UHGV virus genome: UHGV-0294963
Length of the DNA: 64,000 nucleotides
Strand: one strand, 5' to 3'
DNA from: a virus
Shown here piece after piece: positions 1-64,000 of this stretch. Both the position numbers and the translations under genes were made by a program. The notes beneath the pieces were generated by a model. The model searched no databases, was not told where the DNA came from, and was given only the letters and a program-made list of their open reading frames with translations. Numbering within the stretch: position 1 is the first letter of the stretch; each line of letters opens with the position of its first letter.

Positions 1-529
1 GGAATCATATCCACCAGAAGCTTGTGCTAAATTAGAAGCTCTGCTTGACATCGTAGAAGAAACGATTGACTCAGGTCAGAAGCTTGTAATTTTCTGCTAT
101 CACGTATTCACGCTTGAATATCTGGACTGGGCATTGCGTAAGCACAAGTACAATCCAGCTCTGGTTTACGGTGCTATTGACACTCAAGTACGAGAAGCAA
201 ATGTTCAAGCTTTTCAGACAATACCAGAGTGCAACATAATCTTAGGTAACTATCAGACGCTCGGTACTGGTTTTAATCTTACGGCAAGCTCTACGATAGT
301 CGAGTATGAACTGCCGTGGACAGCAGCGGATGAGACGCAAGCCCAAGACAGATGCCACCGTATAGGTCAGCATCATCCGGTCAATGTAATCAGATTAGTA
401 ACTAATCACTCATATGATACGGTTAATGAAGAGATTGTTGATAGCAAGGAACTTCTTGCTGAGAGTATTATCAACGCTGATAAAAACTATCAGCAGCGGC
501 TGGTTCAGAAAATACTCAACATGGTTTAA
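1..529 (+). CDS. SNF2-family helicase, C-terminal helicase domain (5' partial)
   Basis: Motif VI QAQDRCHRIGQ and helicase-C block LGTGFNLTASSTIVEYELPW; ORF open at window start. Confidence 0.8.
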   Translation, partial: ESYPPEACAKLEALLDIVEETIDSGQKLVIFCYHVFTLEYLDWALRKHKYNPALVYGAIDTQVREANVQAFQTIPECNIILGNYQTLGTGFNLTASSTIVEYELPWTAADETQAQDRCHRIGQHHPVNVIRLVTNHSYDTVNEEIVDSKELLAESIINADKNYQQRLVQKILNMV

Positions 530-581
530 CTGCTACACAGCATCTGCTGTGTCAGAATATTAAGTAAAGGAGTAGAGGTTC

Positions 582-1106
582 ATGGTTAATCAGATTGATA
601 TCCGGACAAACCCAAATGAATTCACTACACTCGGATTCATGAAAATCAAGGAATGGGGTCATGATATTGACCTGAGATTCCTAATGCCGAAAGACTTTCG
701 CGGACGTCTAACAAAGGTGACTTGGAACGTGGAAGACAATGAAAAGCACGTTATCACCAGTGAGGACGAGTCCTGGGCATTGTTTCACCAGGTCGGAGAA
801 CGACCTGAGATAATCGTACCAAGCACTTGGTTAGATAGTCTTGAACTATCTGGTACTGTCAGAATGCGTATCATGTTCAGTTTCGATACCTTTAGGCAGA
901 ACCCTGATTGGTATGCTTATCTGTATCTCAAGACAGTCAATGGCGACCCGAATGCAGCTTATCTGGCAGGCTCTACTGTACGACCTGGTGGAGGTCCTGG
1001 TGGCGGATGTTGCCCTGAAGGTTGTGATGGTGATTGTTGCTGCTGTTGCTGCAAAAACCAGAACACTGACGATGATGAAACCGATGACAGTCTAGTTCAA
1101 AGCTAA
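582..1106 (+). CDS. hypothetical protein with Gly-rich/poly-Cys acidic C-terminal tail
   Basis: RBS-like aaggag upstream; C-terminus RPGGGPGGGCCPEGCDGDCCCCCCKNQNTDDDETDD. Confidence 0.5.
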   Translation: MVNQIDIRTNPNEFTTLGFMKIKEWGHDIDLRFLMPKDFRGRLTKVTWNVEDNEKHVITSEDESWALFHQVGERPEIIVPSTWLDSLELSGTVRMRIMFSFDTFRQNPDWYAYLYLKTVNGDPNAAYLAGSTVRPGGGPGGGCCPEGCDGDCCCCCCKNQNTDDDETDDSLVQS

Positions 1107-1117
1107 TGTATGGTGAT

Positions 1118-1175
1118 GCTTAAATGCAGTGATTTACACTATATAAATGGTGTTGCGTAGTTGCTGCATTTAAGC
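1118..1175. repeat. IR-bracketed intergenic cassette copy A (arms gcttaaatgcag / ctgcatttaagc, AT-rich core with TATATAAAT)
   Basis: perfect 12-bp inverted arms 1118-1129 and 1164-1175 flanking a 34-nt core; same family at 20739, 27704, 45189, 50108 and degenerate copy at 37754. Confidence 0.7.
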
Positions 1176-1205
1176 ATTTATTGTGTCAATCAAAGATAAG
1201 AGAGG

Positions 1206-1556
1206 ATGAATTCTATGTACAGACAGAATTGCGTAGTAAAGATTGAAGGTGTACCTAGAAATGAACCGGTCGACCTGTATATCATGAAAAGAGGTGCTGA
1301 CTTGATTGCTGCAGCAGTTACTTCCAATACCTATCAAGCTACCCATATCGCTGTAGAGAGTGGTATCAGAGATGTAGAGGATTTTACTAGACTATGCACC
1401 GAACATGAGTTTAATCTGGTAAAAGATTCCGAAACACCTAAAAAGTACAATCTTGAGTTTACTCTAGATATGATTGATAATCTATGTTCTATCGATGAAT
1501 ACCCATGTACGATAGCTGAGCTACCAGAGCAGTTGGTGGATTGCTTGGCTGGGTAG
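1206..1556 (+). CDS. hypothetical protein
   Basis: ORF with gaggatgaattctATG RBS context, directly after cassette A. Confidence 0.5.
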   Translation: MNSMYRQNCVVKIEGVPRNEPVDLYIMKRGADLIAAAVTSNTYQATHIAVESGIRDVEDFTRLCTEHEFNLVKDSETPKKYNLEFTLDMIDNLCSIDEYPCTIAELPEQLVDCLAG

Positions 1557-1590
1557 AACTTCGAAATACAATTAGAAATTGTGTTATAAT
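1557..1590 (+). promoter_or_regulatory. phage early/middle promoter, AACTTCGa-N17-TGTTATAAT
   Basis: matches recurrent motif (upstream 8-mer plus extended -10 TGnTATAAT); 65 nt upstream of FEN start. Confidence 0.6.
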
Positions 1591-1655
1591 TTAGATAACA
1601 TAAAATATACGACTTTTATACGACTTTTATGGGAATTTTTATAAGGAGGAATCTA

Positions 1656-2534
1656 ATGAAATATCTGGTAATTGATACCTACGCTTTATGTTTCAGAGCT
1701 CTATATGGTTATCCTGAATTGACTAATCGTAAGGGAGAACCTACGTCAGTAATTATCGGTTTCTTTAAGCAGTTTCTTAGTCGTGTCCACGCAGTAGAGG
1801 ATTACTATCCAATATTTGTCACTGACATGCCTGGTTCTGCAGACATTCGAAAAGAGCTGTATCCTGACTACAAAGCCAATCGGACAGCAGCTGACCCGTC
1901 GTTCTATGACCAGGTTGACTTTGTTCTTGAGCTTGGTGCGCTTATTGGTACAGTATATAAACAACCAGGCAGAGAGGCTGATGACCTAGCAGGTGCATTC
2001 GTAGAGCGTTACGCTGCTACGAATGACATAACACTACTTACGGTTGACGCTGACTGGTTGCAGCTTCTTGGTAAGAATGTCAAGGTACTTCAACTTAAAA
2101 CCAATGGTGTACACGTTCTTTGGGACGACGCTCTGTTCTTCGCAGAGAAGAAGATTACACCGAAACAATTGATTGACCTCAAGGCAATCGTTGGTGACGG
2201 CTCAGACAATATTCCTGGTGTTAAGGGACTCGGTGAAGCAACTGGTGTTGAGTTACTTCGCGAATTTGGTACGGTGGATGATATCTATGCAAATATCGTT
2301 AAGGTTACAACCAAGCGTAAGATTCAGCAGAAACTTATCGAGAACGAAGAGCTGGTCCGACGAAATATTAAGCTGGTATCATTGAACACCAGTGTAGATA
2401 CATGGACAGAGCCACAGACTGTAGTCACCGATGAAACTATCGACAAGTTCATAGATAGATTTTCTGAGAGAACAGATTCTCAAGAATTGACCAACCTACT
2501 TGGTGTATATCTACAACGTCGTAAACCAAGATAA
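1656..2534 (+). CDS. 5'-3' exonuclease / flap endonuclease (FEN, RNase H-like PIN + H3TH)
   Basis: H3TH motif GDGSDNIPGVKGLGEATGVELL; N-terminal PIN-like LVIDTYAL; start moved to ATG 1656 with aaggagg RBS. Confidence 0.8.
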   Translation: MKYLVIDTYALCFRALYGYPELTNRKGEPTSVIIGFFKQFLSRVHAVEDYYPIFVTDMPGSADIRKELYPDYKANRTAADPSFYDQVDFVLELGALIGTVYKQPGREADDLAGAFVERYAATNDITLLTVDADWLQLLGKNVKVLQLKTNGVHVLWDDALFFAEKKITPKQLIDLKAIVGDGSDNIPGVKGLGEATGVELLREFGTVDDIYANIVKVTTKRKIQQKLIENEELVRRNIKLVSLNTSVDTWTEPQTVVTDETIDKFIDRFSERTDSQELTNLLGVYLQRRKPR

Positions 2535-2548
2535 GGGGGTAAGTTGTC

Positions 2549-3070
2549 ATGTCGCCTATCGAGTATCAAGCAGCAAAAGTTCTAGGCGTAATCCATGCCA
2601 AACCTCATGATTATCAGGATGCTTTAGAGCTACCTAGGAACAAAGCTGCTCGGTATGGTGACCTGATGTCTTATGTTGGTATGTATGTTCAAGGTATATT
2701 GCTCATAAATGATTCCTTCGACCACATCACATCAGAGACGATGCCTGCTTATGAATCATGCTGCAATATAATACGAAAGCAGGATTTAGCATACGCAAGA
2801 CCAATCCCTCAGCAAGTCAGAATCAAATTCCAATTATACCTGCGTGCAAATCTTCCTGTAGAATGGCTTTCGAGTTTTCTACGAGAATACAGATTACATC
2901 TTTTCGGTAATGTAATGTGGGTAGACCAGAAGAAGCGAGAATACGTTACTGACTTTAACGATAAAAGGTTTTTGCATAAGGTTAAAGGTATCTGGGCTTT
3001 AGATTATGCACCACTTACCGATTACAGTCGTTACGAAGAAATAAAGAATATTTTAGACAACACCGCATAA
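2549..3070 (+). CDS. hypothetical protein
   Basis: ORF with gggggtaagttgtcATG RBS. Confidence 0.5.
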   Translation: MSPIEYQAAKVLGVIHAKPHDYQDALELPRNKAARYGDLMSYVGMYVQGILLINDSFDHITSETMPAYESCCNIIRKQDLAYARPIPQQVRIKFQLYLRANLPVEWLSSFLREYRLHLFGNVMWVDQKKREYVTDFNDKRFLHKVKGIWALDYAPLTDYSRYEEIKNILDNTA

Positions 3071-3102
3071 GTTCGTTATAAACTCATGTGGTGTTATATA
3101 AT
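3069..3102 (+). promoter_or_regulatory. promoter AAgTTCGT-N16-TGTTATATAAT
   Basis: recurrent motif family; precedes GT-like gene at 3142. Confidence 0.55.
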
Positions 3103-3141
3103 ATAATAGTAAATAAAACACCGTTATCAAGGAGGATTGTT

Positions 3142-4047
3142 ATGGGAAAAATTATGTACGGTACCATTTCATATATACCGCCAGATGCAACTCGAAAGTC
3201 GATGCGTATTGCAAATCACAGAAAGCAGCTAGACTGGCTGTCAACATTTCTTACATCTGATGATTTGTACCTCCGCGTCGAGAGTGCTTGGGGCGACGAT
3301 TCTGAGTATGATAAGCTGCATGACGTTCCTTTCGAGATTACCAGTATTCAAGTACCAGCAGCGTACCCAGGAGCAAATCGCAATTATCTTCTGAAAAAAC
3401 TCTATGCTTCAGATTATGATTGGCTTGTAATCATGGACGATGACCGCGCTTTGTACCCATATTTTAACGGTGAGGCATTCTTCACTAAAGAGCTCAAGGG
3501 ACCTGATGGAGATAGACTTGCCAGAGAAGGAACCCTCATTAAAGGTTTACACCCAATGGTAGAGCCGTTCAAGCGTCAGTGCATTGAGTTTCCTAAGAAA
3601 AAGGAAGCTTGGTTTATGACCAAGAGCTCACCACTCGGTTTTCTTCAGATTGCTTGCATTCCTAATCTGGTAAAATATGGCTATGAACCGATTTATATGA
3701 ACGGCGAAACCAGTTGTATGGAAGGAACAGCACCTGAGGATTTACAGTTCGAGCTCGATTGGGTTCTTGCAAAACACGGGATGGCTTGTAATAAAAACCT
3801 AATTATTAAAGAATTTGGTGGAGAGAACCAGAGCTCGTTATACCAGAATAAGGAGCATCGCCGTAGAGTCGAGGCATATCACAGACAGTGGGTATCTGAG
3901 TACCTCAAGCAGAAAAATCCTAGAAACAAAGCACTCTGGGAAAAGAAAACTTTGAATGCTCGTCGTAATACGTTTGACCCTACTCATCTGTTCTTAAGGC
4001 GTGAAGTTGCTTGGGACGACGCTTGGGATTCTATAATCGAGAAGTGA
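3142..4047 (+). CDS. putative GT-A-fold (GT2-like) glycosyltransferase, DxD motif
   Basis: YASDYDWLVIMDDDRALY resembles the GT2 x-G-x-Y-I-x-F-L-D-x-D-D block; N-terminal ISYIPPD beta-strand; start reset to ATG 3142 (aggagga RBS) because the promoter lies inside the longest ORF. Confidence 0.4.
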   Translation: MGKIMYGTISYIPPDATRKSMRIANHRKQLDWLSTFLTSDDLYLRVESAWGDDSEYDKLHDVPFEITSIQVPAAYPGANRNYLLKKLYASDYDWLVIMDDDRALYPYFNGEAFFTKELKGPDGDRLAREGTLIKGLHPMVEPFKRQCIEFPKKKEAWFMTKSSPLGFLQIACIPNLVKYGYEPIYMNGETSCMEGTAPEDLQFELDWVLAKHGMACNKNLIIKEFGGENQSSLYQNKEHRRRVEAYHRQWVSEYLKQKNPRNKALWEKKTLNARRNTFDPTHLFLRREVAWDDAWDSIIEK

Positions 4048-4056
4048 GGTGAGTCT

Positions 4057-4995
4057 ATGAAACCCGAAGGTAATTTTATGGTTGGTATTATATCATATAT
4101 GCCAGAAACAGATGCAGGTAAGCAGCGTATTCCACTACACAAGGAACAGTTACGCTGGCTAGAGTGGCTTGCAGAAAAAGTACAGCATTCCTTCCCGATT
4201 TACCGAGTTGAGAGTGCGTGGGGACCTACAGCAAAAGCAGAGCTCACGTCTACTATGCCCATTATACCTATCGAGGTAGAAAAGCATACCTGCGCTGTAA
4301 ATAGAAACTTTCTCCTTGAAAAGTTCTATGCTTCAGATTATGACTGGTTGTTCCTTCTTGATGATGACCGAGTATTCTACGACCATTATAGATATTGGGA
4401 GTGGTTTGATGACCTTGCCACTCCGAGGGTGCTTTGTATGTGTCAAGAAGGCTACATCGTGTCTTGCATACTTCCTATGTACGAGCCGTTCAAGAAAGTC
4501 AATTATGAATGGCCTAATCATGAAACACACTGGTACTTTAGCAAAGACCCCATCAAAGGCAGTCTGCAGTCGTGTTTTATCCCGAACATTAAGAAATATA
4601 AGAACACAGAAGTTTACTTCGACAAACATACGGCTGCTCAGCTTGGTGAGCCTCCTGAGGATACGATGTTTCAGTTGGATTGGATTAAGGCAGGAGGTAG
4701 GTGCGTTCGCAATCGTTATCTCATAGCCAAGGAAGTAGGTCAGTCAGCGGGTGAAAAGAGTTTAATCTACGCTTCCCTAGAAGACCGACGCAAGGTTGAG
4801 GAAGGACATAATCTTTGGTTCACTCAATACCTCAAGCAGCTCTTTCCTAGAAATCCTAGATGTTGGGAGCGTCGTGGCTTTAACGCCAGATTTAATCCTG
4901 AATTCAAAGAGTTAATTCCCAGAACAAATTCTTATGTATTTGAATTGCCTGATTTGCCGCGTAATATCGTGAAAGAGATGAAGCAGAATGAATGA
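4057..4995 (+). CDS. putative GT-A-fold glycosyltransferase, tandem paralog of 3142..4047
   Basis: Shares ISYMPE, SAWG, YASDYDWLFLLDDDRVFY, QLDW and FPRNPR blocks with the upstream gene. Confidence 0.4.
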   Translation: MKPEGNFMVGIISYMPETDAGKQRIPLHKEQLRWLEWLAEKVQHSFPIYRVESAWGPTAKAELTSTMPIIPIEVEKHTCAVNRNFLLEKFYASDYDWLFLLDDDRVFYDHYRYWEWFDDLATPRVLCMCQEGYIVSCILPMYEPFKKVNYEWPNHETHWYFSKDPIKGSLQSCFIPNIKKYKNTEVYFDKHTAAQLGEPPEDTMFQLDWIKAGGRCVRNRYLIAKEVGQSAGEKSLIYASLEDRRKVEEGHNLWFTQYLKQLFPRNPRCWERRGFNARFNPEFKELIPRTNSYVFELPDLPRNIVKEMKQNE

Positions 4996-5368
4996 GACAA
5001 TTCAATATCAGAATGAGGTTTATGATGCGACGCACATTAGAGCAGCATTCCGTCTGTATATGCAAGAAACACACCCCAAAGTAAATTCCAAGACTTTGAA
5101 GACCTACTGTACAGATGCTATATTTATCTGGGCTCAGCTACCAGACCGGTGGGTCTGGGACATAGTAGACGGCGGTGAGTATTCTGACGAAGACTGGAAA
5201 GTAAAGTTGCAGACGTACATCCGCAGAGATATAACAGCGGCAAGAACGTGTCCTGATAAGGATGCTCGTAGTTATACCAAGCATTTCTGGCAACTGATAT
5301 TGTTCTTAAGAATATTTCAGCATATCGTGAAGGGTCGATTGGCAGTACCAAGACACATAGGAGAGTGA
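4988..5368 (+). CDS. hypothetical protein
   Basis: ORF overlapping the previous stop by 8 nt (translational coupling). Confidence 0.45.
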   Translation: MNETIQYQNEVYDATHIRAAFRLYMQETHPKVNSKTLKTYCTDAIFIWAQLPDRWVWDIVDGGEYSDEDWKVKLQTYIRRDITAARTCPDKDARSYTKHFWQLILFLRIFQHIVKGRLAVPRHIGE

Positions 5369-5374
5369 TACAAT

Positions 5375-6037
5375 ATGGAAATTCCGAGCTTTTTCTATAT
5401 GCAAGATATCATTGAACGACGTAATCGACTTTTCGAAGTAGGAAATAAAATTCCTGAATATCGCGAGCTAAAGGAGATGGGCTGTAAGTTCTATGATGGA
5501 TTTCTGCTTCGGGACGACGAATCAGGTACCCAGTTAGAGCTTAACCATCTCTTTCTTCCTGACGATGTAGAAGACTGGGATAGAGGAACTAGAATACTGA
5601 ACAGGTATATCAAGGTTATTGAATCCTTGTATCTGCTTGAGAACACAGAGCATTGTATCGAGTCCGCTCGCCTTCTTACAATAGAGCGTGAGGAATTATA
5701 TAAGCAGATAATCCGTGAGCGGGTCTTTAGTGGTTTGAGGTTATACTATCACAATCAGGACGGTGATTGGGGTATCTACTTTATCGACGTAGAGGGTGCT
5801 CAGGTGAATCGTGCTATCCTCACCAAAACCACCGACAAGAACGTCCGTAAGAGAAATTGGAAAGGCAATCTGAACAGAATGCAGCTTTTTCTGCTTCGTG
5901 ATGATGTAGAAAATAGAACTCGTAGCATTATGCGAGTTGAAGAGATATTTGACCGCCATCGTGAGGAGATGATTATGGGTGGTGTCGCTGGTTATCATAC
6001 TGTAGATAAGGGGTGGTATAATGGCGAACTGGGATAG
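5375..6037 (+). CDS. hypothetical protein
   Basis: ORF with gagagtga RBS. Confidence 0.45.
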   Translation: MEIPSFFYMQDIIERRNRLFEVGNKIPEYRELKEMGCKFYDGFLLRDDESGTQLELNHLFLPDDVEDWDRGTRILNRYIKVIESLYLLENTEHCIESARLLTIEREELYKQIIRERVFSGLRLYYHNQDGDWGIYFIDVEGAQVNRAILTKTTDKNVRKRNWKGNLNRMQLFLLRDDVENRTRSIMRVEEIFDRHREEMIMGGVAGYHTVDKGWYNGELG

Positions 6038-7316
6038 TGCTCAGACAGCATTTCTAACAGCAGCCGCTAAGGTGTATGCAGCTTTGAAGATAGCTTATCC
6101 ATCAGGTATATATAGTTCAACAACTTCACCTACAATCAATGTCGACGGAGTTGAATATCAATGTAGATGTGACAGTACTGGAGTAATCCAGTGCATAATT
6201 CGTGTGATGGGTTATGACCCGAACTGGGGTGTATCTTCTGTATCCGGTCATACTGGTGACGGTTGGTATCTAACCGATGCTTCTGGTCCATTCATTAAAG
6301 ATAAGATTGGTAATGTATCATCAGACTGGGAAGTGCTTGATTTTAATGCTTCAGATGTAAAACCAGGTGATATCAGAGCTGCAAGTAATCATAGTCATTG
6401 TGACATATTTGTTGATTATCAGAATGGTAATGCGTACGGTCTTAATGCTGGTTCTACAGAAGCGATACAGAATTCGTGCAATGCTGGAACTCAATACTTA
6501 AATGACGGTAATCCCGATGACCTCGCTGTTACCCGGACAATTCAAGATAATGAGACAGCTAAGGTACTTCGCTATGTCAAGGGAGCAAATCAGACTCCCT
6601 CACAGATAGGTACGACAGATGTAAGTACAGGCGGACAATCGCTCGAATCACTCGATATCTATCTGAAGTTCATTCAAAGAATTGAATTTTATTATCAGAT
6701 ATTAGATAGCGCGGGAGATTATACGAAATACAGACCAGGATATATACCGAAAAATGCTAGAATGGTCAGAGTTACCCCTGACCGTGGTTCACCAGTATCT
6801 GACAGCTATGGAGATTCTTGGCTGGATTTTGTTGCTGGGTACACAAGACGCTGGATAGCAGGTGCAACCGAGGGTATAGATGCTGAACTTGAAGAAGGCT
6901 TGGTTATGATGTACACTCTTGATGATTCTGACCCACTGTTATTTGGAAAGACTGTAGTTAGAAACGAAGACGGTACTAATGATTATGAAGGCTCTAAAGG
7001 TTTAGTGCCGATTATTCACACGCAATGGCCTGTGCATTTTCGCTCGGTCCTCACTGATGTAGCCACGCATACAAAAGAATATGGTAGGTCATCTGCTTAT
7101 TTTACGAATGACACGTCGAATCCTCAGGGAGGTTCTGGTGAGACATCCCTTACAGACTTAATAAAAGCAGCTCGGAATTGTCAGTTTGTAACTGATGCTT
7201 CTGGTAATATTCCTGAGTGTGCAGATGCTCATGGATACCTATTCTTACATGATGAAGATGAGGCATATCAGAAGGATAACTATGAGCCTTGGGTACAGGG
7301 TATAAAGGAGGAATAA
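6021..7316 (+). CDS. hypothetical protein, possible NlpC/P60-like or CHAP-like cysteine peptidase N-terminal domain (tail-associated?)
   Basis: YQCRCDSTGVIQCII and KPGDIRAASNHSHCDIFVD loosely resemble the Cys/His motifs of NlpC/P60; weak. Confidence 0.3.
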   Translation: MANWDSAQTAFLTAAAKVYAALKIAYPSGIYSSTTSPTINVDGVEYQCRCDSTGVIQCIIRVMGYDPNWGVSSVSGHTGDGWYLTDASGPFIKDKIGNVSSDWEVLDFNASDVKPGDIRAASNHSHCDIFVDYQNGNAYGLNAGSTEAIQNSCNAGTQYLNDGNPDDLAVTRTIQDNETAKVLRYVKGANQTPSQIGTTDVSTGGQSLESLDIYLKFIQRIEFYYQILDSAGDYTKYRPGYIPKNARMVRVTPDRGSPVSDSYGDSWLDFVAGYTRRWIAGATEGIDAELEEGLVMMYTLDDSDPLLFGKTVVRNEDGTNDYEGSKGLVPIIHTQWPVHFRSVLTDVATHTKEYGRSSAYFTNDTSNPQGGSGETSLTDLIKAARNCQFVTDASGNIPECADAHGYLFLHDEDEAYQKDNYEPWVQGIKEE

Positions 7317-7319
7317 GAT

Positions 7320-9257
7320 ATGCCGAATGAATATAGTGCTGACGGTAAGATTATATTAAGAAGTACTAACGGTAATCAGATGAGTTTACCTAGATTTTTT
7401 CAGTTAGCCCTAGATGACGGTAATGGACATACTGCACATCCTATGAATGCACGGTCTGGGCACTACGCTTGGGATATGGGTACTAATAATTCTCTAACTG
7501 TACCGGTACGTACACCGTCATTTGGTACGGTAACTTCAGCCGGTGATGGTTGGAATGGCGGTATGGGTACTCATGTTATAGTTACAGATGATTCTGGTAA
7601 TGAACATAGATTTATGCACATGGTTGAAAATTCAGTGACAGTTTCAGTCGGTGATTCAGTTTCACAAGGTGATACCTTAGGATTAATCGGTAGCACGGGT
7701 GATTCTACTACTCCCCATCTGCATTATGATGTAATGAAGGATGGTTCTTTGTATACAGACCCGATAGAAGCGTATGATTGCTCGACCTTACCTTCAGGTT
7801 GGAACTTTGCAGACGCAGTTGCTGATAATCAGAATTGGGATTATATCAGATTAGACCAAGGTGCTTCAGATTACGGGCCTCCTGGCGGCTCGTCACCGAG
7901 TGAACCATATCTTCCAGACACACCTTGTTATGATATTTCCTGGGCTCAGTCTACAAGCGGTACCTTAAATGAATGTCTAGATGCAATAGCTGCCAGTAGC
8001 AGTGGTGGTGTAATTATCCAGGTAGGTGCTTTCAGAAATACTGGATTTGTACCGGAAGATAGATTTGACCCTGCACAGGCTTTAGCATATGCAATCAGTA
8101 AAAACCTAGCAGTTGGTGTGTATTTCTATAATTATGCTGATTATACTGAAAACCTAACTACAGCATTTCAAGCTGCGTTGGCTTATCTAGGTACTATCGG
8201 TGCTACCAAAGATAAATTAAAGCTAGGAGTCTGGATTGATACCGAATATAATTCTCAATTAGACTATGACCCAGTTCCTTCTTCGGACAAAGATGTCAAT
8301 TATGCGTATGTAGAGCGTTTCATGGATGTATTCGATGCAGCAGAATACCCCGTAGCGGGTGTATACAGCTCGGCTGCTTTCTTTGAGGACCATTACGGTA
8401 GTAGTCTAATTGGTAATAAACCGATATGGGCTGCTTACTGGGTTGATTCTTTCAGTGACGCTGATAGAAGTAGCTTAGATGCATATCTACCAGAAGCTGA
8501 TTACACAAAAGTCTACATAATGCAATATACAAGCAGTGCTACTGTATCAGGATGGTCAGGTAGACTTGATGGTAATAAAGTTCTAACAGCTTTACCTACT
8601 TCTGGTAGTGGTGGAGGTGGTGGCGGTGGTGAATATACAGAAGTCATCAACGTCACTGTTGATGTATCTCCTCCAAAGCGAATTTATTTTAATCCTACTC
8701 CGGGATTACTCGATGCAGCCACTGATTTGCTGAGCGACCGAAAAGCTACCATTACAGTTACTACGGATGCTGACAACGCAGACCTATACTATACCGTTGA
8801 TGGCTCTTCACCGTATCAATATACTTATGTGAACGGTAACCTCGCTTATACCGTAGCAAGCAACGCACAGCTGTATAGTTCAAGTATCACTATATATAAA
8901 GATTCACATATTCGTGTCGTAGCTGTCCCTTCTGGTACAGGTAGTTCCGGTTCATTCACAGAACCATTGGCAAAGGGCTCCGCTACATATTTGTTCAAGT
9001 ATCATAGTCTTGAACAGTCTTGGAAAGATGAGCAGAAATCTTATGCTACGTCTGACGGAGACATCTCCTTCTTTGAAGAAAACAAGCAAGCCTTTCTGCG
9101 ACTTCATGCAGAGCAGACTGAGGAGGAGATTTTATATGCAGCTGTTTATAAGCATGATACTCAGGTTGTCGAGGAAGACGCAGAAGATAGTGCAAGTGGT
9201 TCTGCTGGTACTATACCAGAAGATGAACGTGAGAACACAAGTTCGGTGGGTGATTGA
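7320..9257 (+). CDS. multidomain cell-wall hydrolase: M23 (LytM-type) metallopeptidase + GH25-like muramidase-like domain + Gly linker + C-terminal domain
   Basis: HYAWD (HxxxD) and HLH (HxH) with the Gly-rich M23 core about nt 7460-7730; DISWAQS...VIIQVGA...YFYNYAD...GVWIDTEYN resembles GH25 strands about nt 7920-8520; GSGGGGGGG linker at 8590-8630. Confidence 0.65.
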   Translation: MPNEYSADGKIILRSTNGNQMSLPRFFQLALDDGNGHTAHPMNARSGHYAWDMGTNNSLTVPVRTPSFGTVTSAGDGWNGGMGTHVIVTDDSGNEHRFMHMVENSVTVSVGDSVSQGDTLGLIGSTGDSTTPHLHYDVMKDGSLYTDPIEAYDCSTLPSGWNFADAVADNQNWDYIRLDQGASDYGPPGGSSPSEPYLPDTPCYDISWAQSTSGTLNECLDAIAASSSGGVIIQVGAFRNTGFVPEDRFDPAQALAYAISKNLAVGVYFYNYADYTENLTTAFQAALAYLGTIGATKDKLKLGVWIDTEYNSQLDYDPVPSSDKDVNYAYVERFMDVFDAAEYPVAGVYSSAAFFEDHYGSSLIGNKPIWAAYWVDSFSDADRSSLDAYLPEADYTKVYIMQYTSSATVSGWSGRLDGNKVLTALPTSGSGGGGGGGEYTEVINVTVDVSPPKRIYFNPTPGLLDAATDLLSDRKATITVTTDADNADLYYTVDGSSPYQYTYVNGNLAYTVASNAQLYSSSITIYKDSHIRVVAVPSGTGSSGSFTEPLAKGSATYLFKYHSLEQSWKDEQKSYATSDGDISFFEENKQAFLRLHAEQTEEEILYAAVYKHDTQVVEEDAEDSASGSAGTIPEDERENTSSVGD

Positions 9258-10483
9258 TTATGTATCTGGTTAATGAAATTAGTAATCGTGATTTGTCCTT
9301 GCTGCATTGTTATCGCATATTACGCAAGCCTTCTGAATTTCTTTCTGCTGTATATGACCAGGTTGAGCCGGTAGTCACAGAAATTCTGGAAGGAACGATT
9401 ACTGAGTTGCAGAGCGAAGATGGTTCACCACTGTACGCTTTCGACTTGGGCATCGAATCCATCGAAGGTTACATACCTTATCTAGAATTCGATGCGAATA
9501 ACGATGCAGATAGAAAACACCTAGAAACCCTTATTTATCTAGATAATCTAACGTTATACGGTAAATCTGCCGAGTTTCAAGAAGTGGTTCAGATAAAGGT
9601 GTACTGGGTAAACTCATTAGAGTCTATCAAGAAAGCAATTGAGCTGTATCTGAAAGCCATCGAGGAGTTAGACCCCGGTGAACTACGAAACAAGCTCAAT
9701 GATAAGAAAAACCAACCCAAAGGTATTCGTGCGATTACAGGTCGTGATGAGAATTTAGTTGAGTTTATGAATGGTGATGAAAGTCTAACTCTGCGAGATT
9801 CTGACTATATGATTACTTCAGCACTTGACGCTCAGATGTTAGTAAACCCCAGCCAAGAATTGCTTATGTCGTTACCAAGAAAACTAAAGCATAATATTAA
9901 CATAACTATAACAGACGGTGGTACTCGATATCTTTCTTCATTTTCTGGTTACACAATCAATATCAAAGGCAATGGTAATTGGGTTATTCGCGATGCACAA
10001 TGCGGTATAGATTTCGTATCAGGTAAAGGTAAGATTTATCTATGGAACTGTAAGCTGGTTCACTTCAGGCATACAATTTTAGAGAGTCATTCAGCTATGG
10101 GATATGACTGTGAATACTTATATGCACATAGGAGTCTGATAATCCTCAACCAAGGCGTTATCAGGGATGTGCATTTGGTAGGCGGTAGCACTATGGTTGA
10201 GGTTCCGACCTCGATGACCGGGGTGCAGTCTAGTTCTGATTTGCGGAATGTATCCTTAATTGGTCATGGCTGTTCCTTATATAGCTGGGTTAAACCAATT
10301 CCCGTAAAAGCGAAGAACATTCTGGGATTAGGTTGGTGGAGTACTTTTCTGGGTAGTGGTGATGCACTATATATAGGAGGACGTAGAATAGATGAGGTTA
10401 GCGGCGAGCACGATGAGGAGATGAAACCTAGTAGCATTCTTGGAATGACTATCGATAATATTCATATTCACCAGGAGGAGTGA
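9254..10483 (+). CDS. putative receptor-binding / tail-spike protein, paralog 1 of 3 (shared N-terminal ~250 aa)
   Basis: N-terminal SNRDLSLLHCYRILRKPSEFLSAVY and IPYLEF blocks shared with 10490 and 11761 genes; divergent C-terminus. Confidence 0.35.
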   Translation: MIMYLVNEISNRDLSLLHCYRILRKPSEFLSAVYDQVEPVVTEILEGTITELQSEDGSPLYAFDLGIESIEGYIPYLEFDANNDADRKHLETLIYLDNLTLYGKSAEFQEVVQIKVYWVNSLESIKKAIELYLKAIEELDPGELRNKLNDKKNQPKGIRAITGRDENLVEFMNGDESLTLRDSDYMITSALDAQMLVNPSQELLMSLPRKLKHNINITITDGGTRYLSSFSGYTINIKGNGNWVIRDAQCGIDFVSGKGKIYLWNCKLVHFRHTILESHSAMGYDCEYLYAHRSLIILNQGVIRDVHLVGGSTMVEVPTSMTGVQSSSDLRNVSLIGHGCSLYSWVKPIPVKAKNILGLGWWSTFLGSGDALYIGGRRIDEVSGEHDEEMKPSSILGMTIDNIHIHQEE

Positions 10484-10489
10484 TAGTAG

Positions 10490-11758
10490 ATGTTCTATGA
10501 TGTAGGTTCAATAACGAATAGGAACATTCAACTTCTGTATGAGTACAGGATACTGCGAGAACCTTCGGAAAACCTAACTGCGATATGTCGTGGTAGCACG
10601 CCACAGGCTGCGTATGATTTAGCGTGGTCTGTCAGTTCTCGAGTCGTCGACGGTTATGATACTGTCTATGAAGCTACGTTGTCTGGTGTAACGCCTGAAA
10701 AGAATTGTGTTCCTTTCATAGAATTTCATCCAGACGTAGGTGTGGACTGGAAATGGATAGCTGACTTTATCGATGTTGAAGTTGACGATGGTGCAGTCAA
10801 GCTCTACAGTACTACCAATTATCTAGATTCACTTTCTATGTCTGTGTATTGGTGCTATTCGTTGCGTCATATCGATAATATGTTATCAGATATTTTAAAG
10901 GATTTAGATAGACTAATTAAGGAATATGACCAGCTTGAAGATGAAATCAGGAATTTCAAAGATACAGGTCGTTATATGAAACGTCCTGAAGGTCTGATAC
11001 CAAATCTGGTTAAGATTAAGACTACTGCAGAAGGTTCTGACTTGGTTGATTCACTATATAAGATAATGACAGCAGAGAGTAATCGTCTGTTCGTCGATAT
11101 GACGCAAGATAATCTAAATCACATGGAGCATATCTTTAATGAGAAAGTAGAATTCAGATTTACCAATAAAGACCACTATGTCGTAGATGATATTATAGCA
11201 CCTATAATTCTTATTTCAGGGTACGGAGATTTAGTCCTGAAAAATATCAGAGGTCAAGTGTTGGTCACACGCTGGTCTGGTACCATAACGGTTATCGACT
11301 GTCCGGAGGTGCATCTTACCGCGGTGAATTCTGGTGATATCTGTAAGCTAACTAAGCTACAGATTAGCAAAGGTAGTACGGTTTATCTTGAAAATCAGGT
11401 TCATCGGATTAAAGAATTATCGATGTTCGCCGATAGTATCTGCAGACATTGGAGGGCAAATGTCAAATCTCTTGCTTATGTAGGTCCTGGCTGTACATAT
11501 TGGTGTTCAGCACAGGTAGCTGTACCTGGTAGGGTTCAGTTGACAGACTACGACGAGAATGACGCTTGTAATACAGTCTACGATTTCAATATGCACGATA
11601 TCATTGGGGCATTTATTTCTGACTTCAATGATATCATGATTGTGGGGTTCAAAAATCTAACTCCGAGGCTAGGTAACTCGGACGCTGAACCACAACCTGG
11701 TATGTATATATCACGCTGGCAAGCTAAGTATAGTTCAGATGTACTGAGAGGTGGTTAA
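10490..11758 (+). CDS. putative receptor-binding / tail-spike protein, paralog 2 of 3
   Basis: TNRNIQLLYEYRILREPSENLTAI, VPFIEF, VYW..SL blocks shared; divergent C-terminus. Confidence 0.35.
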   Translation: MFYDVGSITNRNIQLLYEYRILREPSENLTAICRGSTPQAAYDLAWSVSSRVVDGYDTVYEATLSGVTPEKNCVPFIEFHPDVGVDWKWIADFIDVEVDDGAVKLYSTTNYLDSLSMSVYWCYSLRHIDNMLSDILKDLDRLIKEYDQLEDEIRNFKDTGRYMKRPEGLIPNLVKIKTTAEGSDLVDSLYKIMTAESNRLFVDMTQDNLNHMEHIFNEKVEFRFTNKDHYVVDDIIAPIILISGYGDLVLKNIRGQVLVTRWSGTITVIDCPEVHLTAVNSGDICKLTKLQISKGSTVYLENQVHRIKELSMFADSICRHWRANVKSLAYVGPGCTYWCSAQVAVPGRVQLTDYDENDACNTVYDFNMHDIIGAFISDFNDIMIVGFKNLTPRLGNSDAEPQPGMYISRWQAKYSSDVLRGG

Positions 11759-11760
11759 AA

Positions 11761-14139
11761 ATGATTTATCAACTTAGTCAGGTTTCGAATAGAGATACTC
11801 AGGTTTTGTATTTCTACAGAATACTGCGGCATGCAAGTACAGACTTAGGCGCAATCTACAGGTATGATAATCCTGATGTGTATCAGCTTAGTCAGGTAGT
11901 GGAGGCTACTATAGACGACAGAACTTGGTTTGAATATCATCTGTCAGTCGACGAGAGACCAAATCGAATACCGTATCTTGAATTCAGCAGTATCGATGAA
12001 GTCGAGCTCAAGCATATCGAAGACTTGGTAGAAGTTGAAGTGAGAAGTAACGAATTGATACTTCGAGGTGATACAGACGAACTTTCTGGAAATACTTCTG
12101 TTGCTGTCTATTGGGTACCTTCTTTATCCTATATCGATAAACTACAGAAGCAGATTGAGTCCATCATTGAAGACCTTAAGAAGCGTGCCAAGGAAGATGC
12201 TGATTTAATCGACAGAATCTCGGTTAGTTCTGATTATGTGATGAACCTTGATGGTGTAATACCTAATCTGGTAAATATCGGTGAAGATGAAGAGGGTTTG
12301 ATATATGATGACTCACATTATATGCTATCAGGTCCTCTTGATGAACAGACTCTGATAAATCCTCCCCAGTCTACTGTATCTAGTCTTCTTAAATCGCATA
12401 AAGGAATGCTTATTATATCTGATAGATTAAGAGAGAATAAGGTATATCAGGGTTTCTACGGTGGCTGTATAAGGTTATCAGGGGTGTTCAAGACCTTGGT
12501 ATTGAAAGACATTACATCGATTATATTCTTGGATAACTTATCTGCGGATAGAGTAATTATCGAGAACTGCCCTGCTGTTATATTCAGAAAGACGATAAAA
12601 GACTCAGGTAAGTCTGGTAGGATTATTCGCCTAGAGCTTCGTAATTCATATCTAACGATTAATCAGTCGATAGAAATTAGAAACATCTGGTGCTACCGGA
12701 GAAGCACCGTAGTCATGAAAACAGGTAAAATTCATACCATCGGTTTTATAGAAGCTGGGTCAACTCTAGTCTATGACACACCGACTTCTAGAAATGAGAT
12801 TGAGAGAATTAACGGTACTCGGCTTCAAGGATTGTTCTACGCGAGTAATCCGCCAAACTCAATGCCGTATCTTGAAGAAATCTTCATGGCTCAAAAACCA
12901 ATTGCGTTTCAGCGTGGCACCGTCGAAGACCCAACTCCTATTTCAAAAGCCGAAGTGAGTATCTACCTAAAGCATTCTGGGACACCCGGCCCCGGCCCAT
13001 CACCAAGCGGTAAGATATATTCGCCATTCACAGATTGGTATTGGTCAGGGGATTCCCGAACTGTTCAGTTAATAGCTGAGACTGGAACTGACGGTAAAGG
13101 TTACGGAGGTGAGTCATTACCTAAGCTACAGCAGGTTCAATCTGAAATCGAAAGTCAAGGCGTTCAGCACAATATCATACTCTGGTGGGGCGTAAACGGT
13201 TTAGGATATGGTGCAGCTGCTTATGCGAGTGTGTATAAAGACATTGCAGATAATGTCGGCAGTACCGCTATGGTATTTGTCGCGACGGTGGGTCACTGCC
13301 CGAATGGTAGTGGTAGCGGGAAGTGTGACGGTGGTGCTGGGCAACCGCTTGGTCCTTTTAATGAGGAGATAGAGCAGTTTAACGAATCTTTAAAATCGGA
13401 ACTATCTAGTGCAGCTAATATTCATATTCTTGATGTAGCAAAATACATTAAAGATTTAGAAGAAGCTAACGGTGCAGCTTGGTTAACCAGTGATAATCTG
13501 CATTATAAACCTGAAGCGTCACAGATGATTTATGATTGGGTTTGTAGCCAGATAACAAATCAACAAGGTGGCGATTTCCCAGACGCTCCGGAGACCACCA
13601 ATGCTGGTAAGATTTGGAACTGGTTTAAACGTGCTGGTATAGCCAATGTGTCTACTCGACCTGAACTGATTGCTGGTATTATCGGTAACTGCCAAGCAGA
13701 GTCCTTCCCTGCTATCGACTTGCTAGGTTATGGCGGTGACCTTTATGGACCTTGGTGTGAATTGAATGCAGGATTCAGAACAACAGTGACTAATGCTGGG
13801 TATTCATTTCATAGTTATACTAGGTCACCGGGTGACGATTCTGCTGCTATACCAACAATCTTTACCTGGTTGACTCAGCAAAGTAGTAGCTGGGTAGATT
13901 GGTTAGCTGATGTAATTGACCAGGTTACTGACCAGACTGGAGAAGCTGGTGCTCGAGCTTATGCTGAGTTATTCTGTGTCTGCGTCGAACGCTGCGTTGG
14001 CGGTGAGGACTCAGTTAATGACCCAGGAGTGCATCAGATAATGACCGACTATTATGGCGGTACGGTCTATAGGTATCAAGACTTAGGAACCCGACGTGAT
14101 AATGCCGCTAATATCTATAGTCAATTTATGGGAGGTTAA
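11761..14139 (+). CDS. putative receptor-binding / tail-spike protein, paralog 3 of 3, with SGNH/GDSL-type hydrolase domain
   Basis: Shared N-terminus (SNRDTQVLYFYRILRHASTDLGAIY, IPYLEF); GDS motif WYWSGDSRTV and DNLHY (DxxH) about nt 13000-13500 suggest a carbohydrate esterase domain. Confidence 0.35.
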   Translation: MIYQLSQVSNRDTQVLYFYRILRHASTDLGAIYRYDNPDVYQLSQVVEATIDDRTWFEYHLSVDERPNRIPYLEFSSIDEVELKHIEDLVEVEVRSNELILRGDTDELSGNTSVAVYWVPSLSYIDKLQKQIESIIEDLKKRAKEDADLIDRISVSSDYVMNLDGVIPNLVNIGEDEEGLIYDDSHYMLSGPLDEQTLINPPQSTVSSLLKSHKGMLIISDRLRENKVYQGFYGGCIRLSGVFKTLVLKDITSIIFLDNLSADRVIIENCPAVIFRKTIKDSGKSGRIIRLELRNSYLTINQSIEIRNIWCYRRSTVVMKTGKIHTIGFIEAGSTLVYDTPTSRNEIERINGTRLQGLFYASNPPNSMPYLEEIFMAQKPIAFQRGTVEDPTPISKAEVSIYLKHSGTPGPGPSPSGKIYSPFTDWYWSGDSRTVQLIAETGTDGKGYGGESLPKLQQVQSEIESQGVQHNIILWWGVNGLGYGAAAYASVYKDIADNVGSTAMVFVATVGHCPNGSGSGKCDGGAGQPLGPFNEEIEQFNESLKSELSSAANIHILDVAKYIKDLEEANGAAWLTSDNLHYKPEASQMIYDWVCSQITNQQGGDFPDAPETTNAGKIWNWFKRAGIANVSTRPELIAGIIGNCQAESFPAIDLLGYGGDLYGPWCELNAGFRTTVTNAGYSFHSYTRSPGDDSAAIPTIFTWLTQQSSSWVDWLADVIDQVTDQTGEAGARAYAELFCVCVERCVGGEDSVNDPGVHQIMTDYYGGTVYRYQDLGTRRDNAANIYSQFMGG

Positions 14140-14142
14140 TCA

Positions 14143-14970
14143 ATGATTTTTAGTGCAGATTGGTATTCTACGGACGCTACGACAGGTTGGAAACTGGACG
14201 GAGCTGAAATTATATTAGATGAAGCTCTACTGAACAAAATTAGGGAGTTTAAGGAGAACACTGGTGTTTATCTAACATTACACTCGCCTATGTCAGTTGC
14301 TATCGGAAGTAAGAAGCCTGGTGTACGCTTTATGAGTACCGAGATTATATGCAATCATCTTTCATTGCTGAAGCAGATACAGCCAGGTGTAACTAATCGA
14401 ATTGTCGTTCACGCTGCTAACTTCTCAGAACGAACTCCAGAAGAAGTTTATGAGGTACAGCGTAAGACGCTCTGGTCACTCTGGTACAAGATGCGAGATA
14501 AAGGCTTGCTTGATAGCTGTTTAATCTGCATCGAGAACCTAGGTAAGATAAGTCAGGTAGGTGACGTTGCAGACATCATCAAGCTCTGCAATTTGACAGA
14601 TAATTTCATACCTTGCCTCGACTTCGGTCATCTGCATGGAAGAACACTTGGTAAGTTCCTGAACTGTAAAGAAGAATTTGAACAGGTATTTAACCAGCTA
14701 TATGCTGGATTACCCTCATGGAAGGTTAACTGTATGCACATTCATTTTTCTAAGCTAGAGTATACAGATAAAGGTGAGAAGAAGCACGTTCCGTTTTCGG
14801 TTCATAGCGCTAGACCTAAGCCCGCAACCTTCTTGCGTGCATTACCTGATAGACAAGATTTTAATCCGGTGATTGTCTGCGAGTCACCGAACTCTTATGT
14901 AGACGGTCGACGTCTTCAAAGAAATTATTATGCAAGGCGTAGAGCGCTAGAAGACGAAATACGCCTATAA
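14143..14970 (+). CDS. endonuclease IV-like / xylose-isomerase-like TIM-barrel protein (AP-endonuclease family 2-like)
   Basis: LICIENLGKISQVGD resembles the Nfo VIENTAGQG block, PCLDFGHLHGR resembles GVCIDTCHAFAAG, MHIHFSKLEY resembles MHLNDAK. Confidence 0.45.
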   Translation: MIFSADWYSTDATTGWKLDGAEIILDEALLNKIREFKENTGVYLTLHSPMSVAIGSKKPGVRFMSTEIICNHLSLLKQIQPGVTNRIVVHAANFSERTPEEVYEVQRKTLWSLWYKMRDKGLLDSCLICIENLGKISQVGDVADIIKLCNLTDNFIPCLDFGHLHGRTLGKFLNCKEEFEQVFNQLYAGLPSWKVNCMHIHFSKLEYTDKGEKKHVPFSVHSARPKPATFLRALPDRQDFNPVIVCESPNSYVDGRRLQRNYYARRRALEDEIRL

Positions 14971-14984
14971 AAGTACCTACAAAT

Positions 14985-15017
14985 AACTTCGTTTCTGTAC
15001 CTGTACTATGTTATAAT
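14985..15017 (+). promoter_or_regulatory. promoter AACTTCGT-N16-TGTTATAAT, with an 8-bp inverted repeat (ctgtacct / aggtacag) flanking the -10
   Basis: exact motif; IR ctgtacct(14996-15003)...aggtacag(15020-15027) suggests an operator. Confidence 0.6.
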
Positions 15018-15083
15018 ATAGGTACAGTAAAACACAACATGGGTTCAACAGAGCCCTAACCAAGAATTCAGGAGGTAAATGTT

Positions 15084-15980
15084 ATGGCAAGAACAACTAC
15101 TTGGGCTAGCGTAGGTACTGACGTTTCTCAGCAGACTTCTGTTGACGAAATTCTTCAGAAGGCAGGTCTCGACTATACGGTTACGAAAGAGCCGGTGTAT
15201 CTTAGAGACGGTATCCTCGTACCGAGTCGTATCGCAACTATCAAGTCTGAAACCAGAGAGCCAATCGGTCTCGTGTCCGACAGATATGAGATTTACCAGA
15301 ATGCGGATGCGTTCAAGTTCCTCGAGGAAATTCCGGATATCCAATTCGTACGAGCTGGTGAGACGTATAATGGTATGGTCTACATCGTTGGCAAGCTCCC
15401 GACACTCAACGTGCTCGACGATGCGTTTACACCATACGTCATTTTCCAGACAAGTCATAACGGTTGGTTCTCGCTCAGAGCTACAATCTGCCCGCTCAGA
15501 ATCGTCTGCCAGAATCAGTTCGCAATGTCCTTTAAGAACATGGCGAATACAATCTCAATCCAGCATTCTAAGAGACTGGAAGGCAGAATTATGGAAGCTC
15601 AGCAGCTCCTCAAGGATACAGCAATATATATGCAAGGTTTTACAAACACCGCAGAAGAGCTGGCATTGCTCAAGATTACAGATACAGACCGCAACAAGAT
15701 TTGTGACGCTTTCTTTGAGAGCACCAAAGCAATTACAGAAAGACAGCAAGCAGCTCTCATGGAGAAGAAGTCGCGCTTCAATCTGTGCTATAACGATGAC
15801 GATAATGGTAACTTCAGAGGTACCGCTTGGGGTCTCGTTAACGCACTCACCGATTACGAAACGCATAAGGAGCGTAAACAGACTGAGCATTCGGCAGACA
15901 CAGCATTTATGCAAGTCACATTTGACCCGGGTGTAATGTCAAGGATGCTCGGTATCATCAGAAATACAGTACACGCATAA
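15084..15980 (+). CDS. hypothetical protein
   Basis: 298-aa ORF with ggaggtaaatgttATG RBS directly after the promoter; no motif recognised. Confidence 0.55.
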   Translation: MARTTTWASVGTDVSQQTSVDEILQKAGLDYTVTKEPVYLRDGILVPSRIATIKSETREPIGLVSDRYEIYQNADAFKFLEEIPDIQFVRAGETYNGMVYIVGKLPTLNVLDDAFTPYVIFQTSHNGWFSLRATICPLRIVCQNQFAMSFKNMANTISIQHSKRLEGRIMEAQQLLKDTAIYMQGFTNTAEELALLKITDTDRNKICDAFFESTKAITERQQAALMEKKSRFNLCYNDDDNGNFRGTAWGLVNALTDYETHKERKQTEHSADTAFMQVTFDPGVMSRMLGIIRNTVHA

Positions 15981-16000
15981 GTAAACCATAAGTCACTTAT

Positions 16001-16037
16001 AAACCGTAGCGTACCGTGTGTATGCTACGGTTTTGCT
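16001..16037 (+). terminator. rho-independent terminator
   Basis: aaccgtagc-gtaccgtgtgtat-gctacggtt followed by tttt, 20 nt after the stop of 15084..15980. Confidence 0.6.
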
Positions 16038-16064
16038 GTATATCTCCTATGTAGTTATAAAGTT

Positions 16065-16107
16065 ATATAAGATTTACTACCGTGTGATATGCGTTAGCGT
16101 GCTACAT
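16065..16107 (+). promoter_or_regulatory. conserved 40-nt block gatttactaccgtgtgRtatgcKttagcgtgctacRtg, unknown role
   Basis: near-identical copy at 24848-24893; the TAGCGTGCTA core also appears at 37655 and 63505. Confidence 0.4.
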
Positions 16108-16124
16108 GGTTTATAACTTCGTGT

Positions 16125-16147
16125 GCGTGAACGAAATATGTTATAAT
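16125..16147 (+). promoter_or_regulatory. promoter AACTTCGT-N16-TGTTATAAT
   Basis: exact motif upstream of 16222 gene. Confidence 0.6.
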
Positions 16148-16221
16148 GTGTATACAATAAATCATTGTGTGTACTCTGGTTGTATTGATTGCAGATAGTG
16201 ACGACGTGATGAGAAAGTGAG

Positions 16222-16560
16222 GTGATACTGAGCATGAAGATAGGCTACATTAATCGATATGACTTGAAACTGAATCCGCATCTGACAGAGCGTTTCAGGT
16301 TTATTGAAGCCAGTGCGACAAGGACTATAAACAGCCAGGGTGATAAGGTACGCTCAAAGATATTGCTTGCTCCCGTTGATTACGAAGAAGTTGCGAGCAC
16401 TGCTAATATAATGAAGGAGAATCCGCAGTTGATTTTAGTTTGTGAGCCTTTTATTCTAGACGACGAGTTGCGTGAGAAGTGCAGGAAGTGGGTAGAATGG
16501 GCGAATAAAGCAGACCCGTCAGAGTATGACCCATTCATAGATGCAGAACAGGAGAGTTGA
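16222..16560 (+). CDS. hypothetical protein
   Basis: ORF with gagaaagtgaggtgatactgagcATG RBS. Confidence 0.5.
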   Translation: MILSMKIGYINRYDLKLNPHLTERFRFIEASATRTINSQGDKVRSKILLAPVDYEEVASTANIMKENPQLILVCEPFILDDELREKCRKWVEWANKADPSEYDPFIDAEQES

Positions 16561-16562
16561 TT

Positions 16563-16727
16563 ATGCTAAGAATTAAGTTCAGGTATAAAGACTGTTATAC
16601 CAAAGGGGAGACGTGGTCTGAGCAAGAATGTGTCATGAGTAGCGTTCATGAGTGCATAAAGTTCTATGGTTTAGACCAGCCTGATGTTGAGTATCAGATT
16701 GTTAGTGTAGAGGAGGTAGCGTAGTGG
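16563..16727 (+). CDS. small hypothetical protein (54 aa), below the ORF-track length cutoff
   Basis: ATG 3 nt after the previous stop; fills the gap to the next gene; ends with a ggaggtagcg RBS for the downstream gene. Confidence 0.3.
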
Positions 16728-16945
16728 GAAGAATGACGTCGGAAGCTATGAATGAGAAGTTTTATAACAATTATCGTGCTAGGTATGAAGATGACGAGTA
16801 TGAATACCATGCAGTTTCGGTTAGACAGGCTTGGTATCTTGCTTTCCAGCACTTCGGTGATGAATGTCTTGACTACCTGGCAGAAATAGACCAGGATGGT
16901 GATGAGGTTGCTATACTCTTAGACAAGGAGGAGGAAATATATTGA
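16724..16945 (+). CDS. hypothetical acidic protein
   Basis: GTG/ATG start after gaggagg RBS. Confidence 0.45.
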   Translation: MGRMTSEAMNEKFYNNYRARYEDDEYEYHAVSVRQAWYLAFQHFGDECLDYLAEIDQDGDEVAILLDKEEEIY

Positions 16946-18030
16946 AAGTTATTCACCTGGCTGACCTTCATATAGGTAAGCCATTTCACAAGAAAAGTCT
17001 GCTATTCGACCAGACCTATATGCTGAAAAATGTCCTGGATTTGATGGAATCTCAGAAAGCACATCTGGTTATTGCAGGCGATGTGTTCGATTCTGCAAAT
17101 CCATCAATCGACGCTCAGGAAGTGTTCGTATCCTTTATCAAGGAGGTCGTGAAACTCTGTGATGCGTATAATCTGACTACGATTATTATCGTTGGTAATC
17201 ACGATTCTAATAGACGTCTTGCTTTGTGGGAAGACTTTGTCGGTACTCGAGTTCATATCGTGAACGATACTGTTGAAATACTAATCGAGGGTATTCCGTT
17301 CTATGCAGTTTCTTTTGTAAAACCCACAATCGCACAGACGAAATTCAATCGCCCATTTGAGTCCTATAATGAGGCTTTTGAAGCATATCTGCCTGAAACA
17401 AATCGTGAGAATACAATTCTCATTGCGCATCAGACATTCGAAGGTTGCACTACCGGTTCGTCTGAAGCGATGTCGTTCTTTGATGATGCAGTTAGCAAGA
17501 GAATCGTTCAGGAATTCCCATTGGTAATGGCAGGTCACATTCATAAGAAGCAGAAGATAGGAAATATTTTCTATCCTGGTAGTCTTATGCCTTATGCTTT
17601 CGGTGATGAGTATGCAGGCGGTATTACAGTATGGGACATTAGTACAGGTACGGACGGTAAGCTCACAGCCGGTTCTTCTGTCTATCCTGTACATCTATAT
17701 CGTGAATTCCAGATTGTAAGAGGAGACCTTAAGCATTGTCTAGGTATCGCAGATACAGGAGCCTATATCAAGGTTGAGCTTGTCGATGAGAATGTACCAC
17801 TCGATGTGGCTTTACCTCAACTTCAGAATCATTTCAAGAATATGGTAACGGCTGTTTCTAAGATAACGGACGATTGGGAAGCCGACTTGAATAAACCAAT
17901 GGTTCAATTCGATTCAATAGAATCCGCTCTGGATAGCTTCTGTAATCAGATTGAAGTTCCAGTCCTGGAGTCTGAACAATTACGATTAGTGCAGGAGGTA
18001 GTTCATGAGATTACTGAAACTTCAAATTAA
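16942..18030 (+). CDS. sbcD: SbcD/Mre11-like nuclease (calcineurin-like phosphoesterase)
   Basis: MKVIHLADLHIGK, AGDVFDS, GNHDS, GHIH motifs; TTG start after aaggaggagg RBS. Confidence 0.8.
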   Translation: MKVIHLADLHIGKPFHKKSLLFDQTYMLKNVLDLMESQKAHLVIAGDVFDSANPSIDAQEVFVSFIKEVVKLCDAYNLTTIIIVGNHDSNRRLALWEDFVGTRVHIVNDTVEILIEGIPFYAVSFVKPTIAQTKFNRPFESYNEAFEAYLPETNRENTILIAHQTFEGCTTGSSEAMSFFDDAVSKRIVQEFPLVMAGHIHKKQKIGNIFYPGSLMPYAFGDEYAGGITVWDISTGTDGKLTAGSSVYPVHLYREFQIVRGDLKHCLGIADTGAYIKVELVDENVPLDVALPQLQNHFKNMVTAVSKITDDWEADLNKPMVQFDSIESALDSFCNQIEVPVLESEQLRLVQEVVHEITETSN

Positions 18031-20728
18031 GAACTTTATCAGTATCAAGCAAGCGTCTATCGACTTTGAGGAGCTGAATGACGGAGTATTTCTTATCTCA
18101 GGACCTACAGGTTCTGGTAAGTCATCGATGCTTGATGCAATCCACTGGGTACTGTTCGGCAAGACGCTGTCTTCCAACCGCGCAACGGTTACTAAAGAAA
18201 TCCGCAGTACATACGCACCAGCAAATGAGGATACCGTGGTTACTCTTACCTTCAATCAGGACAAGATTGATTATAAGGTAGTTCGCACACTCAAGAAAGA
18301 CGGCGGTACCGCTGTTCAGCTGTTCGCTCCTGGTATCATTTATGATAAGGTAAAGGAAGCGAATGAGCATCTGGAGAAGATTATCGGACTTACGGTTAAG
18401 CAGTTCGACCAGATGGTTATGCTAGAACAAGGTAACTTTTCTAAATTTCTACTTGCAGACTCTCGTACTCGTGCTGAGATTCTACGTGATATTTTTGATA
18501 CTCAACTATTCAAGGACATTGAATTAAGATTCAAAGATAGATGTGCTGATTTGAAGCAGACTATTCTTAATTCTACAGAGCTCGAGCAAAGTCTACTTCA
18601 AGGCGAGATGCTTGAAACTGTTCAGAGTCAGATTATGCTTACAGCTGAAACAATTCAAGAAGAGCAGGCTCGTCTTGATGAGCTGAAAGCAAGTCACAAA
18701 GCAGCCGAGGATATGCTACCAGACATGGTAGCATACGACCAGCAGTATGCTGTATATGCAAAAGCACAGAAGGAACTCGAACAGCTTGCAGCTCTCAAGT
18801 CAGAGGTTGAGGAGCTCTATAAAAAGCGAGACGTATATATGGCGTATGTCTCTGTTCTTGATTGGTATGCGTCTTACCATAAGACCAGGCAGGAGTATGA
18901 CAAGTGCGTAACTGATGAGGCTGATTATCAGAAGAGAATCGCCTCAGTGGTTGTCGATGAAGAACTTTCCGGTAAGGTTTCTGCATTACAAGCACGCCAA
19001 TCAGAACTGACAGCACAACTCGATGCGTTCGCTCAACTCGCTCGTCAGAAGGAGCAGCTTGATAGTTATTATCAGGAGATAGCTGGACTTGCTGATGAAA
19101 AGACCCACCTTGAAACCTGTCTGACCGCTGTTCAAGAAACCAAGGATAATCTTAAGATTAGGCTTGATACTCGACGTGACTTCGACCAGAAAAAGGCTGA
19201 GGTGATTGAGCGAGATAAAGCGAGAGCTCGTATGCAGCAAGACATTGAAGCTTTAGAAACGTTTATAGACAGTAATAAAGCAGTCTACTCAAAGCTACTA
19301 GCACGCAAACTTCTTGATATGAGTGAACCAGGTATTTGTCCCATCTGTGGTACTGTGTACACGGATGAGCACGTGTCGGTAGAAACCTCCGGTAGTAGCA
19401 TTGATTCTAAACAACGTGAATTGGAGACCAAGAAGAACCAGCTAGAAGGTCTCAGAGTTCAACTCGATAGTTTACCAGTGCTTCCGGAACCAGAGTGTAC
19501 TGAGGTAGCACCTTACAACGACCTTCTTACGCAGTGGAATACAACCGCAGCGAAATACAACGAAACACAATCTAAACTCTATGAGGTCGATAAGAAATTG
19601 GCAACATTAACCGGTGCCTCTGAAGCAGCTAAACGGGAGATTGCTAATATCGAATTGAAGGTAGCCAATCTAGTGGAAGTAGAACTTCAGCAAGAGCTTG
19701 ACCAGGTTAATGCTGAGTACAGCGAGCTCTGGGCTAAGGTTGATGATAACGAGATGGCTAAAAGAAGTCGCAACCTACTTGAAGGTTACCTCAGAAGTGT
19801 TCAAGATAAGATGAACACTCTTAAAGCTGAACTCGAGCGTCTGATGGCACTTCCTGAAGCTAAATCTGATGATGACGCAGAACTAAAAGCCGCTTTATCT
19901 TATGCAGACCGGGTAGACGATTATCGAGTTCATATCAATGATTATCTTTACAAAATTCAGCAATATGAAATGCTCAGAGATAATCTGCTATCTGTAGATG
20001 AACCTGTCAATCCACATCCTGGACATACTGCTGCGAGCGTCAGACAGCTAATCACAGATACAAATATCGGTATTGAAGAATCTGTCAGACGAATTGCAGA
20101 AGCACAGAATTCACTTGATGCCCGTAAAGAGTTGGTTAAGCGAGTATCTGATATCAGAGCTGAACGAGATAAAAATACCAAGGCTTATGACCAGCATATG
20201 TACCTTTATAACCTGTTATCTGGCAAGAACAGTTCTAAGATTTCATTCGAGACTTTTGTTCTGCACAGACAGCTTGAATGGATTCTGCAATCGAGTAATC
20301 AATATCTGCATACACTGTCGGCTGGTCAGTTCGAGCTTCAAGTTAAGTGGGAGTCATTGTCAGGTCGTACTCAAGGTGGTTTGGAAATTATGATTACAGA
20401 CCATTTCACAGGTAGCACTCGTCCCGCTCAGACATACTCAGGTGGTGAGCTATTTATGCTCAGCCTTAGTCTTAGCCTGGGATTGATGACTGCGATTGAC
20501 TCACTGTTCACTACAAGAGACTTGAACTTGCTGTTCGTAGATGAAGGATTCGGCACTCTTGATAGTGATTGCCTCAGTCGTACTCTTATGACACTTCGTG
20601 ACTTAAGAAATATCAAGAGTGTGGGAATAATATCACACGTTCAGGACCTCATCGACACGATACCGCAAGGATTCATAGTCGAGAAGACCGCAGCTGGTTC
20701 GAAGATAAAATTGTTCAAGAATATCTAG
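18005..20728 (+). CDS. sbcC: SbcC/Rad50-like ATPase
   Basis: Walker A GPTGSGKSS, long coiled coil, zinc-hook CPICG, signature YSGGE, Walker B LLFVDEGFGTLD. Confidence 0.85.
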   Translation: MRLLKLQIKNFISIKQASIDFEELNDGVFLISGPTGSGKSSMLDAIHWVLFGKTLSSNRATVTKEIRSTYAPANEDTVVTLTFNQDKIDYKVVRTLKKDGGTAVQLFAPGIIYDKVKEANEHLEKIIGLTVKQFDQMVMLEQGNFSKFLLADSRTRAEILRDIFDTQLFKDIELRFKDRCADLKQTILNSTELEQSLLQGEMLETVQSQIMLTAETIQEEQARLDELKASHKAAEDMLPDMVAYDQQYAVYAKAQKELEQLAALKSEVEELYKKRDVYMAYVSVLDWYASYHKTRQEYDKCVTDEADYQKRIASVVVDEELSGKVSALQARQSELTAQLDAFAQLARQKEQLDSYYQEIAGLADEKTHLETCLTAVQETKDNLKIRLDTRRDFDQKKAEVIERDKARARMQQDIEALETFIDSNKAVYSKLLARKLLDMSEPGICPICGTVYTDEHVSVETSGSSIDSKQRELETKKNQLEGLRVQLDSLPVLPEPECTEVAPYNDLLTQWNTTAAKYNETQSKLYEVDKKLATLTGASEAAKREIANIELKVANLVEVELQQELDQVNAEYSELWAKVDDNEMAKRSRNLLEGYLRSVQDKMNTLKAELERLMALPEAKSDDDAELKAALSYADRVDDYRVHINDYLYKIQQYEMLRDNLLSVDEPVNPHPGHTAASVRQLITDTNIGIEESVRRIAEAQNSLDARKELVKRVSDIRAERDKNTKAYDQHMYLYNLLSGKNSSKISFETFVLHRQLEWILQSSNQYLHTLSAGQFELQVKWESLSGRTQGGLEIMITDHFTGSTRPAQTYSGGELFMLSLSLSLGLMTAIDSLFTTRDLNLLFVDEGFGTLDSDCLSRTLMTLRDLRNIKSVGIISHVQDLIDTIPQGFIVEKTAAGSKIKLFKNI

Positions 20729-20738
20729 AAGAATAGCT

Positions 20739-20807
20739 GATACTGCTTAAATGCACGGGACTGCTTGTAAAGTTATACACGCAACTTCGTAGCATTTAAG
20801 CAGTATC
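20739..20807. repeat. IR-bracketed intergenic cassette copy B (16-bp arms gatactgcttaaatgc / gcatttaagcagtatc)
   Basis: perfect arms 20739-20754 and 20792-20807; core cttgtaaagttatacacgc. Confidence 0.7.
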
Positions 20808-20816
20808 GTGTATAAT
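20783..20816 (+). promoter_or_regulatory. promoter AACTTCGT-N18-TGTATAAT overlapping the right arm of cassette B
   Basis: motif family; upstream of the DNA polymerase gene. Confidence 0.55.
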
Positions 20817-20846
20817 ATGTATATAAAATAAGGAGGTAACCATTAG

Positions 20847-23150
20847 ATGCCAAGACGAAGAATTGGACTACCACAGCGAGATAATGCACCTGCCGCTCCT
20901 GTGGAAATTCCAAAATCATTACAAAAGAAATCCAAACCAGTTAAAGATATGGATTCTATCATCGCTCAAGCAAAAGCGATGTCCGAAAAATATGCAGGTC
21001 AATATGAATGCGTAACTGACAAGGATGTTCTTATCGACTATATCGACACCATCATCAAAGAAAGAAGAACAGGTCTTGATACCGAGACTACTGGACTGGA
21101 TATTTTCCATGATTCTGTAGTCGGTTTCTCACTCTATGCTCCGACAAAGAAAGCAATCTATGTACCGATGCTTCATCTGTCAAGATTCACAGGTAAGGTT
21201 GACCTTTCGCAGCTTTCAGTTGAATTCTGTAGTCAACAGTTAGCTCGTCTTAATGACGTTAAGGAGTTGACCATCGATTACTTTAACGCACCATTCGATA
21301 TGAATGTGATTTGGTATTCGATGGGTGTAAAGCTCTGGGATATCTGCTCGAACGATGCGTCGTTGATGATGCGTTTGCTGAACACCGAGCGTCACAGAAA
21401 CAACAACCTGAAGGACTTACACGCAGACTTCTGTTCACATACAACCAGAGGTCCTCGATTCAGTGAGTTGTTCCCTCCTGGAACATTCAATAGATGTCCT
21501 TATAAGTACACCAGCGCTTACGGTGCTCGAGATGCTGAGATGGCAAGTGAGCTTGTTGACTATGCTTACGGTGAACTAAGAAAGCCTGAGAATGCTGGTT
21601 TACTTAGAGTATGGGAAGATATTGAGCGCCCTCTCATCCCGGTACTTCTGCGTATGCGTGAGAAAGGTGTTCTTGTTGATGAGGCTAAGAGAGCTGAACT
21701 CATCGTCAAGTATCGCGAGAAGCTTGAGGAAGCAGAAAAAGATGTTATCCATGAGTATGAACCTTACATTCCCAAGATTAATCAGTGGAGAATGCGTTAC
21801 GGTAGAGCGAAGGGTAAGGTAATCGACATGCCAGTCAAAATAGGTTCTGAAGCTCAGCTGAAGATTCTTCTATTCGACATTATGGGATTGCCAAGACCTG
21901 AATCAGGTAAGGTTGATAAGAACGTTCTTAAAGACCTAGGAGTACCGATTGCTGGTGCAGTTCTGAGATACAGAGAAGCTAAGAAGCTACTGTCTACATA
22001 CCTTGAGGGTCTTGATAAGTTTATCCAGAAGGATGGTTGCGTTCACGGTGGTATTAAACAGCTTGGAGCTGATACAGGACGTACTTCAGCAGTAGACCCG
22101 AATATGCAGAACATCCCATCTCACAACAGAGAAATCAGAACGATGTACATTGCACGTCCCGGAAGGTATTTAATTTCATGTGACTATTCTGGTCAGGAAC
22201 CGCGTCTGACAGCTTCGTTGTCTAGGGACCCGAAAATGATTGAGACATATCAGAAGGGCCTTGACTTATATTCGATGATTGCTGCTGTTGCTTTCAACAC
22301 CACATATGAAGAGTGCCTTGAAAAGAGACCGAACGGTGAGCTGTACTTAGAAGGTAAGGAGCGTAGAGGACAAGCGAAGACGATAGTGTTGGGAATTTGT
22401 TATGGTCGACAAATTCCGTCTATCGCAGAGCAGCTGAAGTGTAGTGTAGACGAAGCTCAGCTTATCTACGATAAAGTTACCAAGAGTTTTCCGGGTCTTC
22501 TTCGAGCTCAAGATGAATCTGCTGAAATGGCTCATACCAAGGGTTATGTTGAAACACTCTGGGGCAGACGAAGACACTTGTCGGTTATGATGCACGACCC
22601 CTATGAATTCAGATATAAGGACGGGTGTAATCCGGATTTTGACCCGTTCGATTTAGATAACTGTAATGACACGAACGAGTTATCAGAAGCGACTAAGAAA
22701 AAGTATATCAAGGACCTGCTGGGGTTCAAGTACCGTCGTGACAAGAATGAGTATATCGAAGGGTTGAAAGCTCAAGGAATTGAGGTGTCTGACTATTCAT
22801 ATCAGATAAGTGAGCAGAGTAGAAAGTGCTTGAATGCCAGAATTCAAGGGTCGGCTGCTGATATGAGTAAGCTCGCAATGATTGCGATTGATAAAGATGA
22901 GCGGCTAAAGAAGCTCGACTGTTATCTACTTCTGATGATTCATGATGAGGTTATATGTGAATGCCCTATCGAAAACCACAAAGAAGCAATCACCTATATT
23001 AAAGAAGATATGGAAAAGGTAGCATCACATCTTCCGGTACCGTTTAAGTCAGACCCTGAAACAGCGGTGTGCTGGTATGGAGCTGAGGTTGATATAGATG
23101 AAGACGGTGAGCTTGAGGACGGAGGCGATGATGGTGAAGAGAGTGCATAA
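20847..23150 (+). CDS. family A DNA polymerase with 3'-5' exonuclease domain
   Basis: Exo I LDTETTGL; polymerase motifs RRGQAKTIVLGICYG and LLMIHDEVICE; aaggaggtaacc RBS. Confidence 0.85.
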   Translation: MPRRRIGLPQRDNAPAAPVEIPKSLQKKSKPVKDMDSIIAQAKAMSEKYAGQYECVTDKDVLIDYIDTIIKERRTGLDTETTGLDIFHDSVVGFSLYAPTKKAIYVPMLHLSRFTGKVDLSQLSVEFCSQQLARLNDVKELTIDYFNAPFDMNVIWYSMGVKLWDICSNDASLMMRLLNTERHRNNNLKDLHADFCSHTTRGPRFSELFPPGTFNRCPYKYTSAYGARDAEMASELVDYAYGELRKPENAGLLRVWEDIERPLIPVLLRMREKGVLVDEAKRAELIVKYREKLEEAEKDVIHEYEPYIPKINQWRMRYGRAKGKVIDMPVKIGSEAQLKILLFDIMGLPRPESGKVDKNVLKDLGVPIAGAVLRYREAKKLLSTYLEGLDKFIQKDGCVHGGIKQLGADTGRTSAVDPNMQNIPSHNREIRTMYIARPGRYLISCDYSGQEPRLTASLSRDPKMIETYQKGLDLYSMIAAVAFNTTYEECLEKRPNGELYLEGKERRGQAKTIVLGICYGRQIPSIAEQLKCSVDEAQLIYDKVTKSFPGLLRAQDESAEMAHTKGYVETLWGRRRHLSVMMHDPYEFRYKDGCNPDFDPFDLDNCNDTNELSEATKKKYIKDLLGFKYRRDKNEYIEGLKAQGIEVSDYSYQISEQSRKCLNARIQGSAADMSKLAMIAIDKDERLKKLDCYLLLMIHDEVICECPIENHKEAITYIKEDMEKVASHLPVPFKSDPETAVCWYGAEVDIDEDGELEDGGDDGEESA

Positions 23151-23751
23151 GGTGGATATCAGTAGCAATAGTGGTATAAACTCTGTATCCTTAACATTGA
23201 ATATGACATATTCAGATTTCAAGGCTTGGATGTTGGGTTTAGCAGCTATGGGTGATTTATCTAGATTAGCTACCAAGGAGGTTGAGGACGTGCTTATTCA
23301 CGTCCTCGCCACTATGGAAACCACACCTTGGTATCTGAAACACAAGGTGTGGAGAAGGATAAACGATGATGGGGTTCTGAAAGGATACGTAGCGGCTATA
23401 GATAACCTTAGGCTTAAGCAAAAACCAGAACTTATAGAAGCTTCGGTACAAATTGCACACCGAAGTGAGTGGTTAGCTAAGCTAGGTAAAGAGCGTGAAG
23501 AGAAATATAAAGCTAATCTAGAAAAGCAGATAGAAAATCTATGGCGGATAGGTATAGTCGAGGTGTGGTCTGAAGATTGGTTTGAAGATATCGAGGATTA
23601 TCTAGAGCACATTCAGCGTTTGGGATACCACGTTTTCTGGAGCCAAGCTCGCAGAAATAATCAAGGTATGACTCAGCAGGTCTATTACATAACACTCAAC
23701 CCACAGTTTCGGCATATGAGCGAATGGAAAAGGAGGAAAGATAATGGCTGA
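23128..23751 (+). CDS. hypothetical protein, paralog of 23744..24106
   Basis: WRIGIVEVWSEDWFEDIEDYLEHIQRLGYHVFW and RRNNQG blocks shared with the next gene; start reset to the internal ATG after a ggaggcg RBS. Confidence 0.45.
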   Translation: MMVKRVHKVDISSNSGINSVSLTLNMTYSDFKAWMLGLAAMGDLSRLATKEVEDVLIHVLATMETTPWYLKHKVWRRINDDGVLKGYVAAIDNLRLKQKPELIEASVQIAHRSEWLAKLGKEREEKYKANLEKQIENLWRIGIVEVWSEDWFEDIEDYLEHIQRLGYHVFWSQARRNNQGMTQQVYYITLNPQFRHMSEWKRRKDNG

Positions 23752-24106
23752 CTTTTATCAGAAAGGAGATTGTTTTCCTGAGCTAAAGACGGCGAGCGAA
23801 CAACGAGCTAACGGTGATGCGTGGCGAGAACAGTTACAAATTCAGATTTGGTGCCAGAAGCGTGACGAGATATACCTAGCCATCAATGAGCTATGGAAGA
23901 TTAAAGGTCTTGCTTGGGTAAATATCTGGGAAGAGCAGTGGTTTTCTGGTATTGAACAGTTCTTAAGTGACCTTCAGGAGATGGGTTATCATGTCTACAT
24001 TGGCGATTCAGGTCGCCCTAATAATCAAGGTAAGGTTCAGAAAAGATACTGCGTGTACCTAGAAGCCTTACCGGACACAGAGGAGTGGAGTATAGATGGA
24101 CAGTAG
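23744..24106 (+). CDS. hypothetical protein, paralog of 23128..23751
   Basis: WKIKGLAWVNIWEEQWFSGIEQFLSDLQEMGYHVYIG, RPNNQG. Confidence 0.45.
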   Translation: MADFYQKGDCFPELKTASEQRANGDAWREQLQIQIWCQKRDEIYLAINELWKIKGLAWVNIWEEQWFSGIEQFLSDLQEMGYHVYIGDSGRPNNQGKVQKRYCVYLEALPDTEEWSIDGQ

Positions 24107-24431
24107 AAACAATATAATGAATCGAGACTGGTCAAAAGAGTTCATTACCAAGATGGAAAAGGCTATCGAGACTTCTCACTATAAGTACGGTTGGATGTCT
24201 GATACCTATCCTGAGCTTGCTCAAGCAGCAAGGTGCATACAGGAGCGATTAGACCTCTATAACAAGACGCACAACCTAGATTATCTGGTAGATATCGCCA
24301 ATTTCGCAATGATTGAATACAAACACCCTTCTTATTCGGACGCAGCTTATACGCCACAGGACAGTGACAAATCACCAGGTCTTGCGGGAGGAATTTCACA
24401 TAAGGAGTTGATGGAGCAGTATGACCGTTGA
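24096..24431 (+). CDS. hypothetical protein
   Basis: ORF overlapping neighbours by 11 nt. Confidence 0.45.
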   Translation: MDSRNNIMNRDWSKEFITKMEKAIETSHYKYGWMSDTYPELAQAARCIQERLDLYNKTHNLDYLVDIANFAMIEYKHPSYSDAAYTPQDSDKSPGLAGGISHKELMEQYDR

Positions 24432-24714
24432 CGACAGACTAGCTAAGATTGGATTTAGTAAGGTGTATGAAGATGTTCGGCGTGTTCACTATGAGAGGTA
24501 TGACAAAGAGTATAGATATTATCACACGGTAGTGATAGAACGTCGAAGTGTCTGGAATGAATTCCGACTGCAGTCTTATGATGAGAACCTCATCGATAAT
24601 AAAAGCATTGGTAATACTAACGTGGCATTATCTACTGCCGAACTAAAGCTATTTCTTAAAAAGATGAAGCAGAAAGAGTACGAATATGTGAAACACAGAA
24701 TGATACGGATTTAA
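24421..24714 (+). CDS. hypothetical protein
   Basis: last gene of the + strand block. Confidence 0.45.
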   Translation: MTVDDRLAKIGFSKVYEDVRRVHYERYDKEYRYYHTVVIERRSVWNEFRLQSYDENLIDNKSIGNTNVALSTAELKLFLKKMKQKEYEYVKHRMIRI

Positions 24715-24728
24715 GCCACCAGAGAGAA

Positions 24729-24766
24729 ACACGGTAGTGTCGTTGTCGACACTACCGTGTTTTTAT
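24729..24766. terminator. bidirectional rho-independent terminator at the convergence point
   Basis: 14-bp stem acacggtagtgtcg / cgacactaccgtgt, followed by ttttatttg (+ strand) and preceded by aaa/tct (- strand). Confidence 0.65.
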
Positions 24767-24847
24767 TTGTAGTTATATGATACATAAATCACGTTGCTAC
24801 ACAACGCACGCTAATGATTTGCGTGTGGTTCACACGAATCACATAAA

Positions 24848-24893
24848 CTTATACATGATTTACTACCGTGTGGTATGCTTTAGCGTGCTACGT
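24848..24893 (+). promoter_or_regulatory. second copy of the conserved 40-nt block (gatttactaccgtgtggtatgctttagcgtgctacgtg)
   Basis: near-identical to 16065-16107; abuts the stop of the - strand gene 24897..27104. Confidence 0.4.
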
Positions 24894-24896
24894 GAT

Positions 24897-27104
24897 TTAA
24901 TTGAGCACTAAGAAGTGACCTGCACTGTTCTCAGCTTTGAATGCCTGAATATCAGCTACAGGCTTCCAGTCGATGAACGTACCGTCGTTTGCTAGAAGCA
25001 TTTGCATTAGAGTTTCCTTAGCGATGTCTTCAGAGTCTCCAGGAACGACAATCCCGTCAAAATTGTCTTCTGGGAGCATACACTCAGCGACAAAACCAGG
25101 GCCTTGTGCTTGAGTGTCTCTTAGGTCTTCATAACCGAGTCCATATGCAGCGAAGTCACCTTCCTCAAAAACTCGATTTGTGCCTGTATCTGCAGCTGCA
25201 GGTTCACCGACTATACCTACGCCGCCGAGTGCATTGCTGTTAAAGCTGAGTGATGAGTTAAGACCAGCAGCATCTTCTGATTTCTTCATATGTTCCTGTC
25301 TTTTCTTAAATGCTGCTTTGAGCTTGTCTAGAGCAGATGCTCCTTTGTTTGCGTCACAGCTGGTATCTGAATTAGCATGCTTAGATGCGTCTAGATTGTC
25401 TTCGTCACCGTGAAGCATATCGTAAGAAGCCGCTGCCTGCTTGATATAGTTGACAGCATCGCTGCCCTTCATTCTCTTATCCAAGCTGCCTGATTCGGTA
25501 CGGATAATGCTGTAATCCTTGAATAAGGTTACATAGACAGTTGCGTTTGCCAAGTCACCTGAGGCAATCATTTCATTATCATTGTATCCCGCAGGTGCTA
25601 CGAAAGCACCGATATCGCCGACTTTGACTTCAACGCTGGTAGTATCAGGATTCTTCTCAATTGCACGAGTAAGAGCAGCTTGGAGCGACTCGTCGGTGAG
25701 CTCATCGGTAAGCACTTCTGTAGTGTTTTCGTCAAGTGAGGCATCAAGGTCCTCCCAGTTGACATCTTTGTACTTTCTTGCGATGTACTTCTGGATGTCA
25801 GGTTTAACCTTCATCGCTTCTTTTCTTCCGATGTACTTATTGAGAAGCAGCCAGGTTACGATAGACGCATCCAGCTTATATGCTTCTTGAGGAGTGATGA
25901 GCTTCTGCTCGACCATAGGCTGAAGAAGTTTCGCATTTTTTCTGTAAGCATCGATAGGCTTAATTGTTCCTGCCTTGACGCCTTCCAGAATTGCGGCAGG
26001 GTCATCAGGAATATTCTCTGCAACGGAGTACAATCCTTTCTTAATTAGCTTATCCTTTAGTGCTGGGTCAACCTTAACAGCATAGTCAGGTGAAATATAA
26101 CCCTGTTGTACCAGCCAAAGAATCCTATCAGGAGCTCTACGTGCAACGATTTCTGGTGCAATCAAGCCCTTGGTGACAAGGTCTTTAGCAAGTGTCGGCT
26201 TAGCTTTGAGAACCTTTTCTGCATCGACATAACCCTTCGTGACCAAACGCATAACACCAGGTGTGCTCATACGGTCGAGGTCAGACTTTTTAAGTTCTGC
26301 GATGCCGTCTGCGAGGAAGTACTCATAGCAGCGAGCTGGAGGATTCTGCAGCATACTATCGACCATATCAGACAAAAGACCTGCAAGCCAGTAAGCTGTA
26401 TGCTGGTCTCTCTTGTTCGCATTGTCACCGTTTGCTGTATATCCATACATACCCTGCTCAACATCGATGAATCTTCCCGACCTATGGTAGATTAGATGAG
26501 CCTCAGAGTTAGGATTGTAGTTAGGTTCGAATGACCAATCATCTACACCGCTCTCATCAGTCTCAGCACCCACCTCAACCGTGAGTGAAGACTTGGCTAC
26601 CCACTGGGTAGTGCCGAGTTTTTGAGAAGTGTACATCAAGGTTGACAGAATTAGGTCATCACCTTTGTTCTCACGGAAGGCGGTATAACGGAATCCGGGA
26701 GGAAGGTCAACAGCTTCTTGTGCAGCTCTGAATACGTTCTTGACACGCACTGCTACACCAGGGTCAAGTGCAGAATTAAGCCCAGTGCTCTGACCTTTGA
26801 GTGAATTATAGAAAGCATCGATGCGTCTGCAGCACTCAAGATTGGTATCAAGCCAATCACCGAGGTCTTCTGCACACATATCAGGGCTTTCGATGTCATA
26901 CTGCGGAACATATGCAAATCCTTCTTCGGTAGCTTCACTATTCTCTGTCGGAGTATAAATCTCGACAGCAGTACCGTCAGGAAGATTGATTGTAAAGCCT
27001 ACCTTTGAGTCATCAATGATAGTACCTTCTGTTCTGCAGCAGTTGAGTGTTCGGGCATTTGCAATGCCCATCGTTTTGCACATTTCTGAAATAAATACGT
27101 TCAT
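24897..27104 (-). CDS. structural(?) protein with 7 tandem ~21-22-aa repeats (LVxKGxIxPxxAxKxxP)
   Basis: repeats VTKGYVDAEKVLKAKPT / LVTKGLIAPEIVARRAPDR / LVQQGYISPDYAVKVDPA / LIKKGLYSVAENIPDDPAA / VKAGTIKPIDAYRKNAKL / VEQKLITPQEAYKLDAS / LLNKYIGRKEAMKVKPD; aaggagg RBS. Confidence 0.5.
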   Translation of the reverse strand: MNVFISEMCKTMGIANARTLNCCRTEGTIIDDSKVGFTINLPDGTAVEIYTPTENSEATEEGFAYVPQYDIESPDMCAEDLGDWLDTNLECCRRIDAFYNSLKGQSTGLNSALDPGVAVRVKNVFRAAQEAVDLPPGFRYTAFRENKGDDLILSTLMYTSQKLGTTQWVAKSSLTVEVGAETDESGVDDWSFEPNYNPNSEAHLIYHRSGRFIDVEQGMYGYTANGDNANKRDQHTAYWLAGLLSDMVDSMLQNPPARCYEYFLADGIAELKKSDLDRMSTPGVMRLVTKGYVDAEKVLKAKPTLAKDLVTKGLIAPEIVARRAPDRILWLVQQGYISPDYAVKVDPALKDKLIKKGLYSVAENIPDDPAAILEGVKAGTIKPIDAYRKNAKLLQPMVEQKLITPQEAYKLDASIVTWLLLNKYIGRKEAMKVKPDIQKYIARKYKDVNWEDLDASLDENTTEVLTDELTDESLQAALTRAIEKNPDTTSVEVKVGDIGAFVAPAGYNDNEMIASGDLANATVYVTLFKDYSIIRTESGSLDKRMKGSDAVNYIKQAAASYDMLHGDEDNLDASKHANSDTSCDANKGASALDKLKAAFKKRQEHMKKSEDAAGLNSSLSFNSNALGGVGIVGEPAAADTGTNRVFEEGDFAAYGLGYEDLRDTQAQGPGFVAECMLPEDNFDGIVVPGDSEDIAKETLMQMLLANDGTFIDWKPVADIQAFKAENSAGHFLVLN

Positions 27105-27119
27105 GCTACTCTACCTCCT

Positions 27120-27668
27120 TTAAGACATAGGTCCCAGGTAAATTGCACGAGAAACTTCAAGTGTGCAGTTGAACTTGACAATGTCCGAAGACTTGTAGTC
27201 AGCATCGCCGAAACCTAGCGATGAAATCCAGACGCCTCTCCACTTCCAGATACGAGAGAAGTTAGGGTCTCCATCACCAGAATCACGAAGAACATAAGCG
27301 TCCTTCATATAGCGGCTTGGTCTTCCCACCTTTTCTGTAGCAGCGTCGAATACCTGCTGGTCAAGGTCAACCAAAGCCTGCTGGCTGTCCAATCCAACGT
27401 ATCCCTTGATAGTCCAAGATACGTTCTGGTATGTAGGCTTACCTGCAAACTTCAAGCTGTCATTGCCGTAGAAGTCTTCGATTACGCCGTAACCTTTCTT
27501 GAACTCACCCAGGGAGTCTGTAGATAGCGTCAAGATATCCGAAAATGAAGCAAGCTCAGAAGAGTTGACATTGTATAGTCTAATCTCGAACTTGTCTTTC
27601 AGATATGGCATATAGTCGTCCTGACCAATCATGTGGTCAGTGCCATAATACATTCTGTCCATCCACAT
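27120..27668 (-). CDS. putative tail tube protein
   Basis: 182-aa gene immediately downstream of the sheath candidate (apart from the HU insertion); size and position only. Confidence 0.4.
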   Translation of the reverse strand: MWMDRMYYGTDHMIGQDDYMPYLKDKFEIRLYNVNSSELASFSDILTLSTDSLGEFKKGYGVIEDFYGNDSLKFAGKPTYQNVSWTIKGYVGLDSQQALVDLDQQVFDAATEKVGRPSRYMKDAYVLRDSGDGDPNFSRIWKWRGVWISSLGFGDADYKSSDIVKFNCTLEVSRAIYLGPMS

Positions 27669-27703
27669 AGACTCGTCCTCCTTTTTAATTGATTTTAACT
27701 GTT

Positions 27704-27766
27704 CTGCTTAAATGCACGAAGGTACAGTGTATAAATTTACAGCCTAACCGACGCAGCATTTAAGCA
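27704..27766. repeat. IR-bracketed intergenic cassette copy C (arms tgcttaaatgc / gcatttaagca; core acagtgtataaatttacag)
   Basis: arms 27705-27715 and 27756-27766; right flank gcatttaagcaaaaccg identical to cassette F. Confidence 0.7.
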
Positions 27767-27778
27767 AAACCGCTGTGC

Positions 27779-28054
27779 TTACTTGTTCACACGCTCTTTG
27801 AGCTTGTAGCTTACCTTGAGCGCCGGTGCCTTGCTAGCATTGATGTCGATAGGCTGCTTTGTCTGAGGATTGATGCCCTTACGAGCTGCTCTCTCACGGA
27901 CTTCGAATGTACCGAAGGACTGAATGGTAACACTGTCACCCTGCTCAAGTGCTTCTGTGATTACATCGAACACACCGTCGATTGCTTTGTATGCCTGCTC
28001 ATTAGTGAAGCCTGCCTTTTCTTTGAGTTTGGAAACGAATTCCTGCTTATTCAT
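27779..28054 (-). CDS. HU/IHF-family histone-like DNA-binding protein
   Basis: FGTFEVRERAARKGINPQTKQPI..ASKAPA matches the HU beta-arm consensus ([22 protein letters not shown]), close to Bacillus HBsu; 91 aa. Confidence 0.85.
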   Translation of the reverse strand: MNKQEFVSKLKEKAGFTNEQAYKAIDGVFDVITEALEQGDSVTIQSFGTFEVRERAARKGINPQTKQPIDINASKAPALKVSYKLKERVNK

Positions 28055-28080
28055 AATATCTAACTCCTTTGTAATAGATT

Positions 28081-28135
28081 AGTGATGTGCGTCTGTAACG
28101 AACGCCCCACGTTCTAATATACAGACGCACATCAG
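28081..28135. repeat. perfect 15-bp inverted repeat (tgatgtgcgtctgta / tacagacgcacatca) with 25-nt loop
   Basis: seen directly between the sheath stop and the HU start; possible RNA stem-loop (processing or attenuation). Confidence 0.55.
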
Positions 28136-28145
28136 TATCACGGTA

Positions 28146-30803
28146 TTAGTCGTATGTCTCCTGGAAACCTGTAGGAGGAAGCAGGAACAAGTCGACATCG
28201 ACTGTGTCAATAACACCAGTAACAGCAAGCTCAACCCTACCAATAACGGTGTTAGCATTGATGCGGTCAAGGTTAATGATATCGGGGTTCATGATAATAC
28301 GATAGCCCCATGGATTGTACTCATTACCTGTAAGAGCACCGACAGCTCTCATTTCATCAAGCAGAGGACTGAGTCCTGCATAGAAGTGTGAATATGCGTC
28401 TTCATTGTTGTATCTAAACAGAATCTGAAGTGCTGTGTCCCAGATACGCTGCTTAACTCTGTTGGTAAGGAATCTGGTAGACAGATTCTGAAGTGCGTTG
28501 TAGGAACCAAGCGGCTTATCCCAGAGTGTGCTATTACCAAAGCAAGTGAATCCCTTACCAGGAACCTCCATCAATGGATTTAAGCACACACCTTCGTCAT
28601 GGTCTTGAATGAGGTCAAGATAATGCCTCTTGATTTTATATTCAGGTGTATGAACGACACCAGTACCGAGCATGCCCGCAGGTACCATCCACCACTTATT
28701 CTGCCCACCAACTCCCTTAGCATTGATGATAAGAAGTAGGTGTGCGATTTCAGGTGCAATCCAGGAATTAGCACCTGAAAGTGCTAGTGTAGTCTTACAC
28801 CAAGGACCTACGACTTCACCAAATGTCGAGTAGGTAGGACCTACGGCCTGGGAGACAGAATCCTTATACTTAAGAGCACCTGTCTTGACTGCAGAAGACC
28901 CTGTGCCTGTCTGAATACCTCTAGGCATGCCGAAAGGTGTGCCAATGAGTGCAGCTCCGCACTTAGAATTAGCGGCAACTTCAATCATCTTGGTTACAAG
29001 CGTTGATACCTCATACTCCATGTAGAACGGATTAGCAGATGTATCACCATTTGCTTCAAGGAAGGACTGCGGTACATATTGGTCATCTGCGATACCCTGA
29101 ACAAGGGCATCCCAATCATAGACGATAGGGTCTGTAAGTTCATCGACTGTCTTATAGAAACGGCTATACATTATCTGCTGATTATATAGACGAACTAGAG
29201 CGTCAGGTTCATCAGTTGCGTATTTGGTTGCAATTCGATTAATATAATCGTAGAACTGACTATCAGTCGGAAAACGTTCTGCGACGATTGCTTTAACATC
29301 GTCGACTGTAATCTCTTCACCGTCAGGTAATGTAGTTGCGTAGTCGGTACCATATATGAGTGAGGTAACCTGAACTCCGGTCGGATACTCTGAAGGAGAA
29401 ATATTAGCTCCAGAACTGTAGACAATGAATGAAGGAGAGTCTAGGTTACTGAACGTAGCTTCTGTGATTAAAGGTCGATTGTCAGTAGCTGCGTCCTCAT
29501 CAAATGCTACAGAAACGATTTCTAGAAGCTGGTCGGTAGGAACAATCTCATTCGGGTTATTGTTATAACCGTTGTTGTCGAACACCTCGACTGTACCGAT
29601 TTTGAAACCATCACTATTTAGGCCGCACTTAATGCGAACCTTCAGGTTGTTGCCGAACGAACCAGGGAATTTGGCTTGGAATCGAATGAGCTGAGTAGTT
29701 GATGGGATACTGGCAGCAACACCTTCCGCGTAGAGTATGTCATGATTGCCAGAAGGTCGGTCTGTCCATGCGGAACCTAGTCGAACAGTGAACAATCCCA
29801 AATCAGAGTCATCTGAAGTGCTAGAGTAGATGTTCGATATACTGTTGTCAGATACAGCCTTGAGGCTCAGAAGTGCAGGTATGCTTTCAAGTTGAATGTA
29901 CGTGAAGTCAGGTGCAAGAACGCTGTCGACAGTAATTGTACCATTCATTGCAGCAACACTAGGAACGTAAGTCGAGGTCTCTGTAATTGTGATATTACGT
30001 CTTTCAAGTACCGTACCGTCGGATGCGAATACAGATACCTGAACTGTGCCAGAAACAGTAACCTTCTTACCACGCTCTGACTTGTTGCCGACGATGACCG
30101 TTGAGTTTGTTGGCTTAATCTGAGTAGTAAGAACTTCAGGCTTGCCGAACGCAACAATCAATGGCTTTTTCGTGTCGATTGCAGTTGCAGACTTAGCAGA
30201 AATCTTGAACTGGTTAGGAATAGAACCATGCACCGTCTTGTATCTATTGGTAACCGGGTCATAGACAGCCGAGAATACCTTGTATCTCAGAGTAGAATCT
30301 GGGTCAGGCATACCCCAATCCCACACGATTCTACCGCCGACAAGTGTGTCGCGAGGAATATAAAATCTATACGGGATATTCTTATATGAAGCTGCTGTAG
30401 GTGTAGTCACCATATCAGGATAAAGCATAAGCGTATCGGCTGCAGGAGTAGGCTCTGTACCTCCGATAGGAACCACATATAGACTGTTGTGGCTTTTCTC
30501 ACCCAGACCATCGACTCTCTTGACAAGAATATCATAGCCAGAAGCGAGAAGTTTGAGTGCGTAGTCGTACGATTTCTCGCGAGCACCAAGATACTTGTTC
30601 GCACCTCTGAAGGTCGATACAAAGTCTGTAGTGCCCCGGAAGCCTGCACTGAAATGTACCCAGTCCGGGTTGGCGTCCTCGTCACCCTCTACGAAGGTAG
30701 GACCCCAGATTGCAGCAATCGGGAAAGCAACCGTTGCGTAAGAATTATTCTTAGTCTGGAAGCTGTAAGTCTCCGAATGCTCATAGATGTTAATTCTTGG
30801 CAT
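28146..30803 (-). CDS. putative tail sheath protein
   Basis: 885-aa protein upstream of the tube candidate in the head-to-tail gene order; start reset to the ATG with aggagga RBS at 8 nt (the ORF track used an upstream TTG); assignment by position and size. Confidence 0.45.
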   Translation of the reverse strand: MPRINIYEHSETYSFQTKNNSYATVAFPIAAIWGPTFVEGDEDANPDWVHFSAGFRGTTDFVSTFRGANKYLGAREKSYDYALKLLASGYDILVKRVDGLGEKSHNSLYVVPIGGTEPTPAADTLMLYPDMVTTPTAASYKNIPYRFYIPRDTLVGGRIVWDWGMPDPDSTLRYKVFSAVYDPVTNRYKTVHGSIPNQFKISAKSATAIDTKKPLIVAFGKPEVLTTQIKPTNSTVIVGNKSERGKKVTVSGTVQVSVFASDGTVLERRNITITETSTYVPSVAAMNGTITVDSVLAPDFTYIQLESIPALLSLKAVSDNSISNIYSSTSDDSDLGLFTVRLGSAWTDRPSGNHDILYAEGVAASIPSTTQLIRFQAKFPGSFGNNLKVRIKCGLNSDGFKIGTVEVFDNNGYNNNPNEIVPTDQLLEIVSVAFDEDAATDNRPLITEATFSNLDSPSFIVYSSGANISPSEYPTGVQVTSLIYGTDYATTLPDGEEITVDDVKAIVAERFPTDSQFYDYINRIATKYATDEPDALVRLYNQQIMYSRFYKTVDELTDPIVYDWDALVQGIADDQYVPQSFLEANGDTSANPFYMEYEVSTLVTKMIEVAANSKCGAALIGTPFGMPRGIQTGTGSSAVKTGALKYKDSVSQAVGPTYSTFGEVVGPWCKTTLALSGANSWIAPEIAHLLLIINAKGVGGQNKWWMVPAGMLGTGVVHTPEYKIKRHYLDLIQDHDEGVCLNPLMEVPGKGFTCFGNSTLWDKPLGSYNALQNLSTRFLTNRVKQRIWDTALQILFRYNNEDAYSHFYAGLSPLLDEMRAVGALTGNEYNPWGYRIIMNPDIINLDRINANTVIGRVELAVTGVIDTVDVDLFLLPPTGFQETYD

Positions 30804-31407
30804 CTTCAATCTCCTCCTTTACGTTATTATATAACTCAGAATCTATGTACCAATCCAGATAACGTAGATTTTTTCTCCTGATGTCGATGATGTTAGCGCC
30901 TAACACACGAATCGGAATTATCTGTTGATATAGGATTCCGGATACCGAGAATTGGTCAACTCCAGAACTGCTCTGAAAGTCACCATTTATTAAAATTTGA
31001 CCGTGAATTGAGCGGTCAGAGCCATAAGGTAGATTTACCGTAAGCCTAGGTTTATTTAAGAACAAGAATGATATCTCGCTTGTCAGCTCGTCGATATCGT
31101 CTTGTGTATATGCAAGTAGAGTAACTGTATAATCCGCTTGTATCGGTACAGCCTGCTCATTTATTTTCTTGTGTTCTTGAACTCTGTCGACCCTGCCCTT
31201 ACGAGCTATCGGCCAGGACTGTAATTGCCTTTCAGGAGTCCAGTTAGTTCTGAAAAGCACAACAGCTGGTAGTTGAAGTCGATTTTCCTTGTGCATTGCG
31301 ATAACATTCCAGTAATCTTTTACTGGAACTATCGCAACCTCACCCTTGAAATTTTCTTTGAAATACTCGTAGAGTGCGGTATCATATAGGTGTATCATTA
31401 GCTTCAC
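30790..31407 (-). CDS. hypothetical structural protein (head-tail joining region)
   Basis: ORF with ggagtaggtga RBS, translationally coupled to neighbours. Confidence 0.45.
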   Translation of the reverse strand: MKLMIHLYDTALYEYFKENFKGEVAIVPVKDYWNVIAMHKENRLQLPAVVLFRTNWTPERQLQSWPIARKGRVDRVQEHKKINEQAVPIQADYTVTLLAYTQDDIDELTSEISFLFLNKPRLTVNLPYGSDRSIHGQILINGDFQSSSGVDQFSVSGILYQQIIPIRVLGANIIDIRRKNLRYLDWYIDSELYNNVKEEIEDAKN

Positions 31408-31729
31408 CTACTCCCGTATCTGAAGAGGATGTGCTAGACGTCTGAGTAGATGAAGAACTAATGCCTTCGTCGAAACCACCACCGGTGTCTATATCGATAT
31501 TGGTTCCGCCCTGGGCAGTAACCTCAGCACCGAAGTCTGCATCATCCAGCGAATCTTCCTCAATTCTGTAAAGGAGTCCCTCAGGAATATTGAACAGACC
31601 CCCGCATAATGGACACTGACACGCATAAGGCAGATTCTCAGAATCGACTTCGATAAGTGTCTTTGGTGTCGAATCGGGCATAGCTAATCCTGAGTCTTTC
31701 AGGTTATCAGGTAATTGCATTTTAATCAT
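31382..31729 (-). CDS. hypothetical protein with CxxC pair and acidic Ser/Thr-rich tail
   Basis: CQCPLCGG; SSSTQTSSTSSSDTG. Confidence 0.45.
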   Translation of the reverse strand: MIKMQLPDNLKDSGLAMPDSTPKTLIEVDSENLPYACQCPLCGGLFNIPEGLLYRIEEDSLDDADFGAEVTAQGGTNIDIDTGGGFDEGISSSSTQTSSTSSSDTGVGEANDTPI

Positions 31730-31737
31730 ATTCTCAC

Positions 31738-32229
31738 CTACTCTTTTAAGAACCGTCTGGGTTCAGAATTTTTCTTAGCGATGTCTCTTTCAGTCTGTTC
31801 GGTTAGGGGTCTATGATTACCCACAAGCGGAACTATCTGACATATGATATGGTCAGGACATACCAGTCCTGTAGTCAGCTGTGTTACTTGGAACAGCCTG
31901 GTTTCGATTGCGGTTACCTGACCGTCGATTTCGAAGAGACAACCTCGTTGGATATGAGGTACATCAAATGGGACATGAATAAGGAAGGGTAGATTGTCAG
32001 ATTTTTCGACAACCCACCCTAGATTCCTATATGTCGTTAGTTTGGGTTCTCCTTCGAAAATACCGAATACCGGTATACGTTCGGAATACCCATCAGGAGC
32101 AGGTTGATTGAAGAAATCGATATTGTTGTTGAGTGGGTATCTGTACTGAAACTCCACGCCTACCTCATATACAGTGTGCTTGAATTGTTCCCTCAGATAC
32201 CTGATTTCCTCAGGGACGATTAGACTCAT
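31738..32229 (-). CDS. hypothetical structural protein
   Basis: gggaggag RBS. Confidence 0.45.
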   Translation of the reverse strand: MSLIVPEEIRYLREQFKHTVYEVGVEFQYRYPLNNNIDFFNQPAPDGYSERIPVFGIFEGEPKLTTYRNLGWVVEKSDNLPFLIHVPFDVPHIQRGCLFEIDGQVTAIETRLFQVTQLTTGLVCPDHIICQIVPLVGNHRPLTEQTERDIAKKNSEPRRFLKE

Positions 32230-32252
32230 AGCTGCTCCTCCCTTACTGTAGA

Positions 32253-32576
32253 TTACTCTACTTCAGGCTCGCCGCCTTCAGCAGCGCCGTCCTCAGCCAG
32301 AGTTTCGGTGTTGAGGTCGACGTCAACGGTATACTCATCACCGGACTCAGGCACGCAGTTTAGAACGATACCTGTGTCAGAAGGTGCGAGAGACACGCCG
32401 ATTGTTGGGTCAGAAGAAAGCTCTGCAAGAACAGCCTGAATAACAACTTCCATGTCTTCAATGCTGTAATATACAGTACCCTCAACCTCCTTAGAAGAAT
32501 TAAGATTAGCACCCTTACCTTTCTTGGAACTATTCAGGTCGAGTCTAAGAATTCGTCTTTTAGCATTTCTAGCCAT
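32253..32576 (-). CDS. hypothetical head protein with two LNSS motifs
   Basis: start reset to the ATG with ggaggtta RBS; LDLNSSKKGKGANLNSSKEVEG. Confidence 0.45.
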   Translation of the reverse strand: MARNAKRRILRLDLNSSKKGKGANLNSSKEVEGTVYYSIEDMEVVIQAVLAELSSDPTIGVSLAPSDTGIVLNCVPESGDEYTVDVDLNTETLAEDGAAEGGEPEVE

Positions 32577-32601
32577 AATAGATAACCTCCTATCAGTTAT
32601 A

Positions 32602-33306
32602 TTACAACACGGTTTGCGGTGTGTTGTTCTGTACCAAATATTCACGCTCTGCTCTAAGCTCTTCTAATCCCTCTGCGAGAAGTTGTTCTCCGTCGAGCTG
32701 AACAGGGCTATTCGGTAACTTGACCTTGCGTCGTTTACTACCTACATATATCTTCATGTACGCTATAGCAAGTTTGCGTAGTTGACTTTGAGCGAAACTT
32801 GTCTTTAACTCTGAAGGGTCATCATATTCAGGAATGTATGTAATAGTAACATACACCGGTTTCGGAACGTTCGCTGCTACATATAGGTATTGATTCTGCT
32901 GGTCATAGTGATATTGTAAGTCTTCCGACACTGTGTTCTTAATCTGTTGAACAAGCATCAGTTGAACGTATCTGTCGAAATATGCGTGATAAGCACCTGA
33001 GTTCGGTACGGCTGCCATTCCCGCAAGCGACGTAAAGACATTACCGACACTGGTGTTGTCTACATTCAAGCCTGCAGGAACTTCAGCACGCCGAATTGAA
33101 ATGAAATCTTTAACTTTTAGGTTACCAACCCAAATTCGCTCTTTATAAGGTACGGTTAAATCGGCGTACTCATGAAGCTTCTCTTTCAGCTCTCTAAAAG
33201 CTTTCATGAGAATCTTCATGTCGTCGCCGTCATTAACCTCTTGAGCAGTCCAAGGCACTTCAAGGTGCATATCATCCAGATATTCTTGAATTGTGGGGTT
33301 CAGCAT
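32602..33306 (-). CDS. hypothetical structural protein
   Basis: aaggagggg RBS. Confidence 0.45.
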   Translation of the reverse strand: MLNPTIQEYLDDMHLEVPWTAQEVNDGDDMKILMKAFRELKEKLHEYADLTVPYKERIWVGNLKVKDFISIRRAEVPAGLNVDNTSVGNVFTSLAGMAAVPNSGAYHAYFDRYVQLMLVQQIKNTVSEDLQYHYDQQNQYLYVAANVPKPVYVTITYIPEYDDPSELKTSFAQSQLRKLAIAYMKIYVGSKRRKVKLPNSPVQLDGEQLLAEGLEELRAEREYLVQNNTPQTVL

Positions 33307-33330
33307 TTAACCACCCCTCCTTATCTGGAA

Positions 33331-33846
33331 TTAGCCTTCTCCGCCGTCTCCGCCGTCAGCGGCTGCAGAAGTAACTGTAAAGCCGAAGTCTTTGAGGGCT
33401 GCACCTGCCTGAACGTAGAAGGAAGCTTCTGCGTAGGTATCACACGCGAATGTGTTCGTAGTGCCGTCGAGCTCTGCAGTCATTTTGAAGGTCTGCCATG
33501 CTCTGTAGATAGAAATCTGAGGAATGAGGTATGCCTCAAGAATATTCATGAGGTCCATTGCCACAGACTGCGGCCATCTCTTCTGGGCAGAAGTGAGTAA
33601 GCTGAGGTTTGCGATTGCAGTAACAGCACCGTTTGAGTTGGTGAAGAGATTCTCCTTGTTGTACTCAGGTGCAGTTGCGCCGTCAGCTGCATAGATGTAA
33701 GGCTTAGAAGCACCAGGCCACTTACCAGGCATTGTGCTGGAAGAAAGACCAGGGATTGGTGCAACAGTCTTCACGTTTGGCTCCTGATTCTGCATATTGT
33801 AGATATCATTGGCAGCCGTATAGGTGATTGTAACATTGTAACTCAT
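33331..33846 (-). CDS. hypothetical head protein (minor capsid/decoration?)
   Basis: 171-aa ORF directly after the capsid candidate. Confidence 0.4.
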   Translation of the reverse strand: MSYNVTITYTAANDIYNMQNQEPNVKTVAPIPGLSSSTMPGKWPGASKPYIYAADGATAPEYNKENLFTNSNGAVTAIANLSLLTSAQKRWPQSVAMDLMNILEAYLIPQISIYRAWQTFKMTAELDGTTNTFACDTYAEASFYVQAGAALKDFGFTVTSAAADGGDGGEG

Positions 33847-33867
33847 AGCGTTAATCCTCCTTTAGAA

Positions 33868-35238
33868 TTAGTAAACCAGGTTGGTAACAACGCCACGGAT
33901 GAATGCCTTCGGGTTCACCATCTTCAGTGCGTTAGATGTTGCGAAGCCCTGCTGACCTGTGAATGTAGCATCCATAAGAGCAGCTGTAGCAGTAACCGGC
34001 ATATATGTACCGAATACATAAGAAGGCTCAACATCGTTAGCTGAGACGTGACCGAGGACGTACTGGTCGTGAGGAATACCACCACGGAAGCAGTAAACCT
34101 TCTTATCGCCGAGTTCGCCGGCATAGTAAGAACCAGTTGTCTTCTGAGTGTTAGCGGGTTTGAACATAGACATACCCTGGATAACAGTCATGACGCTGGA
34201 ACCAACGAGCATGAAGTTAGGACGAATACGACCTGTTGCGTCGTAGATTCTCTGAGAACCTGCGTTGATAGCTCTGATGAAGGAGTTATCATGTGCAAGG
34301 TCGCCTGCCTGTCCCTGGCCGATAGGAGGAGTAGCGCTCCAAACAACAGGTTGACCTGCTGCTGCCTTCTGCCACATATCGTGAGCAACCTTGGTGTTGA
34401 GCTCATTTACGATAGTAGACGTTGCCTGCTCCTCGAGCATCTTAGGACCATCGAGACCGTACTGCTGTTCCATATCGTAAGCAGCTGCCATGGACCAACG
34501 TGCTGCGAGAGTGTTGTCCTCTGCAACAAGGTCGAGCCATTCAAGAGTGCTGTAGATAGGGGGTGTGTTCGCAGAAGCGGAAATGTTATCAACTCTGTAA
34601 GAAGCAAGTGTAGTAGCAGCTGCTGTTACACCTGTGATAACACCGGTTGCATAGTCGATTGTACCTGCATCAACAACAGTCGAGCCATTGAGGTACTGAA
34701 TCTTACCCTCGCCGTCGTCGAAGTAGCTGTGACCAGCCTGCTCAACGATTCTAACCGTTGTAGGAACAACAGGAGCGCGGAGGAAGAGGTCAGTGAGTGG
34801 CTCGTTATTGACATCACTACCAGAGTAGTTCTCAGTGCCTCTTGCGAGCTCGAAGGGGCTTGCAGAAACCTGACCTGCCTTTACAACACCCTTATCTTCA
34901 CCGAAGTGGAAAAGAGTGTAGGGAATTGCAGTATGTCTGCTAGACATAGGCTGCATGGTGCAGAACTCAGGAATGAGCCAGTCGACAAGTGTTGCACGAA
35001 GCACGTTCATGTAGGTTGTCTTCTGGAGCACATCACCGGGCTGAGTAGCGCTCGGGATAATAGAAGTAGGAAGGAGACTCGAGTTGAGCGCTCTCTTCTG
35101 CAGGGCGTATGCGTTATTGAGAATCTTCTGAGCTTTAGAAAGCCCAATAGCGTCATACCCACGTAGTCCTTTTGCAGTACGGCTGGAATTCAGGCTCTGA
35201 ATTCCTGCCTTGCCTGCGTTTGTGTACGGCTTAAGCAT
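33868..35238 (-). CDS. putative major capsid protein (N-terminal propeptide with two LNSS motifs)
   Basis: 456-aa protein following portal and protease-position genes; Gly/Ala/Thr-rich; LNSS at residues about 16-19 and 52-55. Confidence 0.5.
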   Translation of the reverse strand: MLKPYTNAGKAGIQSLNSSRTAKGLRGYDAIGLSKAQKILNNAYALQKRALNSSLLPTSIIPSATQPGDVLQKTTYMNVLRATLVDWLIPEFCTMQPMSSRHTAIPYTLFHFGEDKGVVKAGQVSASPFELARGTENYSGSDVNNEPLTDLFLRAPVVPTTVRIVEQAGHSYFDDGEGKIQYLNGSTVVDAGTIDYATGVITGVTAAATTLASYRVDNISASANTPPIYSTLEWLDLVAEDNTLAARWSMAAAYDMEQQYGLDGPKMLEEQATSTIVNELNTKVAHDMWQKAAAGQPVVWSATPPIGQGQAGDLAHDNSFIRAINAGSQRIYDATGRIRPNFMLVGSSVMTVIQGMSMFKPANTQKTTGSYYAGELGDKKVYCFRGGIPHDQYVLGHVSANDVEPSYVFGTYMPVTATAALMDATFTGQQGFATSNALKMVNPKAFIRGVVTNLVY

Positions 35239-35252
35239 AAGTAATCTCTCCT

Positions 35253-35855
35253 TTAGCTAAAGTTTTTGAAGTGCGAATTGTATAACATCTCACACAAAGC
35301 ATTCTTACGCAACTCTGCCAGTTGACGGCTGGTATTCGTTAACCTGAGAGTGCCTTGTGGGAGGTTTCGCCTTGAGGCTGCGAGCTGAACTGGAACAGCA
35401 TATTTGAAAGCTGGTAGCGCTACAAAGTCAAACCCAAAGAAGTCAATTGGACCGGTTGTTCTACCAGGTACGGTACCTGTATCGGTACATCCATCAGCAC
35501 GAATGCTGACACCAGGCTTAATACCGTGCATATACAAGTCTTTGATATATCTGCCTTCTTCGGTTGAGTCCAGAAGCTCAATTTTGCCTTTCAGCTTGTT
35601 CCCTTCTCTGTAACAGTCGATTAGGAAACCAGCTTCAGTCTTGCGGAACCCCGGTGTGTTATCCGTAGGGTGCTCGATGTATGCAGGATAGACCCTGCGT
35701 GCGAGACAATCCTTGAAGGTTTCATTATTCAAGAGCCAATCGATTGTTGCTCCCGAAAAAGTCAAACCATCCTGATTGGGAATGTCAATGTCGAGAAAGT
35801 CACCACCTACGACAAACCTTCCGGTGCTTCTGTCTTGGGTCATTTCTGTAACCAT
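35253..35855 (-). CDS. putative prohead protease or scaffold/core protein
   Basis: only gene between portal and capsid; no clear catalytic motif seen. Confidence 0.3.
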   Translation of the reverse strand: MVTEMTQDRSTGRFVVGGDFLDIDIPNQDGLTFSGATIDWLLNNETFKDCLARRVYPAYIEHPTDNTPGFRKTEAGFLIDCYREGNKLKGKIELLDSTEEGRYIKDLYMHGIKPGVSIRADGCTDTGTVPGRTTGPIDFFGFDFVALPAFKYAVPVQLAASRRNLPQGTLRLTNTSRQLAELRKNALCEMLYNSHFKNFS

Positions 35856-35942
35856 CTGTAATCACCTCGCTTAAATAGACGTCAAATTGTTGTCTATTCA
35901 ATCTACATTATATGAACAATTGTCAGGATTGTCTGCTACTGA

Positions 35943-37529
35943 CTAGATAAAGGGATTTTCCTCAGTCTCAGCTTCACCTTCTGCCGGTTCGGCAATGTCA
36001 GTCTTGTTCAGCATGCTATAGATTGCAGGGTCGATAACATCAAGCTGCCCTTTGATAGACTTAATCTTAACCTGAGAGTCTGTAACACCGAGATTTTCAA
36101 GCAATGCGATGATATCGTTAGCTCTAGTAACAGCGTTAGACTGCAGTTCAGACTTTGTTTCGTCTTCAGGGCCTACCGGCGGTTGCATCTTAACCTCAAA
36201 CCTGTCTCTGTATTGTGGTAGGTCGTTCTTAATGAAGTATGTATTCAATGCTTCACGAATGCCCTCACTATACGCATGCTGCAAGCTGATGATTTTACGA
36301 TACAACCTGATGTTATTCTGCGTTAGGATTGTAGCACCTCCGGTACCTTCCTCGTCGGTAGACTGTCCTAGATTACCGGGTGATACATCAGTGATGGAAG
36401 TGATTTTCTGTTTGTACCAATCTAGGTCGACGATGTCTCGTATATTCACGTCGCCGCCGAGTGTTTCTAGATTGATAACACCTTTACCGTCACGAGTAAC
36501 CGTGTAGACAATTTTCTCCAACGGACCTGGGTCTGCGTAAGAAGAAGCTGAACCAGTATTCGTGTTCGCTGCCAGCTTATGCTCCATCTGTCTTTTGAGC
36601 TGGTCAAGAAGACGACGTTCCTCTTCGGGTGAGCAGTCACCAACCTCAAGCTGAAGAATTCGCAACAGAGCAGACTTGGTAACCCGATTAGCAACAATCG
36701 CGTCTTCAAGAAGTGACAGTATCTGTGCAGGTACATAAGCATCGATGAACAACGGGTCACCTTGATAGATGGTATAAGGTGTTATGCCGTCTGCATCTTC
36801 AACCTCGATTTCTGACGGATACAAAGACAGATTGTAGACAATATGGATTACGGAGTCACTTGATTGAACAGACCAAGGTTTGTTCTTGATTCTGCACCAT
36901 TTGTCATATGATGTCTCGCTGATGTTATCTTGAAGTGAGAAGTCTACACAGAACGCAGACGGCTCATCATCATGTCTAAGTTCATAGATAATCGCTGGGC
37001 TAATCGCGACGTCTGTACGAACGTCCCAATGCTGATTCGGATTTCTCTGATTTAGACTAAGAACACCTTGGCTGTCATCTTTTGCTCTAGGCGTTACGAA
37101 TTCGGTAGTTTTGAGGTAAAGGTTAGAATACGTAACCAACTCAATCATATGGCTATAGGCACGCCAATTCAACTTCCATGCCTTCATTCGCTCATTTGCT
37201 GCTTTCGCAGCCATTATCGAAACTTCATCATCGTTGATGGGTACAGCCCAGATTACATCGCCATCGGCGTTAGCACCTGTAGCATTCGTAGCATAGATTT
37301 CGATTGCTGGTCCTATGATTGCATCGGACTTCAATTGAGTCATGCAATTATACATCGTAGCTCTATCTTTCAGTGCAGTTGCAGATTGTTTAATCTGGTC
37401 CAGGTCAGTTAGTGCGCCAGTCAGCACACGATAGTCGATGTCATATAAGTCAGTTTTTCTTTTGACTTGGTTAGCAGGGACTGCGTTGTTATCTATAATC
37501 TGCTTTCTCCTTCGTTTAAAAAGCCCCAA
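35943..37529 (-). CDS. putative portal protein
   Basis: 528-aa protein immediately downstream of terminase large subunit; TTG start with aagggggt RBS. Confidence 0.5.
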   Translation of the reverse strand: MGLFKRRRKQIIDNNAVPANQVKRKTDLYDIDYRVLTGALTDLDQIKQSATALKDRATMYNCMTQLKSDAIIGPAIEIYATNATGANADGDVIWAVPINDDEVSIMAAKAANERMKAWKLNWRAYSHMIELVTYSNLYLKTTEFVTPRAKDDSQGVLSLNQRNPNQHWDVRTDVAISPAIIYELRHDDEPSAFCVDFSLQDNISETSYDKWCRIKNKPWSVQSSDSVIHIVYNLSLYPSEIEVEDADGITPYTIYQGDPLFIDAYVPAQILSLLEDAIVANRVTKSALLRILQLEVGDCSPEEERRLLDQLKRQMEHKLAANTNTGSASSYADPGPLEKIVYTVTRDGKGVINLETLGGDVNIRDIVDLDWYKQKITSITDVSPGNLGQSTDEEGTGGATILTQNNIRLYRKIISLQHAYSEGIREALNTYFIKNDLPQYRDRFEVKMQPPVGPEDETKSELQSNAVTRANDIIALLENLGVTDSQVKIKSIKGQLDVIDPAIYSMLNKTDIAEPAEGEAETEENPFI

Positions 37530-37697
37530 TGTCGTTTACCCCCTTACTGTAATAATGTAATACAACACCACATATCTGCTGTAGCTTGCTTATGTTTTGC
37601 GTGGTTTTGTTAACCATGTAATACAGTTATACACATTTACAGTCACACACGCATGCTGTAGCGTGCTATGTAGTTCGTATATCATATAATACACCGG

Positions 37698-37746
37698 TAA
37701 ATCAAGATAAAGAAGCACGTCGCAGCGAAATACTGTGACGTGCTTC
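37698..37746 (-). terminator. rho-independent terminator after the terminase gene
   Basis: stem gaagcacgtc / gacgtgcttc with a T-rich tail on the - strand (ttctttatcttgattt). Confidence 0.5.
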
Positions 37747-37753
37747 TGATTTT

Positions 37754-37777
37754 GCTTAAATGCAGTGATACTGCATT
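37754..37777. repeat. degenerate/truncated copy D of the IR cassette (gcttaaatgcag-tgata-ctgcatt)
   Basis: left arm intact, core deleted; downstream region 37620-37680 carries gttatacacatttacag and tagcgtgcta motifs. Confidence 0.5.
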
Positions 37778-37796
37778 ACTGTTTAGTTATTAAGAA

Positions 37797-39749
37797 TCAG
37801 TGCATTTGTGTTAATCGGTCGAAAAATGACCAATCGTCTGGATTTCTTTCGAACGCAGTTCTGTCGTAGGCTTGCAGCCCACCGAATAGGCCGTTCTTGA
37901 ACGACGAAGGCATTTTATCTTCTTTTTCGTGTGAATACATCGTAAAATCATGTAAAACCGGAGTATAAGGTAACAGACTCAAATCCCATACAGCGCCTGC
38001 CAAGCTATCCGAAATATCTTTTGAACCATTAGCAGGATGGTCTAGCTTACCTGTATGGGTATCGTATTGAAGATAAATCAATTCATTTTCTAATCTAGCG
38101 TAATGAATTAGACTAATTCTACGCTCCATCATCGATTCACGCAGAGTCTTATAACCTTCTGGTGTACGGTCGAGTGAGCGTATAGCCGTGGTGAATCCTT
38201 TATCTCGCAATATCTGATGAGACTCAGCTGTCTGGTAGGTATCGGTACTGATTATAGCAATATTAAATCCCACACTTCGTAGCCAGTACAGGAACCTTCG
38301 GTTCTTTGCCATGCTAATTTCGGTACCAGGTGGAGCCTTGATACCGACAGAGAATACCTGAGCATAAACTCGTTTTTCTATTGTTCCATCATCGGTATCT
38401 GCCAGAACATTATCTACATAGCAAGCACCCGATATACCAGTAATATCATTCTTCAATGACGTATCAAGATGTATAGCCATCGGTCTTGATTTATATTCCT
38501 TAGGTACCTTTTCTAGGTCGAAAAATTCTTGATACTCCATATGGTCGTTGCATCCTATCTCAAGTACCTCCGCTGAGAACGGATTTGGTCTATCTGTGTA
38601 GCACGAGCTGATAATCTTATAACTGAAGTAGCTGGTTGTACCCGGTAGTGCTTTACCAGCAAGGTCCTGTAATGCAGTTATGATGTTGAACCGAAAATCT
38701 GACTCTAGTTCAACCGGGACATCCAGTATCTCATATCCAAGCTGTCGTATGGCATCAAGGTCTTCTCCTTCTTCAATCACTCTAGGAGTTAGCTGTTTCG
38801 CACCGTAAGCAACCTTAAACATTTTACCAGAATATGTATCAGAGGGTTTTACAACCCACAGCGGCTCGTCGACAATGAACAGTTTATCAGCGTCGTTCTC
38901 TTTTCGGCGTTTATCTAGATACACCTCTAAGAAGTCGTCTTCTGCTTTCTTAGAAGAAACCAGGAACATCTTACCCAAGAGTTTTCCGTTCCTGATGAAA
39001 CGTGATTTAATTCTGGCTTTAACCGAAGAGTAAGTCTGCATAATCTTAGACTTCTCCATGGTTGTATTCGAACCCGGTGCGAAGTTAACCTCATCAAGGA
39101 AACCACAGAATATTTGCTGACCTAAACCGTGACTTGCTTTAGAACCAGCTTTAATAGCAATATGTTTTCCTGGTACATAATAAGGGTTAGATGCGGAACC
39201 TGCAACGGTACCATGAGACAGAAACCAAGGAGATTCCATAAGACACGCATGAAGTCGTCCGTAACCAACGCTTTGTGCCAGTGCAACCGTAGCGTTGAAG
39301 AAGAATATAGCAATTTCGTCGGTATCTGCGAATCCGAAATATCTTTGAGGGAATTTCAGACATAATAGTCGATATGTTAGGTAAGCAATGGCATAGACTG
39401 CAATCGCGGTCTTACCAATACCGATAGCCCCTGTAAACGCAATTTCTTCGTATTCGGTATCTCCACCGGCAAATATCTTGCGTAGTTGTTCTCTCCAGAA
39501 AGGGTATATCTGATTACCTAGATTAGTGGCTTTACCTAGATATTCAGGGTCTTCTAGAAACGTGTCTATATCTACCGGAATCTCTTCATAGTCTTCTAGC
39601 CAGACTTTTTCATAGGTTTCACTCTCACCTGTTTCACTGAGCTCTCTGAGTATCTGCTGCATAGTCTCTTGCTCAGAAGGAGACAATGAATTATAGATAC
39701 TTTGAAATCGTTCAGGAGCTAGCATAGTGAGATTTAGCGTACTACTCAT
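37797..39749 (-). CDS. terL: terminase large subunit
   Basis: Walker A FTGAIGIGKTAIAVYAIAY near the N-terminus; 650 aa; C-terminal nuclease-like Asp-rich region. Confidence 0.75.
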   Translation of the reverse strand: MSSTLNLTMLAPERFQSIYNSLSPSEQETMQQILRELSETGESETYEKVWLEDYEEIPVDIDTFLEDPEYLGKATNLGNQIYPFWREQLRKIFAGGDTEYEEIAFTGAIGIGKTAIAVYAIAYLTYRLLCLKFPQRYFGFADTDEIAIFFFNATVALAQSVGYGRLHACLMESPWFLSHGTVAGSASNPYYVPGKHIAIKAGSKASHGLGQQIFCGFLDEVNFAPGSNTTMEKSKIMQTYSSVKARIKSRFIRNGKLLGKMFLVSSKKAEDDFLEVYLDKRRKENDADKLFIVDEPLWVVKPSDTYSGKMFKVAYGAKQLTPRVIEEGEDLDAIRQLGYEILDVPVELESDFRFNIITALQDLAGKALPGTTSYFSYKIISSCYTDRPNPFSAEVLEIGCNDHMEYQEFFDLEKVPKEYKSRPMAIHLDTSLKNDITGISGACYVDNVLADTDDGTIEKRVYAQVFSVGIKAPPGTEISMAKNRRFLYWLRSVGFNIAIISTDTYQTAESHQILRDKGFTTAIRSLDRTPEGYKTLRESMMERRISLIHYARLENELIYLQYDTHTGKLDHPANGSKDISDSLAGAVWDLSLLPYTPVLHDFTMYSHEKEDKMPSSFKNGLFGGLQAYDRTAFERNPDDWSFFDRLTQMH

Positions 39750-39752
39750 AGC

Positions 39753-39956
39753 CTACTCTCCCTTCTTACAGCGAAACGTCTTGATTTCAGAAGTTTCGCG
39801 GTCGATGCGTACTGTAGGCATCTTCCTGCCGCGAGTGATAGTAAGGAGCAAGGAGGACTCGTTTTCAGGGTCCTCCTTAACATCCACGGTGAGCACATCC
39901 TGATAGAGAGAACGAGCAGCTTTTTCAGCTTCTTTTCGTTCTTTCTTTGAAATCAT
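39753..39956 (-). CDS. hypothetical small basic protein
   Basis: 67-aa ORF coupled to terL. Confidence 0.4.
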   Translation of the reverse strand: MISKKERKEAEKAARSLYQDVLTVDVKEDPENESSLLLTITRGRKMPTVRIDRETSEIKTFRCKKGE

Positions 39957-40240
39957 TTTGTTTCCACCTCAGGGTTCAGATAAGCATTGATATCCGCACC
40001 GATTGCGTACAAGTCAGCAACCCAGTCAAGAAGCTGCTTGGTATTGTCTTGGGACTCGCCTGATGTTTCGCTAAGCGGTGTTTCTAGTCTTGCTTCAACA
40101 GACGCAGCGAGCTGCTGAGCCTGGTCAGTAAGATTTTGGGAGATTGTGAGCAAGAGCTCACGGTCGACTCCCACCGAGCTGTTCAATTTAGTAGAAGCTG
40201 TGGGTTTCGACGTCTGTGTCTTGGGATTGTAGCGAACCAT
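39953..40240 (-). CDS. hypothetical protein (LNSS-containing)
   Basis: start reset to the ATG with aggagg RBS at 40240. Confidence 0.45.
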   Translation of the reverse strand: MVRYNPKTQTSKPTASTKLNSSVGVDRELLLTISQNLTDQAQQLAASVEARLETPLSETSGESQDNTKQLLDWVADLYAIGADINAYLNPEVETK

Positions 40241-40553
40241 AATTCTTAACCTCCTGTTCAAGTTTAGGCTGACTCTGTTCAACAGAGTCATCTTTGACAT
40301 TATCGATGTATTGGTGCATAAAGTTTTCCAACGGCTCACAGATTTTCTTGTTACCGCGGAATGTGTGGTACAAATCTTCTAGCTTGTATGTAATATTCTC
40401 ACCGGCTGCTAATGCTTTCAGACACTGACCAATCTGAACAGTTTGTGTCTGTGTTAGCAGAGTATCTACGCAAGAAAAGATACGATACAGCTCATTGTAC
40501 CAGTCTTTCGGCTTATACCGCTCCTGCGAGCAGTCCTTTGGCTCTGAGTTCAT
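40188..40553 (-). CDS. hypothetical protein; 3' end overlaps the next gene by 53 nt
   Basis: ggagg RBS at the start; unusual long out-of-frame overlap. Confidence 0.4.
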   Translation of the reverse strand: MNSEPKDCSQERYKPKDWYNELYRIFSCVDTLLTQTQTVQIGQCLKALAAGENITYKLEDLYHTFRGNKKICEPLENFMHQYIDNVKDDSVEQSQPKLEQEVKNYGSLQSQDTDVETHSFY

Positions 40554-40848
40554 CTAACCACCTCCGCTTTAGGTCATCTGGTGTCATTCCTGCTGGTATT
40601 TCCTGAACAGCAAAATGATTAGACCACAGTACCTTTCTGGGATATGCTTTACAGCAGCCCCAGTATCCCATAAGCTGTTTCAGAGCGGTGTATGACATAT
40701 TTCGATAATATACCTTGTCTTCATATACCCATTCTTCATCAGGGGAATTAACAGTGACGACAAGTTTATCGACATACTTGAAATATTCATTTAGGACGTT
40801 TATTGGTAATTGCCCTATCCAGTCGATTGTGGATATTCCTATAATCAT
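40513..40848 (-). CDS. hypothetical protein
   Basis: aaggaggg RBS. Confidence 0.45.
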   Translation of the reverse strand: MIIGISTIDWIGQLPINVLNEYFKYVDKLVVTVNSPDEEWVYEDKVYYRNMSYTALKQLMGYWGCCKAYPRKVLWSNHFAVQEIPAGMTPDDLKRRWLDELRAKGLLAGAV

Positions 40849-40916
40849 CCTTTGACCCTCCTTCAGGACGAGTACTCAGGAATTTGGAGCACTCTGTGAT
40901 GTAGTCCTCGGTAGCG

Positions 40917-41285
40917 TCAACTCTCGTCCTGCTTAGTTGCAGAAGTGTTCTCAGAAGAGCATAGTCTGTCGACAAGTCTGTCCACCTCCTTGAGTTGAAG
41001 CGTACCTAGAACTTCTTTGGTTGCGTCTTTTCTTGACATTGTTTTCATCTTAATAACGATTTCTTTTGCTGCGAATACAGCAAGGAGCTCGAACAGTGAC
41101 GGGAATTTCACTGGTTGATTAGGAAACACAGCACATAGGTGTGTGAAACCTTGTACGCCCACACAAGCAATTACCGGTGCCCAAGCCGACACATCGAGTT
41201 TATATTCATCTGGGAGCGAACCTAATATTTCTATCAGGTCGTCTGAGCTCCAGTTTTCTGTGAATCGGTCGAGGTACTGGTACAT
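40917..41285 (-). CDS. hypothetical protein
   Basis: ORF in a tight array. Confidence 0.4.
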   Translation of the reverse strand: MYQYLDRFTENWSSDDLIEILGSLPDEYKLDVSAWAPVIACVGVQGFTHLCAVFPNQPVKFPSLFELLAVFAAKEIVIKMKTMSRKDATKEVLGTLQLKEVDRLVDRLCSSENTSATKQDES

Positions 41286-41815
41286 AGTTTTGCCAACTCC
41301 TTTGCAGCATCACGAATGTTCTGACGCTCTTTAGATGTAAGTTCTGTTTGCTGAGCGTCTTCAATCGTGTCGAATATGATGGCGTCTTGAACATCAATCG
41401 GTATATCGATATTCTTAGTCGCCTGCTGTAGAGACATTAGCAGCTGCGTGTACATCGGAATGTACTGAGCGTCATGTTCTACATCAGACCGCATAAGAGC
41501 ATCGATAGCATATTCCAGCTTGTTGGTGAGTTTGTCAGTAATCCGGTTAAAGCGTAGCAGACGTAGTTCCTTATTCCGCTCTTTAAGCTGCTGGATTAGC
41601 TTCAGCCTTGTACCAGGCTGAATAGCTCTAATTGCTTCAGTGTCACTGATAAGCAAATGATATATAAGCTGATTGTTTCTTTCAACCCAAGCCTGTAGTC
41701 CTTGATAGGATTCATCTGACTTAGGTAACTCAATCGGTTGACCGGTTCCATAGTTAAAGACGTCAGCATAGTTCTTTACGGTTGCTTCGTATTTCGGATT
41801 ATTCATCGACACCAC
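41234..41815 (-). CDS. hypothetical protein
   Basis: ORF. Confidence 0.4.
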   Translation of the reverse strand: MVSMNNPKYEATVKNYADVFNYGTGQPIELPKSDESYQGLQAWVERNNQLIYHLLISDTEAIRAIQPGTRLKLIQQLKERNKELRLLRFNRITDKLTNKLEYAIDALMRSDVEHDAQYIPMYTQLLMSLQQATKNIDIPIDVQDAIIFDTIEDAQQTELTSKERQNIRDAAKELAKLCTSTSTDSQKTGAQTT

Positions 41816-42281
41816 CTACATTACCTGGATCGCACTCTGGTTCTGTATAAGAATCGGTTACGATGTCGAAACCGACACGCTTACCAGAGATTTCTGGGTT
41901 TGTGAATTCGACGTGACCGAGGCTTTTTAGTAGCTCTTCGAGTCTTTCTGCTGTCTCTTTCTTGACTGACTCTTCGAATTCGAACACAACAGACTGGTCT
42001 TTGTTGATGAATACACGAGTCATCTTGGGGATATCGCCGTGAATTCTAATGTTGTAGTACAGTGTGCGGAGCATGGTAGCGTCGAAATACGACGGATATA
42101 AAGCCTGGTGAACAGGCATAGACTCATGAAAGTTCGGGCACATACTCGAATTCAGCGAAGGTGCTTTCCCATCGAGTTGTCTAATAGTGCTTTGTGCTTT
42201 CTCGCTAAATAGCTGAATAAAAGCACCAGGGTCTACCTTGTTCTGTCTTGCACAATCAAGTCTCATAATTTTACCGAACAT
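41799..42281 (-). CDS. hypothetical protein
   Basis: ORF. Confidence 0.4.
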   Translation of the reverse strand: MFGKIMRLDCARQNKVDPGAFIQLFSEKAQSTIRQLDGKAPSLNSSMCPNFHESMPVHQALYPSYFDATMLRTLYYNIRIHGDIPKMTRVFINKDQSVVFEFEESVKKETAERLEELLKSLGHVEFTNPEISGKRVGFDIVTDSYTEPECDPGNVGGVDE

Positions 42282-42283
42282 GA

Positions 42284-42934
42284 TTAGTCCTCCCTTCTAT
42301 TGGTTTGAGCATCAAGTATACTCTGAATATTCATTGGCAAACTAAGCCACGAAAAGTCTAAAGCGGTATTCTTGGCTAAATCCACTTCCATAATATCACC
42401 GCCGAAATTCTTTATCGGTGGTGGGTATTGCCTAAGCAGCTCGGGCGTTCTGTTCTCGTCGAACAACACAACCACATGAGTGTGGCGTTCCATACAACCA
42501 CGAATTCGACAGTTTCCAGTCAAGACTGTCGAGTTAGACTGAACCTTGTGCTTCTTGATACACCAACGAACTGTGGTATATCCAAGAGTTATAGCCGATT
42601 GTAGATACTCACGAGTTGCTTGGTTTATAATCGGATTGACTTTAAATCTGATGTCGAAACCCCATTGACGTAAACCTTTCAAGATTTCGTTGGTTCGTAG
42701 GAATGCGTCATCATCATAGTCAACGATTGTACCTGAAGCAGACGTAAAAGCCGCAAATACTACACCGAAAGCGGGATGAACCACCTGAATTCTTGCACCC
42801 TCAAGAACGTGCGAATTCACGAACTGAGTGTATCTAATTTTCAGTGACTTATCAATATTGCTAACGCAATTTGTTGCTTGTCTCCAATTATCGATAGCAT
42901 AGTATCTTGGCTTGAAGTCGTCCATGGTTATCAC
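42284..42934 (-). CDS. hypothetical protein
   Basis: ORF. Confidence 0.4.
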   Translation of the reverse strand: MITMDDFKPRYYAIDNWRQATNCVSNIDKSLKIRYTQFVNSHVLEGARIQVVHPAFGVVFAAFTSASGTIVDYDDDAFLRTNEILKGLRQWGFDIRFKVNPIINQATREYLQSAITLGYTTVRWCIKKHKVQSNSTVLTGNCRIRGCMERHTHVVVLFDENRTPELLRQYPPPIKNFGGDIMEVDLAKNTALDFSWLSLPMNIQSILDAQTNRRED

Positions 42935-43209
42935 TCCTTGGGAGCGTAGGAACCATCAATCTGAAGATTATGGAATCCTCCTGTAGTTTTGATAGGCACA
43001 CCAACCCAGGTACCCTGATTTTCATCCCAGAATACCAAGAGAGTGCCATTCGGTGCGAGTACAGTAAATGCAGTACCGAGTTTACGAACCTGTTTATAGT
43101 CAGGATTGTCTTTGAGAATTTTCTCAATTTCAACCTCTGATTTGCCGGAAAGGTCTTTGGTCTGAATTGTACCATCGCAATTCAGGTTGTTCAGCTTGAC
43201 GTTAATCAT
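42931..43209 (-). CDS. hypothetical protein
   Basis: ORF. Confidence 0.4.
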   Translation of the reverse strand: MINVKLNNLNCDGTIQTKDLSGKSEVEIEKILKDNPDYKQVRKLGTAFTVLAPNGTLLVFWDENQGTWVGVPIKTTGGFHNLQIDGSYAPKE

Positions 43210-43624
43210 TGTCAGTTTCCTCCTCTGTGAATGTCGTTGGTAGTGTAAACTCTGTCTTAGGAGTTACAAAGGTCAAGGAATTGAAGTCTTTGAGGAATAG
43301 ACTCCTAACCTTACCCGCTGGGATAGATTCTAGATACCAGCCATTTATAGGCGGGTTATCGTCGACTGAATACCAACCCTTGCATACCCGCCAACGCTGA
43401 ATAGTTTGATTGTCTAGATAAATTTCATCACCAACCGTGAGTGACTGGTCGAGGTCAGGCACATACAGAAAATCTCTGTCGGTTATCAGCGTAATCTGGT
43501 CACCTGGATAATCATTACCGTCGACATCAGATACCTGAGCCACAACGGTATTCAGGACAGATACGCTGGTTATGTCAATCTGAGTACCAGTGTTCTCGTC
43601 GACACCATATAGAACATTCTTCAT
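43202..43624 (-). CDS. hypothetical protein
   Basis: ORF. Confidence 0.4.
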   Translation of the reverse strand: MKNVLYGVDENTGTQIDITSVSVLNTVVAQVSDVDGNDYPGDQITLITDRDFLYVPDLDQSLTVGDEIYLDNQTIQRWRVCKGWYSVDDNPPINGWYLESIPAGKVRSLFLKDFNSLTFVTPKTEFTLPTTFTEEETDND

Positions 43625-43653
43625 GGTATCCTCCTTTCAGAGTTATTTCTGAC

Positions 43654-43863
43654 CTAGTCTTGTGCTCTGAACGGATTAGCAAACTCAGAACCATTCAGCG
43701 AGATTGTATTATCAGGATTTAACCTGTCTGCTGCAAATGTCAAGCGTCTGTAGTCTTTGAGCAGTCGAGCAGTTTGCTCTAGGTCGTCTTTAGATACAAT
43801 AGCATAATCGTCTTGGTTCGCTTTCACCTCGAATGAGGAAATCAACTGATTAAGATTCTTCAT
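43654..43863 (-). CDS. hypothetical protein
   Basis: ORF. Confidence 0.35.
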   Translation of the reverse strand: MKNLNQLISSFEVKANQDDYAIVSKDDLEQTARLLKDYRRLTFAADRLNPDNTISLNGSEFANPFRAQD

Positions 43864-43956
43864 CGATTATCACTTCCTTTCGGTATATTCATATTATACA
43901 CGAAAGTGCCTAGAGACATCGAAGATATGCTATTTAATCTAATATACAGAAATAAA

Positions 43957-45156
43957 TCAATTATAGGTAATGCCGGTTAAGTTCGGGTACTTCGCGTGAA
44001 CCGCTTCATACTGAGCTTGACCACCTACCCAGATGGTGCAAGCGTTCGGCACACCTGTAAATATATCAGGTTGGTCGATTATCGGTGTGTCATTAACCAC
44101 CTTGGTGAAGTCGATTGATGATACATCGATGTAGTTAAGACTGGTGCAATTCTTGAATAAACCTTCCGCGGTATCTATCTTATCTAGACAGCAAGAGCCT
44201 AAATCAATTCGCTCTAGGACTGAATCATCTGCGAACATATAGCTGATATCAGTTGCGCTATGCGTATCAAGTAACGGTAGTCCTGTAATATCTTGTAGCA
44301 AGCTGTTAGCAGCTAACGCATAACTAAAGGTTGTCACGTTACCCGTATAAACGTGTTCAAGATTTAACCTCGTAGCACGCTGTTGATAAAACAGGTGTGA
44401 CGCGGTGGTAAAATCAGTAGCATCAGTTACCGTCCAAATCTCACAATCTTTATACCAGGTATCAGCAGGAACTGCTCGAACTGAACCGATATCTGCATAG
44501 TAGGTTGTCTGTGGGGTAACAGCACTGGCTGAGGAATATCCTGCAATACGATATGGTTGAGGAAAATCAGAGTTATAAGCTGACTCTAATTTCTTCAACC
44601 TAGCCAGTACACCACCAGGTACTACCCCTGCTTGGTATTCTTGTGCTATCGGAATTAAGCCCGTCATAGTTATCCTAGCATTGGTAACCGGATTAACAGC
44701 AGTCATCTGTGTGACTACCTCGTCGTAATTAGCTTGATATCCGATACCTATGCCATAATACCGATTAAGTGGAATAGCTAAATCTATCTTATTTAGAATT
44801 CTGTAACGAATTCTAAAGGTAGACGAAGGTCGAGTAGCAGTATACAGATATAACTTCCCGTTTACCGTTTCGACAGCGGTGATACTCTCGAATGCTTGAT
44901 ATTGAGCTTGACGCTCAGCTTGTGTAGCATTATATGAGTAAATCAGTTGAATTACTGGAACTGTATCTTCCTTGATATTATAGTAGGGCGTTTCCCATCT
45001 ATATTGCGTACCATAGATATACCAATCTGAATTTACGACATTGGCATATATAGGGTCTCCTGTCTGATGATATGAAGGGTAAACGTTGATAAAATCATCT
45101 ACATCAGTGAATACCAACTCTACTGTAGGTGATACCTGACTAACCTTAAATAGCAT
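43957..45156 (-). CDS. BspA-like leucine-rich-repeat / DUF285-like repeat protein
   Basis: C-terminal repeats LDTHSATDISYMFADDSVLERIDLGS / FKNCTSLNYIDVSSIDFTKV resemble DUF285 WDvSnVTdMSYMF and BspA LRR units (Firmicutes/Mollicutes-typical). Confidence 0.35.
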   Translation of the reverse strand: MLFKVSQVSPTVELVFTDVDDFINVYPSYHQTGDPIYANVVNSDWYIYGTQYRWETPYYNIKEDTVPVIQLIYSYNATQAERQAQYQAFESITAVETVNGKLYLYTATRPSSTFRIRYRILNKIDLAIPLNRYYGIGIGYQANYDEVVTQMTAVNPVTNARITMTGLIPIAQEYQAGVVPGGVLARLKKLESAYNSDFPQPYRIAGYSSASAVTPQTTYYADIGSVRAVPADTWYKDCEIWTVTDATDFTTASHLFYQQRATRLNLEHVYTGNVTTFSYALAANSLLQDITGLPLLDTHSATDISYMFADDSVLERIDLGSCCLDKIDTAEGLFKNCTSLNYIDVSSIDFTKVVNDTPIIDQPDIFTGVPNACTIWVGGQAQYEAVHAKYPNLTGITYN

Positions 45157-45188
45157 ACTATCTGACCTCCTTATTAGGTTTGATTTTT

Positions 45189-45246
45189 GCGTAAATGCAG
45201 GGTAGTGCGGTGTACATTATATTATATTAAACCACTGCATTTAAGT
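45189..45246. repeat. IR-bracketed intergenic cassette copy E (gcgtaaatgcag / ctgcatttaagt)
   Basis: arms with 1 mismatch; core ggtgtacattatattatattaaacc; lies upstream of the 43957..45156 start. Confidence 0.6.
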
Positions 45247-45261
45247 GGCATCGGTTATAAA

Positions 45262-45292
45262 ATAGGGCGGTTCAACCGAACCGCCCTACCTT
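45262..45292 (-). terminator. rho-independent terminator
   Basis: GC-rich stem agggcggttc / gaaccgccct, then ttttataacc on the - strand, after the stop of 45350..45748. Confidence 0.55.
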
Positions 45293-45349
45293 CAATCGAG
45301 TTTGAAATATTTGCTAAGAATTTTCCGCTTAGCCGGAGTTACCACGTGA

Positions 45350-45748
45350 TTACTGGAAGAAGTCACCAGAATCTTCACCAGCTGCAGTTTCACCCATGTC
45401 GTCGTCCCCGGATTCAGTTTCGCCGGTTCCTTCACTTTCTGATTCTTCTGCAGTTTCTTCTGTCGGTTCTTCGAATTGCTCATCGCCAATCACTTCAGGT
45501 TTTTGAGAAGTGACATCCAGCACTGCAACCTGGACAAAATCTGCAGGATACATATCAGAATCTGTAAGCTGGATTTTCTTGGATTTCGGATTATAAAGTA
45601 GAACAGCTTTCTTAAGGTCAAGCGAACTTCCGTCTTCCAATGCGATGATAGAACCTACATCTTGCATGAACTGCTCATCAACCTCACTATCATATTGACT
45701 GGGGCTAACGTTAGCAGAAGCATTAACCTTGATGCGCCTCAAAGTCAC
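45350..45748 (-). CDS. hypothetical protein with acidic C-terminal tail
   Basis: EEPTEETAEESESEGTGETESGDDDMGE. Confidence 0.45.
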   Translation of the reverse strand: MTLRRIKVNASANVSPSQYDSEVDEQFMQDVGSIIALEDGSSLDLKKAVLLYNPKSKKIQLTDSDMYPADFVQVAVLDVTSQKPEVIGDEQFEEPTEETAEESESEGTGETESGDDDMGETAAGEDSGDFFQ

Positions 45749-46101
45749 TCACCTCCTAGGTCACGAAGACCCGAATAATTATCAAGTTTATGAATTAAAG
45801 AAGCAGTCAACCTTTGATATTGATATCTACGGTTGTTTCTTATCTTTCTCCAGAAGTACTTACCTTTAGAGCCAGCTTTATATAAGCCTTTGGCTACATT
45901 CAGCGGTACGTCAAAGTAGGTATAGACAGAACCGTCTTTGAACCGAATCCAGAGCTGCTCCTTCTCAACCTTATAGACCATCCCGTCGATATTAGACGAT
46001 TGAAAGTCGGTATACATCTTTTCTTGTTCACGCTCAGCACCGGGATGATTCTTGGTGAATGGGTTAGCCTGTGATTTAACCCTGCAGTTTAGTCTTAGCA
46101 C
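45745..46101 (-). CDS. hypothetical protein
   Basis: ATGA overlap with the downstream gene. Confidence 0.45.
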   Translation of the reverse strand: MLRLNCRVKSQANPFTKNHPGAEREQEKMYTDFQSSNIDGMVYKVEKEQLWIRFKDGSVYTYFDVPLNVAKGLYKAGSKGKYFWRKIRNNRRYQYQRLTASLIHKLDNYSGLRDLGGE

Positions 46102-46774
46102 CGTTACCCCTACTTCCTGTATAATCTAGTGACTCTAGGTCACCGTAGTGTATTGTCGTTGCTTCCTCGAATGTCAGATACTTCCAGACAAAATCATACG
46201 GACGAGCTACCGACGGTATATTGCCCATATTATATATCTCGTCTTCCCAGAAGTAATCAAATGCGAATTGGTCATCTGGCGCTACATCCATCCAATGTAA
46301 GCAGCACTGTCTGATGCGTCGTTCTATCCGTTCCTTACTCTTTGGAGGTCTGGCACCTTGTACATCCGAAATGTGGTCTTGAAAATACCAAAGTACCCAT
46401 TCTGCAGCAGCTTCAAAGGTAGGATATATCTGACGTAGATTACCCCACGGTGTGTACCTACCTATAGGGCGATTTGTAATACGTCGCATCGCTTCTTTAT
46501 CTGCGTCTTTGTATATCTTCCAATGTTCATTCTTTAAGCCGAGTCTATCAGGAATAGCTGGTTCATTGCTGAAATCCCACTTCGTAACGTCGTACCTGTG
46601 AGTAAGGTCAGTTATACCTAAGAATTTCTGGCGATATACCTCATTACGAACACTGATAATGTGTCTGCGATATTTCTGATACGGAGTTAGATTAGAGAAT
46701 CTCTCTCGACTCATCCATCTAAGTTTCCACCGTATCTTATCCTTCTGAAGTGAATTCTGCATTAAGGGTTGCAT
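46076..46774 (-). CDS. hypothetical protein
   Basis: TAATG overlap with the upstream gene. Confidence 0.45.
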   Translation of the reverse strand: MQPLMQNSLQKDKIRWKLRWMSRERFSNLTPYQKYRRHIISVRNEVYRQKFLGITDLTHRYDVTKWDFSNEPAIPDRLGLKNEHWKIYKDADKEAMRRITNRPIGRYTPWGNLRQIYPTFEAAAEWVLWYFQDHISDVQGARPPKSKERIERRIRQCCLHWMDVAPDDQFAFDYFWEDEIYNMGNIPSVARPYDFVWKYLTFEEATTIHYGDLESLDYTGSRGNGAKTKLQG

Positions 46775-47097
46775 TAGCCTTCCTCCTTAAGGTCCTTACC
46801 AGGAATATGGTTGAGCTTCCGTCTATAACCATAAGCAGATTTGGTATCATCACAACCGTAGACTGCAAATTGAATTCTCTTGTATATGCTTTCGTCCTTC
46901 GCCTTTGTCTTTGTGTGGGATTTTACCCACTCGACAGCGTCCCACATATCGTGATATGTCTGCTTGACAACGCCGTCTTCTAGACGTTGAACGTGATACT
47001 CTAGAGTACCTTCAGAAATACGCTCTTTAGCGTCTTCTGTGTGTTCATGATGGGCGAAGGTGGAGTTGAGAGAATTCTTAATAGGAATCCTTATCAT
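46774..47097 (-). CDS. hypothetical protein
   Basis: start reset to the ATG with aggtggag RBS (the longest ORF ran into the upstream gene). Confidence 0.4.
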   Translation of the reverse strand: MIRIPIKNSLNSTFAHHEHTEDAKERISEGTLEYHVQRLEDGVVKQTYHDMWDAVEWVKSHTKTKAKDESIYKRIQFAVYGCDDTKSAYGYRRKLNHIPGKDLKEEG

Positions 47098-47116
47098 ACA
47101 GCTCCACCTGCCTTTC

Positions 47117-49471
47117 TTATTGTTCCGGGAATCTGAATTTGATATCCTTGTCGATTGCCGCTTTGCATTCATCAATTGTCTTGTAGATGTGTGGTGAGAA
47201 CTTACCATAAGGACTTACTGCAATATACCCTCCTGACTTCTCACCGCCGGTGATGAGATAATCCTTGTATCTCATAGCACCATCGTCGACGATACTATCA
47301 TCCAGGTCTACCTCAGAACTGTTCAGAGAATCATTATCAACTACAACAGCGAAGCCGTCTTCGAGAGGCTTTATACCAGAAAGCTGGATGCCGAACTCTG
47401 CAGCAATTGGCTCGATTTCGGTTGGCTCCATTCCACGAATGATAATCTTATAGCCTGAGCCTTCACCTTCCGTAGTAGGCACGGTGCTTACCTGCTTTGC
47501 TCCTTCTTTGATTTTCTCGACGAACAATTTTAATGCAGGATTGTCGTGTACCGAGCTATTCAGTTCAGACTTTCTAGAAGAATCCATCTTGACTTCGTCG
47601 TTCATGTCGCAGACGGTAGTCCAGATGCAACCAGGATACTCGACTTCAAATTGTTCTTGAATTGCTTCGTATAAATCCATGCCCTCAAGATTGTCACTGA
47701 CTGTAATTACTGCCGGCTTCTCAATTTCATTGCCGTTCTCGTCCTCGTAGTACACCTGAAATTGTTTCTTAGGCTTGTTCACGTCAGCAGTACTCGGTTC
47801 GATTGAGCTATCTACACTCTGCTTTGTTGGAGTAACGTCACCTTCATGAGCGTCGAAAGAATCCCAGCCGTTCTGTACCAGTGTGGTCACGACGTGCTCT
47901 ATGATATCATCTGCTTCTGATGCTTGCTCGTCAGAGCCGTCAAAGCCAATGCGAATCGTAGTCGAATCTGGTCGAGCAACCTGCTGAATAGTGATATCCA
48001 GATTTTTATCTCTCAATTCGTTCTCGATAATATTCTTAAGGTCGGACACTCTTTCCTGAGTGCGAGCGAAGTCCTGGGGAACCGTTACCTCACTGATAGC
48101 ACAATTAAGAGAGCTGTCGATATCATCGAAATCCTCGGAGTCGAGAGGGTCATCATCTCCGAGGATAACGCGCATAATTTCGTCAACAATTAGCAAGTCT
48201 TCAGCGGCCTGTATAATGTCTACAAGAGCTTCATGCTCATCGACGCTTGCCAATAGCTCCTTTAGTGAACCTTCTACGTCGCCGAACATCTTTTCCTTGA
48301 TTTGGTCATCGTAGTTAAGGTCTTCGATAGCCTCTACAATACCAACCAACATTTCATGTTCATCGACCTCTGCCGCAGCTTCCTTCAGCGAATTGGCGGA
48401 TTCACAGTTCAGTTCATTCTTTTTTTTAGATGAGTCGAGGCTTTCATCACCTTCGCATACGCAGGGTTCCTGGCCGCACTCGGGGCAGACAGCATCAGTC
48501 GGAAGAGCTGCTTGAGCAGCATCAGCAATTACGACAAAACCTTCAGGAATTTCGTCGTCCTCTGTTTCCTTGACGAAGAGTGCGAGCTCATTGGTATCAG
48601 GATTCTGAACAATCTTGATATCGTCGAGTGCAACCTCATTGCCAGACTCAGTGGTAATCATTGCAACTTCCTCAGAACCTTCACCGACAACATCTCCGCC
48701 ATCAGTGTTTCCTTCAGGTTCTTCTGAAGAGTTCAGCGTAGTACTTCCTGTGGTCTTGTTAGTCCCTTTAGCAGAGTCGAGCTCCTCGGTTGCAGATTCC
48801 CAGTCGACAGATTTGGTTACATCTGATGATTCTACTGCCTGGCGTGCCTTCTCTGCGTCTGCATCCGGGCAGTCGATTTTTACCTTAACGTCGGTATTGT
48901 TAACCTTCTCGAAGTCAACCTTAGCACCAGGAACAGCTTTCTCGATTCTGCTTCTGAGCAGACGCTCTGTAGTATCATTATCAAGGTCGGCAAAATCATT
49001 ATAGATAGTCACTGTGCCTAAAACCTTGGTGGAACCAACTTCGCAGTTAAGACTAGAATCAGCATTTGTCTTGTCGCAGGAGCCATTCATGTCATCCTTT
49101 GTGTACCACTTACCGTCTGTACGATACCAGAGCTGTTCTTTACCGTCCTTGACAGCCCAGAAATCACCGTCCAAACCTGCCTCTTCAGGAGATGCAAGAC
49201 GAACAACCTGAGCGCCAGTCTCATTCTCGAAAGCTTCGAGATATTTCTTTGCTTCTTCTTCGCTAAGCCAATGACAGAGCTCCTGAAGTACAGATTCTCT
49301 TGAGCAGTTGAGCTTACGAATAGTTGCTAGACTTACGCTTGCGATAGCAGAAGTTCTACTCCTCGAACTATTTAGCTCTGTGTTGCGAGGGCGACGCTGC
49401 TTTGTCGTAGACTGAGTCTGAGTCTGAGTCTGAGCATTTGTCTTTGCAACCGGTTTAGTTACATTTACCAT
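47117..49471 (-). CDS. large acidic protein with internal duplications and 8 LN[SC]x motifs: candidate processed internal head/scaffold-like protein
   Basis: 784 aa; duplicated segment EAAAEVDEHEMLVGIVEAIEDL / ELLASVDEHEALVDIIQAAEDL; TELNSS, KLNCS, SSLNCE, TTLNSS, NELNCE, SSLNCA, SELNSS, DSLNSS; aaaggag RBS. Confidence 0.5.
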   Translation of the reverse strand: MVNVTKPVAKTNAQTQTQTQSTTKQRRPRNTELNSSRSRTSAIASVSLATIRKLNCSRESVLQELCHWLSEEEAKKYLEAFENETGAQVVRLASPEEAGLDGDFWAVKDGKEQLWYRTDGKWYTKDDMNGSCDKTNADSSLNCEVGSTKVLGTVTIYNDFADLDNDTTERLLRSRIEKAVPGAKVDFEKVNNTDVKVKIDCPDADAEKARQAVESSDVTKSVDWESATEELDSAKGTNKTTGSTTLNSSEEPEGNTDGGDVVGEGSEEVAMITTESGNEVALDDIKIVQNPDTNELALFVKETEDDEIPEGFVVIADAAQAALPTDAVCPECGQEPCVCEGDESLDSSKKKNELNCESANSLKEAAAEVDEHEMLVGIVEAIEDLNYDDQIKEKMFGDVEGSLKELLASVDEHEALVDIIQAAEDLLIVDEIMRVILGDDDPLDSEDFDDIDSSLNCAISEVTVPQDFARTQERVSDLKNIIENELRDKNLDITIQQVARPDSTTIRIGFDGSDEQASEADDIIEHVVTTLVQNGWDSFDAHEGDVTPTKQSVDSSIEPSTADVNKPKKQFQVYYEDENGNEIEKPAVITVSDNLEGMDLYEAIQEQFEVEYPGCIWTTVCDMNDEVKMDSSRKSELNSSVHDNPALKLFVEKIKEGAKQVSTVPTTEGEGSGYKIIIRGMEPTEIEPIAAEFGIQLSGIKPLEDGFAVVVDNDSLNSSEVDLDDSIVDDGAMRYKDYLITGGEKSGGYIAVSPYGKFSPHIYKTIDECKAAIDKDIKFRFPEQ

Positions 49472-49573
49472 AGTGATTACTCCTTTCGGTTATTGAAGTA
49501 ATAGTCTATCTCGAGATATACTATTTCCAGAAGCATTTCGATGCTTCTGTATGTTCTATTATACATAGGACTA

Positions 49574-50032
49574 TCAGGTTGTCTGTTTATATCCCGGATT
49601 CCATCCTTTCTGGATGTAAGTAGCGAACTGACACTCTGGTATGTGCTTGATTACTCCGTCTTTATTAACAACACGTCTATTCCTTCGAGCTTCTGCAAGT
49701 TTCGCATAGCTTCTCGGTGAATCTCGTTTGAATCGATTGAAACCGAAACGAATATTTGTAGTCTGATATTCTCTAATATATTGAGCTTCTAAATCACAAG
49801 CTAACTGAGCTGCGTTGGTCTGAGACTTAGGTACTGTAGCTAATATTTCGTACCTGAAGGAATCCCAACCAAATCTATTGATGGCTTTCCAGAAGCAGCT
49901 ACAGTGCTTATACCCAGCACCTCCGTTTCCTGCACGCTCAGCTTGCTGTGAACCGGTTTTACCGATATAACGCCTACCGTCTGGTGCGATATACGCATAA
50001 ATCGTATAGCAGTCACCCTTAAGATATGCCAT
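49574..50032 (-). CDS. GIY-YIG homing endonuclease (free-standing)
   Basis: N-terminal TIYAYIAPDGRRYIGKTG (GIY..YIG) plus basic C-terminal DNA-binding-like region; own promoter and RBS. Confidence 0.7.
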   Translation of the reverse strand: MAYLKGDCYTIYAYIAPDGRRYIGKTGSQQAERAGNGGAGYKHCSCFWKAINRFGWDSFRYEILATVPKSQTNAAQLACDLEAQYIREYQTTNIRFGFNRFKRDSPRSYAKLAEARRNRRVVNKDGVIKHIPECQFATYIQKGWNPGYKQTT

Positions 50033-50065
50033 ATATGTAACCTCCTTTGTTGTTATCGTATCTAT

Positions 50066-50098
50066 ATTATAACATATTTCTGTTAACTCTACGAAGTT
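50066..50098 (-). promoter_or_regulatory. promoter AACTTCGT-N16-TGTTATAAT (- strand)
   Basis: reverse complement of acgaagtt (50091-98) and attataaca (50066-74). Confidence 0.6.
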
Positions 50099-50107
50099 AT
50101 AATAAAA

Positions 50108-50179
50108 ACGGTTTTGCTTAAATGCTGTGACACTGCGTTATACTTTACACATACGCATATCGTGCATTTAAGCAAAACC
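50108..50179. repeat. IR-bracketed intergenic cassette copy F (17-bp perfect arms cggttttgcttaaatgc / gcatttaagcaaaaccg)
   Basis: arms 50108-50124 and 50163-50179; core tgtgacactgcgttatactttacacatacgcatatcgt. Confidence 0.75.
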
Positions 50180-50205
50180 GTAGTAGTTACGGACTTTTCG
50201 TAGTT

Positions 50206-50646
50206 TTATACGCCGGTAGACCCAAAACCACCATCACCCCTGTCGGTGTCAGAGAGTTCATCCACTTCCTCAAAGTCGGCTCGAGTAATACCGAGAACGA
50301 CGAGTTGAGCAATACGGTCTCCGTCCTTAATGTGCGCAGGGAACTGACCATGATTGATAAGCGGTACGATAATCTCGCCTCGATAGTCAGAATCAACCAG
50401 ACCGATTGAGTTGATTAGAGTCACACCTTGCTTGGTTGCAAGACCAGAACGAGGAAATAGACAGAGAGCTACATCATTGTCCTCGGGTGCAGCACTGATT
50501 CCTGTAGATACTTTCTGAATCTGACCTGGATTGATTACAAGCTCTCCTGCTGGAATATCTGCGTAGATATCATACCCAGCGGCTTGGGTAGAACCTTGAG
50601 TCGGGAGCGTAGCAGTTTCACTGAGTTTCTTGATACGAATTTTCAT
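50206..50646 (-). CDS. dut: dUTP diphosphatase (dUTPase)
   Basis: AGYDIYA, PRSGLA, GLVDSDYRGE, RGDGGFGSTG motifs; taaggagg RBS. Confidence 0.9.
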   Translation of the reverse strand: MKIRIKKLSETATLPTQGSTQAAGYDIYADIPAGELVINPGQIQKVSTGISAAPEDNDVALCLFPRSGLATKQGVTLINSIGLVDSDYRGEIIVPLINHGQFPAHIKDGDRIAQLVVLGITRADFEEVDELSDTDRGDGGFGSTGV

Positions 50647-50660
50647 GTTAATAGTCCTCC

Positions 50661-50939
50661 TTAGATGTGTCTTTCAGAACGATACTTCTGCTTGATGTTC
50701 GGGTATTTTTCATGGTCTACCTCAGACATGAACATATCGAGAGGACGGGCTGCAACGTCGACACCTTCGAGACAGGGAGGATTGTACAGCGGCTTATACA
50801 GCACCAGGATTTCACCAGTCTCTGTGTGCTTAGCAGTACCGATAAGTACGAACAGGTACTCGGTACTATTCTGGTCTTCCACGGTTTCACGTTTGAAATG
50901 GCGAATGACATCGCCAACCTTAAATCTGTCTTTGAACAT
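50661..50939 (-). CDS. hypothetical protein
   Basis: start reset to the ATG with aaggag RBS. Confidence 0.45.
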   Translation of the reverse strand: MFKDRFKVGDVIRHFKRETVEDQNSTEYLFVLIGTAKHTETGEILVLYKPLYNPPCLEGVDVAARPLDMFMSEVDHEKYPNIKQKYRSERHI

Positions 50940-51204
50940 AATTCTTAAGCTCCTTTTGTTTAGTTTCAAGATATTCTGAACGGGTTTTTGTCAAGTCCAT
51001 CAATTCATTGAATAACAAGAACGTATCTAACTGGTCTCCGTCGAATTTAATGCTATATGGCTGACTGGTTATATCAGTAATCACGACTTCGATTGACTTA
51101 ACCCGATTCGCACGTACATCGAGCTCGCTTACTAGATTTACGAGCTTGTCCCATCCATCTTTATGCTCGGTTAGAACACCTAACATCCACTCCTCGTTCG
51201 TCAT
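50920..51204 (-). CDS. hypothetical protein
   Basis: ORF. Confidence 0.45.
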   Translation of the reverse strand: MTNEEWMLGVLTEHKDGWDKLVNLVSELDVRANRVKSIEVVITDITSQPYSIKFDGDQLDTFLLFNELMDLTKTRSEYLETKQKELKNYVQRQI

Positions 51205-51271
51205 TCTAGACTCTTTTCTAAGGAAATAGAAGCGTGCTTGAACACGCTTCTATCTATTATAAATACCGGTA

Positions 51272-52996
51272 TCAAAGTGTTCTATCAGCAAAGACTTCAC
51301 CAACACCCTTGATTACTTCTTGAATAAATGGGACCCGAATTTGGTCGTATACTGTAGCACCCTTAGCATTGCCGATAAGATGCTGAATCTGTGATTTAGG
51401 TAGTGCCATAAAACCAGCAAGGGCATTCTGGAACGATTGACCTGCATAATGAGAACGGAGGTATGCCTCGATTTCACCAGCACCAGCTTTCGCAAGACCG
51501 TTAATACCCAGACCAACCAGAATCTGTGCTAACGTCATCGACTTCTTAGACGCATCAACTCTTTGCATATAGGTATTCATCTTCGCCCTGCCACTACCTG
51601 GAATTGTGAGTATGTCGATAGGCTTGATTTTATAGAAGTCAGCCGGAGTCTGAAGTTTACCTTTATCAAAGAGTGCAGTTACCAAGCTGCTTGCGACACC
51701 CTTGAAATTACCGACTTTCTTGTCAGTCCAACCGTTCAGACGAGCCAGCAGCTTCTCCTTGCACTTAACATTCGCACAAACACCTAGTGCTGAAATACCG
51801 GTAAGTACCGAACCACAAGCCGGGCAAACCGTAGGCTTAGGAATTGGAATAGACTCGGGTGTGTGCCTTGCAGATTTAATTGCAGGAATAATATCACCTG
51901 CTTTATACACAACAACCATATCGTTAATTTGAACATCGAGTTCCTGGATTCGTCCCCAGTTATGCAGCGTAGCTTTGGTAATGGTACTACCCATGACATT
52001 AACCGGCTCCAGAATAGCTACAGGATTGAGCTTACCGGTTGCGCCTACCTGCCACTCAACACCTTTAAGGAGAGTCTCCTTTTCTTGTGCAGGAAATTTA
52101 TAAGCAATAGCCCATCTCGGTACTACACCATTATCTCCAAGCTGTTCTCTAAGTTCGAGATTATCAACCTTGAGAACCATACCATCAATCGGAATATCCT
52201 CAGCTTCACGCTTTGCCTGAACCTCGGAGATAATGGCTGCTACATTTTCACCGGTGCTCACTTCCCAATGAGCTACGGGACTAAAGCCCCACAATGCTAA
52301 TGCCTGCAAGCACTTGCTATGAGTATCGAGGGTGCCTACAGCCGAAGGAATGTCGTTGATAGTCTTCGGATTTTCAAGATTGAACACTCTGCAAGAGAGG
52401 TAAGCAGCTCTTTCAGGTTCGCTGTCTCTCTTGAATATACCCACAGCGGTATTTCGAGGATTTGCTTGTTTTCCGTATCTCTTGCAGTAGTCTGCAAAGC
52501 GAGACTTTAGCATAAACACCTCACCGCGGACGATTATTTCATCTTTACAGTCGATTGTCTTAGGAATATCGGCAATATACTGAGCAGCGGAGATACGCTC
52601 TACACCCTTTTTACCGTCACCTCGGGTTGATGCCGAAACGAGCTCACCATTTCTGTAGATAAGCTGAACAGACAAACCGTCGAGTTTATATTCTTGGAAT
52701 ACCTTTGACACGTTCTTGTGCTTATTCAGGAACTCTTTAGCATCGTCGACCGTGAATACATCGAGAAGACTGAGCATCGCGACGGGATGTATGACATCGC
52801 CATCACCCATATCGGGATTTACCGACTGCGTCGGGCTGTTCTCTGCAGCTCGATGATACTTCTCATAATCGTAGATGTCTGCCATATAGCTGTCATACAG
52901 TTCATCAGAAATACCAGTTAAAGCTCCTTGAATGTAGAGCAGTCGTGCATTGTTCACGACTTTGATAAGTTCATGATATCTTTCTTCTGTTATCAT
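51272..52996 (-). CDS. ligA: NAD-dependent DNA ligase (LigA-type, short form)
   Basis: adenylation motif EYKLDGLSV; OB-fold; Zn finger CPACGS..C..C; HhH region; ctaggaggtta RBS. Confidence 0.85.
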   Translation of the reverse strand: MITEERYHELIKVVNNARLLYIQGALTGISDELYDSYMADIYDYEKYHRAAENSPTQSVNPDMGDGDVIHPVAMLSLLDVFTVDDAKEFLNKHKNVSKVFQEYKLDGLSVQLIYRNGELVSASTRGDGKKGVERISAAQYIADIPKTIDCKDEIIVRGEVFMLKSRFADYCKRYGKQANPRNTAVGIFKRDSEPERAAYLSCRVFNLENPKTINDIPSAVGTLDTHSKCLQALALWGFSPVAHWEVSTGENVAAIISEVQAKREAEDIPIDGMVLKVDNLELREQLGDNGVVPRWAIAYKFPAQEKETLLKGVEWQVGATGKLNPVAILEPVNVMGSTITKATLHNWGRIQELDVQINDMVVVYKAGDIIPAIKSARHTPESIPIPKPTVCPACGSVLTGISALGVCANVKCKEKLLARLNGWTDKKVGNFKGVASSLVTALFDKGKLQTPADFYKIKPIDILTIPGSGRAKMNTYMQRVDASKKSMTLAQILVGLGINGLAKAGAGEIEAYLRSHYAGQSFQNALAGFMALPKSQIQHLIGNAKGATVYDQIRVPFIQEVIKGVGEVFADRTL

Positions 52997-52998
52997 TC

Positions 52999-53193
52999 TT
53001 AACCTCCTAGAATTAGAGCTTCACGCTCTTTTACTTTTTCAACGATGCTAGACCAAGACAGTTCTTTATCTGGGTAACTGTCTATATAGAATTCAACATC
53101 GTTATAGACATAGTAGATGTGATATATGCGAGACTGGGTAGCCTTATCCCATAGCGTCTTGCATCGCCAAGGACCTAAGCAATTATCCTTCAT
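52999..53193 (-). CDS. hypothetical small protein
   Basis: start reset to the ATG preceded by gagg, overlapping the upstream stop (ATGA-type coupling). Confidence 0.35.
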   Translation of the reverse strand: MKDNCLGPWRCKTLWDKATQSRIYHIYYVYNDVEFYIDSYPDKELSWSSIVEKVKEREALILGG

Positions 53194-53363
53194 CTGTAAC
53201 CTCTCTGACTTCCACGTCATCGTAGTCGGTATGAGCTATCGGTCGCCGCATAGCGCGGTCGAATTCAGGCAATGCCTTATCGACAGCTTCTTCTTCATCT
53301 TCTGCTTCTACTTCGATAGAAGTACATTGATAGAACGTAACGCAGTAGGTTTTCATCAGAACA
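53190..53363 (-). CDS. small acidic protein (57 aa), below the ORF-track cutoff
   Basis: ATG with ideal aaaggag RBS 7 nt upstream, located just downstream of the promoter at 53399-53432. Confidence 0.4.
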
Positions 53364-53398
53364 CTCCTTTCTTCCCCCTATGTGCTATTACATTCAAT

Positions 53399-53432
53399 AT
53401 TATAACACATAGGAGGTGTGGCATACGAAGTT
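53399..53432 (-). promoter_or_regulatory. promoter AACTTCGT-N17-TGTTATAAT (- strand)
   Basis: reverse complement of acgaagtt (53425-32) and attataaca (53399-407). Confidence 0.6.
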
Positions 53433-53435
53433 TCA

Positions 53436-54197
53436 TTACAGAAATTGCTTATAGATAGGGTCTAAGCTATTATTGATAAAATCGCATTGATGGCACTTAA
53501 AGTCGATAATTTTTCGAATTATTTCTACTTCAGAATCATAGATAGATGCTACTTTAGGACAGTGGTCAGACTCACCTAAGCTGATACCGCCATCAATTCG
53601 GATAGCAGGTGTGCAATAGAAGTGAGACACAAAAAGATGTTCAACAATCAAACCAATTGACGGGTTCTTCAACTGCTTGGTAACCGCTCGCACATTAAGA
53701 CACTTAGACGCTTTCGCTTTCCATGGTAGCTTATTAGCGAGAGCTCTGCCTTGTGGGTATATCTGAGTAACACATCGGTCGCATAGAATAAATCCTGACT
53801 CACGCCAAAGTCTCTTGTGTAAGGGTAAGGCTTTCGGGTAGTATCTAGAGTCTGTAGATACCTGCCAAAATACTTTCGTGCACGGTGTTCCCGCTGCAAT
53901 TCTTTTAGCAGCATCGGGATGTTCTAGGCACCAGAATCCGTTCGTCGTAATCGTAATCACAGATTGGTGTCTCTCTTCAGAAAACCTGGTTAGTATTCTG
54001 TTCATAATCAATTCAAAATCAGGGTGTTCGGTAGGCTCACCACCTGACACGACGACATGCTCATAAGCTTCGTTTCTGATTAGAAACTCTAGAACATCGT
54101 TGAGCGTGTCTAAAGTCATATGTTCTCCTTCAGGTGTTGCACTGTTCATACAATGAGTACAACCCATCGAACATTTTTCAGTCAATTTCAGCAGCAT
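53436..54197 (-). CDS. radical SAM protein, glycyl-radical-enzyme activase-like (NrdG/PflA family)
   Basis: CSMGCTHCMN (CxxxCxxCxN), SGGEP and TNGF blocks as in PflA/NrdG. Confidence 0.5.
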   Translation of the reverse strand: MLLKLTEKCSMGCTHCMNSATPEGEHMTLDTLNDVLEFLIRNEAYEHVVVSGGEPTEHPDFELIMNRILTRFSEERHQSVITITTNGFWCLEHPDAAKRIAAGTPCTKVFWQVSTDSRYYPKALPLHKRLWRESGFILCDRCVTQIYPQGRALANKLPWKAKASKCLNVRAVTKQLKNPSIGLIVEHLFVSHFYCTPAIRIDGGISLGESDHCPKVASIYDSEVEIIRKIIDFKCHQCDFINNSLDPIYKQFL

Positions 54198-54672
54198 CTG
54201 GAGCTCCTTTCGGCTTTACACAAGGCTGCCATCCAAGAACATCGACAAGGTCGACATAATAGGAATCGCAGTCGAAATCCTGGTCTTCAGTTCGGTACCA
54301 ACCGACGTGGTATTCACCACTGTTATCGTAGAAGAATACGGTCTGTTCATTATCAGGTGTCTTTACAGCAGGGTCAATCCACGCATCAACCAAACCTTTC
54401 GCATAACCAGCGGTCCAACCAGCTTTGAATGGGTAGTCTTCTCGACAAGATTTAACTGGTAGATTTTCGTACCTATTCTTCAGGCGAGAAACCTGTCGCT
54501 TAAGGTTAGCAATTTCTTTCTTGCAGTTCTTCACCTTAGCTGTTTCTTTAAGAAGTATCGGCTGTAATGCTTCAGTCATCGCATCGCATCCTGCATTTCG
54601 AGCAAGCTGTCTCTGCTCATCGATATAAGATTGAATCCGTTGTTCAGGAACTTCTTTATTGTCTATCCACAT
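54178..54672 (-). CDS. hypothetical protein
   Basis: start reset to the ATG with ggaggtga RBS. Confidence 0.45.
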   Translation of the reverse strand: MWIDNKEVPEQRIQSYIDEQRQLARNAGCDAMTEALQPILLKETAKVKNCKKEIANLKRQVSRLKNRYENLPVKSCREDYPFKAGWTAGYAKGLVDAWIDPAVKTPDNEQTVFFYDNSGEYHVGWYRTEDQDFDCDSYYVDLVDVLGWQPCVKPKGAPDAAEID

Positions 54673-54677
54673 CGCAT

Positions 54678-55061
54678 TCACCTCCGTGCAGGATGATTAT
54701 CTCGCGCTACAAATCTGATATCAAGCTGTTCACCAGTCTTGGTGTTAACCAGACCGTTAAAATTCTTACTAACATCGACATGGCAATTCTTAAGGATATA
54801 CCTGATTATTTCAGCACCAGACATATAATGCTGTTTGTAGACAGTACCACCAAGTGAGAGCTGATATACGCCGAACCTGTCGATACCCAGAACAAGCTGA
54901 ATAAATGTAATCTCTTCAAGAACTGTGCGGTTAGCACGAGTTTCGTATCCTGACTTACCAATCGCCCGATAGTACCAAGATGTATCACCTTCAAGCGAGC
55001 CTCTGGTTGCTGACAGGTATAGATAATTAAGAGCCGCTTGAATTTGAGTTGATGGTTGCAT
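54678..55061 (-). CDS. hypothetical protein
   Basis: aaggaggaagc RBS; downstream of the promoter at 55094-55126. Confidence 0.45.
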   Translation of the reverse strand: MQPSTQIQAALNYLYLSATRGSLEGDTSWYYRAIGKSGYETRANRTVLEEITFIQLVLGIDRFGVYQLSLGGTVYKQHYMSGAEIIRYILKNCHVDVSKNFNGLVNTKTGEQLDIRFVARDNHPARR

Positions 55062-55093
55062 TGTTTGCTTCCTCCTTTATTTATTGTATCTAT

Positions 55094-55126
55094 ATTATAA
55101 CACATTCCTGCGTGTGTTACGAAGTT
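55094..55126 (-). promoter_or_regulatory. promoter AACTTCGT-N16-TGTTATAAT (- strand)
   Basis: exact motif. Confidence 0.6.
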
Positions 55127-55164
55127 ACAGAAAACGCCGACGCTCAGGACGCCGACGTTCTGGA

Positions 55165-55641
55165 TTAATCTGTATCATATGGCATAGGGAGTGGCAGCCA
55201 AGCAATTGGATATATCGGTTCACGTCCACCGTGAGGTATGAACTTTCCGTCCCTGAACATACATTGGATAACTGTCTTTATACCGCAATGCTTATACGTT
55301 ACCAGCACATTACACAAACCGTGACCGGGAGGTTTGTCGGTATCATCAGGTAATCGCTCACTGACTGGTATCCAGTCTTTAGTACCGTGTGCAAGAATTT
55401 CTTCGCACTCGGCGAATTTCGGACATCCCCTGCACTCCTGCTGCTTGCGACAGTACTCCCTTATATTCACAAAAGGTTCTGCTTTGATTTTGCAGTACTC
55501 TTCTTCTAGCTTTATAAGATGACTTAATTGGTTCAACAAGCTCAGCGTGAGGCGTTTACCGCCCGCACGCGGGGCGACAAGCGGTACGCCTGCTTGTAGC
55601 GCACTAATCAACTCTTGAGGTGTCAGTGTTTCCATAGACAT
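55165..55641 (-). CDS. hypothetical Cys-rich protein
   Basis: CRKQQECRGCPKFAEC. Confidence 0.45.
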   Translation of the reverse strand: MSMETLTPQELISALQAGVPLVAPRAGGKRLTLSLLNQLSHLIKLEEEYCKIKAEPFVNIREYCRKQQECRGCPKFAECEEILAHGTKDWIPVSERLPDDTDKPPGHGLCNVLVTYKHCGIKTVIQCMFRDGKFIPHGGREPIYPIAWLPLPMPYDTD

Positions 55642-55644
55642 TAC

Positions 55645-55866
55645 CTACACCTCCTCTACACCGTTTTTCGGCTCAGTCTGTGAGTCGTCATACTCTTCTA
55701 GATAAGCATCGATATCGTCGAGCAAGCAGTAACCGTCACAGTCTGCATCATCATAGCGCGCAGTTACGCACATCGCATCGAAATTACCGCCAGCTCGAAC
55801 ATTCGCCAGAAACTCCTTAGTCGCCTTCAAAAGTGTCAGCGCTCTCAGTTCTTCCACCATCATCAT
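55645..55866 (-). CDS. hypothetical acidic protein
   Basis: ORF. Confidence 0.4.
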   Translation of the reverse strand: MMMVEELRALTLLKATKEFLANVRAGGNFDAMCVTARYDDADCDGYCLLDDIDAYLEEYDDSQTEPKNGVEEV

Positions 55867-55910
55867 CTCCTTCTGTAATCAATTCACCTGCAACCACATG
55901 AATATCCTCC

Positions 55911-56111
55911 TTATCCTAATAAGTCCCAGAACTCTTTAGAAGTAATCTGGTATATCTTAGTCGAGTCATAGGCATCGGTGATGACTACCTCTCCATTCTG
56001 CTCATACATGGAAATGAGCAATCCAGTACTGTCTTTCGGGTTACCACCGACTTTGCTGTCCTGGATGCGGTTTTCTTCTTTTAGCTCACGTCGTATAGGT
56101 AAATCCTTCAT
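55911..56111 (-). CDS. hypothetical protein
   Basis: aaggaggggg RBS. Confidence 0.4.
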   Translation of the reverse strand: MKDLPIRRELKEENRIQDSKVGGNPKDSTGLLISMYEQNGEVVITDAYDSTKIYQITSKEFWDLLG

Positions 56112-56973
56112 GATAAACCCCCTCCTTGATGGGCAAGACTACAATGTCGTGATTGCAAGCAGAAGCATGGTTGTTCGCCATATCAATAAATACAGATATT
56201 TCGCTAAATTCAACCGAACTGTTACTTATCAGCTTTAAGCCTACAGTATCTCCCCAAACGAACAAAGTACCCGCCGGTAAAGTCGAAAAGGTCTGCTTGG
56301 TACGTTCTTTGTCAGAAATAACCTTAACCTTGATATTAGAAGAAACCGTTCTGAGCTTATAGTAATCCATATCTACAATATTAGATTCATACGCTGCAGG
56401 GTGCTTTACCCAATCACCGTCTACCCGGTTGTCTTTTATCTTAATGCCTATCAGATTATACCAGCGGAATACAGCACCTACCGGTAATTCTGAGAACGAA
56501 ATATCACCCTCCCAGTCTTCCTTCAGCTTCTCGATTTCAGATTGACTCAACGGCTTCACCCACAAGTCGGTTCGAGAGGTAATTCGATGTCCGTTGTCTA
56601 AACGAATAATATTTCCTTGATGCTTGGGCGACTTATCAGTGATAATCTCATTCGTGAGTTTTCTGAACAGCTTACCACCGAAGTTAAAGATAGTGCCTAC
56701 AGGGACTTTCTCGAGAGGAAGCATACCACGCATCGCCTGATATCTCTTCTTATCGATTTTGCAGCCAGGGTATGCTTTTTCGATAGCAGCTACAATTTCG
56801 GTATTTATCTGTTCGGTGTTGGTGCAACCAGAAGCAGAATACCAGTCGTCGCCTAGGAAGTAATGACATAGTTCATCAAGAGCAACCTGAGCTTTCATTG
56901 GTGGTGCAAATATACCATAATCACCAGGTTCGCATAAACTCAAAATACGGTCTCTGTCAAATTTCTTGTGCAT
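56086..56973 (-). CDS. hypothetical protein
   Basis: aaggagg RBS. Confidence 0.45.
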   Translation of the reverse strand: MHKKFDRDRILSLCEPGDYGIFAPPMKAQVALDELCHYFLGDDWYSASGCTNTEQINTEIVAAIEKAYPGCKIDKKRYQAMRGMLPLEKVPVGTIFNFGGKLFRKLTNEIITDKSPKHQGNIIRLDNGHRITSRTDLWVKPLSQSEIEKLKEDWEGDISFSELPVGAVFRWYNLIGIKIKDNRVDGDWVKHPAAYESNIVDMDYYKLRTVSSNIKVKVISDKERTKQTFSTLPAGTLFVWGDTVGLKLISNSSVEFSEISVFIDMANNHASACNHDIVVLPIKEGVYHEGFTYTT

Positions 56974-56983
56974 ACAAACCTCC

Positions 56984-57421
56984 TTAGAACATCATCGGTT
57001 TACTCTTACCTGCTATCTCCTGCAGCTCTGAGTAAGAAATTCTGAACCCTAGCTGCTCCTCTTTGCAGTGCTCAATGAGCTCTTCATAAGTCATTTCGCC
57101 ACTTGCAACCTTCAACGCAAGTCTGAGTTTTTCGATAGCAGCTTCGCCAGCACCCTCACCGTTATCGCGGTCATACAGACGAGTGTCGATTACATCAGGA
57201 GCGATGTCGATTTTCATTACCTTACCGTTCAGGTAATCGAAATAGATTTCCTCCTCGCCGTTCCTGCCTGTATGACGAGCTTGCTTGATGAGCTCACCTG
57301 CTCTCCGAATATTCAACTTACCAGTATAGCCCAGAAAACTCATACCCTGCATTCTAGAATCGTTCCAGAGGGCTACAAGTACCTGAGCCTTATCCAAACC
57401 CCTGATATCCACCTTTGCCAT
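56984..57421 (-). CDS. hypothetical protein
   Basis: start reset to the ATG with aaggagg RBS (promoter lies inside the longest ORF). Confidence 0.45.
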   Translation of the reverse strand: MAKVDIRGLDKAQVLVALWNDSRMQGMSFLGYTGKLNIRRAGELIKQARHTGRNGEEEIYFDYLNGKVMKIDIAPDVIDTRLYDRDNGEGAGEAAIEKLRLALKVASGEMTYEELIEHCKEEQLGFRISYSELQEIAGKSKPMMF

Positions 57422-57454
57422 AATGTATACCTCCTTGTGTGTTATTGTATCTAT

Positions 57455-57487
57455 ATTATAACACAGAATAACCGTGATTGCGAAGTT
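57455..57487 (-). promoter_or_regulatory. promoter AACTTCGc-N16-TGTTATAAT (- strand)
   Basis: motif family. Confidence 0.55.
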
Positions 57488-57695
57488 AATCTCCGTAATA
57501 GCCAACCTCAGTCATGTTTCGCTGTCTAATCAGATGTAACTCTTCATCGCAGTCTTCTACCACCCAGATGTTGTCATCATCGAAAGTTTCACGAACAGTT
57601 TTGACTTGAACGACTATCATGACATATCCATATTTTTCGGTAGTAGCGACGTCACCCACTTCTGGTTCGCCAGTTCTAGAATAGAAACTACTCAT
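57486..57695 (-). CDS. hypothetical protein
   Basis: ORF. Confidence 0.4.
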   Translation of the reverse strand: MSSFYSRTGEPEVGDVATTEKYGYVMIVVQVKTVRETFDDDNIWVVEDCDEELHLIRQRNMTEVGYYGD

Positions 57696-58068
57696 CAGAC
57701 TTTTCCTCCTCTACTCTTGATTTCTGAGGTATGCTAGAAAATGGTGTATATACCTTGTTACCTGCAATCGACGAAATAATGCGACAATACAGTTCAATCC
57801 GACTATCGCCAAACCAGCATAGGGCGTGTTCAGGCAAGCGGGCTTGATAACGTTTCTTCTTAGCTGGGCAGTAATTTTTCAGGCTATCCTTGCAAGACGG
57901 ATAGACATCATAACCGCCGCGCTCATGTGTTATCTCAAGTTCTTTATCACCGATTAGGGCGTAGACCATTACCAGCAGGTCTTCCTCAATCTTGGGTATT
58001 ATTGCCTTATCGATATAATTCTTGGCGCGATATCTCATGTCATCCTTGGTGTCTTTTCTCATTGACAA
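57688..58068 (-). CDS. hypothetical protein
   Basis: ORF. Confidence 0.4.
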   Translation of the reverse strand: MSMRKDTKDDMRYRAKNYIDKAIIPKIEEDLLVMVYALIGDKELEITHERGGYDVYPSCKDSLKNYCPAKKKRYQARLPEHALCWFGDSRIELYCRIISSIAGNKVYTPFSSIPQKSRVEEEKSDE

Positions 58069-58074
58069 CTCACC

Positions 58075-58326
58075 TCATTTCTGTACCCAATAGTACCACT
58101 TGCTAATTGTGCCGATTATACCTACCACCAGCATAAATACTATACCTAATGGCCAGAGCATTACCTCGACGCTTTCTGGTATGTCAACTTTCTGTTCGGA
58201 CGGTCGGTCTTTCTCGACACAGCACATGAAGATTACACCGATGACTGTGTAGACAAGGCCCAATACAATCGCAAGCAAGACTATTCCTGCATTCTGATAC
58301 ATGGAAATCACCTCACTCTGACGCAT
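58075..58326 (-). CDS. small membrane protein (2 predicted TM helices)
   Basis: GIVLLAIVLGLVYTVIGVIFMCCV and WPLGIVFMLVVGIIGTI hydrophobic segments. Confidence 0.45.
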   Translation of the reverse strand: MRQSEVISMYQNAGIVLLAIVLGLVYTVIGVIFMCCVEKDRPSEQKVDIPESVEVMLWPLGIVFMLVVGIIGTISKWYYWVQK

Positions 58327-58585
58327 ACTCTAGGGCATCTGAAACTTCTTGCAAACTCTGAAGTGCATCGTCTATTGAATTGGCTGCGGTATCTAGATTG
58401 TCGCAAGCCGCATCGCATTTTTCATAACGCTCGGTTGCTTGCAAACGCTCTGGAATATTATCACGAGCCATCTGCTCATTGAAGGATACGCAGTCGATGT
58501 CTGACTGAATATCTTCCAGAAGTTCCTGAGCCTTGATAATTTTATCCAGAGTCACACTTATGGCTTTTCTTCTCGTTTCATTCAT
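58313..58585 (-). CDS. hypothetical protein
   Basis: ORF. Confidence 0.4.
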   Translation of the reverse strand: MNETRRKAISVTLDKIIKAQELLEDIQSDIDCVSFNEQMARDNIPERLQATERYEKCDAACDNLDTAANSIDDALQSLQEVSDALEYASE

Positions 58586-59058
58586 TTCCTTTTCCTCCGT
58601 TTCTGTACTCCTTCATATACCTGATTCCAGCACGTAGTGCAGGTATCTTGGCTACGATTTTCATAGAGAGTATGGTTTGGAGTGCAATCATACTCTCTGG
58701 AGAACAATGTGTAATCGCTGGGACATCCCGACACACCACCTTGTGCTAAATCAGTAATAGCTGAGGGCAAGCTGTCGGTTACTATCTGTCGTAAGGTCTT
58801 ACCCAAGAGCTCGGGATGCGGTTCCTCGATTTTTTCCTTTACGGTGGGAACCCATCTTTTGTCGTAAAGAATGGTATTGACTTTCTGGTCACCGTCGTAG
58901 ACGTCAACCCAGGCTTCCGTCAGATTGTAATGATAATGGTTTTCCCAGAGCTCGAGCTGTTCCTCAGCTTTACACATCAGTTCCATATTCTCCTGAACGA
59001 ACAAGGTATAACCCTCCGTGGTTTTCGCCCAAGGCGCATAGGTATAATGTTTACTCAT
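58582..59058 (-). CDS. hypothetical protein
   Basis: aaggaggg RBS. Confidence 0.45.
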   Translation of the reverse strand: MSKHYTYAPWAKTTEGYTLFVQENMELMCKAEEQLELWENHYHYNLTEAWVDVYDGDQKVNTILYDKRWVPTVKEKIEEPHPELLGKTLRQIVTDSLPSAITDLAQGGVSGCPSDYTLFSREYDCTPNHTLYENRSQDTCTTCWNQVYEGVQKRRKRK

Positions 59059-59069
59059 GATAACCCTCC

Positions 59070-59372
59070 TTAATCAAGCAGAACGTTCGAATTAGCAGCA
59101 AGATAATCCTTCACCTTTTCAGTATAGAACATATGACCGAGATTTAAGAATGCGAACGCATTTACACCGCTATCCGGAAAACCGTTAACCTGCAGCCAAT
59201 GCTGGTAGTGCTTCTGCAGCTGTTCTCGGTCGTTGAAGTTTATATGGTCTGTGGGAGTCTTTTCGATGTATTTCTGGCAAACCTGAGCGTCGTTCAGTCT
59301 TATCAGATTACAGTCGCAAGTTCCGTCGGTATTATATTCGCAGTCCAGAGCGTTACATACGATTTTTGGCAT
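59070..59372 (-). CDS. hypothetical protein
   Basis: gaggaggtagc RBS. Confidence 0.45.
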   Translation of the reverse strand: MPKIVCNALDCEYNTDGTCDCNLIRLNDAQVCQKYIEKTPTDHINFNDREQLQKHYQHWLQVNGFPDSGVNAFAFLNLGHMFYTEKVKDYLAANSNVLLD

Positions 59373-59458
59373 AAAGCTACCTCCTCAAGCAATTTTAACT
59401 CTAACAGGTGTAACCGAATAAAGAATCACAATGTTTGCAATTAGCACGATACTCACGA

Positions 59459-59791
59459 TTACACATTATCATCTTCCTCTGCATACCGAAACATCGGTTC
59501 GAATCCGCATTCATGCGCATCCGGCTTAGGGTCGAGTGATACCAGGAATCTGGCATATTCGGTAGGCCCAGGGTGGTAGTAGACAGAATAGCCTTTGGCA
59601 AAGAGTTTCTTTAAGGACTGCTCGATTCCTGAATACTCTTCATTCACGTTAATCATAAATTCGCCAACCACATCAAGCGTCTTGACACGGTTAAATAGCT
59701 TCTTTTGACCTTCCTTGTCTATGTGCAGCTTCTGAGTTGAACGTTTAGTCTTTTCTCGTCTGCGTCTAAGTATTTTTGCAGAAAATAGCAT
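59459..59791 (-). CDS. hypothetical protein
   Basis: aggaggag RBS; promoter upstream. Confidence 0.45.
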   Translation of the reverse strand: MLFSAKILRRRREKTKRSTQKLHIDKEGQKKLFNRVKTLDVVGEFMINVNEEYSGIEQSLKKLFAKGYSVYYHPGPTEYARFLVSLDPKPDAHECGFEPMFRYAEEDDNV

Positions 59792-59877
59792 ATTACTCCT
59801 CCTCTTTCTGTTTGAGTAAACCCATAAGACGACTTCACTCTAAAATCCTGATTGTGTTCTACACTTATCGTATCCAC

Positions 59878-59910
59878 ATTATAACATATTACAATGCGCA
59901 GTACGAAGTT
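59878..59910 (-). promoter_or_regulatory. promoter AACTTCGT-N16-TGTTATAAT (- strand)
   Basis: exact motif. Confidence 0.6.
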
Positions 59911-59960
59911 ATTCCCACATAGAACGCTTGTTCACAGTTTCAAGAACATTCTTGTATAGC

Positions 59961-60185
59961 TTAAAGTACGTCATCTCCTAACTGGTCTTTTCTTTTAGTA
60001 GTTTCTTCAGAGCTTGTCTGAGCACATGCTGCAAAAAGACGTTGAAGTGCATCGCATCGCCCTGCTTGAATTTCCCTCGAACAGATGTTGCAATTTCCAG
60101 AGCAAATGTCGGTACCGTGGAATGGCTGACGCCACTTGCATGATTTAATAGCTTCATTGATTTCTTCCTGAGTAGGGTGTTCCAT
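59961..60185 (-). CDS. small Cys-rich protein
   Basis: CKWRQ..CSGNCNICS..C; aggagg RBS. Confidence 0.45.
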   Translation of the reverse strand: MEHPTQEEINEAIKSCKWRQPFHGTDICSGNCNICSREIQAGRCDALQRLFAACAQTSSEETTKRKDQLGDDVL

Positions 60186-60259
60186 CTGTAATTCCTCCTA
60201 TAGCTTGCGAAATTCTTCAGCGTCTGTCAGCTATCGCAAAAGAACGTGTTTCACTTCAT

Positions 60260-60559
60260 TTATGACCAACCTCTGTTATATTCAGCCTTCCTCTTGATGT
60301 AGCAGCTTGGACAGATGCATTTGCCATTCAGCCAAATCATGTCGTCATAGGCGACTGACTGCTGACAGTCTGGACATAGACGATAGTCTTCCTTAGGTTC
60401 TGAAGCTAAATCAACTCCAATAATATAAGGCTGTTCTGACTGGGCTTCATAAGATGCACAGCTGATTGAATACGGGTCGGCAATCGGAAGTCTTCCGAGA
60501 GTGCAGAGGGTCACGTCTGCCCTCTCACAGAATCTACAAGTTATGCAATAATTATCCAC
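60260..60559 (-). CDS. small zinc-finger-like protein
   Basis: CITCRFCE..C..CPDCQQ..CICPSC; GTG start after aaggagg. Confidence 0.45.
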   Translation of the reverse strand: MDNYCITCRFCERADVTLCTLGRLPIADPYSISCASYEAQSEQPYIIGVDLASEPKEDYRLCPDCQQSVAYDDMIWLNGKCICPSCYIKRKAEYNRGWS

Positions 60560-60832
60560 GATTAGTCCTCCTTATCTACTGATATGACAAAGCACATCAG
60601 GTTTAATCTGAACGATACGGTGTGACCGGACGTCAATTGCTTCTGTCGAGGTTGTCTTCCTCCAGAGCAAGCTGAGTTTTCTCAGCTCTATCGCCACACT
60701 CTCGCTTGGTTCTAAAAGTCCTGATTGCTTTTGCCATATTCTATCCTCCATAATTCGTTGTTCTCAGCAATGAGCCTGTCGAGCTCAGTACCGAGAACCT
60801 TCTGTAGTTCTAGCCTGGTCACACGGTTCTTC

Positions 60833-61030
60833 CTACTCACTGAAAATCTGGGCAGCTTTCTCAGCAATTCGCGTTGCGGTTGATAAACCCACTTCCCAGC
60901 CGATATACTTTCTGTGACAGTCTTCGCACCCCTCGAACTCCTTCATGTCGTTACCGCGACAGTTGTCGCAGTAAGCGTAGCATAGCTCATTCTGAATGAA
61001 TTTAATCAGTTCTACTTTCTTCTCACCCAT
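60833..61030 (-). CDS. small Cys-rich protein
   Basis: CYAYCDNC..CEDCH; gagaggag RBS. Confidence 0.45.
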   Translation of the reverse strand: MGEKKVELIKFIQNELCYAYCDNCRGNDMKEFEGCEDCHRKYIGWEVGLSTATRIAEKAAQIFSE

Positions 61031-61059
61031 GGTTATTCTCCTCTCGTCTTTTTACCTAC

Positions 61060-61494
61060 CTAGATATCCTCCGGATTGCCTGGACATATCGAACACCAGT
61101 AATCAGAACCCTCAAGATATTGAAACTTACAATCTAAGCAATTACCGTCTGGTTTGTTCATTTTGGTGCTTTGTTTAGCTACATTTCCCTCAGCATCACC
61201 GTCCATTCTTGCGCCGCAATGTGGACAGAATTCGTAACCTTCGGATACCTTGACATATCTATTAGTGGACTCTTGTTCGCAGACAGAGCAATCCGCTTGA
61301 TATACGTCAGATACATCATTATAAAACTCAGATATCCACCTTCCATGCTTCACAAGCTGTACGTCTGCGGCGGAAACTTTCTGAACTTCTTTATCTATAC
61401 CATCAAGCATTAGAATAGCACCCATATTTTGTAAACCCTGTCGATGCTTATAGATAATATCAGATACGCACTCACTACTTATATATTTAGCCAT
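61060..61494 (-). CDS. zinc-ribbon protein, paralog of 61487..61813
   Basis: shared MAKYIS / RWI / CxxC...CPHCGARMDGD blocks; start reset to the internal ATG. Confidence 0.4.
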   Translation of the reverse strand: MAKYISSECVSDIIYKHRQGLQNMGAILMLDGIDKEVQKVSAADVQLVKHGRWISEFYNDVSDVYQADCSVCEQESTNRYVKVSEGYEFCPHCGARMDGDAEGNVAKQSTKMNKPDGNCLDCKFQYLEGSDYWCSICPGNPEDI

Positions 61495-61813
61495 CTGTAT
61501 CACCGTCCATTTTTGCACCACAGCCGAAGCAGTATCTGAAGTCATTCCTGTTCCATGACTTGCTACCTCTTTCCTGTCCACAGTTCTCGCAATATGCGTT
61601 GTACGTCCCGTCACCCATGGGAATCCATCTTGAATGAATCATAGACTGTGCGTCTGCGGCTGGGGTATCTTTGGGAATAACTATAAAATCATTTAGCAGT
61701 TCATCGATATGCTCATCTGTCCATACTGGAGATTCATTGCTCACACTGGATATATACCAATCAGACAGATAGCCATTACCCACAGCAGCTTCTTTGTTTA
61801 TATACTCAGCCAT
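61487..61813 (-). CDS. zinc-ribbon protein, paralog of 61060..61494
   Basis: MAEYIN / RWI / CENCG...CFGCGAKMDGD; aaggagg RBS at the reset start. Confidence 0.4.
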   Translation of the reverse strand: MAEYINKEAAVGNGYLSDWYISSVSNESPVWTDEHIDELLNDFIVIPKDTPAADAQSMIHSRWIPMGDGTYNAYCENCGQERGSKSWNRNDFRYCFGCGAKMDGDTDG

Positions 61814-61826
61814 TTTCACTACCTCC

Positions 61827-62126
61827 TTACTTATCTTCGTCATCGTAGCAGTAATGTCTTTCATCCGGGTCTGCTAATACCAATTTTGAACAGCTCTGTG
61901 CAGAGGCTTGTTCTGGTGTAAGGTCGCCGTAGAGGTCGTGATAATAGTTAGGGTGATATACCTTGAGGTACGCAGTGTCATTTATGCAGTCCGTGTAGCC
62001 TCTTGGGCAGGTAGGTACATAAGCTTGAAATAATGAGTGTGTTGGAACATCTGCATAGACAGGGTTCTCGCGGCATTCTATACATCTTGACTTGTCGGTT
62101 GCACATACATCGCATCTAGATAACAT
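61827..62126 (-). CDS. small Cys-rich protein
   Basis: CDVC..CIEC..C..C. Confidence 0.4.
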   Translation of the reverse strand: MLSRCDVCATDKSRCIECRENPVYADVPTHSLFQAYVPTCPRGYTDCINDTAYLKVYHPNYYHDLYGDLTPEQASAQSCSKLVLADPDERHYCYDDEDK

Positions 62127-62160
62127 AATCAGTCCTCCTCTTGATAAGACAAATCTCTAG

Positions 62161-62601
62161 CTATACCTCATCATAGAAATCATCGTGATAGACAGAGTCG
62201 TCGAAATAATCACGAGCTTCGCTACAGGTGTACCAGCAGTATTCGACAAGCCTCAGTTCGTCTGGTTTAATTTCTCTGCCGCTAAGAAGCTTGCTGAACT
62301 TATTGCTGTACTTCGCATACTCTGCAAAGCTTAACCGTCTCGCTCTACCCCAGTCACCCTCAACATCGTCCTTAGAAGACAGAACATAATCAAGGAAGAA
62401 ATTGGTAGTAGGTGCAATTTCAAAATTTGTACCTGCAAGACAACTTTCTATATCCCAGTCTCCTTCAGCATTGAATATTCTACAGGCTTCCTCAACAGAT
62501 ATCTGCATTCTTATAACTTTTCTGTGACAATAATCACTCATTTTCATTCTCCTTTCTGAACAATGGAACCATGTCGTCACCACTCTAGTGACAGTATGCA
62601 A
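62161..62601 (-). CDS. hypothetical protein
   Basis: ORF. Confidence 0.4.
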   Translation of the reverse strand: MHTVTRVVTTWFHCSERRMKMSDYCHRKVIRMQISVEEACRIFNAEGDWDIESCLAGTNFEIAPTTNFFLDYVLSSKDDVEGDWGRARRLSFAEYAKYSNKFSKLLSGREIKPDELRLVEYCWYTCSEARDYFDDSVYHDDFYDEV

Positions 62602-62688
62602 TAAGCTGTAACGATAATACAGGATAAGGTACCTACCGTGAAGATAATATAGATTAGGTATTCTAACAGATTAAATATCGCTTTCATA

Positions 62689-62913
62689 TTACTCGACCTC
62701 TTTCGTATCGAACACATCTGGTATGATTACGATAGCATCATCAGGCAATCCGCGTTGTCTTAGAACACTATGCCACCCATCCGGGTCACTTTCATACTGT
62801 CTACGAGTCAGATATAGATATTCCTCTTCTGGCTGACCTGAATCATGGAACAGACGCTCAGCTGCCTGTTCGATTGCTTTCTTGAGCTTTTCCTTGTAAT
62901 ATTTGCTAGACAC
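62689..62913 (-). CDS. hypothetical protein
   Basis: GTG start after aaggag; promoter directly upstream. Confidence 0.4.
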   Translation of the reverse strand: MSSKYYKEKLKKAIEQAAERLFHDSGQPEEEYLYLTRRQYESDPDGWHSVLRQRGLPDDAIVIIPDVFDTKEVE

Positions 62914-62939
62914 AGTATCAACTCCTTTACTGTACCTAT

Positions 62940-62972
62940 ATTATAACATATTGCGGTGTGGGTAACGAAGTT
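62940..62972 (-). promoter_or_regulatory. promoter AACTTCGT-N16-TGTTATAAT (- strand)
   Basis: exact motif. Confidence 0.6.
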
Positions 62973-62999
62973 GCGAAGCACCGCATAAGCACTCTAAAA

Positions 63000-63560
63000 T
63001 TCCAGAATTGTCAACCGCAAGCTAGGAGTCGGGACTTCTGATATAGAAACTTTTTGCGAGAAATCGTGCTAGCAGAAAACGGTATCTAGGATTCTGGGGG
63101 TGTGGATTACCTGACACGAGAAGCTGGGCTTTCGAAATCAAGGGAGTCAAGAACCAGGGCTGGGAGACCGAGGAGTAGGGTTCGTAACCGGGAGCTGGGA
63201 GGTAGGGGTAGGGGGTAAAGGGTAGGGGATAGGGGGTTTGGATATGGAGACTTTTTGCGAAATCAGTGTCGGAGAAAAAACGTAAAAAGCGGGTCCGTAG
63301 TATCGGAATACCGTTGAAAGGTATTTCAGGACCGGTATTTTCGGGCGATTATTTTAAGGTATCTACAGCAGAACTTCGGTATTTTCCTGGTTTTGTGTTA
63401 TATAACACATCTAGCAGAACGACTCGAAGCTCCTTGCTACCAGCCTGAACCTAGCACGCTAACGCACGCTAAGGGCTTGCTGCTAGACATATGTTATACA
63501 TCGTAGCTATGTTACCCTTAGCGTGCGTTGTGCTGCTATGTGCTGCTTTAGCGCTCACGA
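63000..63560. repeat. 560-bp non-coding region: GCTGGG iterons, (TAGGGG)n G-tract array, ~40-bp direct repeats, long imperfect palindrome
   Basis: no ORF of 60 aa or more on the - strand; G-runs at 63190-63240 in an otherwise AT-rich genome; direct repeats gaaactttttgcgagaaatc (63043) and gagactttttgcgaaatc (63247). Confidence 0.6.
63373..63440. promoter_or_regulatory. divergent promoter pair sharing the palindromic -10 TGTTATATAACA (AACTTCGg on +, AgCTTCGa on -)
   Basis: both strands give 8-mer-N16/17-TGTTATATAA; the - transcript would cross the G-tract region, the + transcript the long palindrome. Confidence 0.4.
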
Positions 63561-63569
63561 GCTCGTTGC

Positions 63570-63962
63570 TTAAATGAGTGGCATTCTCCACCAAGCACTG
63601 TCTTCTTTGAGCTCTTCTGGGACTGCTCCGTTCGAATCCAAGATATAGAATGCCAGCTGTGCTGCTTGCTGCATTACCGTGGGGTGCATCGAACCCCTGA
63701 CCACTCTCAGACTTACTTCCTTAAGAATTCCTTCCTGTCCCTCTTCGAGCCCTAAGCCAGAAGCGATAAGCTTCTTTGCTAACTCGATACTTCTCTCATC
63801 TCGACCGTCGGGGTAACGCTGTGCCATTGCCAGCACAAAAGCTACGCTGAAGTTATAGGCTTCCTCACCTACCTGAGCGTCTTCGATTGCCTGTGCGATT
63901 TCTGGAACACGCTTTGCGAACCCAAAGCTATTTGCTTCACTATCGAGCTCTTTGGTTGCCAA
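63570..63962 (-). CDS. hypothetical protein
   Basis: 130-aa ORF at the window edge. Confidence 0.4.
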   Translation of the reverse strand: MATKELDSEANSFGFAKRVPEIAQAIEDAQVGEEAYNFSVAFVLAMAQRYPDGRDERSIELAKKLIASGLGLEEGQEGILKEVSLRVVRGSMHPTVMQQAAQLAFYILDSNGAVPEELKEDSAWWRMPLI

Positions 63963-64000
63963 GGCATAAGCTCTTGCTTTAAGACATTCGATGAACTTAT

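Follow-up and report, generated by a model that had tools for sequence, protein, structure and literature searches.

A short DNA word built around the 9-mer TTAGCGTGC is a genuine, selectively maintained and clade-specific cis-element at the transcription-unit borders of an uncultivated phage and its relatives. The reading that we prefer, with a probability of roughly 0.4, is that a clade-specific factor recognises the element in double-stranded DNA and would act from it at transcription-unit boundaries. The analysis concerns a stretch of 64,000 nucleotides of phage DNA (referred to as the window) and the corresponding loci in related phages.

The phage from which the window comes is uncultivated, has a genome of roughly 150-165 kb and is therefore, judging by its head and tail genes (tail tube, sheath, major head, portal, terminase), a large myovirus. 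No DNA-level relative of the window was found among 50,697 deposited phage genomes and there is no close relative among cultured phages; the large terminase (gene at 37797-39749, - strand) reaches 41% identity at best, to that of a Bacillus phage. About 10 uncultivated relatives are present in IMG/VR (contigs of 111-167 kb, given L numbers below), with terminases 82-95% identical to that of the window and homologues of a 735-aa protein that are 79-92% identical. The + strand carries, up to position 24714, genes for a flap endonuclease, a DUF932 protein, Mre11-like and Rad50-like proteins and a family A DNA polymerase (PolA), and the - strand carries, from 24897 on, the 735-aa protein, tail tube, tail sheath, major head, portal and terminase, as well as a long run of small early genes that include a ligase, a dUTPase and a radical-SAM enzyme. 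The non-coding share of the window is about 8.4%.

We name the loci of the element site A (16090-16104), site B (24876-24890, with an inverted partner B' at 24806-24814), site C (37654-37668, diverged) and site D (palindrome 63449-63541, with D1 and D2 on the - strand and D3 on the + strand). A fifth locus, site E, is found in the relatives and lies outside this window, between a baseplate-like gene and a gene for a Vut_1 (YhhQ-like) transporter. The features of the window are as follows.

16003-16036, + strand: intrinsic terminator after the DUF932 gene, with stem ACCGTAGC / GCTACGGT followed by a T-run.
16057-16113, + strand: site A, repeat copy 1, with the block TATGCGTTAGCGTGCTA at 16088-16104 and the core TTAGCGTGC at 16094-16102.
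16115-16147, + strand: early-type promoter, AACTTCGT-N16-TGTTATAAT, driving the recombination/replication module (Mre11-like, Rad50-like, PolA).
24725-24764, both directions: bidirectional intrinsic terminator with an 18-bp stem, between the convergent replication (+) and head-tail (-) modules.
24785-24899, unstranded: site B, an imperfect palindrome of about 115 nt abutting the stop codon (24897-24899) of the 735-aa gene.
24806-24814 and 24880-24888: the two copies at site B, B' (GCACGCTAA) and B (TTAGCGTGC), the latter within repeat copy 2 (24843-24899).
37654-37668, + strand: site C, a diverged copy (TGCTGTAGCGTGCTA, E = 0.008) in the terminase-portal spacer, antisense to both genes.
37685-37747, + strand: region downstream of site C with TATAAT, the invariant ACACCGGTAAATCAAGATAAAG and a hairpin (37711-37747) with a + strand T-run.
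63372-63431, opposite strands: overlapping early-type promoters with a shared palindromic -10 (TGTGTTATATAACACA, 63394-63409).
63372-63378 (+) and 63431-63425 (-): the boxes of this pair, AACTTCG and AGCTTCG, respectively.
63449-63541, unstranded: site D, a palindrome of 93 nt that begins 28 nt past the stop of the gene ending at 63570 (- strand).
63454-63462 (-), 63464-63472 (-) and 63518-63526 (+): the copies D1 and D2, in tandem, and D3.

A preliminary description of this DNA had pointed to a near-identical block at 16065-16107 and 24848-24893, and a repeat search of the window indeed recovered it as part of a direct repeat of 57 nt (16057-16113 and 24843-24899, 88% identical) that carries the block TATGCGTTAGCGTGCTA. 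The terminators at 16003-16036 and 24725-24764 and the promoter at 16115-16147 are also as described there. Exact copies of TTAGCGTGC start at 16094(+), 24806(-), 24880(+), 63454(-), 63464(-) and 63518(+), i.e. six copies against an expected number of about 0.5 (128,000 positions / 4^9), and all six are intergenic, though intergenic DNA amounts to just about 8.4% of the window. TTAGCGTGCTA, with one mismatch allowed, has 7 matches against 1.07 expected, and TAGCNNGCTA has 4 against 0.91; none of 100 shuffles reached 7 and 4, respectively. The counts against shuffles and the purely intergenic position of the exact copies bear out the view that the motif lies non-randomly at transcription-unit junctions. 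Frequent occurrence inside coding regions had been named as the observation that would speak against it; genes hold no exact copy, and one-mismatch variants of TTAGCGTGC occur there 17 times against 12 +/- 3.4 by chance, i.e. at chance level, and the claim therefore stands. A profile built from the 28-nt block and run over the window recovered four loci, with E-values of 8e-8 for site A, 9e-8 for site B, 6e-6 for site D and 0.008 for site C; the next matches, at 44308-44381, were discarded as a coding coincidence within a DUF285 gene.

Some of the copies had to be redefined. The one reported at 37655 is present, but it is diverged and its position and sequence are corrected to GTAGCGTGCTA at 37658-37668, while the one reported at 24815 truly lies at 24806-24814. 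The palindrome at 63445-63550 was said to hold four copies; three of these are exact, and the fourth (TTAGCGCTC, at about 63547) is degenerate. A larger change concerns the core, which had been taken for an interrupted palindrome. The dyad TAGC-nn-GCTA is found in four of the seven window copies (A, B, C and D1), whereas B', D2 and D3 read TTAGCGTGCGTT, and it is also lost at site B of L011-L014, which reads GCTG. The unit common to every copy is the asymmetric 9-mer TTAGCGTGC, and the invariant block TGCGTTAGCGTGCT is likewise asymmetric, so that the palindromic core had to be abandoned. A palindromic operator of a dimeric repressor was rejected since dyad symmetry is not present in all copies. 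The earlier proposal of a site for a dimeric DNA-binding protein is retained in part, as a sequence-specific DNA-binding protein would be the best single explanation, but the dyad is not the conserved unit. The full form of the element is (Y)ATGCGTTAGCGTGCTAYRTG.

The relatives show the core unchanged at the same intergenic junctions while the flanks drift. A contiguous stretch of 14 bases, TGC(G)TTAGC(G)TGCT, is identical in all 17 distinct copies compared from sites A, B, D and E, and at site A the 17 nt TATGCGTTAGCGTGCTA are invariant in 11 distinct orthologous sequences in which the terminator loop and two spacers vary. Between phages the intergenic flanks have diverged to 36-50% identity, and the flanking proteins are 79-95% identical. 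The base that varies, where one does, is the central one of the TAGC-N-TGCT unit (G, A or T), as would be expected of a weakly contacted centre. IMG/VR, scanned with a 15-mer, and the JGI metagenomes, scanned with a 21-mer, returned the same phage group and a few unrelated chance matches; the metagenome matches of the 21-mer are all (11 out of 11) sites A, B or E of this group. The 21-mer has no match in 185,579 bacterial and archaeal genomes. A host-derived (REP-like) repeat or a prophage origin was rejected, as bacterial genomes gave no match.

The variable flanks behave differently from the core: copies within one genome are more alike than orthologues. In the 14 nt 5' of the core, sites A and B of the window are 93% identical, whereas site A of the window and its closest orthologue, site A of L010, are 36% identical; in L011 the same flank of site A is 100% identical to that of its site E copy (taken from L017). 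It therefore appears that the copies exchange sequence, which also explains why the repeat is 57 nt long here and only 14-28 nt are conserved clade-wide. One may thus ask whether the element has a function of its own at all, or is a relic or point of recombination, either a patch of homology like the PeSLs of T4-like phages or the remains of a mobile palindromic element, kept similar by gene conversion. Besides the homogenised flanks, gene content differs next to the element, with extra genes after site C in L001, L006 and L007 and, in L050 and L052, between site D and the gene stop, and the order terminator, element, early promoter at site A is the one seen in PeSLs (PMC2839356, PMC4122927). 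A neutral relic would not, however, keep 14-17 invariant bases amid diverged flanks, there are only about 4-5 loci per genome, and no transposase, target-site duplication or host copies were found. We therefore give this explanation very little credence.

The preferred reading, a recognition site in duplex DNA, draws on the loci near promoters. At site A the 16003-16036 terminator has invariant stem arms and a variable loop in the 11 orthologues, and its 5' arm holds a core-like GTAGCGTAC. The block of site A is followed after 10 nt by the AACTTCG box of the promoter (AACTTCGT.TGCG) in 11 orthologues, and conservation runs almost unbroken over the 40 nt of element and box. Promoters of the AACTTCGT-N16-TGTTATAAT family number at least 10 in the window. 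The element lies upstream of one of nine fully aligned early-type promoters (16115), plus one of the overlapping pair at site D, and this scarcity means that it is not a general promoter component; a general UP element was rejected on the same grounds. It was also rejected as a promoter itself, as no downstream -10 is conserved in common at A, B and E.

At site C a gap of 16 nt leads to a conserved TATAAT (37685-37690). The arrangement (T/G)TAGC(G/A/T)TGCT(A/G)-N16-TATAAT-ACACCG.TAAATCAAGATA is kept in 9 of 10 related phages (one has TATAGT), the spacer being 14 nt long in one relative; the 16-nt spacer is variable in sequence and ACACCG.TAAATCAAGATA is invariant. The stretch 37685-37747 could possibly give a short antisense transcript, but in most relatives the T-run is on the opposite strand, so that the small-RNA reading of this stretch is weak. 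Site E shows the order early-type promoter, 85-nt hairpin, element, conserved TGTATAAT, structured leader, transporter gene; a PreQ1-riboswitch was considered for the leader and is not supported by Rfam. At site D the D1 copy is 20 nt upstream of the - strand AGCTTCG box. Site D in the relatives was reached via the gene at the window end, as no orthologues of ORF 62161-62601, sought as another route, were found. Both boxes of the overlapping pair are kept in L050 and L052; L051 has AATTCGG as the + strand box and a site D copy 10 nt from an AACTTCG box.

The gap between the end of TAGCGTGCTA and the -10 hexamer measures 16 nt at C (9 of 10 phages), 26 nt at E (four sequence types), 37 nt at A (11 of 11 orthologues) and 47 nt at D1. 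In the window the hexamers are those at 16142-16147, at 37685-37690 on the + strand and at 63399-63404 (TATATA on the - strand, inside the shared palindromic -10). At A, C and E the spacers are fixed in length and variable in sequence, and the four gaps are in one helical phase, differing by whole turns. The centres of TAGCGTGCTA would accordingly be near -33.5 at C, -43.5 at E, -54.5 at A and -64.5 at D1. This pattern is suggestive only, as it was noticed post hoc in four spacings and the -10 is inferred at C and E; the D1 spacing is not kept in L050 and L051.

The copies are present in both orientations and in different structural settings (local G.U hairpins at A and E, long inverted repeats at B and D, neither at C), so the duplex sequence is the sole feature common to all of them. 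We propose that a sequence-specific protein, which may be phage- or host-encoded, recognises the core TTAGCGTGC. At single sites it would sit on one face of the helix beside RNA polymerase and modulate the promoter, either by activation or by timed repression. The inverted pairs at B (65 nt apart) and D (45 nt apart) might be bound cooperatively and serve as boundary or roadblock elements between adjacent or convergent units, the role of B being assigned by analogy. Gene conversion between copies would account for the resemblance of their flanks in a given genome. Pfam and PHROGs scans of about 70 ORFs from the window detected no domain, HTH or other, that binds DNA and would mark a candidate binder. 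Three perfect palindromes, TGCGTTAGC-nn-GCTAACGCA, are present upstream of genes on L027, an unrelated viral contig of high GC content; the use of this contig as a pointer to the binder was dropped, as it has no protein homology with this clade.

The two long palindromes, sites B and D, may instead have a role in the processing or stability of RNA. Site B lies between the bidirectional terminator (24725-24764, conserved in the relatives) and the stop of the last gene of the head-tail block, no promoter is detectable on either side of it, and its palindrome is found in all relatives. An RNA signal at the 3' ends of transcription units, i.e. a stem-loop that would be cleaved in an RNase III-like manner or would shield the mRNA from 3' exonucleases, and so separate off read-through RNA, is in our estimate unlikely, if still a serious candidate. 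The full motif is sense-oriented just past a gene or terminator at A, B, D (D1, D2) and E. Long duplexes are predicted for B, which directly follows a stop codon (z = -3.9 for the + strand, -4.2 for the - strand), and for D, which begins 28 nt after one (z = -4.8 and -6.8). The alignment of site B keeps 32 consensus pairs, 3 of them with compensatory changes, and the substitutions in L016 and L010 are of the G.U type on the mRNA strand only. Of three relatives, L050 and L051 retain site D, showing a compensatory change from CGG/CCG to GGG/CCC, and L052, which has sites C and E, lacks it. These two kinds of change, compensatory ones in the arms of B and D and substitutions of the G.U type biased towards the transcribed strand, are explained by an RNA stem-loop no less well than by a DNA site. 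The arms of a palindrome can, however, also be homogenised via template switching without selection on RNA, and a duplex of the RNase III type (~20 bp or more) was found at B and D and not at A, C and E. Site C, which is antisense to both of its neighbours, is left unexplained, and A and B(+) are positioned behind strong terminators and would be present in read-through RNA only.

The local hairpin gives a similarly divided picture. As + strand RNA the block in this genome is predicted to fold into a G.U-rich hairpin of 12-13 bp (-15.6 and -13.4 kcal/mol; z = -3.6 and -3.1), whereas the opposite (-) strand has z = -0.4, and the RNA fold is in this sense strand-specific. The energy ranges over the 17 copies from -24 to -5 kcal/mol, with z above 0 at site A of L010 and site B of L014, i.e. 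the hairpin is weak or absent in several orthologues, and its covariation is not significant (over 13 pairs 81.0% of the cells are paired vs 79.6% in shuffles, 46 of 500 of which attained the observed value). It is the 5' arm that varies, the loop and the 3' arm being invariant, which is the opposite of what a purely structural hairpin would show, so the conserved block does not track the symmetry of the hairpin. Moreover, the pairing partner of UUAGCGUGC differs by site, and C has none, so that there is no common RNA structure. Neither the window nor three site E loci matched a family of Rfam 15 at the gathering threshold, the weak matches being meaningless miRNA models only (E above 0.07), and no tRNA or tRNA remnant was found.

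More specific RNA functions were considered as well. The element was rejected as an intrinsic terminator because the U-tract is not kept: a terminator scan flags the site B copy only (tail ATTTAATTGA), the tails of the orthologues read GGTTTAYAAC, GATTAGTTAAG or GTAAAGGAG, and the genuine terminators are upstream of sites A and B. A small-RNA gene at A/B was dismissed: of the -10-like stretches between terminator and element, the first lacks conservation and the second (GTTATAYA, or TGTATAAY on the other strand) has no critical final T. The preliminary description had offered a small-RNA 3' module and, alternatively, an antitermination role. The former does not hold, given the missing conserved upstream promoter, the mostly missing U-tract, the uneven conservation of the hairpin and its non-significant covariation. 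Antitermination, including a lambda-type nut site, has to be given up too: the element comes after the terminator at A and B and is antisense at C, its orientation relative to local transcription differs between sites, and at A the next promoter lies downstream of it, which leaves it out of every transcript made from there.

A role in replication was also weighed, with the copies acting either as iteron-like origin-binding sites (D, and B as a second origin) or as strand-specific priming signals similar to the ssoA single-strand origins. Site D has at least 3 copies, tandem and inverted, with a period of about 10 bp, and it adjoins a non-coding region of about 600 nt that is rich in repeats, G-rich ones among them; the Mre11/Rad50/PolA module lies between sites A and B. 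The core contains TAGCGT, the CS-6 hexamer of ssoA (PMC4598088), in every copy: it spans the boundary between the GTTA loop and the 3' stem in the small hairpin, which is strand-specific, and is found in the arms at B and D. On the other hand, TAGCGT occurs 24 times in the window, and RS_B (TTATGCCGAGAAAATTT), the ssoA box located about 65 nt from CS-6 (PMC4598088), is absent from the window even at 3 mismatches. With single-stranded DNA parameters the hairpin block is not better than shuffles (z = -1.2 and -0.9), no similarity was detected among 72,556 plasmids, no initiator gene was found, and L052 lacks site D. We consider a replication signal improbable, and membership in the ssoA family was rejected, RS_B being absent, the PLSDB matches being only chance ones of 20-40 nt at E = 5, and the DNA fold being weak.

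Returning to recognition in duplex DNA, a wider scheme can be imagined in which protein-bound boundary elements organise the temporal programme of the phage. One factor bound at TTAGCGTGC would tune both the early-region promoters and those of the replication module, the + copies past minus-strand 3' ends (B, C, D3) would launch or gate antisense transcription, and the inverted pairs would insulate convergent units. We regard this scheme as a long shot. B and C face the late head and tail genes.

The group is known solely from metagenomes and the majority of its early genes have no recognisable function. The element could be used as a bait for the regulator, it marks transcription-unit borders, and it flags B and D as candidate control or origin regions. 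If the helical-phase relation holds, there would be an activator-dependent class of promoters in an uncultivated myovirus lineage, and if B and D are RNA processing sites, they would show how the phage separates early, replication and late transcripts. Either outcome is of moderate specialist interest and would leave the general picture unchanged.

It is instructive to compare the element with known systems. The ssoA origins of rolling-circle plasmids combine CS-6, which reads TAGCGT, with the RS_B box (PMC4598088, PMC5703833). Our element resembles them in that TAGCGT is at or near a hairpin loop, the fold is strand-specific and the location is non-coding. It differs from them in the lack of RS_B, of plasmid similarity and of a strong DNA fold, and a large lytic-type myovirus is not a rolling-circle replicon.

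The PeSLs of T4-like phages are composite cassettes of early promoter and stem-loop that are found at module borders and serve as recombination points (PMC2839356, PMC4122927). Similar features are the terminator-promoter layout, here seen at site A only, and the homogenised copies within one genome; inserted genes were also seen next to some of the sites. In contrast, PeSLs are numerous and consist of promoter plus terminator, whereas here an additional word of 17 nt is present at 4-5 loci, also without either partner.

Stem-loops of related sequence also recur between genes, in a way reminiscent of RNase III processing. Intercistronic processing hairpins of this kind are part of the early mRNA of phage T7 and of Bacillus phage SP82. 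The predicted duplexes of 16-25 bp that follow stop codons at B and D resemble them, while A, C and E have no such duplexes and the orientation is not uniform. For the antisense gating proposed for the B, C and D3 copies, lambda OOP can serve as a model, which here would apply genome-wide.

Close parallels are found among the sites of phage transcription factors. Mor and C of phage Mu bind at about -43.5, Ogr of P2 and Delta of P4 at about -55, and other phage factors with a fixed position are T4 MotA, with its box at about -30, and phi29 p4; the promoters concerned have no good -35. At first sight our element is different in several respects. The word is asymmetric, no gene for a factor was found, the promoter at A already looks complete, B has no promoter, and two of the loci are long inverted repeats. 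The similarities are a short conserved duplex word, few intergenic copies, a fixed distance to the -10 and a drifting spacer, and the inferred centres at -33.5, -43.5 and -54.5 match the classic positions. The mechanism put forward here is a proposal, and the category to which the element belongs, that of phage regulatory DNA words, is already a familiar one.

A promoter family with at least 11 members in the window has the consensus AACTTCGT-N16-T(R)TGTTATAAT-RTRGRTACARTAA. The extended -10 of these early-type promoters looks like that of the host sigma-A type, and the AACTTCG box upstream of it is dissimilar to TTGACA. This combination suggests a polymerase whose specificity is modified or phage-directed.

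Early-type promoters in the window
1557, 14985, 16115, 20783, 63372: + strand
50098, 53432, 55126, 57487, 59910, 62972, 63431: - strand

Two of these promoters, on opposite strands, overlap at 63372-63431 and have one common palindromic -10 (TGTGTTATATAACACA), with the boxes AACTTCG and AGCTTCG placed symmetrically around it. The two promoters are expected to compete with each other for polymerase. Both boxes are retained in the relatives L050 and L052, and the + strand box of L051 reads AATTCGG. At 62980-63440, about 600 nt of non-coding DNA carry G-rich runs (GGGTAGGGGTAGGGGG...), recurring GAAAATACCGG and GGTAT units, and a 29-nt direct repeat with copies at 63031 and 63232. Its counterpart in L050-L052 lies downstream of position 5900, and L052 has a long GTCAGCTGTCAGTT tandem array at the equivalent position. 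The region is a candidate for an origin, a genome end or another control region.

On the strand opposite the terminase and portal genes, TATAAT followed by ACACCG.TAAATCAAGATA is almost invariant across ten phages (37685-37747 in the window; L001-L009), and this block could specify a short antisense RNA. In L001, L006 and L007 the sequence diverges directly after the block, where a gene has apparently been inserted.

The unrelated high-GC viral contig L027 (IMGVR_UViG_3300025407_000252) contains three 20-bp palindromes, TGCGTTAGC-nn-GCTAACGCA, with a half-site identical to the invariant left portion of the boundary element, the conserved intergenic word of the window.

Palindromes in L027, each immediately upstream of a gene
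6537-6556
8306-8325
10331-10350

The resemblance may be due to chance, since L027 and the window phage clade have no protein in common. Near-matches to the element at 44308-44381 on the - strand (TATGCGTTAGCTGCTA) and at L004 5347-5375 (TATGCGTTAGCGTGCA) fall within the gene for a 399-aa DUF285 repeat protein, where they encode ...FSYALA...; all are coincidences of the coding sequence rather than sites.

At site E (L022 8800-9996), a locus of the element outside the window, relatives carry a Vut_1 gene (YhhQ-like, queuosine-precursor transporter family) behind a structured leader that has no Rfam match. Together with the QueE-type radical-SAM/Fer4_12 enzyme encoded at window 53436-54197, this gene hints at a 7-deazaguanine pathway in the phage group. 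Elsewhere in the window, a 295-aa protein (56086-56973, - strand) carries a Tad8 domain (E = 3e-12; type II Thoeris inhibitor) at its N-terminus, and the neighbouring + strand genes at 3088-4047 and 4057-4995 (about 315 aa) are paralogues with an 82-nt stretch that is 72% identical (repeat search, family D2).

A second intergenic inverted-repeat family consists of GCTTAAATGC, about 30-40 nt, and GCATTTAAGC.

Second inverted-repeat family in the window
1118-1175, 20745-20801, 27706-27765, 50116-50173: full copies
37754, 63568: single arms

These repeats lie between genes, frequently adjoining early-type promoters, and several of their loops contain sequences resembling TATAAAT. They could correspond in this phage to the stem-loops of PeSLs, the composite early-promoter and stem-loop cassettes of T4-like phages.

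Follow-up and report, generated by a model that had tools for sequence, protein, structure and literature searches.

A recurrent Leu-Asn-Ser-type motif as the predicted cleavage signal of a gp21-like prohead protease in a phage known from metagenomes

Why does one tetrapeptide, LNSS, recur throughout the virion proteins of a phage? In the window, the whole stretch of 64,000 nucleotides analyzed here, 89 non-overlapping open reading frames (20,077 aa) contain 11 copies, compared to 0.34 expected by composition and a mean of 0.37 (maximum 4) in 2,000 trials of per-protein shuffling. LNSS is the most over-represented tetrapeptide of the window (Poisson ~1e-13), and Leu precedes NSS in 11 of 14 cases. 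All 11 copies are located in the minus-strand virion block at 24897-49471 (7,713 aa), while the remaining 12,364 aa contain none (Fisher p = 2.7e-5); the replication genes are free of the motif. The initial annotation had reported about ten copies where fewer than one was expected. The enrichment was confirmed, but the count had missed LNSS at residue 43 of the protein at 41799-42281, and the accompanying list of LN[SC]x sites lacked LNST (46774-47208) as well as LNCC 20 and LNSA 109 of a 735-aa protein. Restriction to the virion block also holds, whereas the statement that all carriers are head proteins is not established, since the 735-aa protein belongs to the tail module. Both AGY and TCN serine codons are used at the LNSS sites, and the signal therefore acts at the protein level, as had been proposed; a DNA-level repeat as its source was ruled out by the same variation. 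As read from the translations, and with LNAS occurring in relatives, the motif is broader than LN[SC]x and takes the form L-N-[S/C/A]-x.

A first indication of function is given by the major capsid protein (33868..35238, 456 aa; this and all features below are encoded on the minus strand). It belongs to the T4 gp23 family, with a match to the Pfam Gp23 profile at 3.5e-23 and of the capsid family profile to T4 gp23 structures at 2e-24, and a propeptide of about 53 residues is predicted at its N-terminus. LNSS is found at residues 16-19 (site 1, 35182..35193) and 51-54 (site 2, 35077..35088), and comparison of homologous capsid proteins revealed that both are kept as LN[S/A]S in a variable N-terminus. 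Site 1 reads LNSS or LNAS in every relative of 70-98% identity, its flanking residues being variable, and the context of site 2, KRALN[S/A]SLLP, shows no variation across the family. Lineage-specific N-terminal insertions bring additional LNSS/LNAS copies. G68 pairs with residue 21 of mature gp23*, so that the T4 cut falls at about window residue 48; site 2 lies at most about 6 residues from the aligned gp23 cut E65|A66. Site 2 is the predicted maturation cleavage, and the mature N-terminus would be found at about Ser54.

Adjoining the capsid gene, a conserved gene at 35253..35855 encodes a 200-aa protein that had been put forward as a candidate protease. Fold search and profile-profile comparison, by which alone the gp21 homology becomes visible, point to the gp21/assemblin fold. 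The candidate catalytic residues His62 (35661-35663 region), Ser117 and Asp143 are invariant across 26 homologues and align with the motifs DHP, GISSR and FDFV found in proteases annotated as S77 (hhalign 97.6%, E = 3e-12). The third of them pairs with the Asp of S77 and not with the second His of assemblin, and the protein matches gp21 far more closely than assemblin (MEROPS S21). PHROG_207 matches the protein (2e-8). No match at E <= 0.01 was obtained with Pfam including Peptidase_S77 (PF03420), the protein being, in comparison to T4 gp21, too divergent for detection by Pfam S77, and searches of PDB sequences by phmmer and profiles gave only chance-level matches. With fold and invariant His/Ser/Asp in agreement, the candidate is, as far as sequence and model tell, a gp21/assemblin-fold serine protease with predicted activity.

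The protease also contains a sequence related to the motif. L-A-A-S at residues 158-161 (35373..35384), in which L158, A160 and S161 are invariant among the homologues, lies in the linker between the protease domain and a C-terminal helix; in the AF2 model residues 149-174 have pLDDT <50 and are followed by the helix 175-195. In the relative L005 the protease forms the N-terminus of a 554-aa protease-scaffold fusion, and AIAASK, the same motif as LAAS, occurs after the protease domain. The possibility that the L005 protease is instead encoded by a 275-aa gene upstream of the capsid gene there was rejected (hhalign probability 0.1%). Purely by inference, LAAS may be a candidate autocleavage or "release" site; the window protease extends only about 40 residues beyond it. 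In difference to T4, no gene for a scaffold protein was identified between those of the protease and the capsid protein.

The 784-aa product of 47117..49471 (pI 4.24) is an acidic polyprotein, whose conserved leader, about 55 residues long, is followed by about seven folded cassettes. It contains, as initially counted, eight LN[SC]x sites, namely four LNSS besides LNCS, LNCE, LNCE and LNCA. LNSS at residue 33 and LNCS at residue 54 belong to the leader (49301..49375). The six inter-cassette sites, with coordinates confirmed by translation, together span 47315..49051 and comprise LNCE at residue 141 (49040-49051), LNSS at 246 (48725-48736), LNCE at 354 (48401-48412), LNCA at 455 (48098-48109), and LNSS at 637 (47552-47563) and 716 (47315-47326). 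Folded modules in the AF2 model are separated by segments of pLDDT <50, and seven of the eight sites fall inside these linkers (p = 0.005), with site 716 just beyond one; a low-confidence linker at 541-567 is without an LN[SC] site. A Foldseek comparison of the model with viral structures returned nothing at E <= 0.001, and neither Pfam nor PHROGs assigned a family to this protein or to the 735-aa, 130-aa and 128-aa proteins discussed below.

Among 17 homologues with 43-100% identity the leader residues R26, R27, P28, R29, N30, L33, N34, S35, S36, L54 and N55 are invariant, corresponding to the pattern RRPRN.ELNSS ... LNCS, and the most distant homologues have only the leader in common. Behind it, the cassettes have been reshuffled into many different orders, and homology breakpoints are modestly, about 2-fold, enriched close to the sites. 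As in T4-type internal proteins, a conserved leader that ends at a predicted protease site is followed by hypervariable, recombining cargo. Some cassettes and linkers look duplicated, with cluster A occurring twice and DSS-LNC linkers recurring.

The composition of the sites bears on two readings in which no protease is needed. Across 71 polyprotein homologues, 502 of 552 LN dipeptides (91%) have S or C as the next residue, and N followed by S/C corresponds to the chemistry of intein C-terminal junctions, so that the chain might cleave itself by Asn cyclisation or an N-to-O/S acyl shift, as in intein C-termini and some capsid autoproteolysis. Many relatives, however, have LNAS at both capsid sites, where Ala is unable to serve as nucleophile, and the sites are placed in predicted disordered linkers, not within a fold able to catalyze; with a dedicated protease gene next to the capsid gene, self-cleavage appears very unlikely. 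At position 4, S or T is present in about 67% of the non-redundant polyprotein-family sites, and LNSS, LNCS, LNAS and LNST all contain N-x-S/T, which would also fit an N-glycosylation sequon on uncleaved virion proteins. About one third of these sites, with E, A, D or K (LNCE, LNCA, LNSE, LNSD, LNCK), do not conform to N-x-S/T, and a sequon needs neither the Leu in front of most NSS nor a middle residue limited to S, C and A. The clustering of sites in N-terminal leaders and inter-domain linkers, their coincidence with the gp23 maturation point and the lack of a glycosyltransferase among the proteins scanned likewise render glycosylation a highly improbable explanation. At the third position, Cys is about as frequent as Ser in the polyprotein and Ala is frequent in capsids only; a simple rule of a small P1 residue fails to explain this distribution.

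The motif is further found in several small proteins. A small acidic protein (32253..32645, 107-130 aa), whose N-terminal leader is basic, carries LNSS at residues 37 (32526-32537) and 48 (32493-32504) of the 130-aa frame, about 14 and 25 residues from the 107-aa start, in addition to LNCV (32352-32363); its ortholog in L001 retains KENLNSSKE and LNCV. In the 128-aa frame at 39953..40339, LNSS is located at residue 52 (40175-40186), about 19 residues from an internal Met, with K(T/N)(K/N)LNSSV conserved in L001, L003 and L011. Orthologs of the 160-aa protein at 41799..42281, with LNSS at 42144-42155, read PRKLNASSA (L003) and QASLNSSVC (L010). The small protein encoded directly downstream of the polyprotein (46774..47208) has LNST (47059-47070) about 10 residues from its likely start, kept at residues 12-13 in L010 and L011.

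Of another kind is the 735-aa protein (24897..27104), whose gene follows that of the tail tube. It contains LNCC at residue 20 (27036-27047), LNSA at 109 (26769-26780) and LNSS at 615 (25251-25262). Its sites are retained in L001, and the equivalent genes of L003 carry three LNSS. SP-15-like phages have their tape measure at the equivalent position; the protein may either occupy the tape-measure position or be an internal or ejected protein. Conserved sites in a tail-module protein count against processing by a prohead-confined protease, which should not reach there.

In total, at least seven unrelated proteins share the motif. The duplicated segments of the polyprotein could suggest that the enrichment merely records common ancestry of leaders and linkers without present function. 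Dissimilar flanks and different codons among the carriers, a motif that stays invariant amid diverging surroundings, and fresh copies in lineage-specific insertions make this extremely improbable. The enrichment recurs in related genomes: LNSS ranks first among the tetrapeptides of L001, and in L003 LNAS as well as LNSS reach the top three. The early genes of L010 and L011 are devoid of the motif.

Conserved sites, recurrent enrichment, the protease fold, the position of the gp23 cut and the location in linkers thus agree with the prohead-protease cleavage motif suggested in the initial annotation. L-N-[S/C/A]-x, with Ser preferred at the fourth position, is likely the recognition and cleavage signal of the 35253-35855 prohead protease, a well-supported but purely computational prediction; that cleavage occurs, at which bond and by this protease, and that the products are packaged, we infer. 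Acting after procapsid assembly, the protease would trim about 53 residues off the capsid protein, with a further cut at residue ~18 inside the propeptide, and several small head proteins would lose the short basic leaders at their N-termini. The polyprotein would be cut at the leader and at every inter-module linker, freeing about seven folded, acidic products of small size that would remain inside the head, as the internal proteins of T4 do, and might enter the host. The roughly 55 residues of its N-terminal leader would serve as capsid-targeting sequence.

Known systems show both the parallel and its limits. T4 gp21 (MEROPS S77) acts on the gp23 propeptide, the scaffold gp22 and the internal proteins IPI-III, which bear a capsid-targeting sequence. 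All characterized gp21-type proteases cleave after Glu, often at several sites per propeptide; those of T4, phiKZ, 201phi2-1 and SPN3US cut at φ/A/S/G-x-E. The proteases of the giant phages phiKZ and SPN3US (S80) process head proteins, among them ejection or inner-body proteins, with N-terminal propeptides bearing several motif copies and undergo C-terminal autocleavage. Many head proteins of the window are predicted to resemble these in having N-terminal propeptides and a repeated motif, but phiKZ and SPN3US cut A/S/G-x-E in separate gene products, as opposed to a cassette polyprotein here; T4 internal proteins are likewise encoded by separate genes, whereas the candidates here are strung together in one chain. 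The proposed likeness to T4 gp21 accordingly holds for the mechanism and fails for the site chemistry: Ser, Cys or Ala replaces the Glu, Asn is fixed one position earlier, and instead of a cut C-terminal to Glu in φ-x-E the conserved signal appears to be L-N-[S/C/A]-x. Literature searches returned no earlier description of this motif or of non-Glu specificity in gp21-type proteases.

The difference can be traced in the relatives. Most of about 150 more distant capsid relatives have T4-style φ-x-E sites, located immediately before a conserved (A/S/T)TQ; Glu is present there in 30 of 46. This φ-x-E is missing from the window capsid, and in a MAFFT alignment I/V-N-E pairs with L-N-S at site 1. 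The change to a small residue is therefore lineage-specific. From herpesviruses, HCMV protease substrates contain VVNA-SSRL and PrV sites are YLQA-T and VQA-S; going by sequence, L-N-[A/S/C]-S-(R/K) of the window resembles V-N-A|S-S-R and (V/L/I)-(N/Q/K)-A|S.

Because related phages cut at φ-x-E| and herpesviruses at (V/L)-N-A|S, cleavage by analogy most likely takes place after the third motif residue (P3 Leu, P2 Asn, P1 Ser/Cys/Ala, P1' Ser). The same protease might instead cut after Asn (L-N|S/C/A), with Asn at P1 and a small P1' residue. Among the polar residues of the motif only Asn is fully invariant, and it is chemically nearer to Asp/Glu, the relatives recognizing an acidic P1, than Ser is; tolerance of S, C or A at the third position is typical of a P1' preference. 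We nevertheless consider this variant unlikely: the four-residue match of L-N-A-S-R to herpesvirus V-N-A|S-S-R sets the cut behind the third residue, φ-N-E sites of related phages, such as the five LNE of the L007 protease-scaffold protein (for the whole locus about 1.5 would be expected), have N in the P2 and E in the P1 position, and L005, enriched in I-R-S-[S/G/A] as well as [I/V]-N-S-S, shows that Asn is replaceable with the small residue being kept.

Starting from a cut after the third residue, a wider reading can be put forward tentatively, as possible rather than probable. It combines a gp21-type protease re-tuned from Glu to a herpesvirus-like "hydrophobic-Asn-small|Ser" rule with a plug-and-play payload system, in which a targeting leader and interchangeable cassettes would be cut in the head to about seven small acidic proteins injected together with the DNA; phages would swap the cassettes at the linkers that carry the cleavage sites. 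The injected products could, for example, be counter-defence factors. A site rule common to phage and herpesviruses could be ancestral to the assemblin/gp21 lineage rather than convergent.

When the 17-kb head region was compared by megablast with 50,697 phage records, no match resulted; no cultured close relative exists among those records, and the phage is known from metagenomes only. The group it belongs to is widespread and uncultured, with genomes of about 150-160 kb. For these phages, the motif lets boundaries of mature proteins be predicted from sequence. It also flags the hypervariable cassette polyprotein as a likely source of packaged and possibly injected proteins; T4 proteins of this kind neutralize host defences. 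If true, a Leu-Asn-(Ser/Cys/Ala)|Ser lineage would show that the P1 specificity of the old S77/S80 family can change, and the near-identity to the herpesvirus assemblin rule would offer a route to ask whether substrate recognition, besides the fold, is common to both.

Among the 89 non-overlapping translated ORFs of the window (20,077 aa), the tetrapeptide LNSS was observed 11 times, compared to 0.34 occurrences expected from composition. In 2,000 per-protein shuffles the mean count was 0.37 and the maximum 4, and in an unbiased ranking LNSS was the most over-represented tetrapeptide of the window (Poisson ~1e-13). The minus-strand block 24897-49471 (7,713 aa) contains all 11 copies, whereas LNSS does not occur in the other 12,364 aa (Fisher p = 2.7e-5). 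This confirms the enrichment claimed in the initial annotation, where the motif was proposed as a prohead-protease cleavage site. Every site listed there was found in the protein named, while one LNSS (residue 43 of 41799-42281) had been overlooked, as had three similar motifs: LNST close to the start of 46774-47208, plus LNCC and LNSA of the 735-aa protein. Since Leu directly precedes NSS in 11 of the 14 NSS tripeptides of the window, it belongs to the signal. Codon usage varies between the sites, with both serine codon families in use, so that the signal resides in the protein and not in the DNA, in accordance with the selection at the protein level suggested earlier.

Products of the minus-strand block include a T4 gp23-family capsid protein (33868-35238; Pfam 3.5e-23), a T4 gp20-type portal, the large terminase, tail sheath and tail tube, and a gp13-like neck protein. 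On the plus strand, an exonuclease, SbcCD, a DNA polymerase, an M23-peptidase/lysin protein and several products of unassigned function are encoded; the motif was found in none of the plus-strand products. The lysin (7320-9257, 645 aa), with an M23-type metallopeptidase region (~35-150) and an endolysin-like region (~230-575), is probably a tail-associated cell-wall lysin. A 174-aa plus-strand ORF (582-1106) contains six consecutive Cys (residues 152-157), accounting for the CCC enrichment in the window. The large terminase (37797-39749, 650 aa) is uninterrupted; in the related contig L002 (4202-7495), Intein_splicing and GIY-YIG homing-endonuclease ORFs separate its parts, and in L005 (29-2983) it is a 984-aa intein-containing version. 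Between the sheath and tube genes lies a 91-aa gene (27779-28054, minus strand), whose ortholog in L001 matches Pfam Bac_DNA_binding (HU/IHF-like), an unusual location for a histone-like DNA-binding protein.

No close relative of the phage was found among 50,697 deposited phage genomes. Metagenomic contigs of up to ~160 kb encode dozens of relatives of the capsid protein; among cultured phages, Bacillus phages SP-15 and HSE3 and Listeria phage LIS04 come closest (~30% capsid identity). Comparison of the homologous capsid proteins showed that the N-terminus is variable among relatives of 70-98% identity, yet both sites are kept as LNSS or LNAS, in the contexts SLN[S/A]SR and KRALN[S/A]SLLP. Further copies occur within lineage-specific N-terminal insertions. 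Inheritance of duplicated segments is thus an unlikely source of the enrichment, also because the flanks of the sites are unrelated. Likewise, an N-glycosylation sequon is improbable, as Ser/Thr is missing at position 4 in about one third of the sites and a sequon requires neither Leu nor a small residue at position 3. Asn/Ser-Cys self-cleavage is excluded where the capsid sites read LNAS. LNSS is also the top tetrapeptide in L001, the top three of L003 include LNAS and LNSS, and the sites of the small proteins are retained in orthologs. The motif is not equally frequent in non-structural proteins of relatives, since LN[SAC]S does not occur in the early genes (~10 kb) located upstream of the gene for the polyprotein in contigs L010 and L011. 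In the same two contigs, the start M-L-R-L-N-C of a 118-aa minus-strand product (45745-46101; orthologs with KTSC domain) is kept as MLRLNC or MLKLNC; this could be either a minimal leader that terminates in a motif site or a chance resemblance.

When the profile of the capsid family was aligned to T4 gp23 structures (E = 2e-24), Gly68 paired with residue 21 of mature gp23*. This places the T4 cut at about residue 48, close to the second LNSS at residues 51-54. The initially predicted loss of about 55 N-terminal residues, here put at roughly 53-55, is reasonable.

A candidate protease of 200 aa is encoded between the portal and capsid genes (35253-35855). Its product did not match the Pfam S77 model. 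Profile-profile comparison with Peptidase_S77 domains of SP-15-like phages gave 97.6% probability with aligned EHP, GVSIR and FDFV motifs, and His62, Ser117 and Asp143 are invariant in 26 homologues. An invariant L-A-A-S lies in a predicted disordered linker C-terminal to the protease domain, and its L005 counterpart I-A-A-S sits ahead of the scaffold part. Self-release at this motif would be plausible, by analogy with the herpesvirus R-site and the C-terminal autocleavage of the phiKZ and SPN3US proteases.

Characterised gp21-type proteases (T4, phiKZ, 201phi2-1, SPN3US) all cut after Glu. In a search of 1.84 billion representative proteins, clustering at 50% identity placed the whole capsid family of the window in one cluster. 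Most of the next relatives (~25-38% identity) have φ-x-E directly ahead of a conserved (A/S/T)TQ (Glu in 30 of 46), and a MAFFT alignment sets I/V-N-E of distant relatives opposite L-N-S of the first capsid site (residues 16-19). Five L-N-E occur in the protease-scaffold protein of L007 alone. The simplest reading of these sequences would be a switch of P1 from Glu to a small residue, with P3 Leu and P2 Asn unchanged. The site pattern of L005 (36% identity) supports this reading: I-R-S-[S/G/A], present in five proteins, and [I/V]-N-S-S abound in its head block, one site immediately preceding ATQP of the capsid protein, and the protease carries a fused scaffold-like region in which sites gather towards the C-terminus. 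IRS is the most enriched tripeptide there (5766-11437; 9 vs 1.7 expected), which suggests that the preference at P2 has shifted from lineage to lineage, with the small residue retained. We lean towards a cut after the third motif residue, the alternative being a cut after the Asn. The proposed rule, hydrophobic-Asn-small|Ser-(Arg/Lys), closely resembles the sites cut by herpesvirus proteases (HCMV VVNA|SSRL; PrV VQA|S and YLQA|T).

The 784-aa protein (47117-49471, minus strand) is acidic (pI 4.24). Its AF2 model shows folded α/β modules of 70-110 residues with low-confidence segments between them, which contain seven of the eight LN[SC] sites (binomial p = 0.005); the eighth is four residues away from one. 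Across 71 homologues, Ser or Cys comes after LN in 502 of 552 cases. When each homologue was cut at LN[SC] and the pieces were clustered, a conserved leader of two short segments emerged (together ~55 residues; invariant RRPRN.ELNSS and LN at 54-55), followed by cassettes that differ between homologues through insertion, deletion and exchange in many arrangements, including alternative C-terminal cassettes of, e.g., 171, 116 or 54 residues. Homology breakpoints lie near an LN[SC] site about twice as often as random positions do. Two adjacent genes (468 and 411 aa), each with LN[SC] sites, take the place of the single polyprotein gene in L011 (10001-12705), a contig of 160 kb. Family and structure searches found no recognisable function of the cassettes. 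Leader and variable cassettes resemble the T4 internal proteins, diverse defence-countering cargo with a cleavable capsid-targeting sequence as only common element; unlike there, the cargo is concatenated in one polyprotein. The cassettes are probably head-internal proteins.

Some points do not fit easily. In the polyprotein sites, Cys nearly equals Ser in frequency at the third position, yet it is absent from the capsid sites; the linker 541-567 is without a site, and no scaffold gene is evident. The 735-aa protein (24897-27104, minus strand; conserved LNCC, LNSA and LNSS) is encoded after the tail tube, at the position of the tape measure gene in SP-15-like phages; it would either be internal or ejected, or belong to the tail and undergo processing at this motif as well. 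Paired Cys stand right after hydrophobic-N/E in this protein (LNCC at residue 20, LECC at about residue 89), with LNCC and INCC at the corresponding positions of the ortholog in L001.

Sequence, structure-prediction and comparative evidence together provide good support for LN[S/C/A]x as a predicted protease cleavage motif. The system would represent a known maturation mechanism in altered form. Two features of broader interest, for which a literature search found no earlier description, are the predicted herpesvirus-like specificity of a gp21-type protease and a polyprotein whose cassettes are probably internal head proteins.

Follow-up and report, generated by a model that had tools for sequence, protein, structure and literature searches.

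We asked what role is played by a short inverted repeat that recurs between the genes of an uncultivated phage, one copy of which lies on the minus strand at 50108-50181 of the 64-kb stretch of DNA analysed here (the window). In this phage lineage, with genomes of ~150 kb, the element is a conserved intergenic hairpin of ~74 nt present in 6-7 copies per genome; the window holds five full copies (A, B, C, E and F) and a decayed sixth. An earlier sequence-only reading had proposed a recurrent intergenic inverted-repeat cassette, and the cassette is real. The motif CTGCTTAAATGC with up to two mismatches has 26 matches in the window against 5.9 expected (26 or more in 0 of 100 shuffles), GCATTTAAGC with up to one mismatch has 21 against 3.65 expected, and a covariance model run over the whole window with filters off recovered exactly five copies, A, B, C, E and F, at 39-72 bits. 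The model placed no copy of the window inside a gene, and it did not detect the ‘seventh arm’ that had been suspected at 63567, which fits the chance level for half-sites. The supposedly collapsed copy at 37754-37777 turned out to be a full-length, decayed copy at 37746-37819 on the minus strand (27-31 bits, E ~1e-5 to 1e-4).

The conserved arm box of the element is GCTTAAATGC/GCATTTAAGC. Arm-to-arm length is 56-60 nt across all family members and the spacer between the boxes measures 36-40 nt (~38 nt). The lower stem of 16-18 bp consists of a near-invariant 10-bp box (GCUUAAAUGC/GCAUUUAAGC) and 6-8 covarying outer pairs; directly above the box there is a small bulge or internal loop with further pairs above it, and the top of the hairpin (~38 nt) is fast-evolving and weakly paired. 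Terminal inverted repeats with arms of 14-18 nt that are 93-100% complementary are present in A, B, C and F, and are weaker in E (45187-45248). The interior had been described as an open loop of 35-45 nt. It folds further in the gene direction, only moderately better than shuffled sequences (mean z -1.06), and some C-type interiors have no fold at all. The centre of the element is AT-rich. Scanning the window with Rfam gave no match at gathering thresholds, and no tRNA match either; a permissive scan returned only sub-threshold pre-miRNA hairpin models (13-26 bits, compared to cut-offs of 50-100), a likeness of shape only. A mini-ORF starting from an AUG within the 5' arm was rejected when the sequences were read, as it is not conserved between orthologs and has no ribosome binding site (RBS).

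Two copies lie on the plus strand. Copy A (1110-1183, 56.8 bits; arms 1116-1129 and 1164-1177, 14 nt, 100% complementary) is located between a 174-aa ORF (582-1106) and a 116-aa ORF (1206-1556), and no promoter can be recognised from its end to the next RBS. Its sense fold has -30.1 kcal/mol and its antisense fold -22.0 kcal/mol; orthologs are L001, L004, L011, L014, L016 and L018. Copy B (20737-20809, 70.7 bits; arms 20739-20754 and 20792-20807, 16 nt, 100% complementary) separates SbcC (18005-20728) from DNA polymerase A (PolA, 20847-23150), and a promoter-like cassette at 20784-20816 overlaps only its 3' half. Orthologs of copy B were found in eight of nine PolA-anchored loci. In the exception, L210, the SbcC–PolA junction is not an empty site: the element is replaced there by another hairpin, ordinary and GC-rich.

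The remaining copies lie on the minus strand. Copy C (27698-27773, 61.2 bits; arms 27701-27715 and 27756-27770, 15 nt, 93% complementary) has the HU gene (28054-27779) on one side and the tail tube gene (27668-27120) on the other, and folds at -33.4 kcal/mol in the sense and -24.0 kcal/mol in the antisense direction. In the decayed copy at 37746-37819 the 3' arm is intact (GCATTTAAGCAAAATC on the minus strand); the eroded, gene-proximal 5' arm overlaps the stop codon of a 650-aa ORF (37797-39749), and a canonical terminator (37747-37711) follows the element. Copy E (45181-45254, 39.3 bits) is partly degenerate, with the arms ACTTAAATGC and GCATTTACGC and the outer stem lost. A GC-rich terminator (~45287-45264) immediately precedes it and a DUF285 gene (45156-43957) follows it; its interior contains a TATAAT 16 nt past the arm hexamer that is kept in all four E orthologs (L020, L185, L187 and L198). 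Copy F, the copy originally flagged (50108-50181, 72 bits; arms 50108-50125 and 50164-50181, 18 nt, 100% complementary; fold z -6.9), is flanked by dUTPase (50646-50206) and a GIY-YIG homing endonuclease gene (50032-49574). UUUUUAUUAU and then a promoter-like cassette (50097-50066) lie 3' of it in the gene direction, and its orthologs are L003, L023, L167, L173, L195 and L224.

The element occurs at identical gene junctions in ~15 related uncultivated contigs of up to 166 kb, and all copies map to six or seven orthologous junctions whose flanking proteins are 70-96% identical. Outside this clade, megablast and a sensitive blastn search with the element found no close DNA relatives among isolated phages, the closest isolates reaching at most 37% identity for PolA and at most 30% for the capsid protein. 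A scan of bacterial genomes gave 24 scattered single matches in unrelated taxa, approximately the number expected by chance (rough estimate 11-25), and a scan of viral contigs with a relaxed 16-base pattern gave essentially chance matches. Exact-pattern scans are biased towards perfect boxes, and the protein-anchored sets reveal the variants.

All 31 of the copies first examined occupy intergenic positions with co-directional genes on either side, the element usually starting 10-15 nt past the upstream stop codon (G type: up to ~36 nt). The gap between the element and the next RBS is only ~22-30 nt at the A and C junctions, so that there the element must belong to the message. Unrelated structures occupy comparable places: GC-rich hairpins or terminators stand upstream of the tube gene in L220-L222 instead of the element, and the sheath–HU junction carries a hairpin of unrelated sequence (I4; 28080-28137, 58 nt, 18-bp stem, no U-run) that covaries between T-A, T·G and C-G across relatives. 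The HU gene, which thus has a hairpin on each side, is missing from more distant relatives. Two genomes have homing endonuclease genes upstream of B, and every genome examined has them downstream of F. Within the window, GC skew and gene direction switch together.

Is the pairing of the arms itself under selection? Standard pairs fill 90.2% of the lower-stem cells, compared to 32-44% when the partner columns are slid. As the sequence-only reading had noticed, the flanks of the arms covary: outer-stem pairs change between AU and UA, and from CG to UG and UA. Inside the box only one covarying change was found, a compensatory A-to-C/T-to-G double change in L212, an ortholog of copy C. Both single-change intermediates are seen, in L214 and L216-219, and another copy in the same genome as L212 (L001) retains the standard box. 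A strand bias is seen as well. The sense RNA has 30 G·U cells against 8 A·C cells, the transition mismatches are of the sense type in 54 cases and of the antisense type in 32, and for A, B, C and F the sense direction gives the more stable fold. Strand-biased C-to-T mutation and the non-independence of orthologs may have inflated the G·U excess, and compensatory changes in inverted repeats can also be produced without selection, by template switching during replication.

Nucleotide diversity (π) is 0-0.057 in the box, 0.19-0.48 in the interior and 0.31-0.49 at third codon positions. Selection keeps the arms, their pairing and the ~38-nt spacing, while the rate of change in the core is roughly neutral. 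The interiors are too diverged to align even within junction classes, so that a column-wise covariation analysis of them failed, and we dropped the idea that core orientation tracks gene direction family-wide, as prediction from asymmetric positions gave the sense orientation in only three of six classes. The 10-bp box is conserved far beyond the needs of pairing, a near-invariance that an RNase III reading nothing but shape does not explain, which suggests an additional sequence-specific partner or concerted evolution.

The recognisable promoters of the phage belong to a separate promoter-like cassette, AACTTCGT-N16-TGTTATAAT; the pattern ACTTCGT-N14-20-TATAAT occurs in eight copies against 0.03 expected. 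Promoters follow B, F and G, with B and F sharing one type and G having a different one, and none follows A or C. The distance from the element to the promoter downstream varies from overlapping to ~23 nt. Promoter boxes at a consistent place within the core are found in class E only: 4 of the 31 copies have a sense-direction -10 box at promoter spacing, all of them class E, and the other five classes contain no -10-like hexamer at consistent spacing in either direction. Generic consensus scans for sigma-70 promoters and terminators stayed at shuffle level and were uninformative. A resemblance of the arm to the T4 MotA box (TGCTT) was rejected, its spacing to any -10 box being inconsistent.

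With respect to termination, the element does not look like a normal intrinsic terminator, as the sequence-only reading had noted: the stems are long and AT-rich, the top measures 36-40 nt and a U-run is missing from most copies. Only F, G and some A copies are followed by one, and B, C and E are not. As most copies have none, classical termination cannot be the shared function. Canonical terminators do exist elsewhere in the phage (e.g. 24725-24764, 37711-37747 and ~45264-45287), and the weakest two copies of the element, E (39 bits) and 37746-37819 (30 bits), are precisely those adjoining canonical terminators, which suggests redundancy.

We therefore favour, with a probability of about one half, the explanation that the element is a transcribed hairpin that serves as an RNase III-type processing, 3'-end-stabilising or attenuating signal. 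An RNA processing structure was among the possibilities raised by the sequence-only reading, and it is favoured because the pairing covaries, G·U pairs are in excess in the sense direction and ordinary hairpins replace the element in relatives. The position between tightly packed co-directional genes implies co-transcription, and the fold has the structure of an RNase III site, an imperfect duplex with an internal loop and a lower stem of 16-18 bp. The comparisons establish recurrence, conservation at orthologous sites, selected pairing, strand bias, geometry and gene context; from them we infer transcription of the element, action on it by RNase III or another factor, and a consequence for expression. 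The ~74-nt hairpin would be transcribed as a segment of polycistronic phage mRNA, co-directionally with the genes around it, and would punctuate the mRNA at gene and module junctions. Its duplex of about two or more helical turns may be a substrate of the host double-strand-specific RNase III, and cleavage would part the upstream cistrons from those downstream, with a stem remaining to protect the new 3' end. In copies that have a U-run behind them (F, G and some A copies), the hairpin might in addition bring about termination or attenuation immediately ahead of the next promoter. A further step, which we consider speculative and rather improbable, is that the 10-bp box and the ~38-nt spacing are read by a dedicated candidate phage factor. 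The six or seven hairpins would then make up a system of punctuation peculiar to the phage, timing or insulating the expression of the replication, structural and lysis modules, with homing endonuclease genes settling next to it. Such a factor could be a sequence-specific double-stranded RNA binding or processing protein, or a DNA-binding protein acting with phage HU, which the sequence-only reading had named as a possible partner; Pfam and PHROG scans of the ~60 window proteins found no partner protein.

Can the invariant box be explained by recognition at the level of DNA? A phage protein would then bind the inverted 10-bp boxes, an HU/IHF-type protein would bend or wrap the ~38-bp spacer, and the complex would insulate or regulate the neighbouring units. 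HU/IHF-type proteins wrap DNA of about 36-40 bp, and the element has a nearly invariant box together with a spacer that is free in sequence and fixed at 36-40 bp in length. The AT-rich centre, the phage HU gene adjoining copy C (28054-27779), the three classes that overlap promoters or sit just upstream of them and the precedent of a possible IHF site between the inverted repeats of Correia elements (PMC2649163) agree with this explanation as well. We nevertheless regard it as unlikely. A double change in one copy (L212) beside a standard box in another (L001) points to intramolecular pairing and not to a shared DNA-binding specificity; the outer-stem covariation and the 30-to-8 G·U excess have no role on duplex DNA; the distance between element and promoter is variable, from overlapping to ~23 nt; and no candidate sequence-specific DNA-binding protein was found among the ~60 window proteins scanned. 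Selected, strand-biased pairing would be equally expected of a hairpin that folds on one strand of single-stranded DNA in replication or recombination, such as an integron attC-like site or a priming signal, and the directions of transcription and replication are confounded here, as GC skew changes with gene direction. The length of 56-60 nt would suit such a site and GCTTAAA/TTTAAGC is one base off the attC consensus RYYYAAC/GTTRRRY, the variants L212, L214 and L224 reading GCTTAAC and/or GTTAAGC. Yet 38 of 41 distinct copies lack the GTT/AAC triplets (GCTTAAA/TTTAAGC), with AAC and/or GTT seen only in L212, L214, L224 and the L024 allele common to L216-L219. There is also no integrase or HUH-type protein among the ~60 proteins scanned (64 kb of the ~150-kb genome), the flanks are core phage genes (SbcC, PolA, HU, tube, dUTPase) at fixed positions with no array of promoterless cassettes, and the I4 hairpin, unrelated in sequence, and the replacement hairpins are all stems of the usual RNA type. 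A signal in single-stranded DNA thus seems very unlikely to us.

The two other proposals of the sequence-only reading, a MITE-like mobile element and a promoter core, fared less well. A selfish or formerly mobile palindrome (MITE- or REPIN-like), or a recombination module akin to the PeSL motifs (composite terminators/promoters) of T4-like phages, would mark or promote gene gain and loss and affect expression only secondarily. The multi-copy element with arms like terminal inverted repeats has the appearance of such a repeat, gene content shifts beside it (homing endonucleases at B and F), the hairpin-bracketed HU gene is absent in more distant relatives, the L210 SbcC–PolA junction is without the element, and the hairpin-plus-promoter arrangement at B, F and G resembles the T4-like motifs (PMC4122927, PMC2839356). 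Mobility is mostly unsupported by the rest of the data, and we consider this origin rather unlikely: inspection of the flanks showed no target-site duplications at the borders of A, B, C, E and F, a ~150-kb genome has only 6-7 copies, and the insertion sites are not variable, orthologous junctions being kept across 70-96% protein identity. No copy in the window is intragenic, no transposase or recombinase was found in the window and no bacterial genome scanned contains a matching repeat family. The arms are far more conserved than neutral sites, which does not fit a decaying relic, and the promoter lies outside the repeated unit (the B/F type differs from that of G, and A and C have none). The lead proposal of the sequence-only reading, a phage-specific middle/late promoter core (TGTAAA..TATACAC) between operator half-sites, applies at best locally. 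The similarity of the cores stands for copies B, C and F of the window and does not extend to the family, where interiors are approximately neutral and inconsistent in orientation. In class E a perfectly conserved TATAAT is located 16 nt past the arm hexamer, between a strong terminator and a gene, and the 3' interior of copy B provides the AACTTCGT box of a promoter-like cassette. Against this, five other classes are without a consistently spaced -10-like hexamer, the core evolves approximately neutrally, the distinct cassette explains the recognisable promoters, and A and C are located within tightly packed co-directional gene pairs. As a function shared by all copies, a promoter core is highly improbable.

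If the hairpins are processing or stabilising signals, as we favour, they would provide a map of how long transcripts are divided in a large uncultivated Firmicutes-type myovirus, and, combined with the AACTTCGT-N16-TGTTATAAT cassette, would make it possible to annotate the transcription units of this clade without data other than sequence. The combination of a near-invariant box, a sequence-free spacer of fixed length and adjoining homing endonuclease genes is unusual.

How does the element compare with known systems? The R sites of T7 are reportedly hairpins at which RNase III processes polycistronic mRNAs, in work attributed to Dunn and Studier in 1983. Phage RNase III hairpins (T7 R, SP82/SPO1 early mRNA) and the element share several features: both occur in several copies per genome, intergenic and in the direction of transcription, they are imperfect, of ~20-30 bp with an internal loop or bulge, and copies within a genome are similar in sequence. 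The Bacillus subtilis enzyme (Bs-RNase III) cleaves SP82 phage hairpins with internal loops, making a single cut in the downstream side of such stems (PMC1935012; PMC4838370, citing Panganiban and Whiteley 1983 and Mitra and Bechhofer 1994). The element differs from the SP82/SPO1 sites in having no sequence similarity to them. The box has 1 one-mismatch match in the SPO1 terminal redundancy against 0.91 expected, and the repeated hairpin and promoter cassettes of that redundancy are unrelated to the element. The box is also more invariant, and the top more variable, than we would expect of sites defined by RNase III alone.

Among bacterial repeats, REP, BIME and REPIN sequences are extragenic transcribed palindromes placed after genes, inverted pairs of which form long hairpins, and REPs have been proposed to stabilise upstream mRNA, to attenuate transcription and to bind architectural proteins. 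The element is likewise an extragenic palindrome placed after genes. In contrast to it, REPs are high-copy host elements spread by RAYT transposases; the element family is present in no bacterial genome scanned, and the window has no transposase. The T4-like PeSL combine an intergenic stem-loop with an early-type promoter where the gene content of close relatives differs (PMC2839356, PMC4122927). The promoters after B, F and G and the homing endonuclease genes that come and go beside B and F are similar to this, but here the promoter is outside the repeated unit and missing at A and C, the repeated arms are only ~18 bp and there is no sequence relationship. In Neisseria, the mRNA hairpins of Correia elements are RNase III substrates that are bound and either cleaved or protected, the ends of these elements (CREE) can supply promoter boxes and the core may hold a site for IHF, a member of the HU family (PMC2649163). 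Correia elements (CREE/NEMIS; CREE 71-157 bp overall, PMC2649163) and the element are both intergenic, with short inverted repeats around a core. CREE are chromosomal MITEs that number >100 copies, show target-site duplications and insertion polymorphism and disrupt genes, while the element has 6-7 copies, no duplications and fixed orthologous positions in one phage clade only. Nothing known is overturned by these comparisons: T7, SP82 and Neisseria provide well-documented cases of recurrent intergenic hairpins that RNase III cuts or that stabilise mRNA, and the element is most likely a new family of this familiar kind of signal.

Five full copies of the element were recovered from paired arms: A (1110-1183) and B (20737-20809) on the + strand, and C (27698-27773), E (45181-45254) and F (50108-50181) on the − strand. 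In copy F the arms (ACGGTTTTGCTTAAATGC, 50108-50125, and GCATTTAAGCAAAACCGT, 50164-50181) are perfect over 18 nt and 38 nt apart. In scans of the window the arm motif lay far above chance (26 matches versus 5.9 expected for the 12-mer with ≤2 mismatches; 21 versus 3.65 for the 10-mer with ≤1 mismatch), and the recurrent inverted-repeat cassette proposed by the sequence-only reading is thus real. Searching the whole window with a covariance model of the family, filters off, recovered the same five copies at 39-72 bits and a sixth at 27-31 bits (37746-37819). This sixth copy had been described as collapsed; it does exist, but it is full-length and decayed, and its gene-proximal arm runs into the stop codon of a 650-aa ORF. 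At 63567, where a further arm had been suspected, the model was silent and we attribute the match to chance.

The window codes for a myovirus-type structural module (portal, major head, sheath, tube) and a replication module (helicase, exonuclease, SbcCD, family-A DNA polymerase, NAD ligase, dUTPase and an HU-type protein), with a GC content of 41-47%. The coding strand is + as far as about 24.7 kb and − past that point. The two blocks meet at 24715-24896 in strong terminator hairpins, the main one (24725-24764) having an 18-bp stem and a U-run, which shows that at sites with a clear need for termination the phage employs canonical terminators. Megablast found no close isolated-phage relative of the window; PolA is ≤37% identical to isolates (phages of Streptococcus, Clostridium and Bacillus) and the capsid protein ≤30% (Bacillus, Listeria and Streptococcus myoviruses). 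Strong AGGAGG ribosome-binding sites would fit a Firmicutes-type host. The window also encodes a KTSC-domain protein (46101-45745, −; Pfam E 8e-19), a radical-SAM/QueE-like protein (54197-53436, −; weak PHROG matches, E 2e-13 to 4e-6) and, in the early region, a 295-aa protein (56973-56086, −) whose residues 10-71 match Pfam Tad8 (E 2.9e-12, 46.6 bits against a cut-off of 27). Tad8 is a type II Thoeris inhibitor family, which makes this gene a candidate anti-defence gene.

Exact-box pattern scans, which can find perfect boxes only, detected the element on roughly 10 IMG/VR contigs, of which the largest measure 110-166 kb, and on more metagenome contigs of 65-138 kb. It was not found in isolated phages, and bacterial genomes gave only single matches scattered over unrelated taxa, approximately at chance level by our own rough estimate. 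Rfam yielded no match at gathering thresholds; a permissive scan returned sub-threshold pre-miRNA hairpin models, a likeness of shape only. True family members are marked by an arm-to-arm distance of 56-60 nt and by outer pairs GGTTTTGC/GCAAAACC or GGTACTGC/GCAGTwyC. When foreign copies were assigned by mapping their flanks onto the window, they occupied the same junctions as the window copies, with flanking proteins just 70-96% identical: helicase region/exonuclease region (class A), SbcC/PolA (B), HU/tube (C), upstream of the DUF285 gene (E) and dUTPase/homing endonuclease (F). With a class G junction beyond this window (516-aa gene/endolysin), this means six or seven stably inherited copies per ~150-kb genome. 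Conservation of the arms in related genomes, a check proposed by the sequence-only reading, was therefore borne out, and copies do not sit at random intragenic positions: every one is flanked by co-directional genes, and its start is usually 10-15 nt past the stop codon (in the G type as much as about 36 nt). These results show a family confined to one uncultivated phage clade.

Because exact-box scans miss imperfect boxes, we fetched unbiased junction sets through the proteins PolA, tube and dUTPase. In these sets nucleotide diversity (π) was 0-0.057 in the 10-bp boxes, 0.09-0.30 in the outer stems and 0.19 (B) and 0.48 (C) in the interior, compared with 0.03-0.10 at first and second codon positions and 0.31-0.49 at third positions; the arms are thus under constraint equal to that on protein-coding positions. 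The interior changes at a roughly neutral rate yet holds a length of 36-40 nt. Standard pairs filled 90.2% of lower-stem cells versus 32-44% with the partner columns slid (orthologous copies are non-independent here and in the strand counts below), and the outer stems covary (UA with AU; CG with UG and UA), as had been claimed for the flanks. At the HU/tube junction of one relative (L212) both boxes have changed compensatorily, to GCTTAACTGC and GCAGTTAAGC, and relatives carry each single-change intermediate (5′ C in L216-219, 3′ G in L214). Together with a variant box with two mismatches (L224), this shows that the box is strongly but not absolutely fixed. These patterns indicate that pairing between the arms is what selection keeps.

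Several asymmetries speak for the sense strand as the one that forms the hairpin. Lower-stem counts were 30 G·U cells in sense RNA versus 8 A·C cells, pairable only in antisense RNA, an excess to which strand-biased mutation could add; three of the eight A·C cells come from the decayed window copy E, and the excess was seen in five of six junction classes. Transition mismatches over whole elements were 54 sense-type versus 32 antisense-type. Folding in both orientations, which had also been advised, gave more stable sense than antisense structures in A, B, C and F. The hairpin top folds further, moderately (mean z −1.06 versus dinucleotide shuffles, class-level p 0.02), with some C-type tops showing no fold. 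No interior orientation shared relative to the genes was found, as a leave-one-class-out test gave ‘sense’ for only 3/6 classes and pairwise interior alignments gave no consistent orientation; the sole asymmetric feature common to all classes is a conserved GGT in the 5′ flank, whose 3′ partner drifts from C to U. A hairpin of element size and unrelated sequence lies at 28080-28137 (sense on the − strand), between the genes for tail sheath (30809-28146) and HU (28054-27779, −). At 58 nt it has an 18-bp stem topped by a small hairpin and lacks a U-run. Relatives retain it, with covariation by way of a wobble state (T-A to T·G to C-G), T·G pairing in sense RNA only. With element C, which precedes the tube gene, it brackets the HU cistron with two long hairpins. 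The HU gene is absent from this position in more distant relatives (L220-L222, tube 85% identical) and so appears to have been inserted into the late structural operon.

Separate from the element, a promoter-like cassette, (A)ACTTCGT-N14-20-TATAAT, occurs in eight exact copies in the window versus 0.03 expected, usually as AACTTCGT-N16-TGTTATAAT-aTAGrTAC (also written AACTTCGT-N16-18-TGT(T)ATAAT-aTAGrTAC). The copies lie at 14986-15017, 16116-16147 and 20784-20816 (+) and at 50097-50066, 53431-53399, 55125-55094, 59909-59878 and 62971-62940 (−), with looser versions near 1557-1628 and 57455-57463. All eight are intergenic and in gene direction, consist of a non-canonical −35 region and an extended −10, and include every AACTTCGT in the window; they probably represent the phage's principal class of early promoters. 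One stands at the downstream end of a 656-nt non-coding region (62914-63569) with a long imperfect inverted repeat (63449-63475/63515-63541, 27 nt, 81%) and pyrimidine-rich CCCCTAyCCC-like repeats, which might be a replication origin, genome end or regulatory hub.

The cassette at 50097-50066 starts 10 nt past element F and that at 20784-20816 overlaps B in its 3′ half. Behind G-type copies comes a sigma-A-like promoter, and behind copies A and C a ribosome-binding site only. Copy E directly follows a strong GC-rich terminator, and canonical terminators adjoin just two window copies, E and 37746-37819, which are also the weakest, as expected if the element becomes redundant where another hairpin is close by. 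At SbcC/PolA one relative (L210) has, instead of the element, a 10-bp GC-rich hairpin around the same promoter cassette, and L220-L222 lack the element as well as HU and carry ordinary GC-rich hairpins/terminators upstream of the tube gene. By these comparisons, the element takes the functional position that an mRNA 3′-end or attenuator hairpin would have. Free-standing GIY-YIG-type homing endonuclease genes (phrog_314) also lie beside elements (50032-49574, −; L019:8503-9024, L012:84-725 and L003:3996-4508 in other genomes), downstream of F in all genomes examined and between SbcC and B in two only; the adjacency may reflect a shared preference for few roomy intergenic sites.

We put at about 50% the probability that the element, transcribed as a hairpin, serves as punctuation in polycistronic phage messages. 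Within such an mRNA, the 16-18-bp duplex with pairs above a bulge would offer the geometry cut by double-strand-specific RNase III; cleavage would uncouple adjacent cistrons, with a protective stem remaining at the 3′ end, and where a U-run is present (F, G and some A copies) the hairpin may also terminate transcription ahead of the next promoter. Precedents are the SP82 early-mRNA sites of a Firmicutes phage, where Bs-RNase III cuts the downstream side of internal-loop stems (PMC1935012; PMC4838370), and, among repeated inverted-repeat elements, the Neisseria Correia elements (PMC2649163). Of the RNA processing structure offered by the sequence-only reading, pairing with covariation, sense bias and hairpin replacements in relatives speak for it, whereas transcription, cleavage and the change in expression are what we infer. 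A shape-reading enzyme does not account for the near-invariant box, which suggests either a partner with sequence specificity or copies that evolve in concert.

The box and the fixed spacing would be explained by a DNA-level site at which a specific protein binds the boxes and HU wraps the spacer; we regard this as unlikely, since it leaves the single-copy compensatory change, the outer-stem covariation and the G·U bias without explanation. The gain and loss of homing endonuclease genes beside B and F, and hairpin-plus-promoter arrangements that recall PeSLs (PMC4122927), would suit a selfish palindromic repeat or PeSL-like recombination module, but target duplications are absent, copies are few and fixed in position and the arms are strongly conserved, which makes this quite unlikely, the MITE-like mobile element suggested earlier included. 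Pairing and G·U signatures are expected equally of single-stranded DNA hairpins, and the arm is one base off attC core sites, with three variants matching; nevertheless, an attC-like or other single-stranded-DNA signal seems very improbable, as 38/41 copies fail to match, no integrase was found among the window proteins scanned and the neighbours are core genes. Similarly slim are the chances of a promoter core between half-sites, as first imagined: a conserved TATAAT at promoter spacing within the element exists in class E only, so that the idea is valid for this class at most, and the core evolves almost neutrally.

The finding is solid and of use in annotating genomes of the clade. The general phenomenon is familiar; that an invariant box goes together with a free spacer is a small puzzle. 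Among known systems, the element would work most like phage RNase III processing hairpins, although it is not a member of that family, and it resembles Correia-type hairpin repeats in working but lacks MITE hallmarks. It differs from REP in having no host REP family, and its sequence shows no similarity to that of the SPO1/SP82 region. The terminal redundancy of Bacillus phage SPO1, compared over positions 1-14000, has repeated early-promoter cassettes of its own as well as hairpin-like repeats that recur between genes (for example 7159-7215/12377-12433 and 11811-11853/12439-12481); these are unrelated in sequence to the present family and hence a parallel, not a relative. The element is best filed as a previously undescribed family of a familiar kind, belonging to one uncultivated phage clade only.
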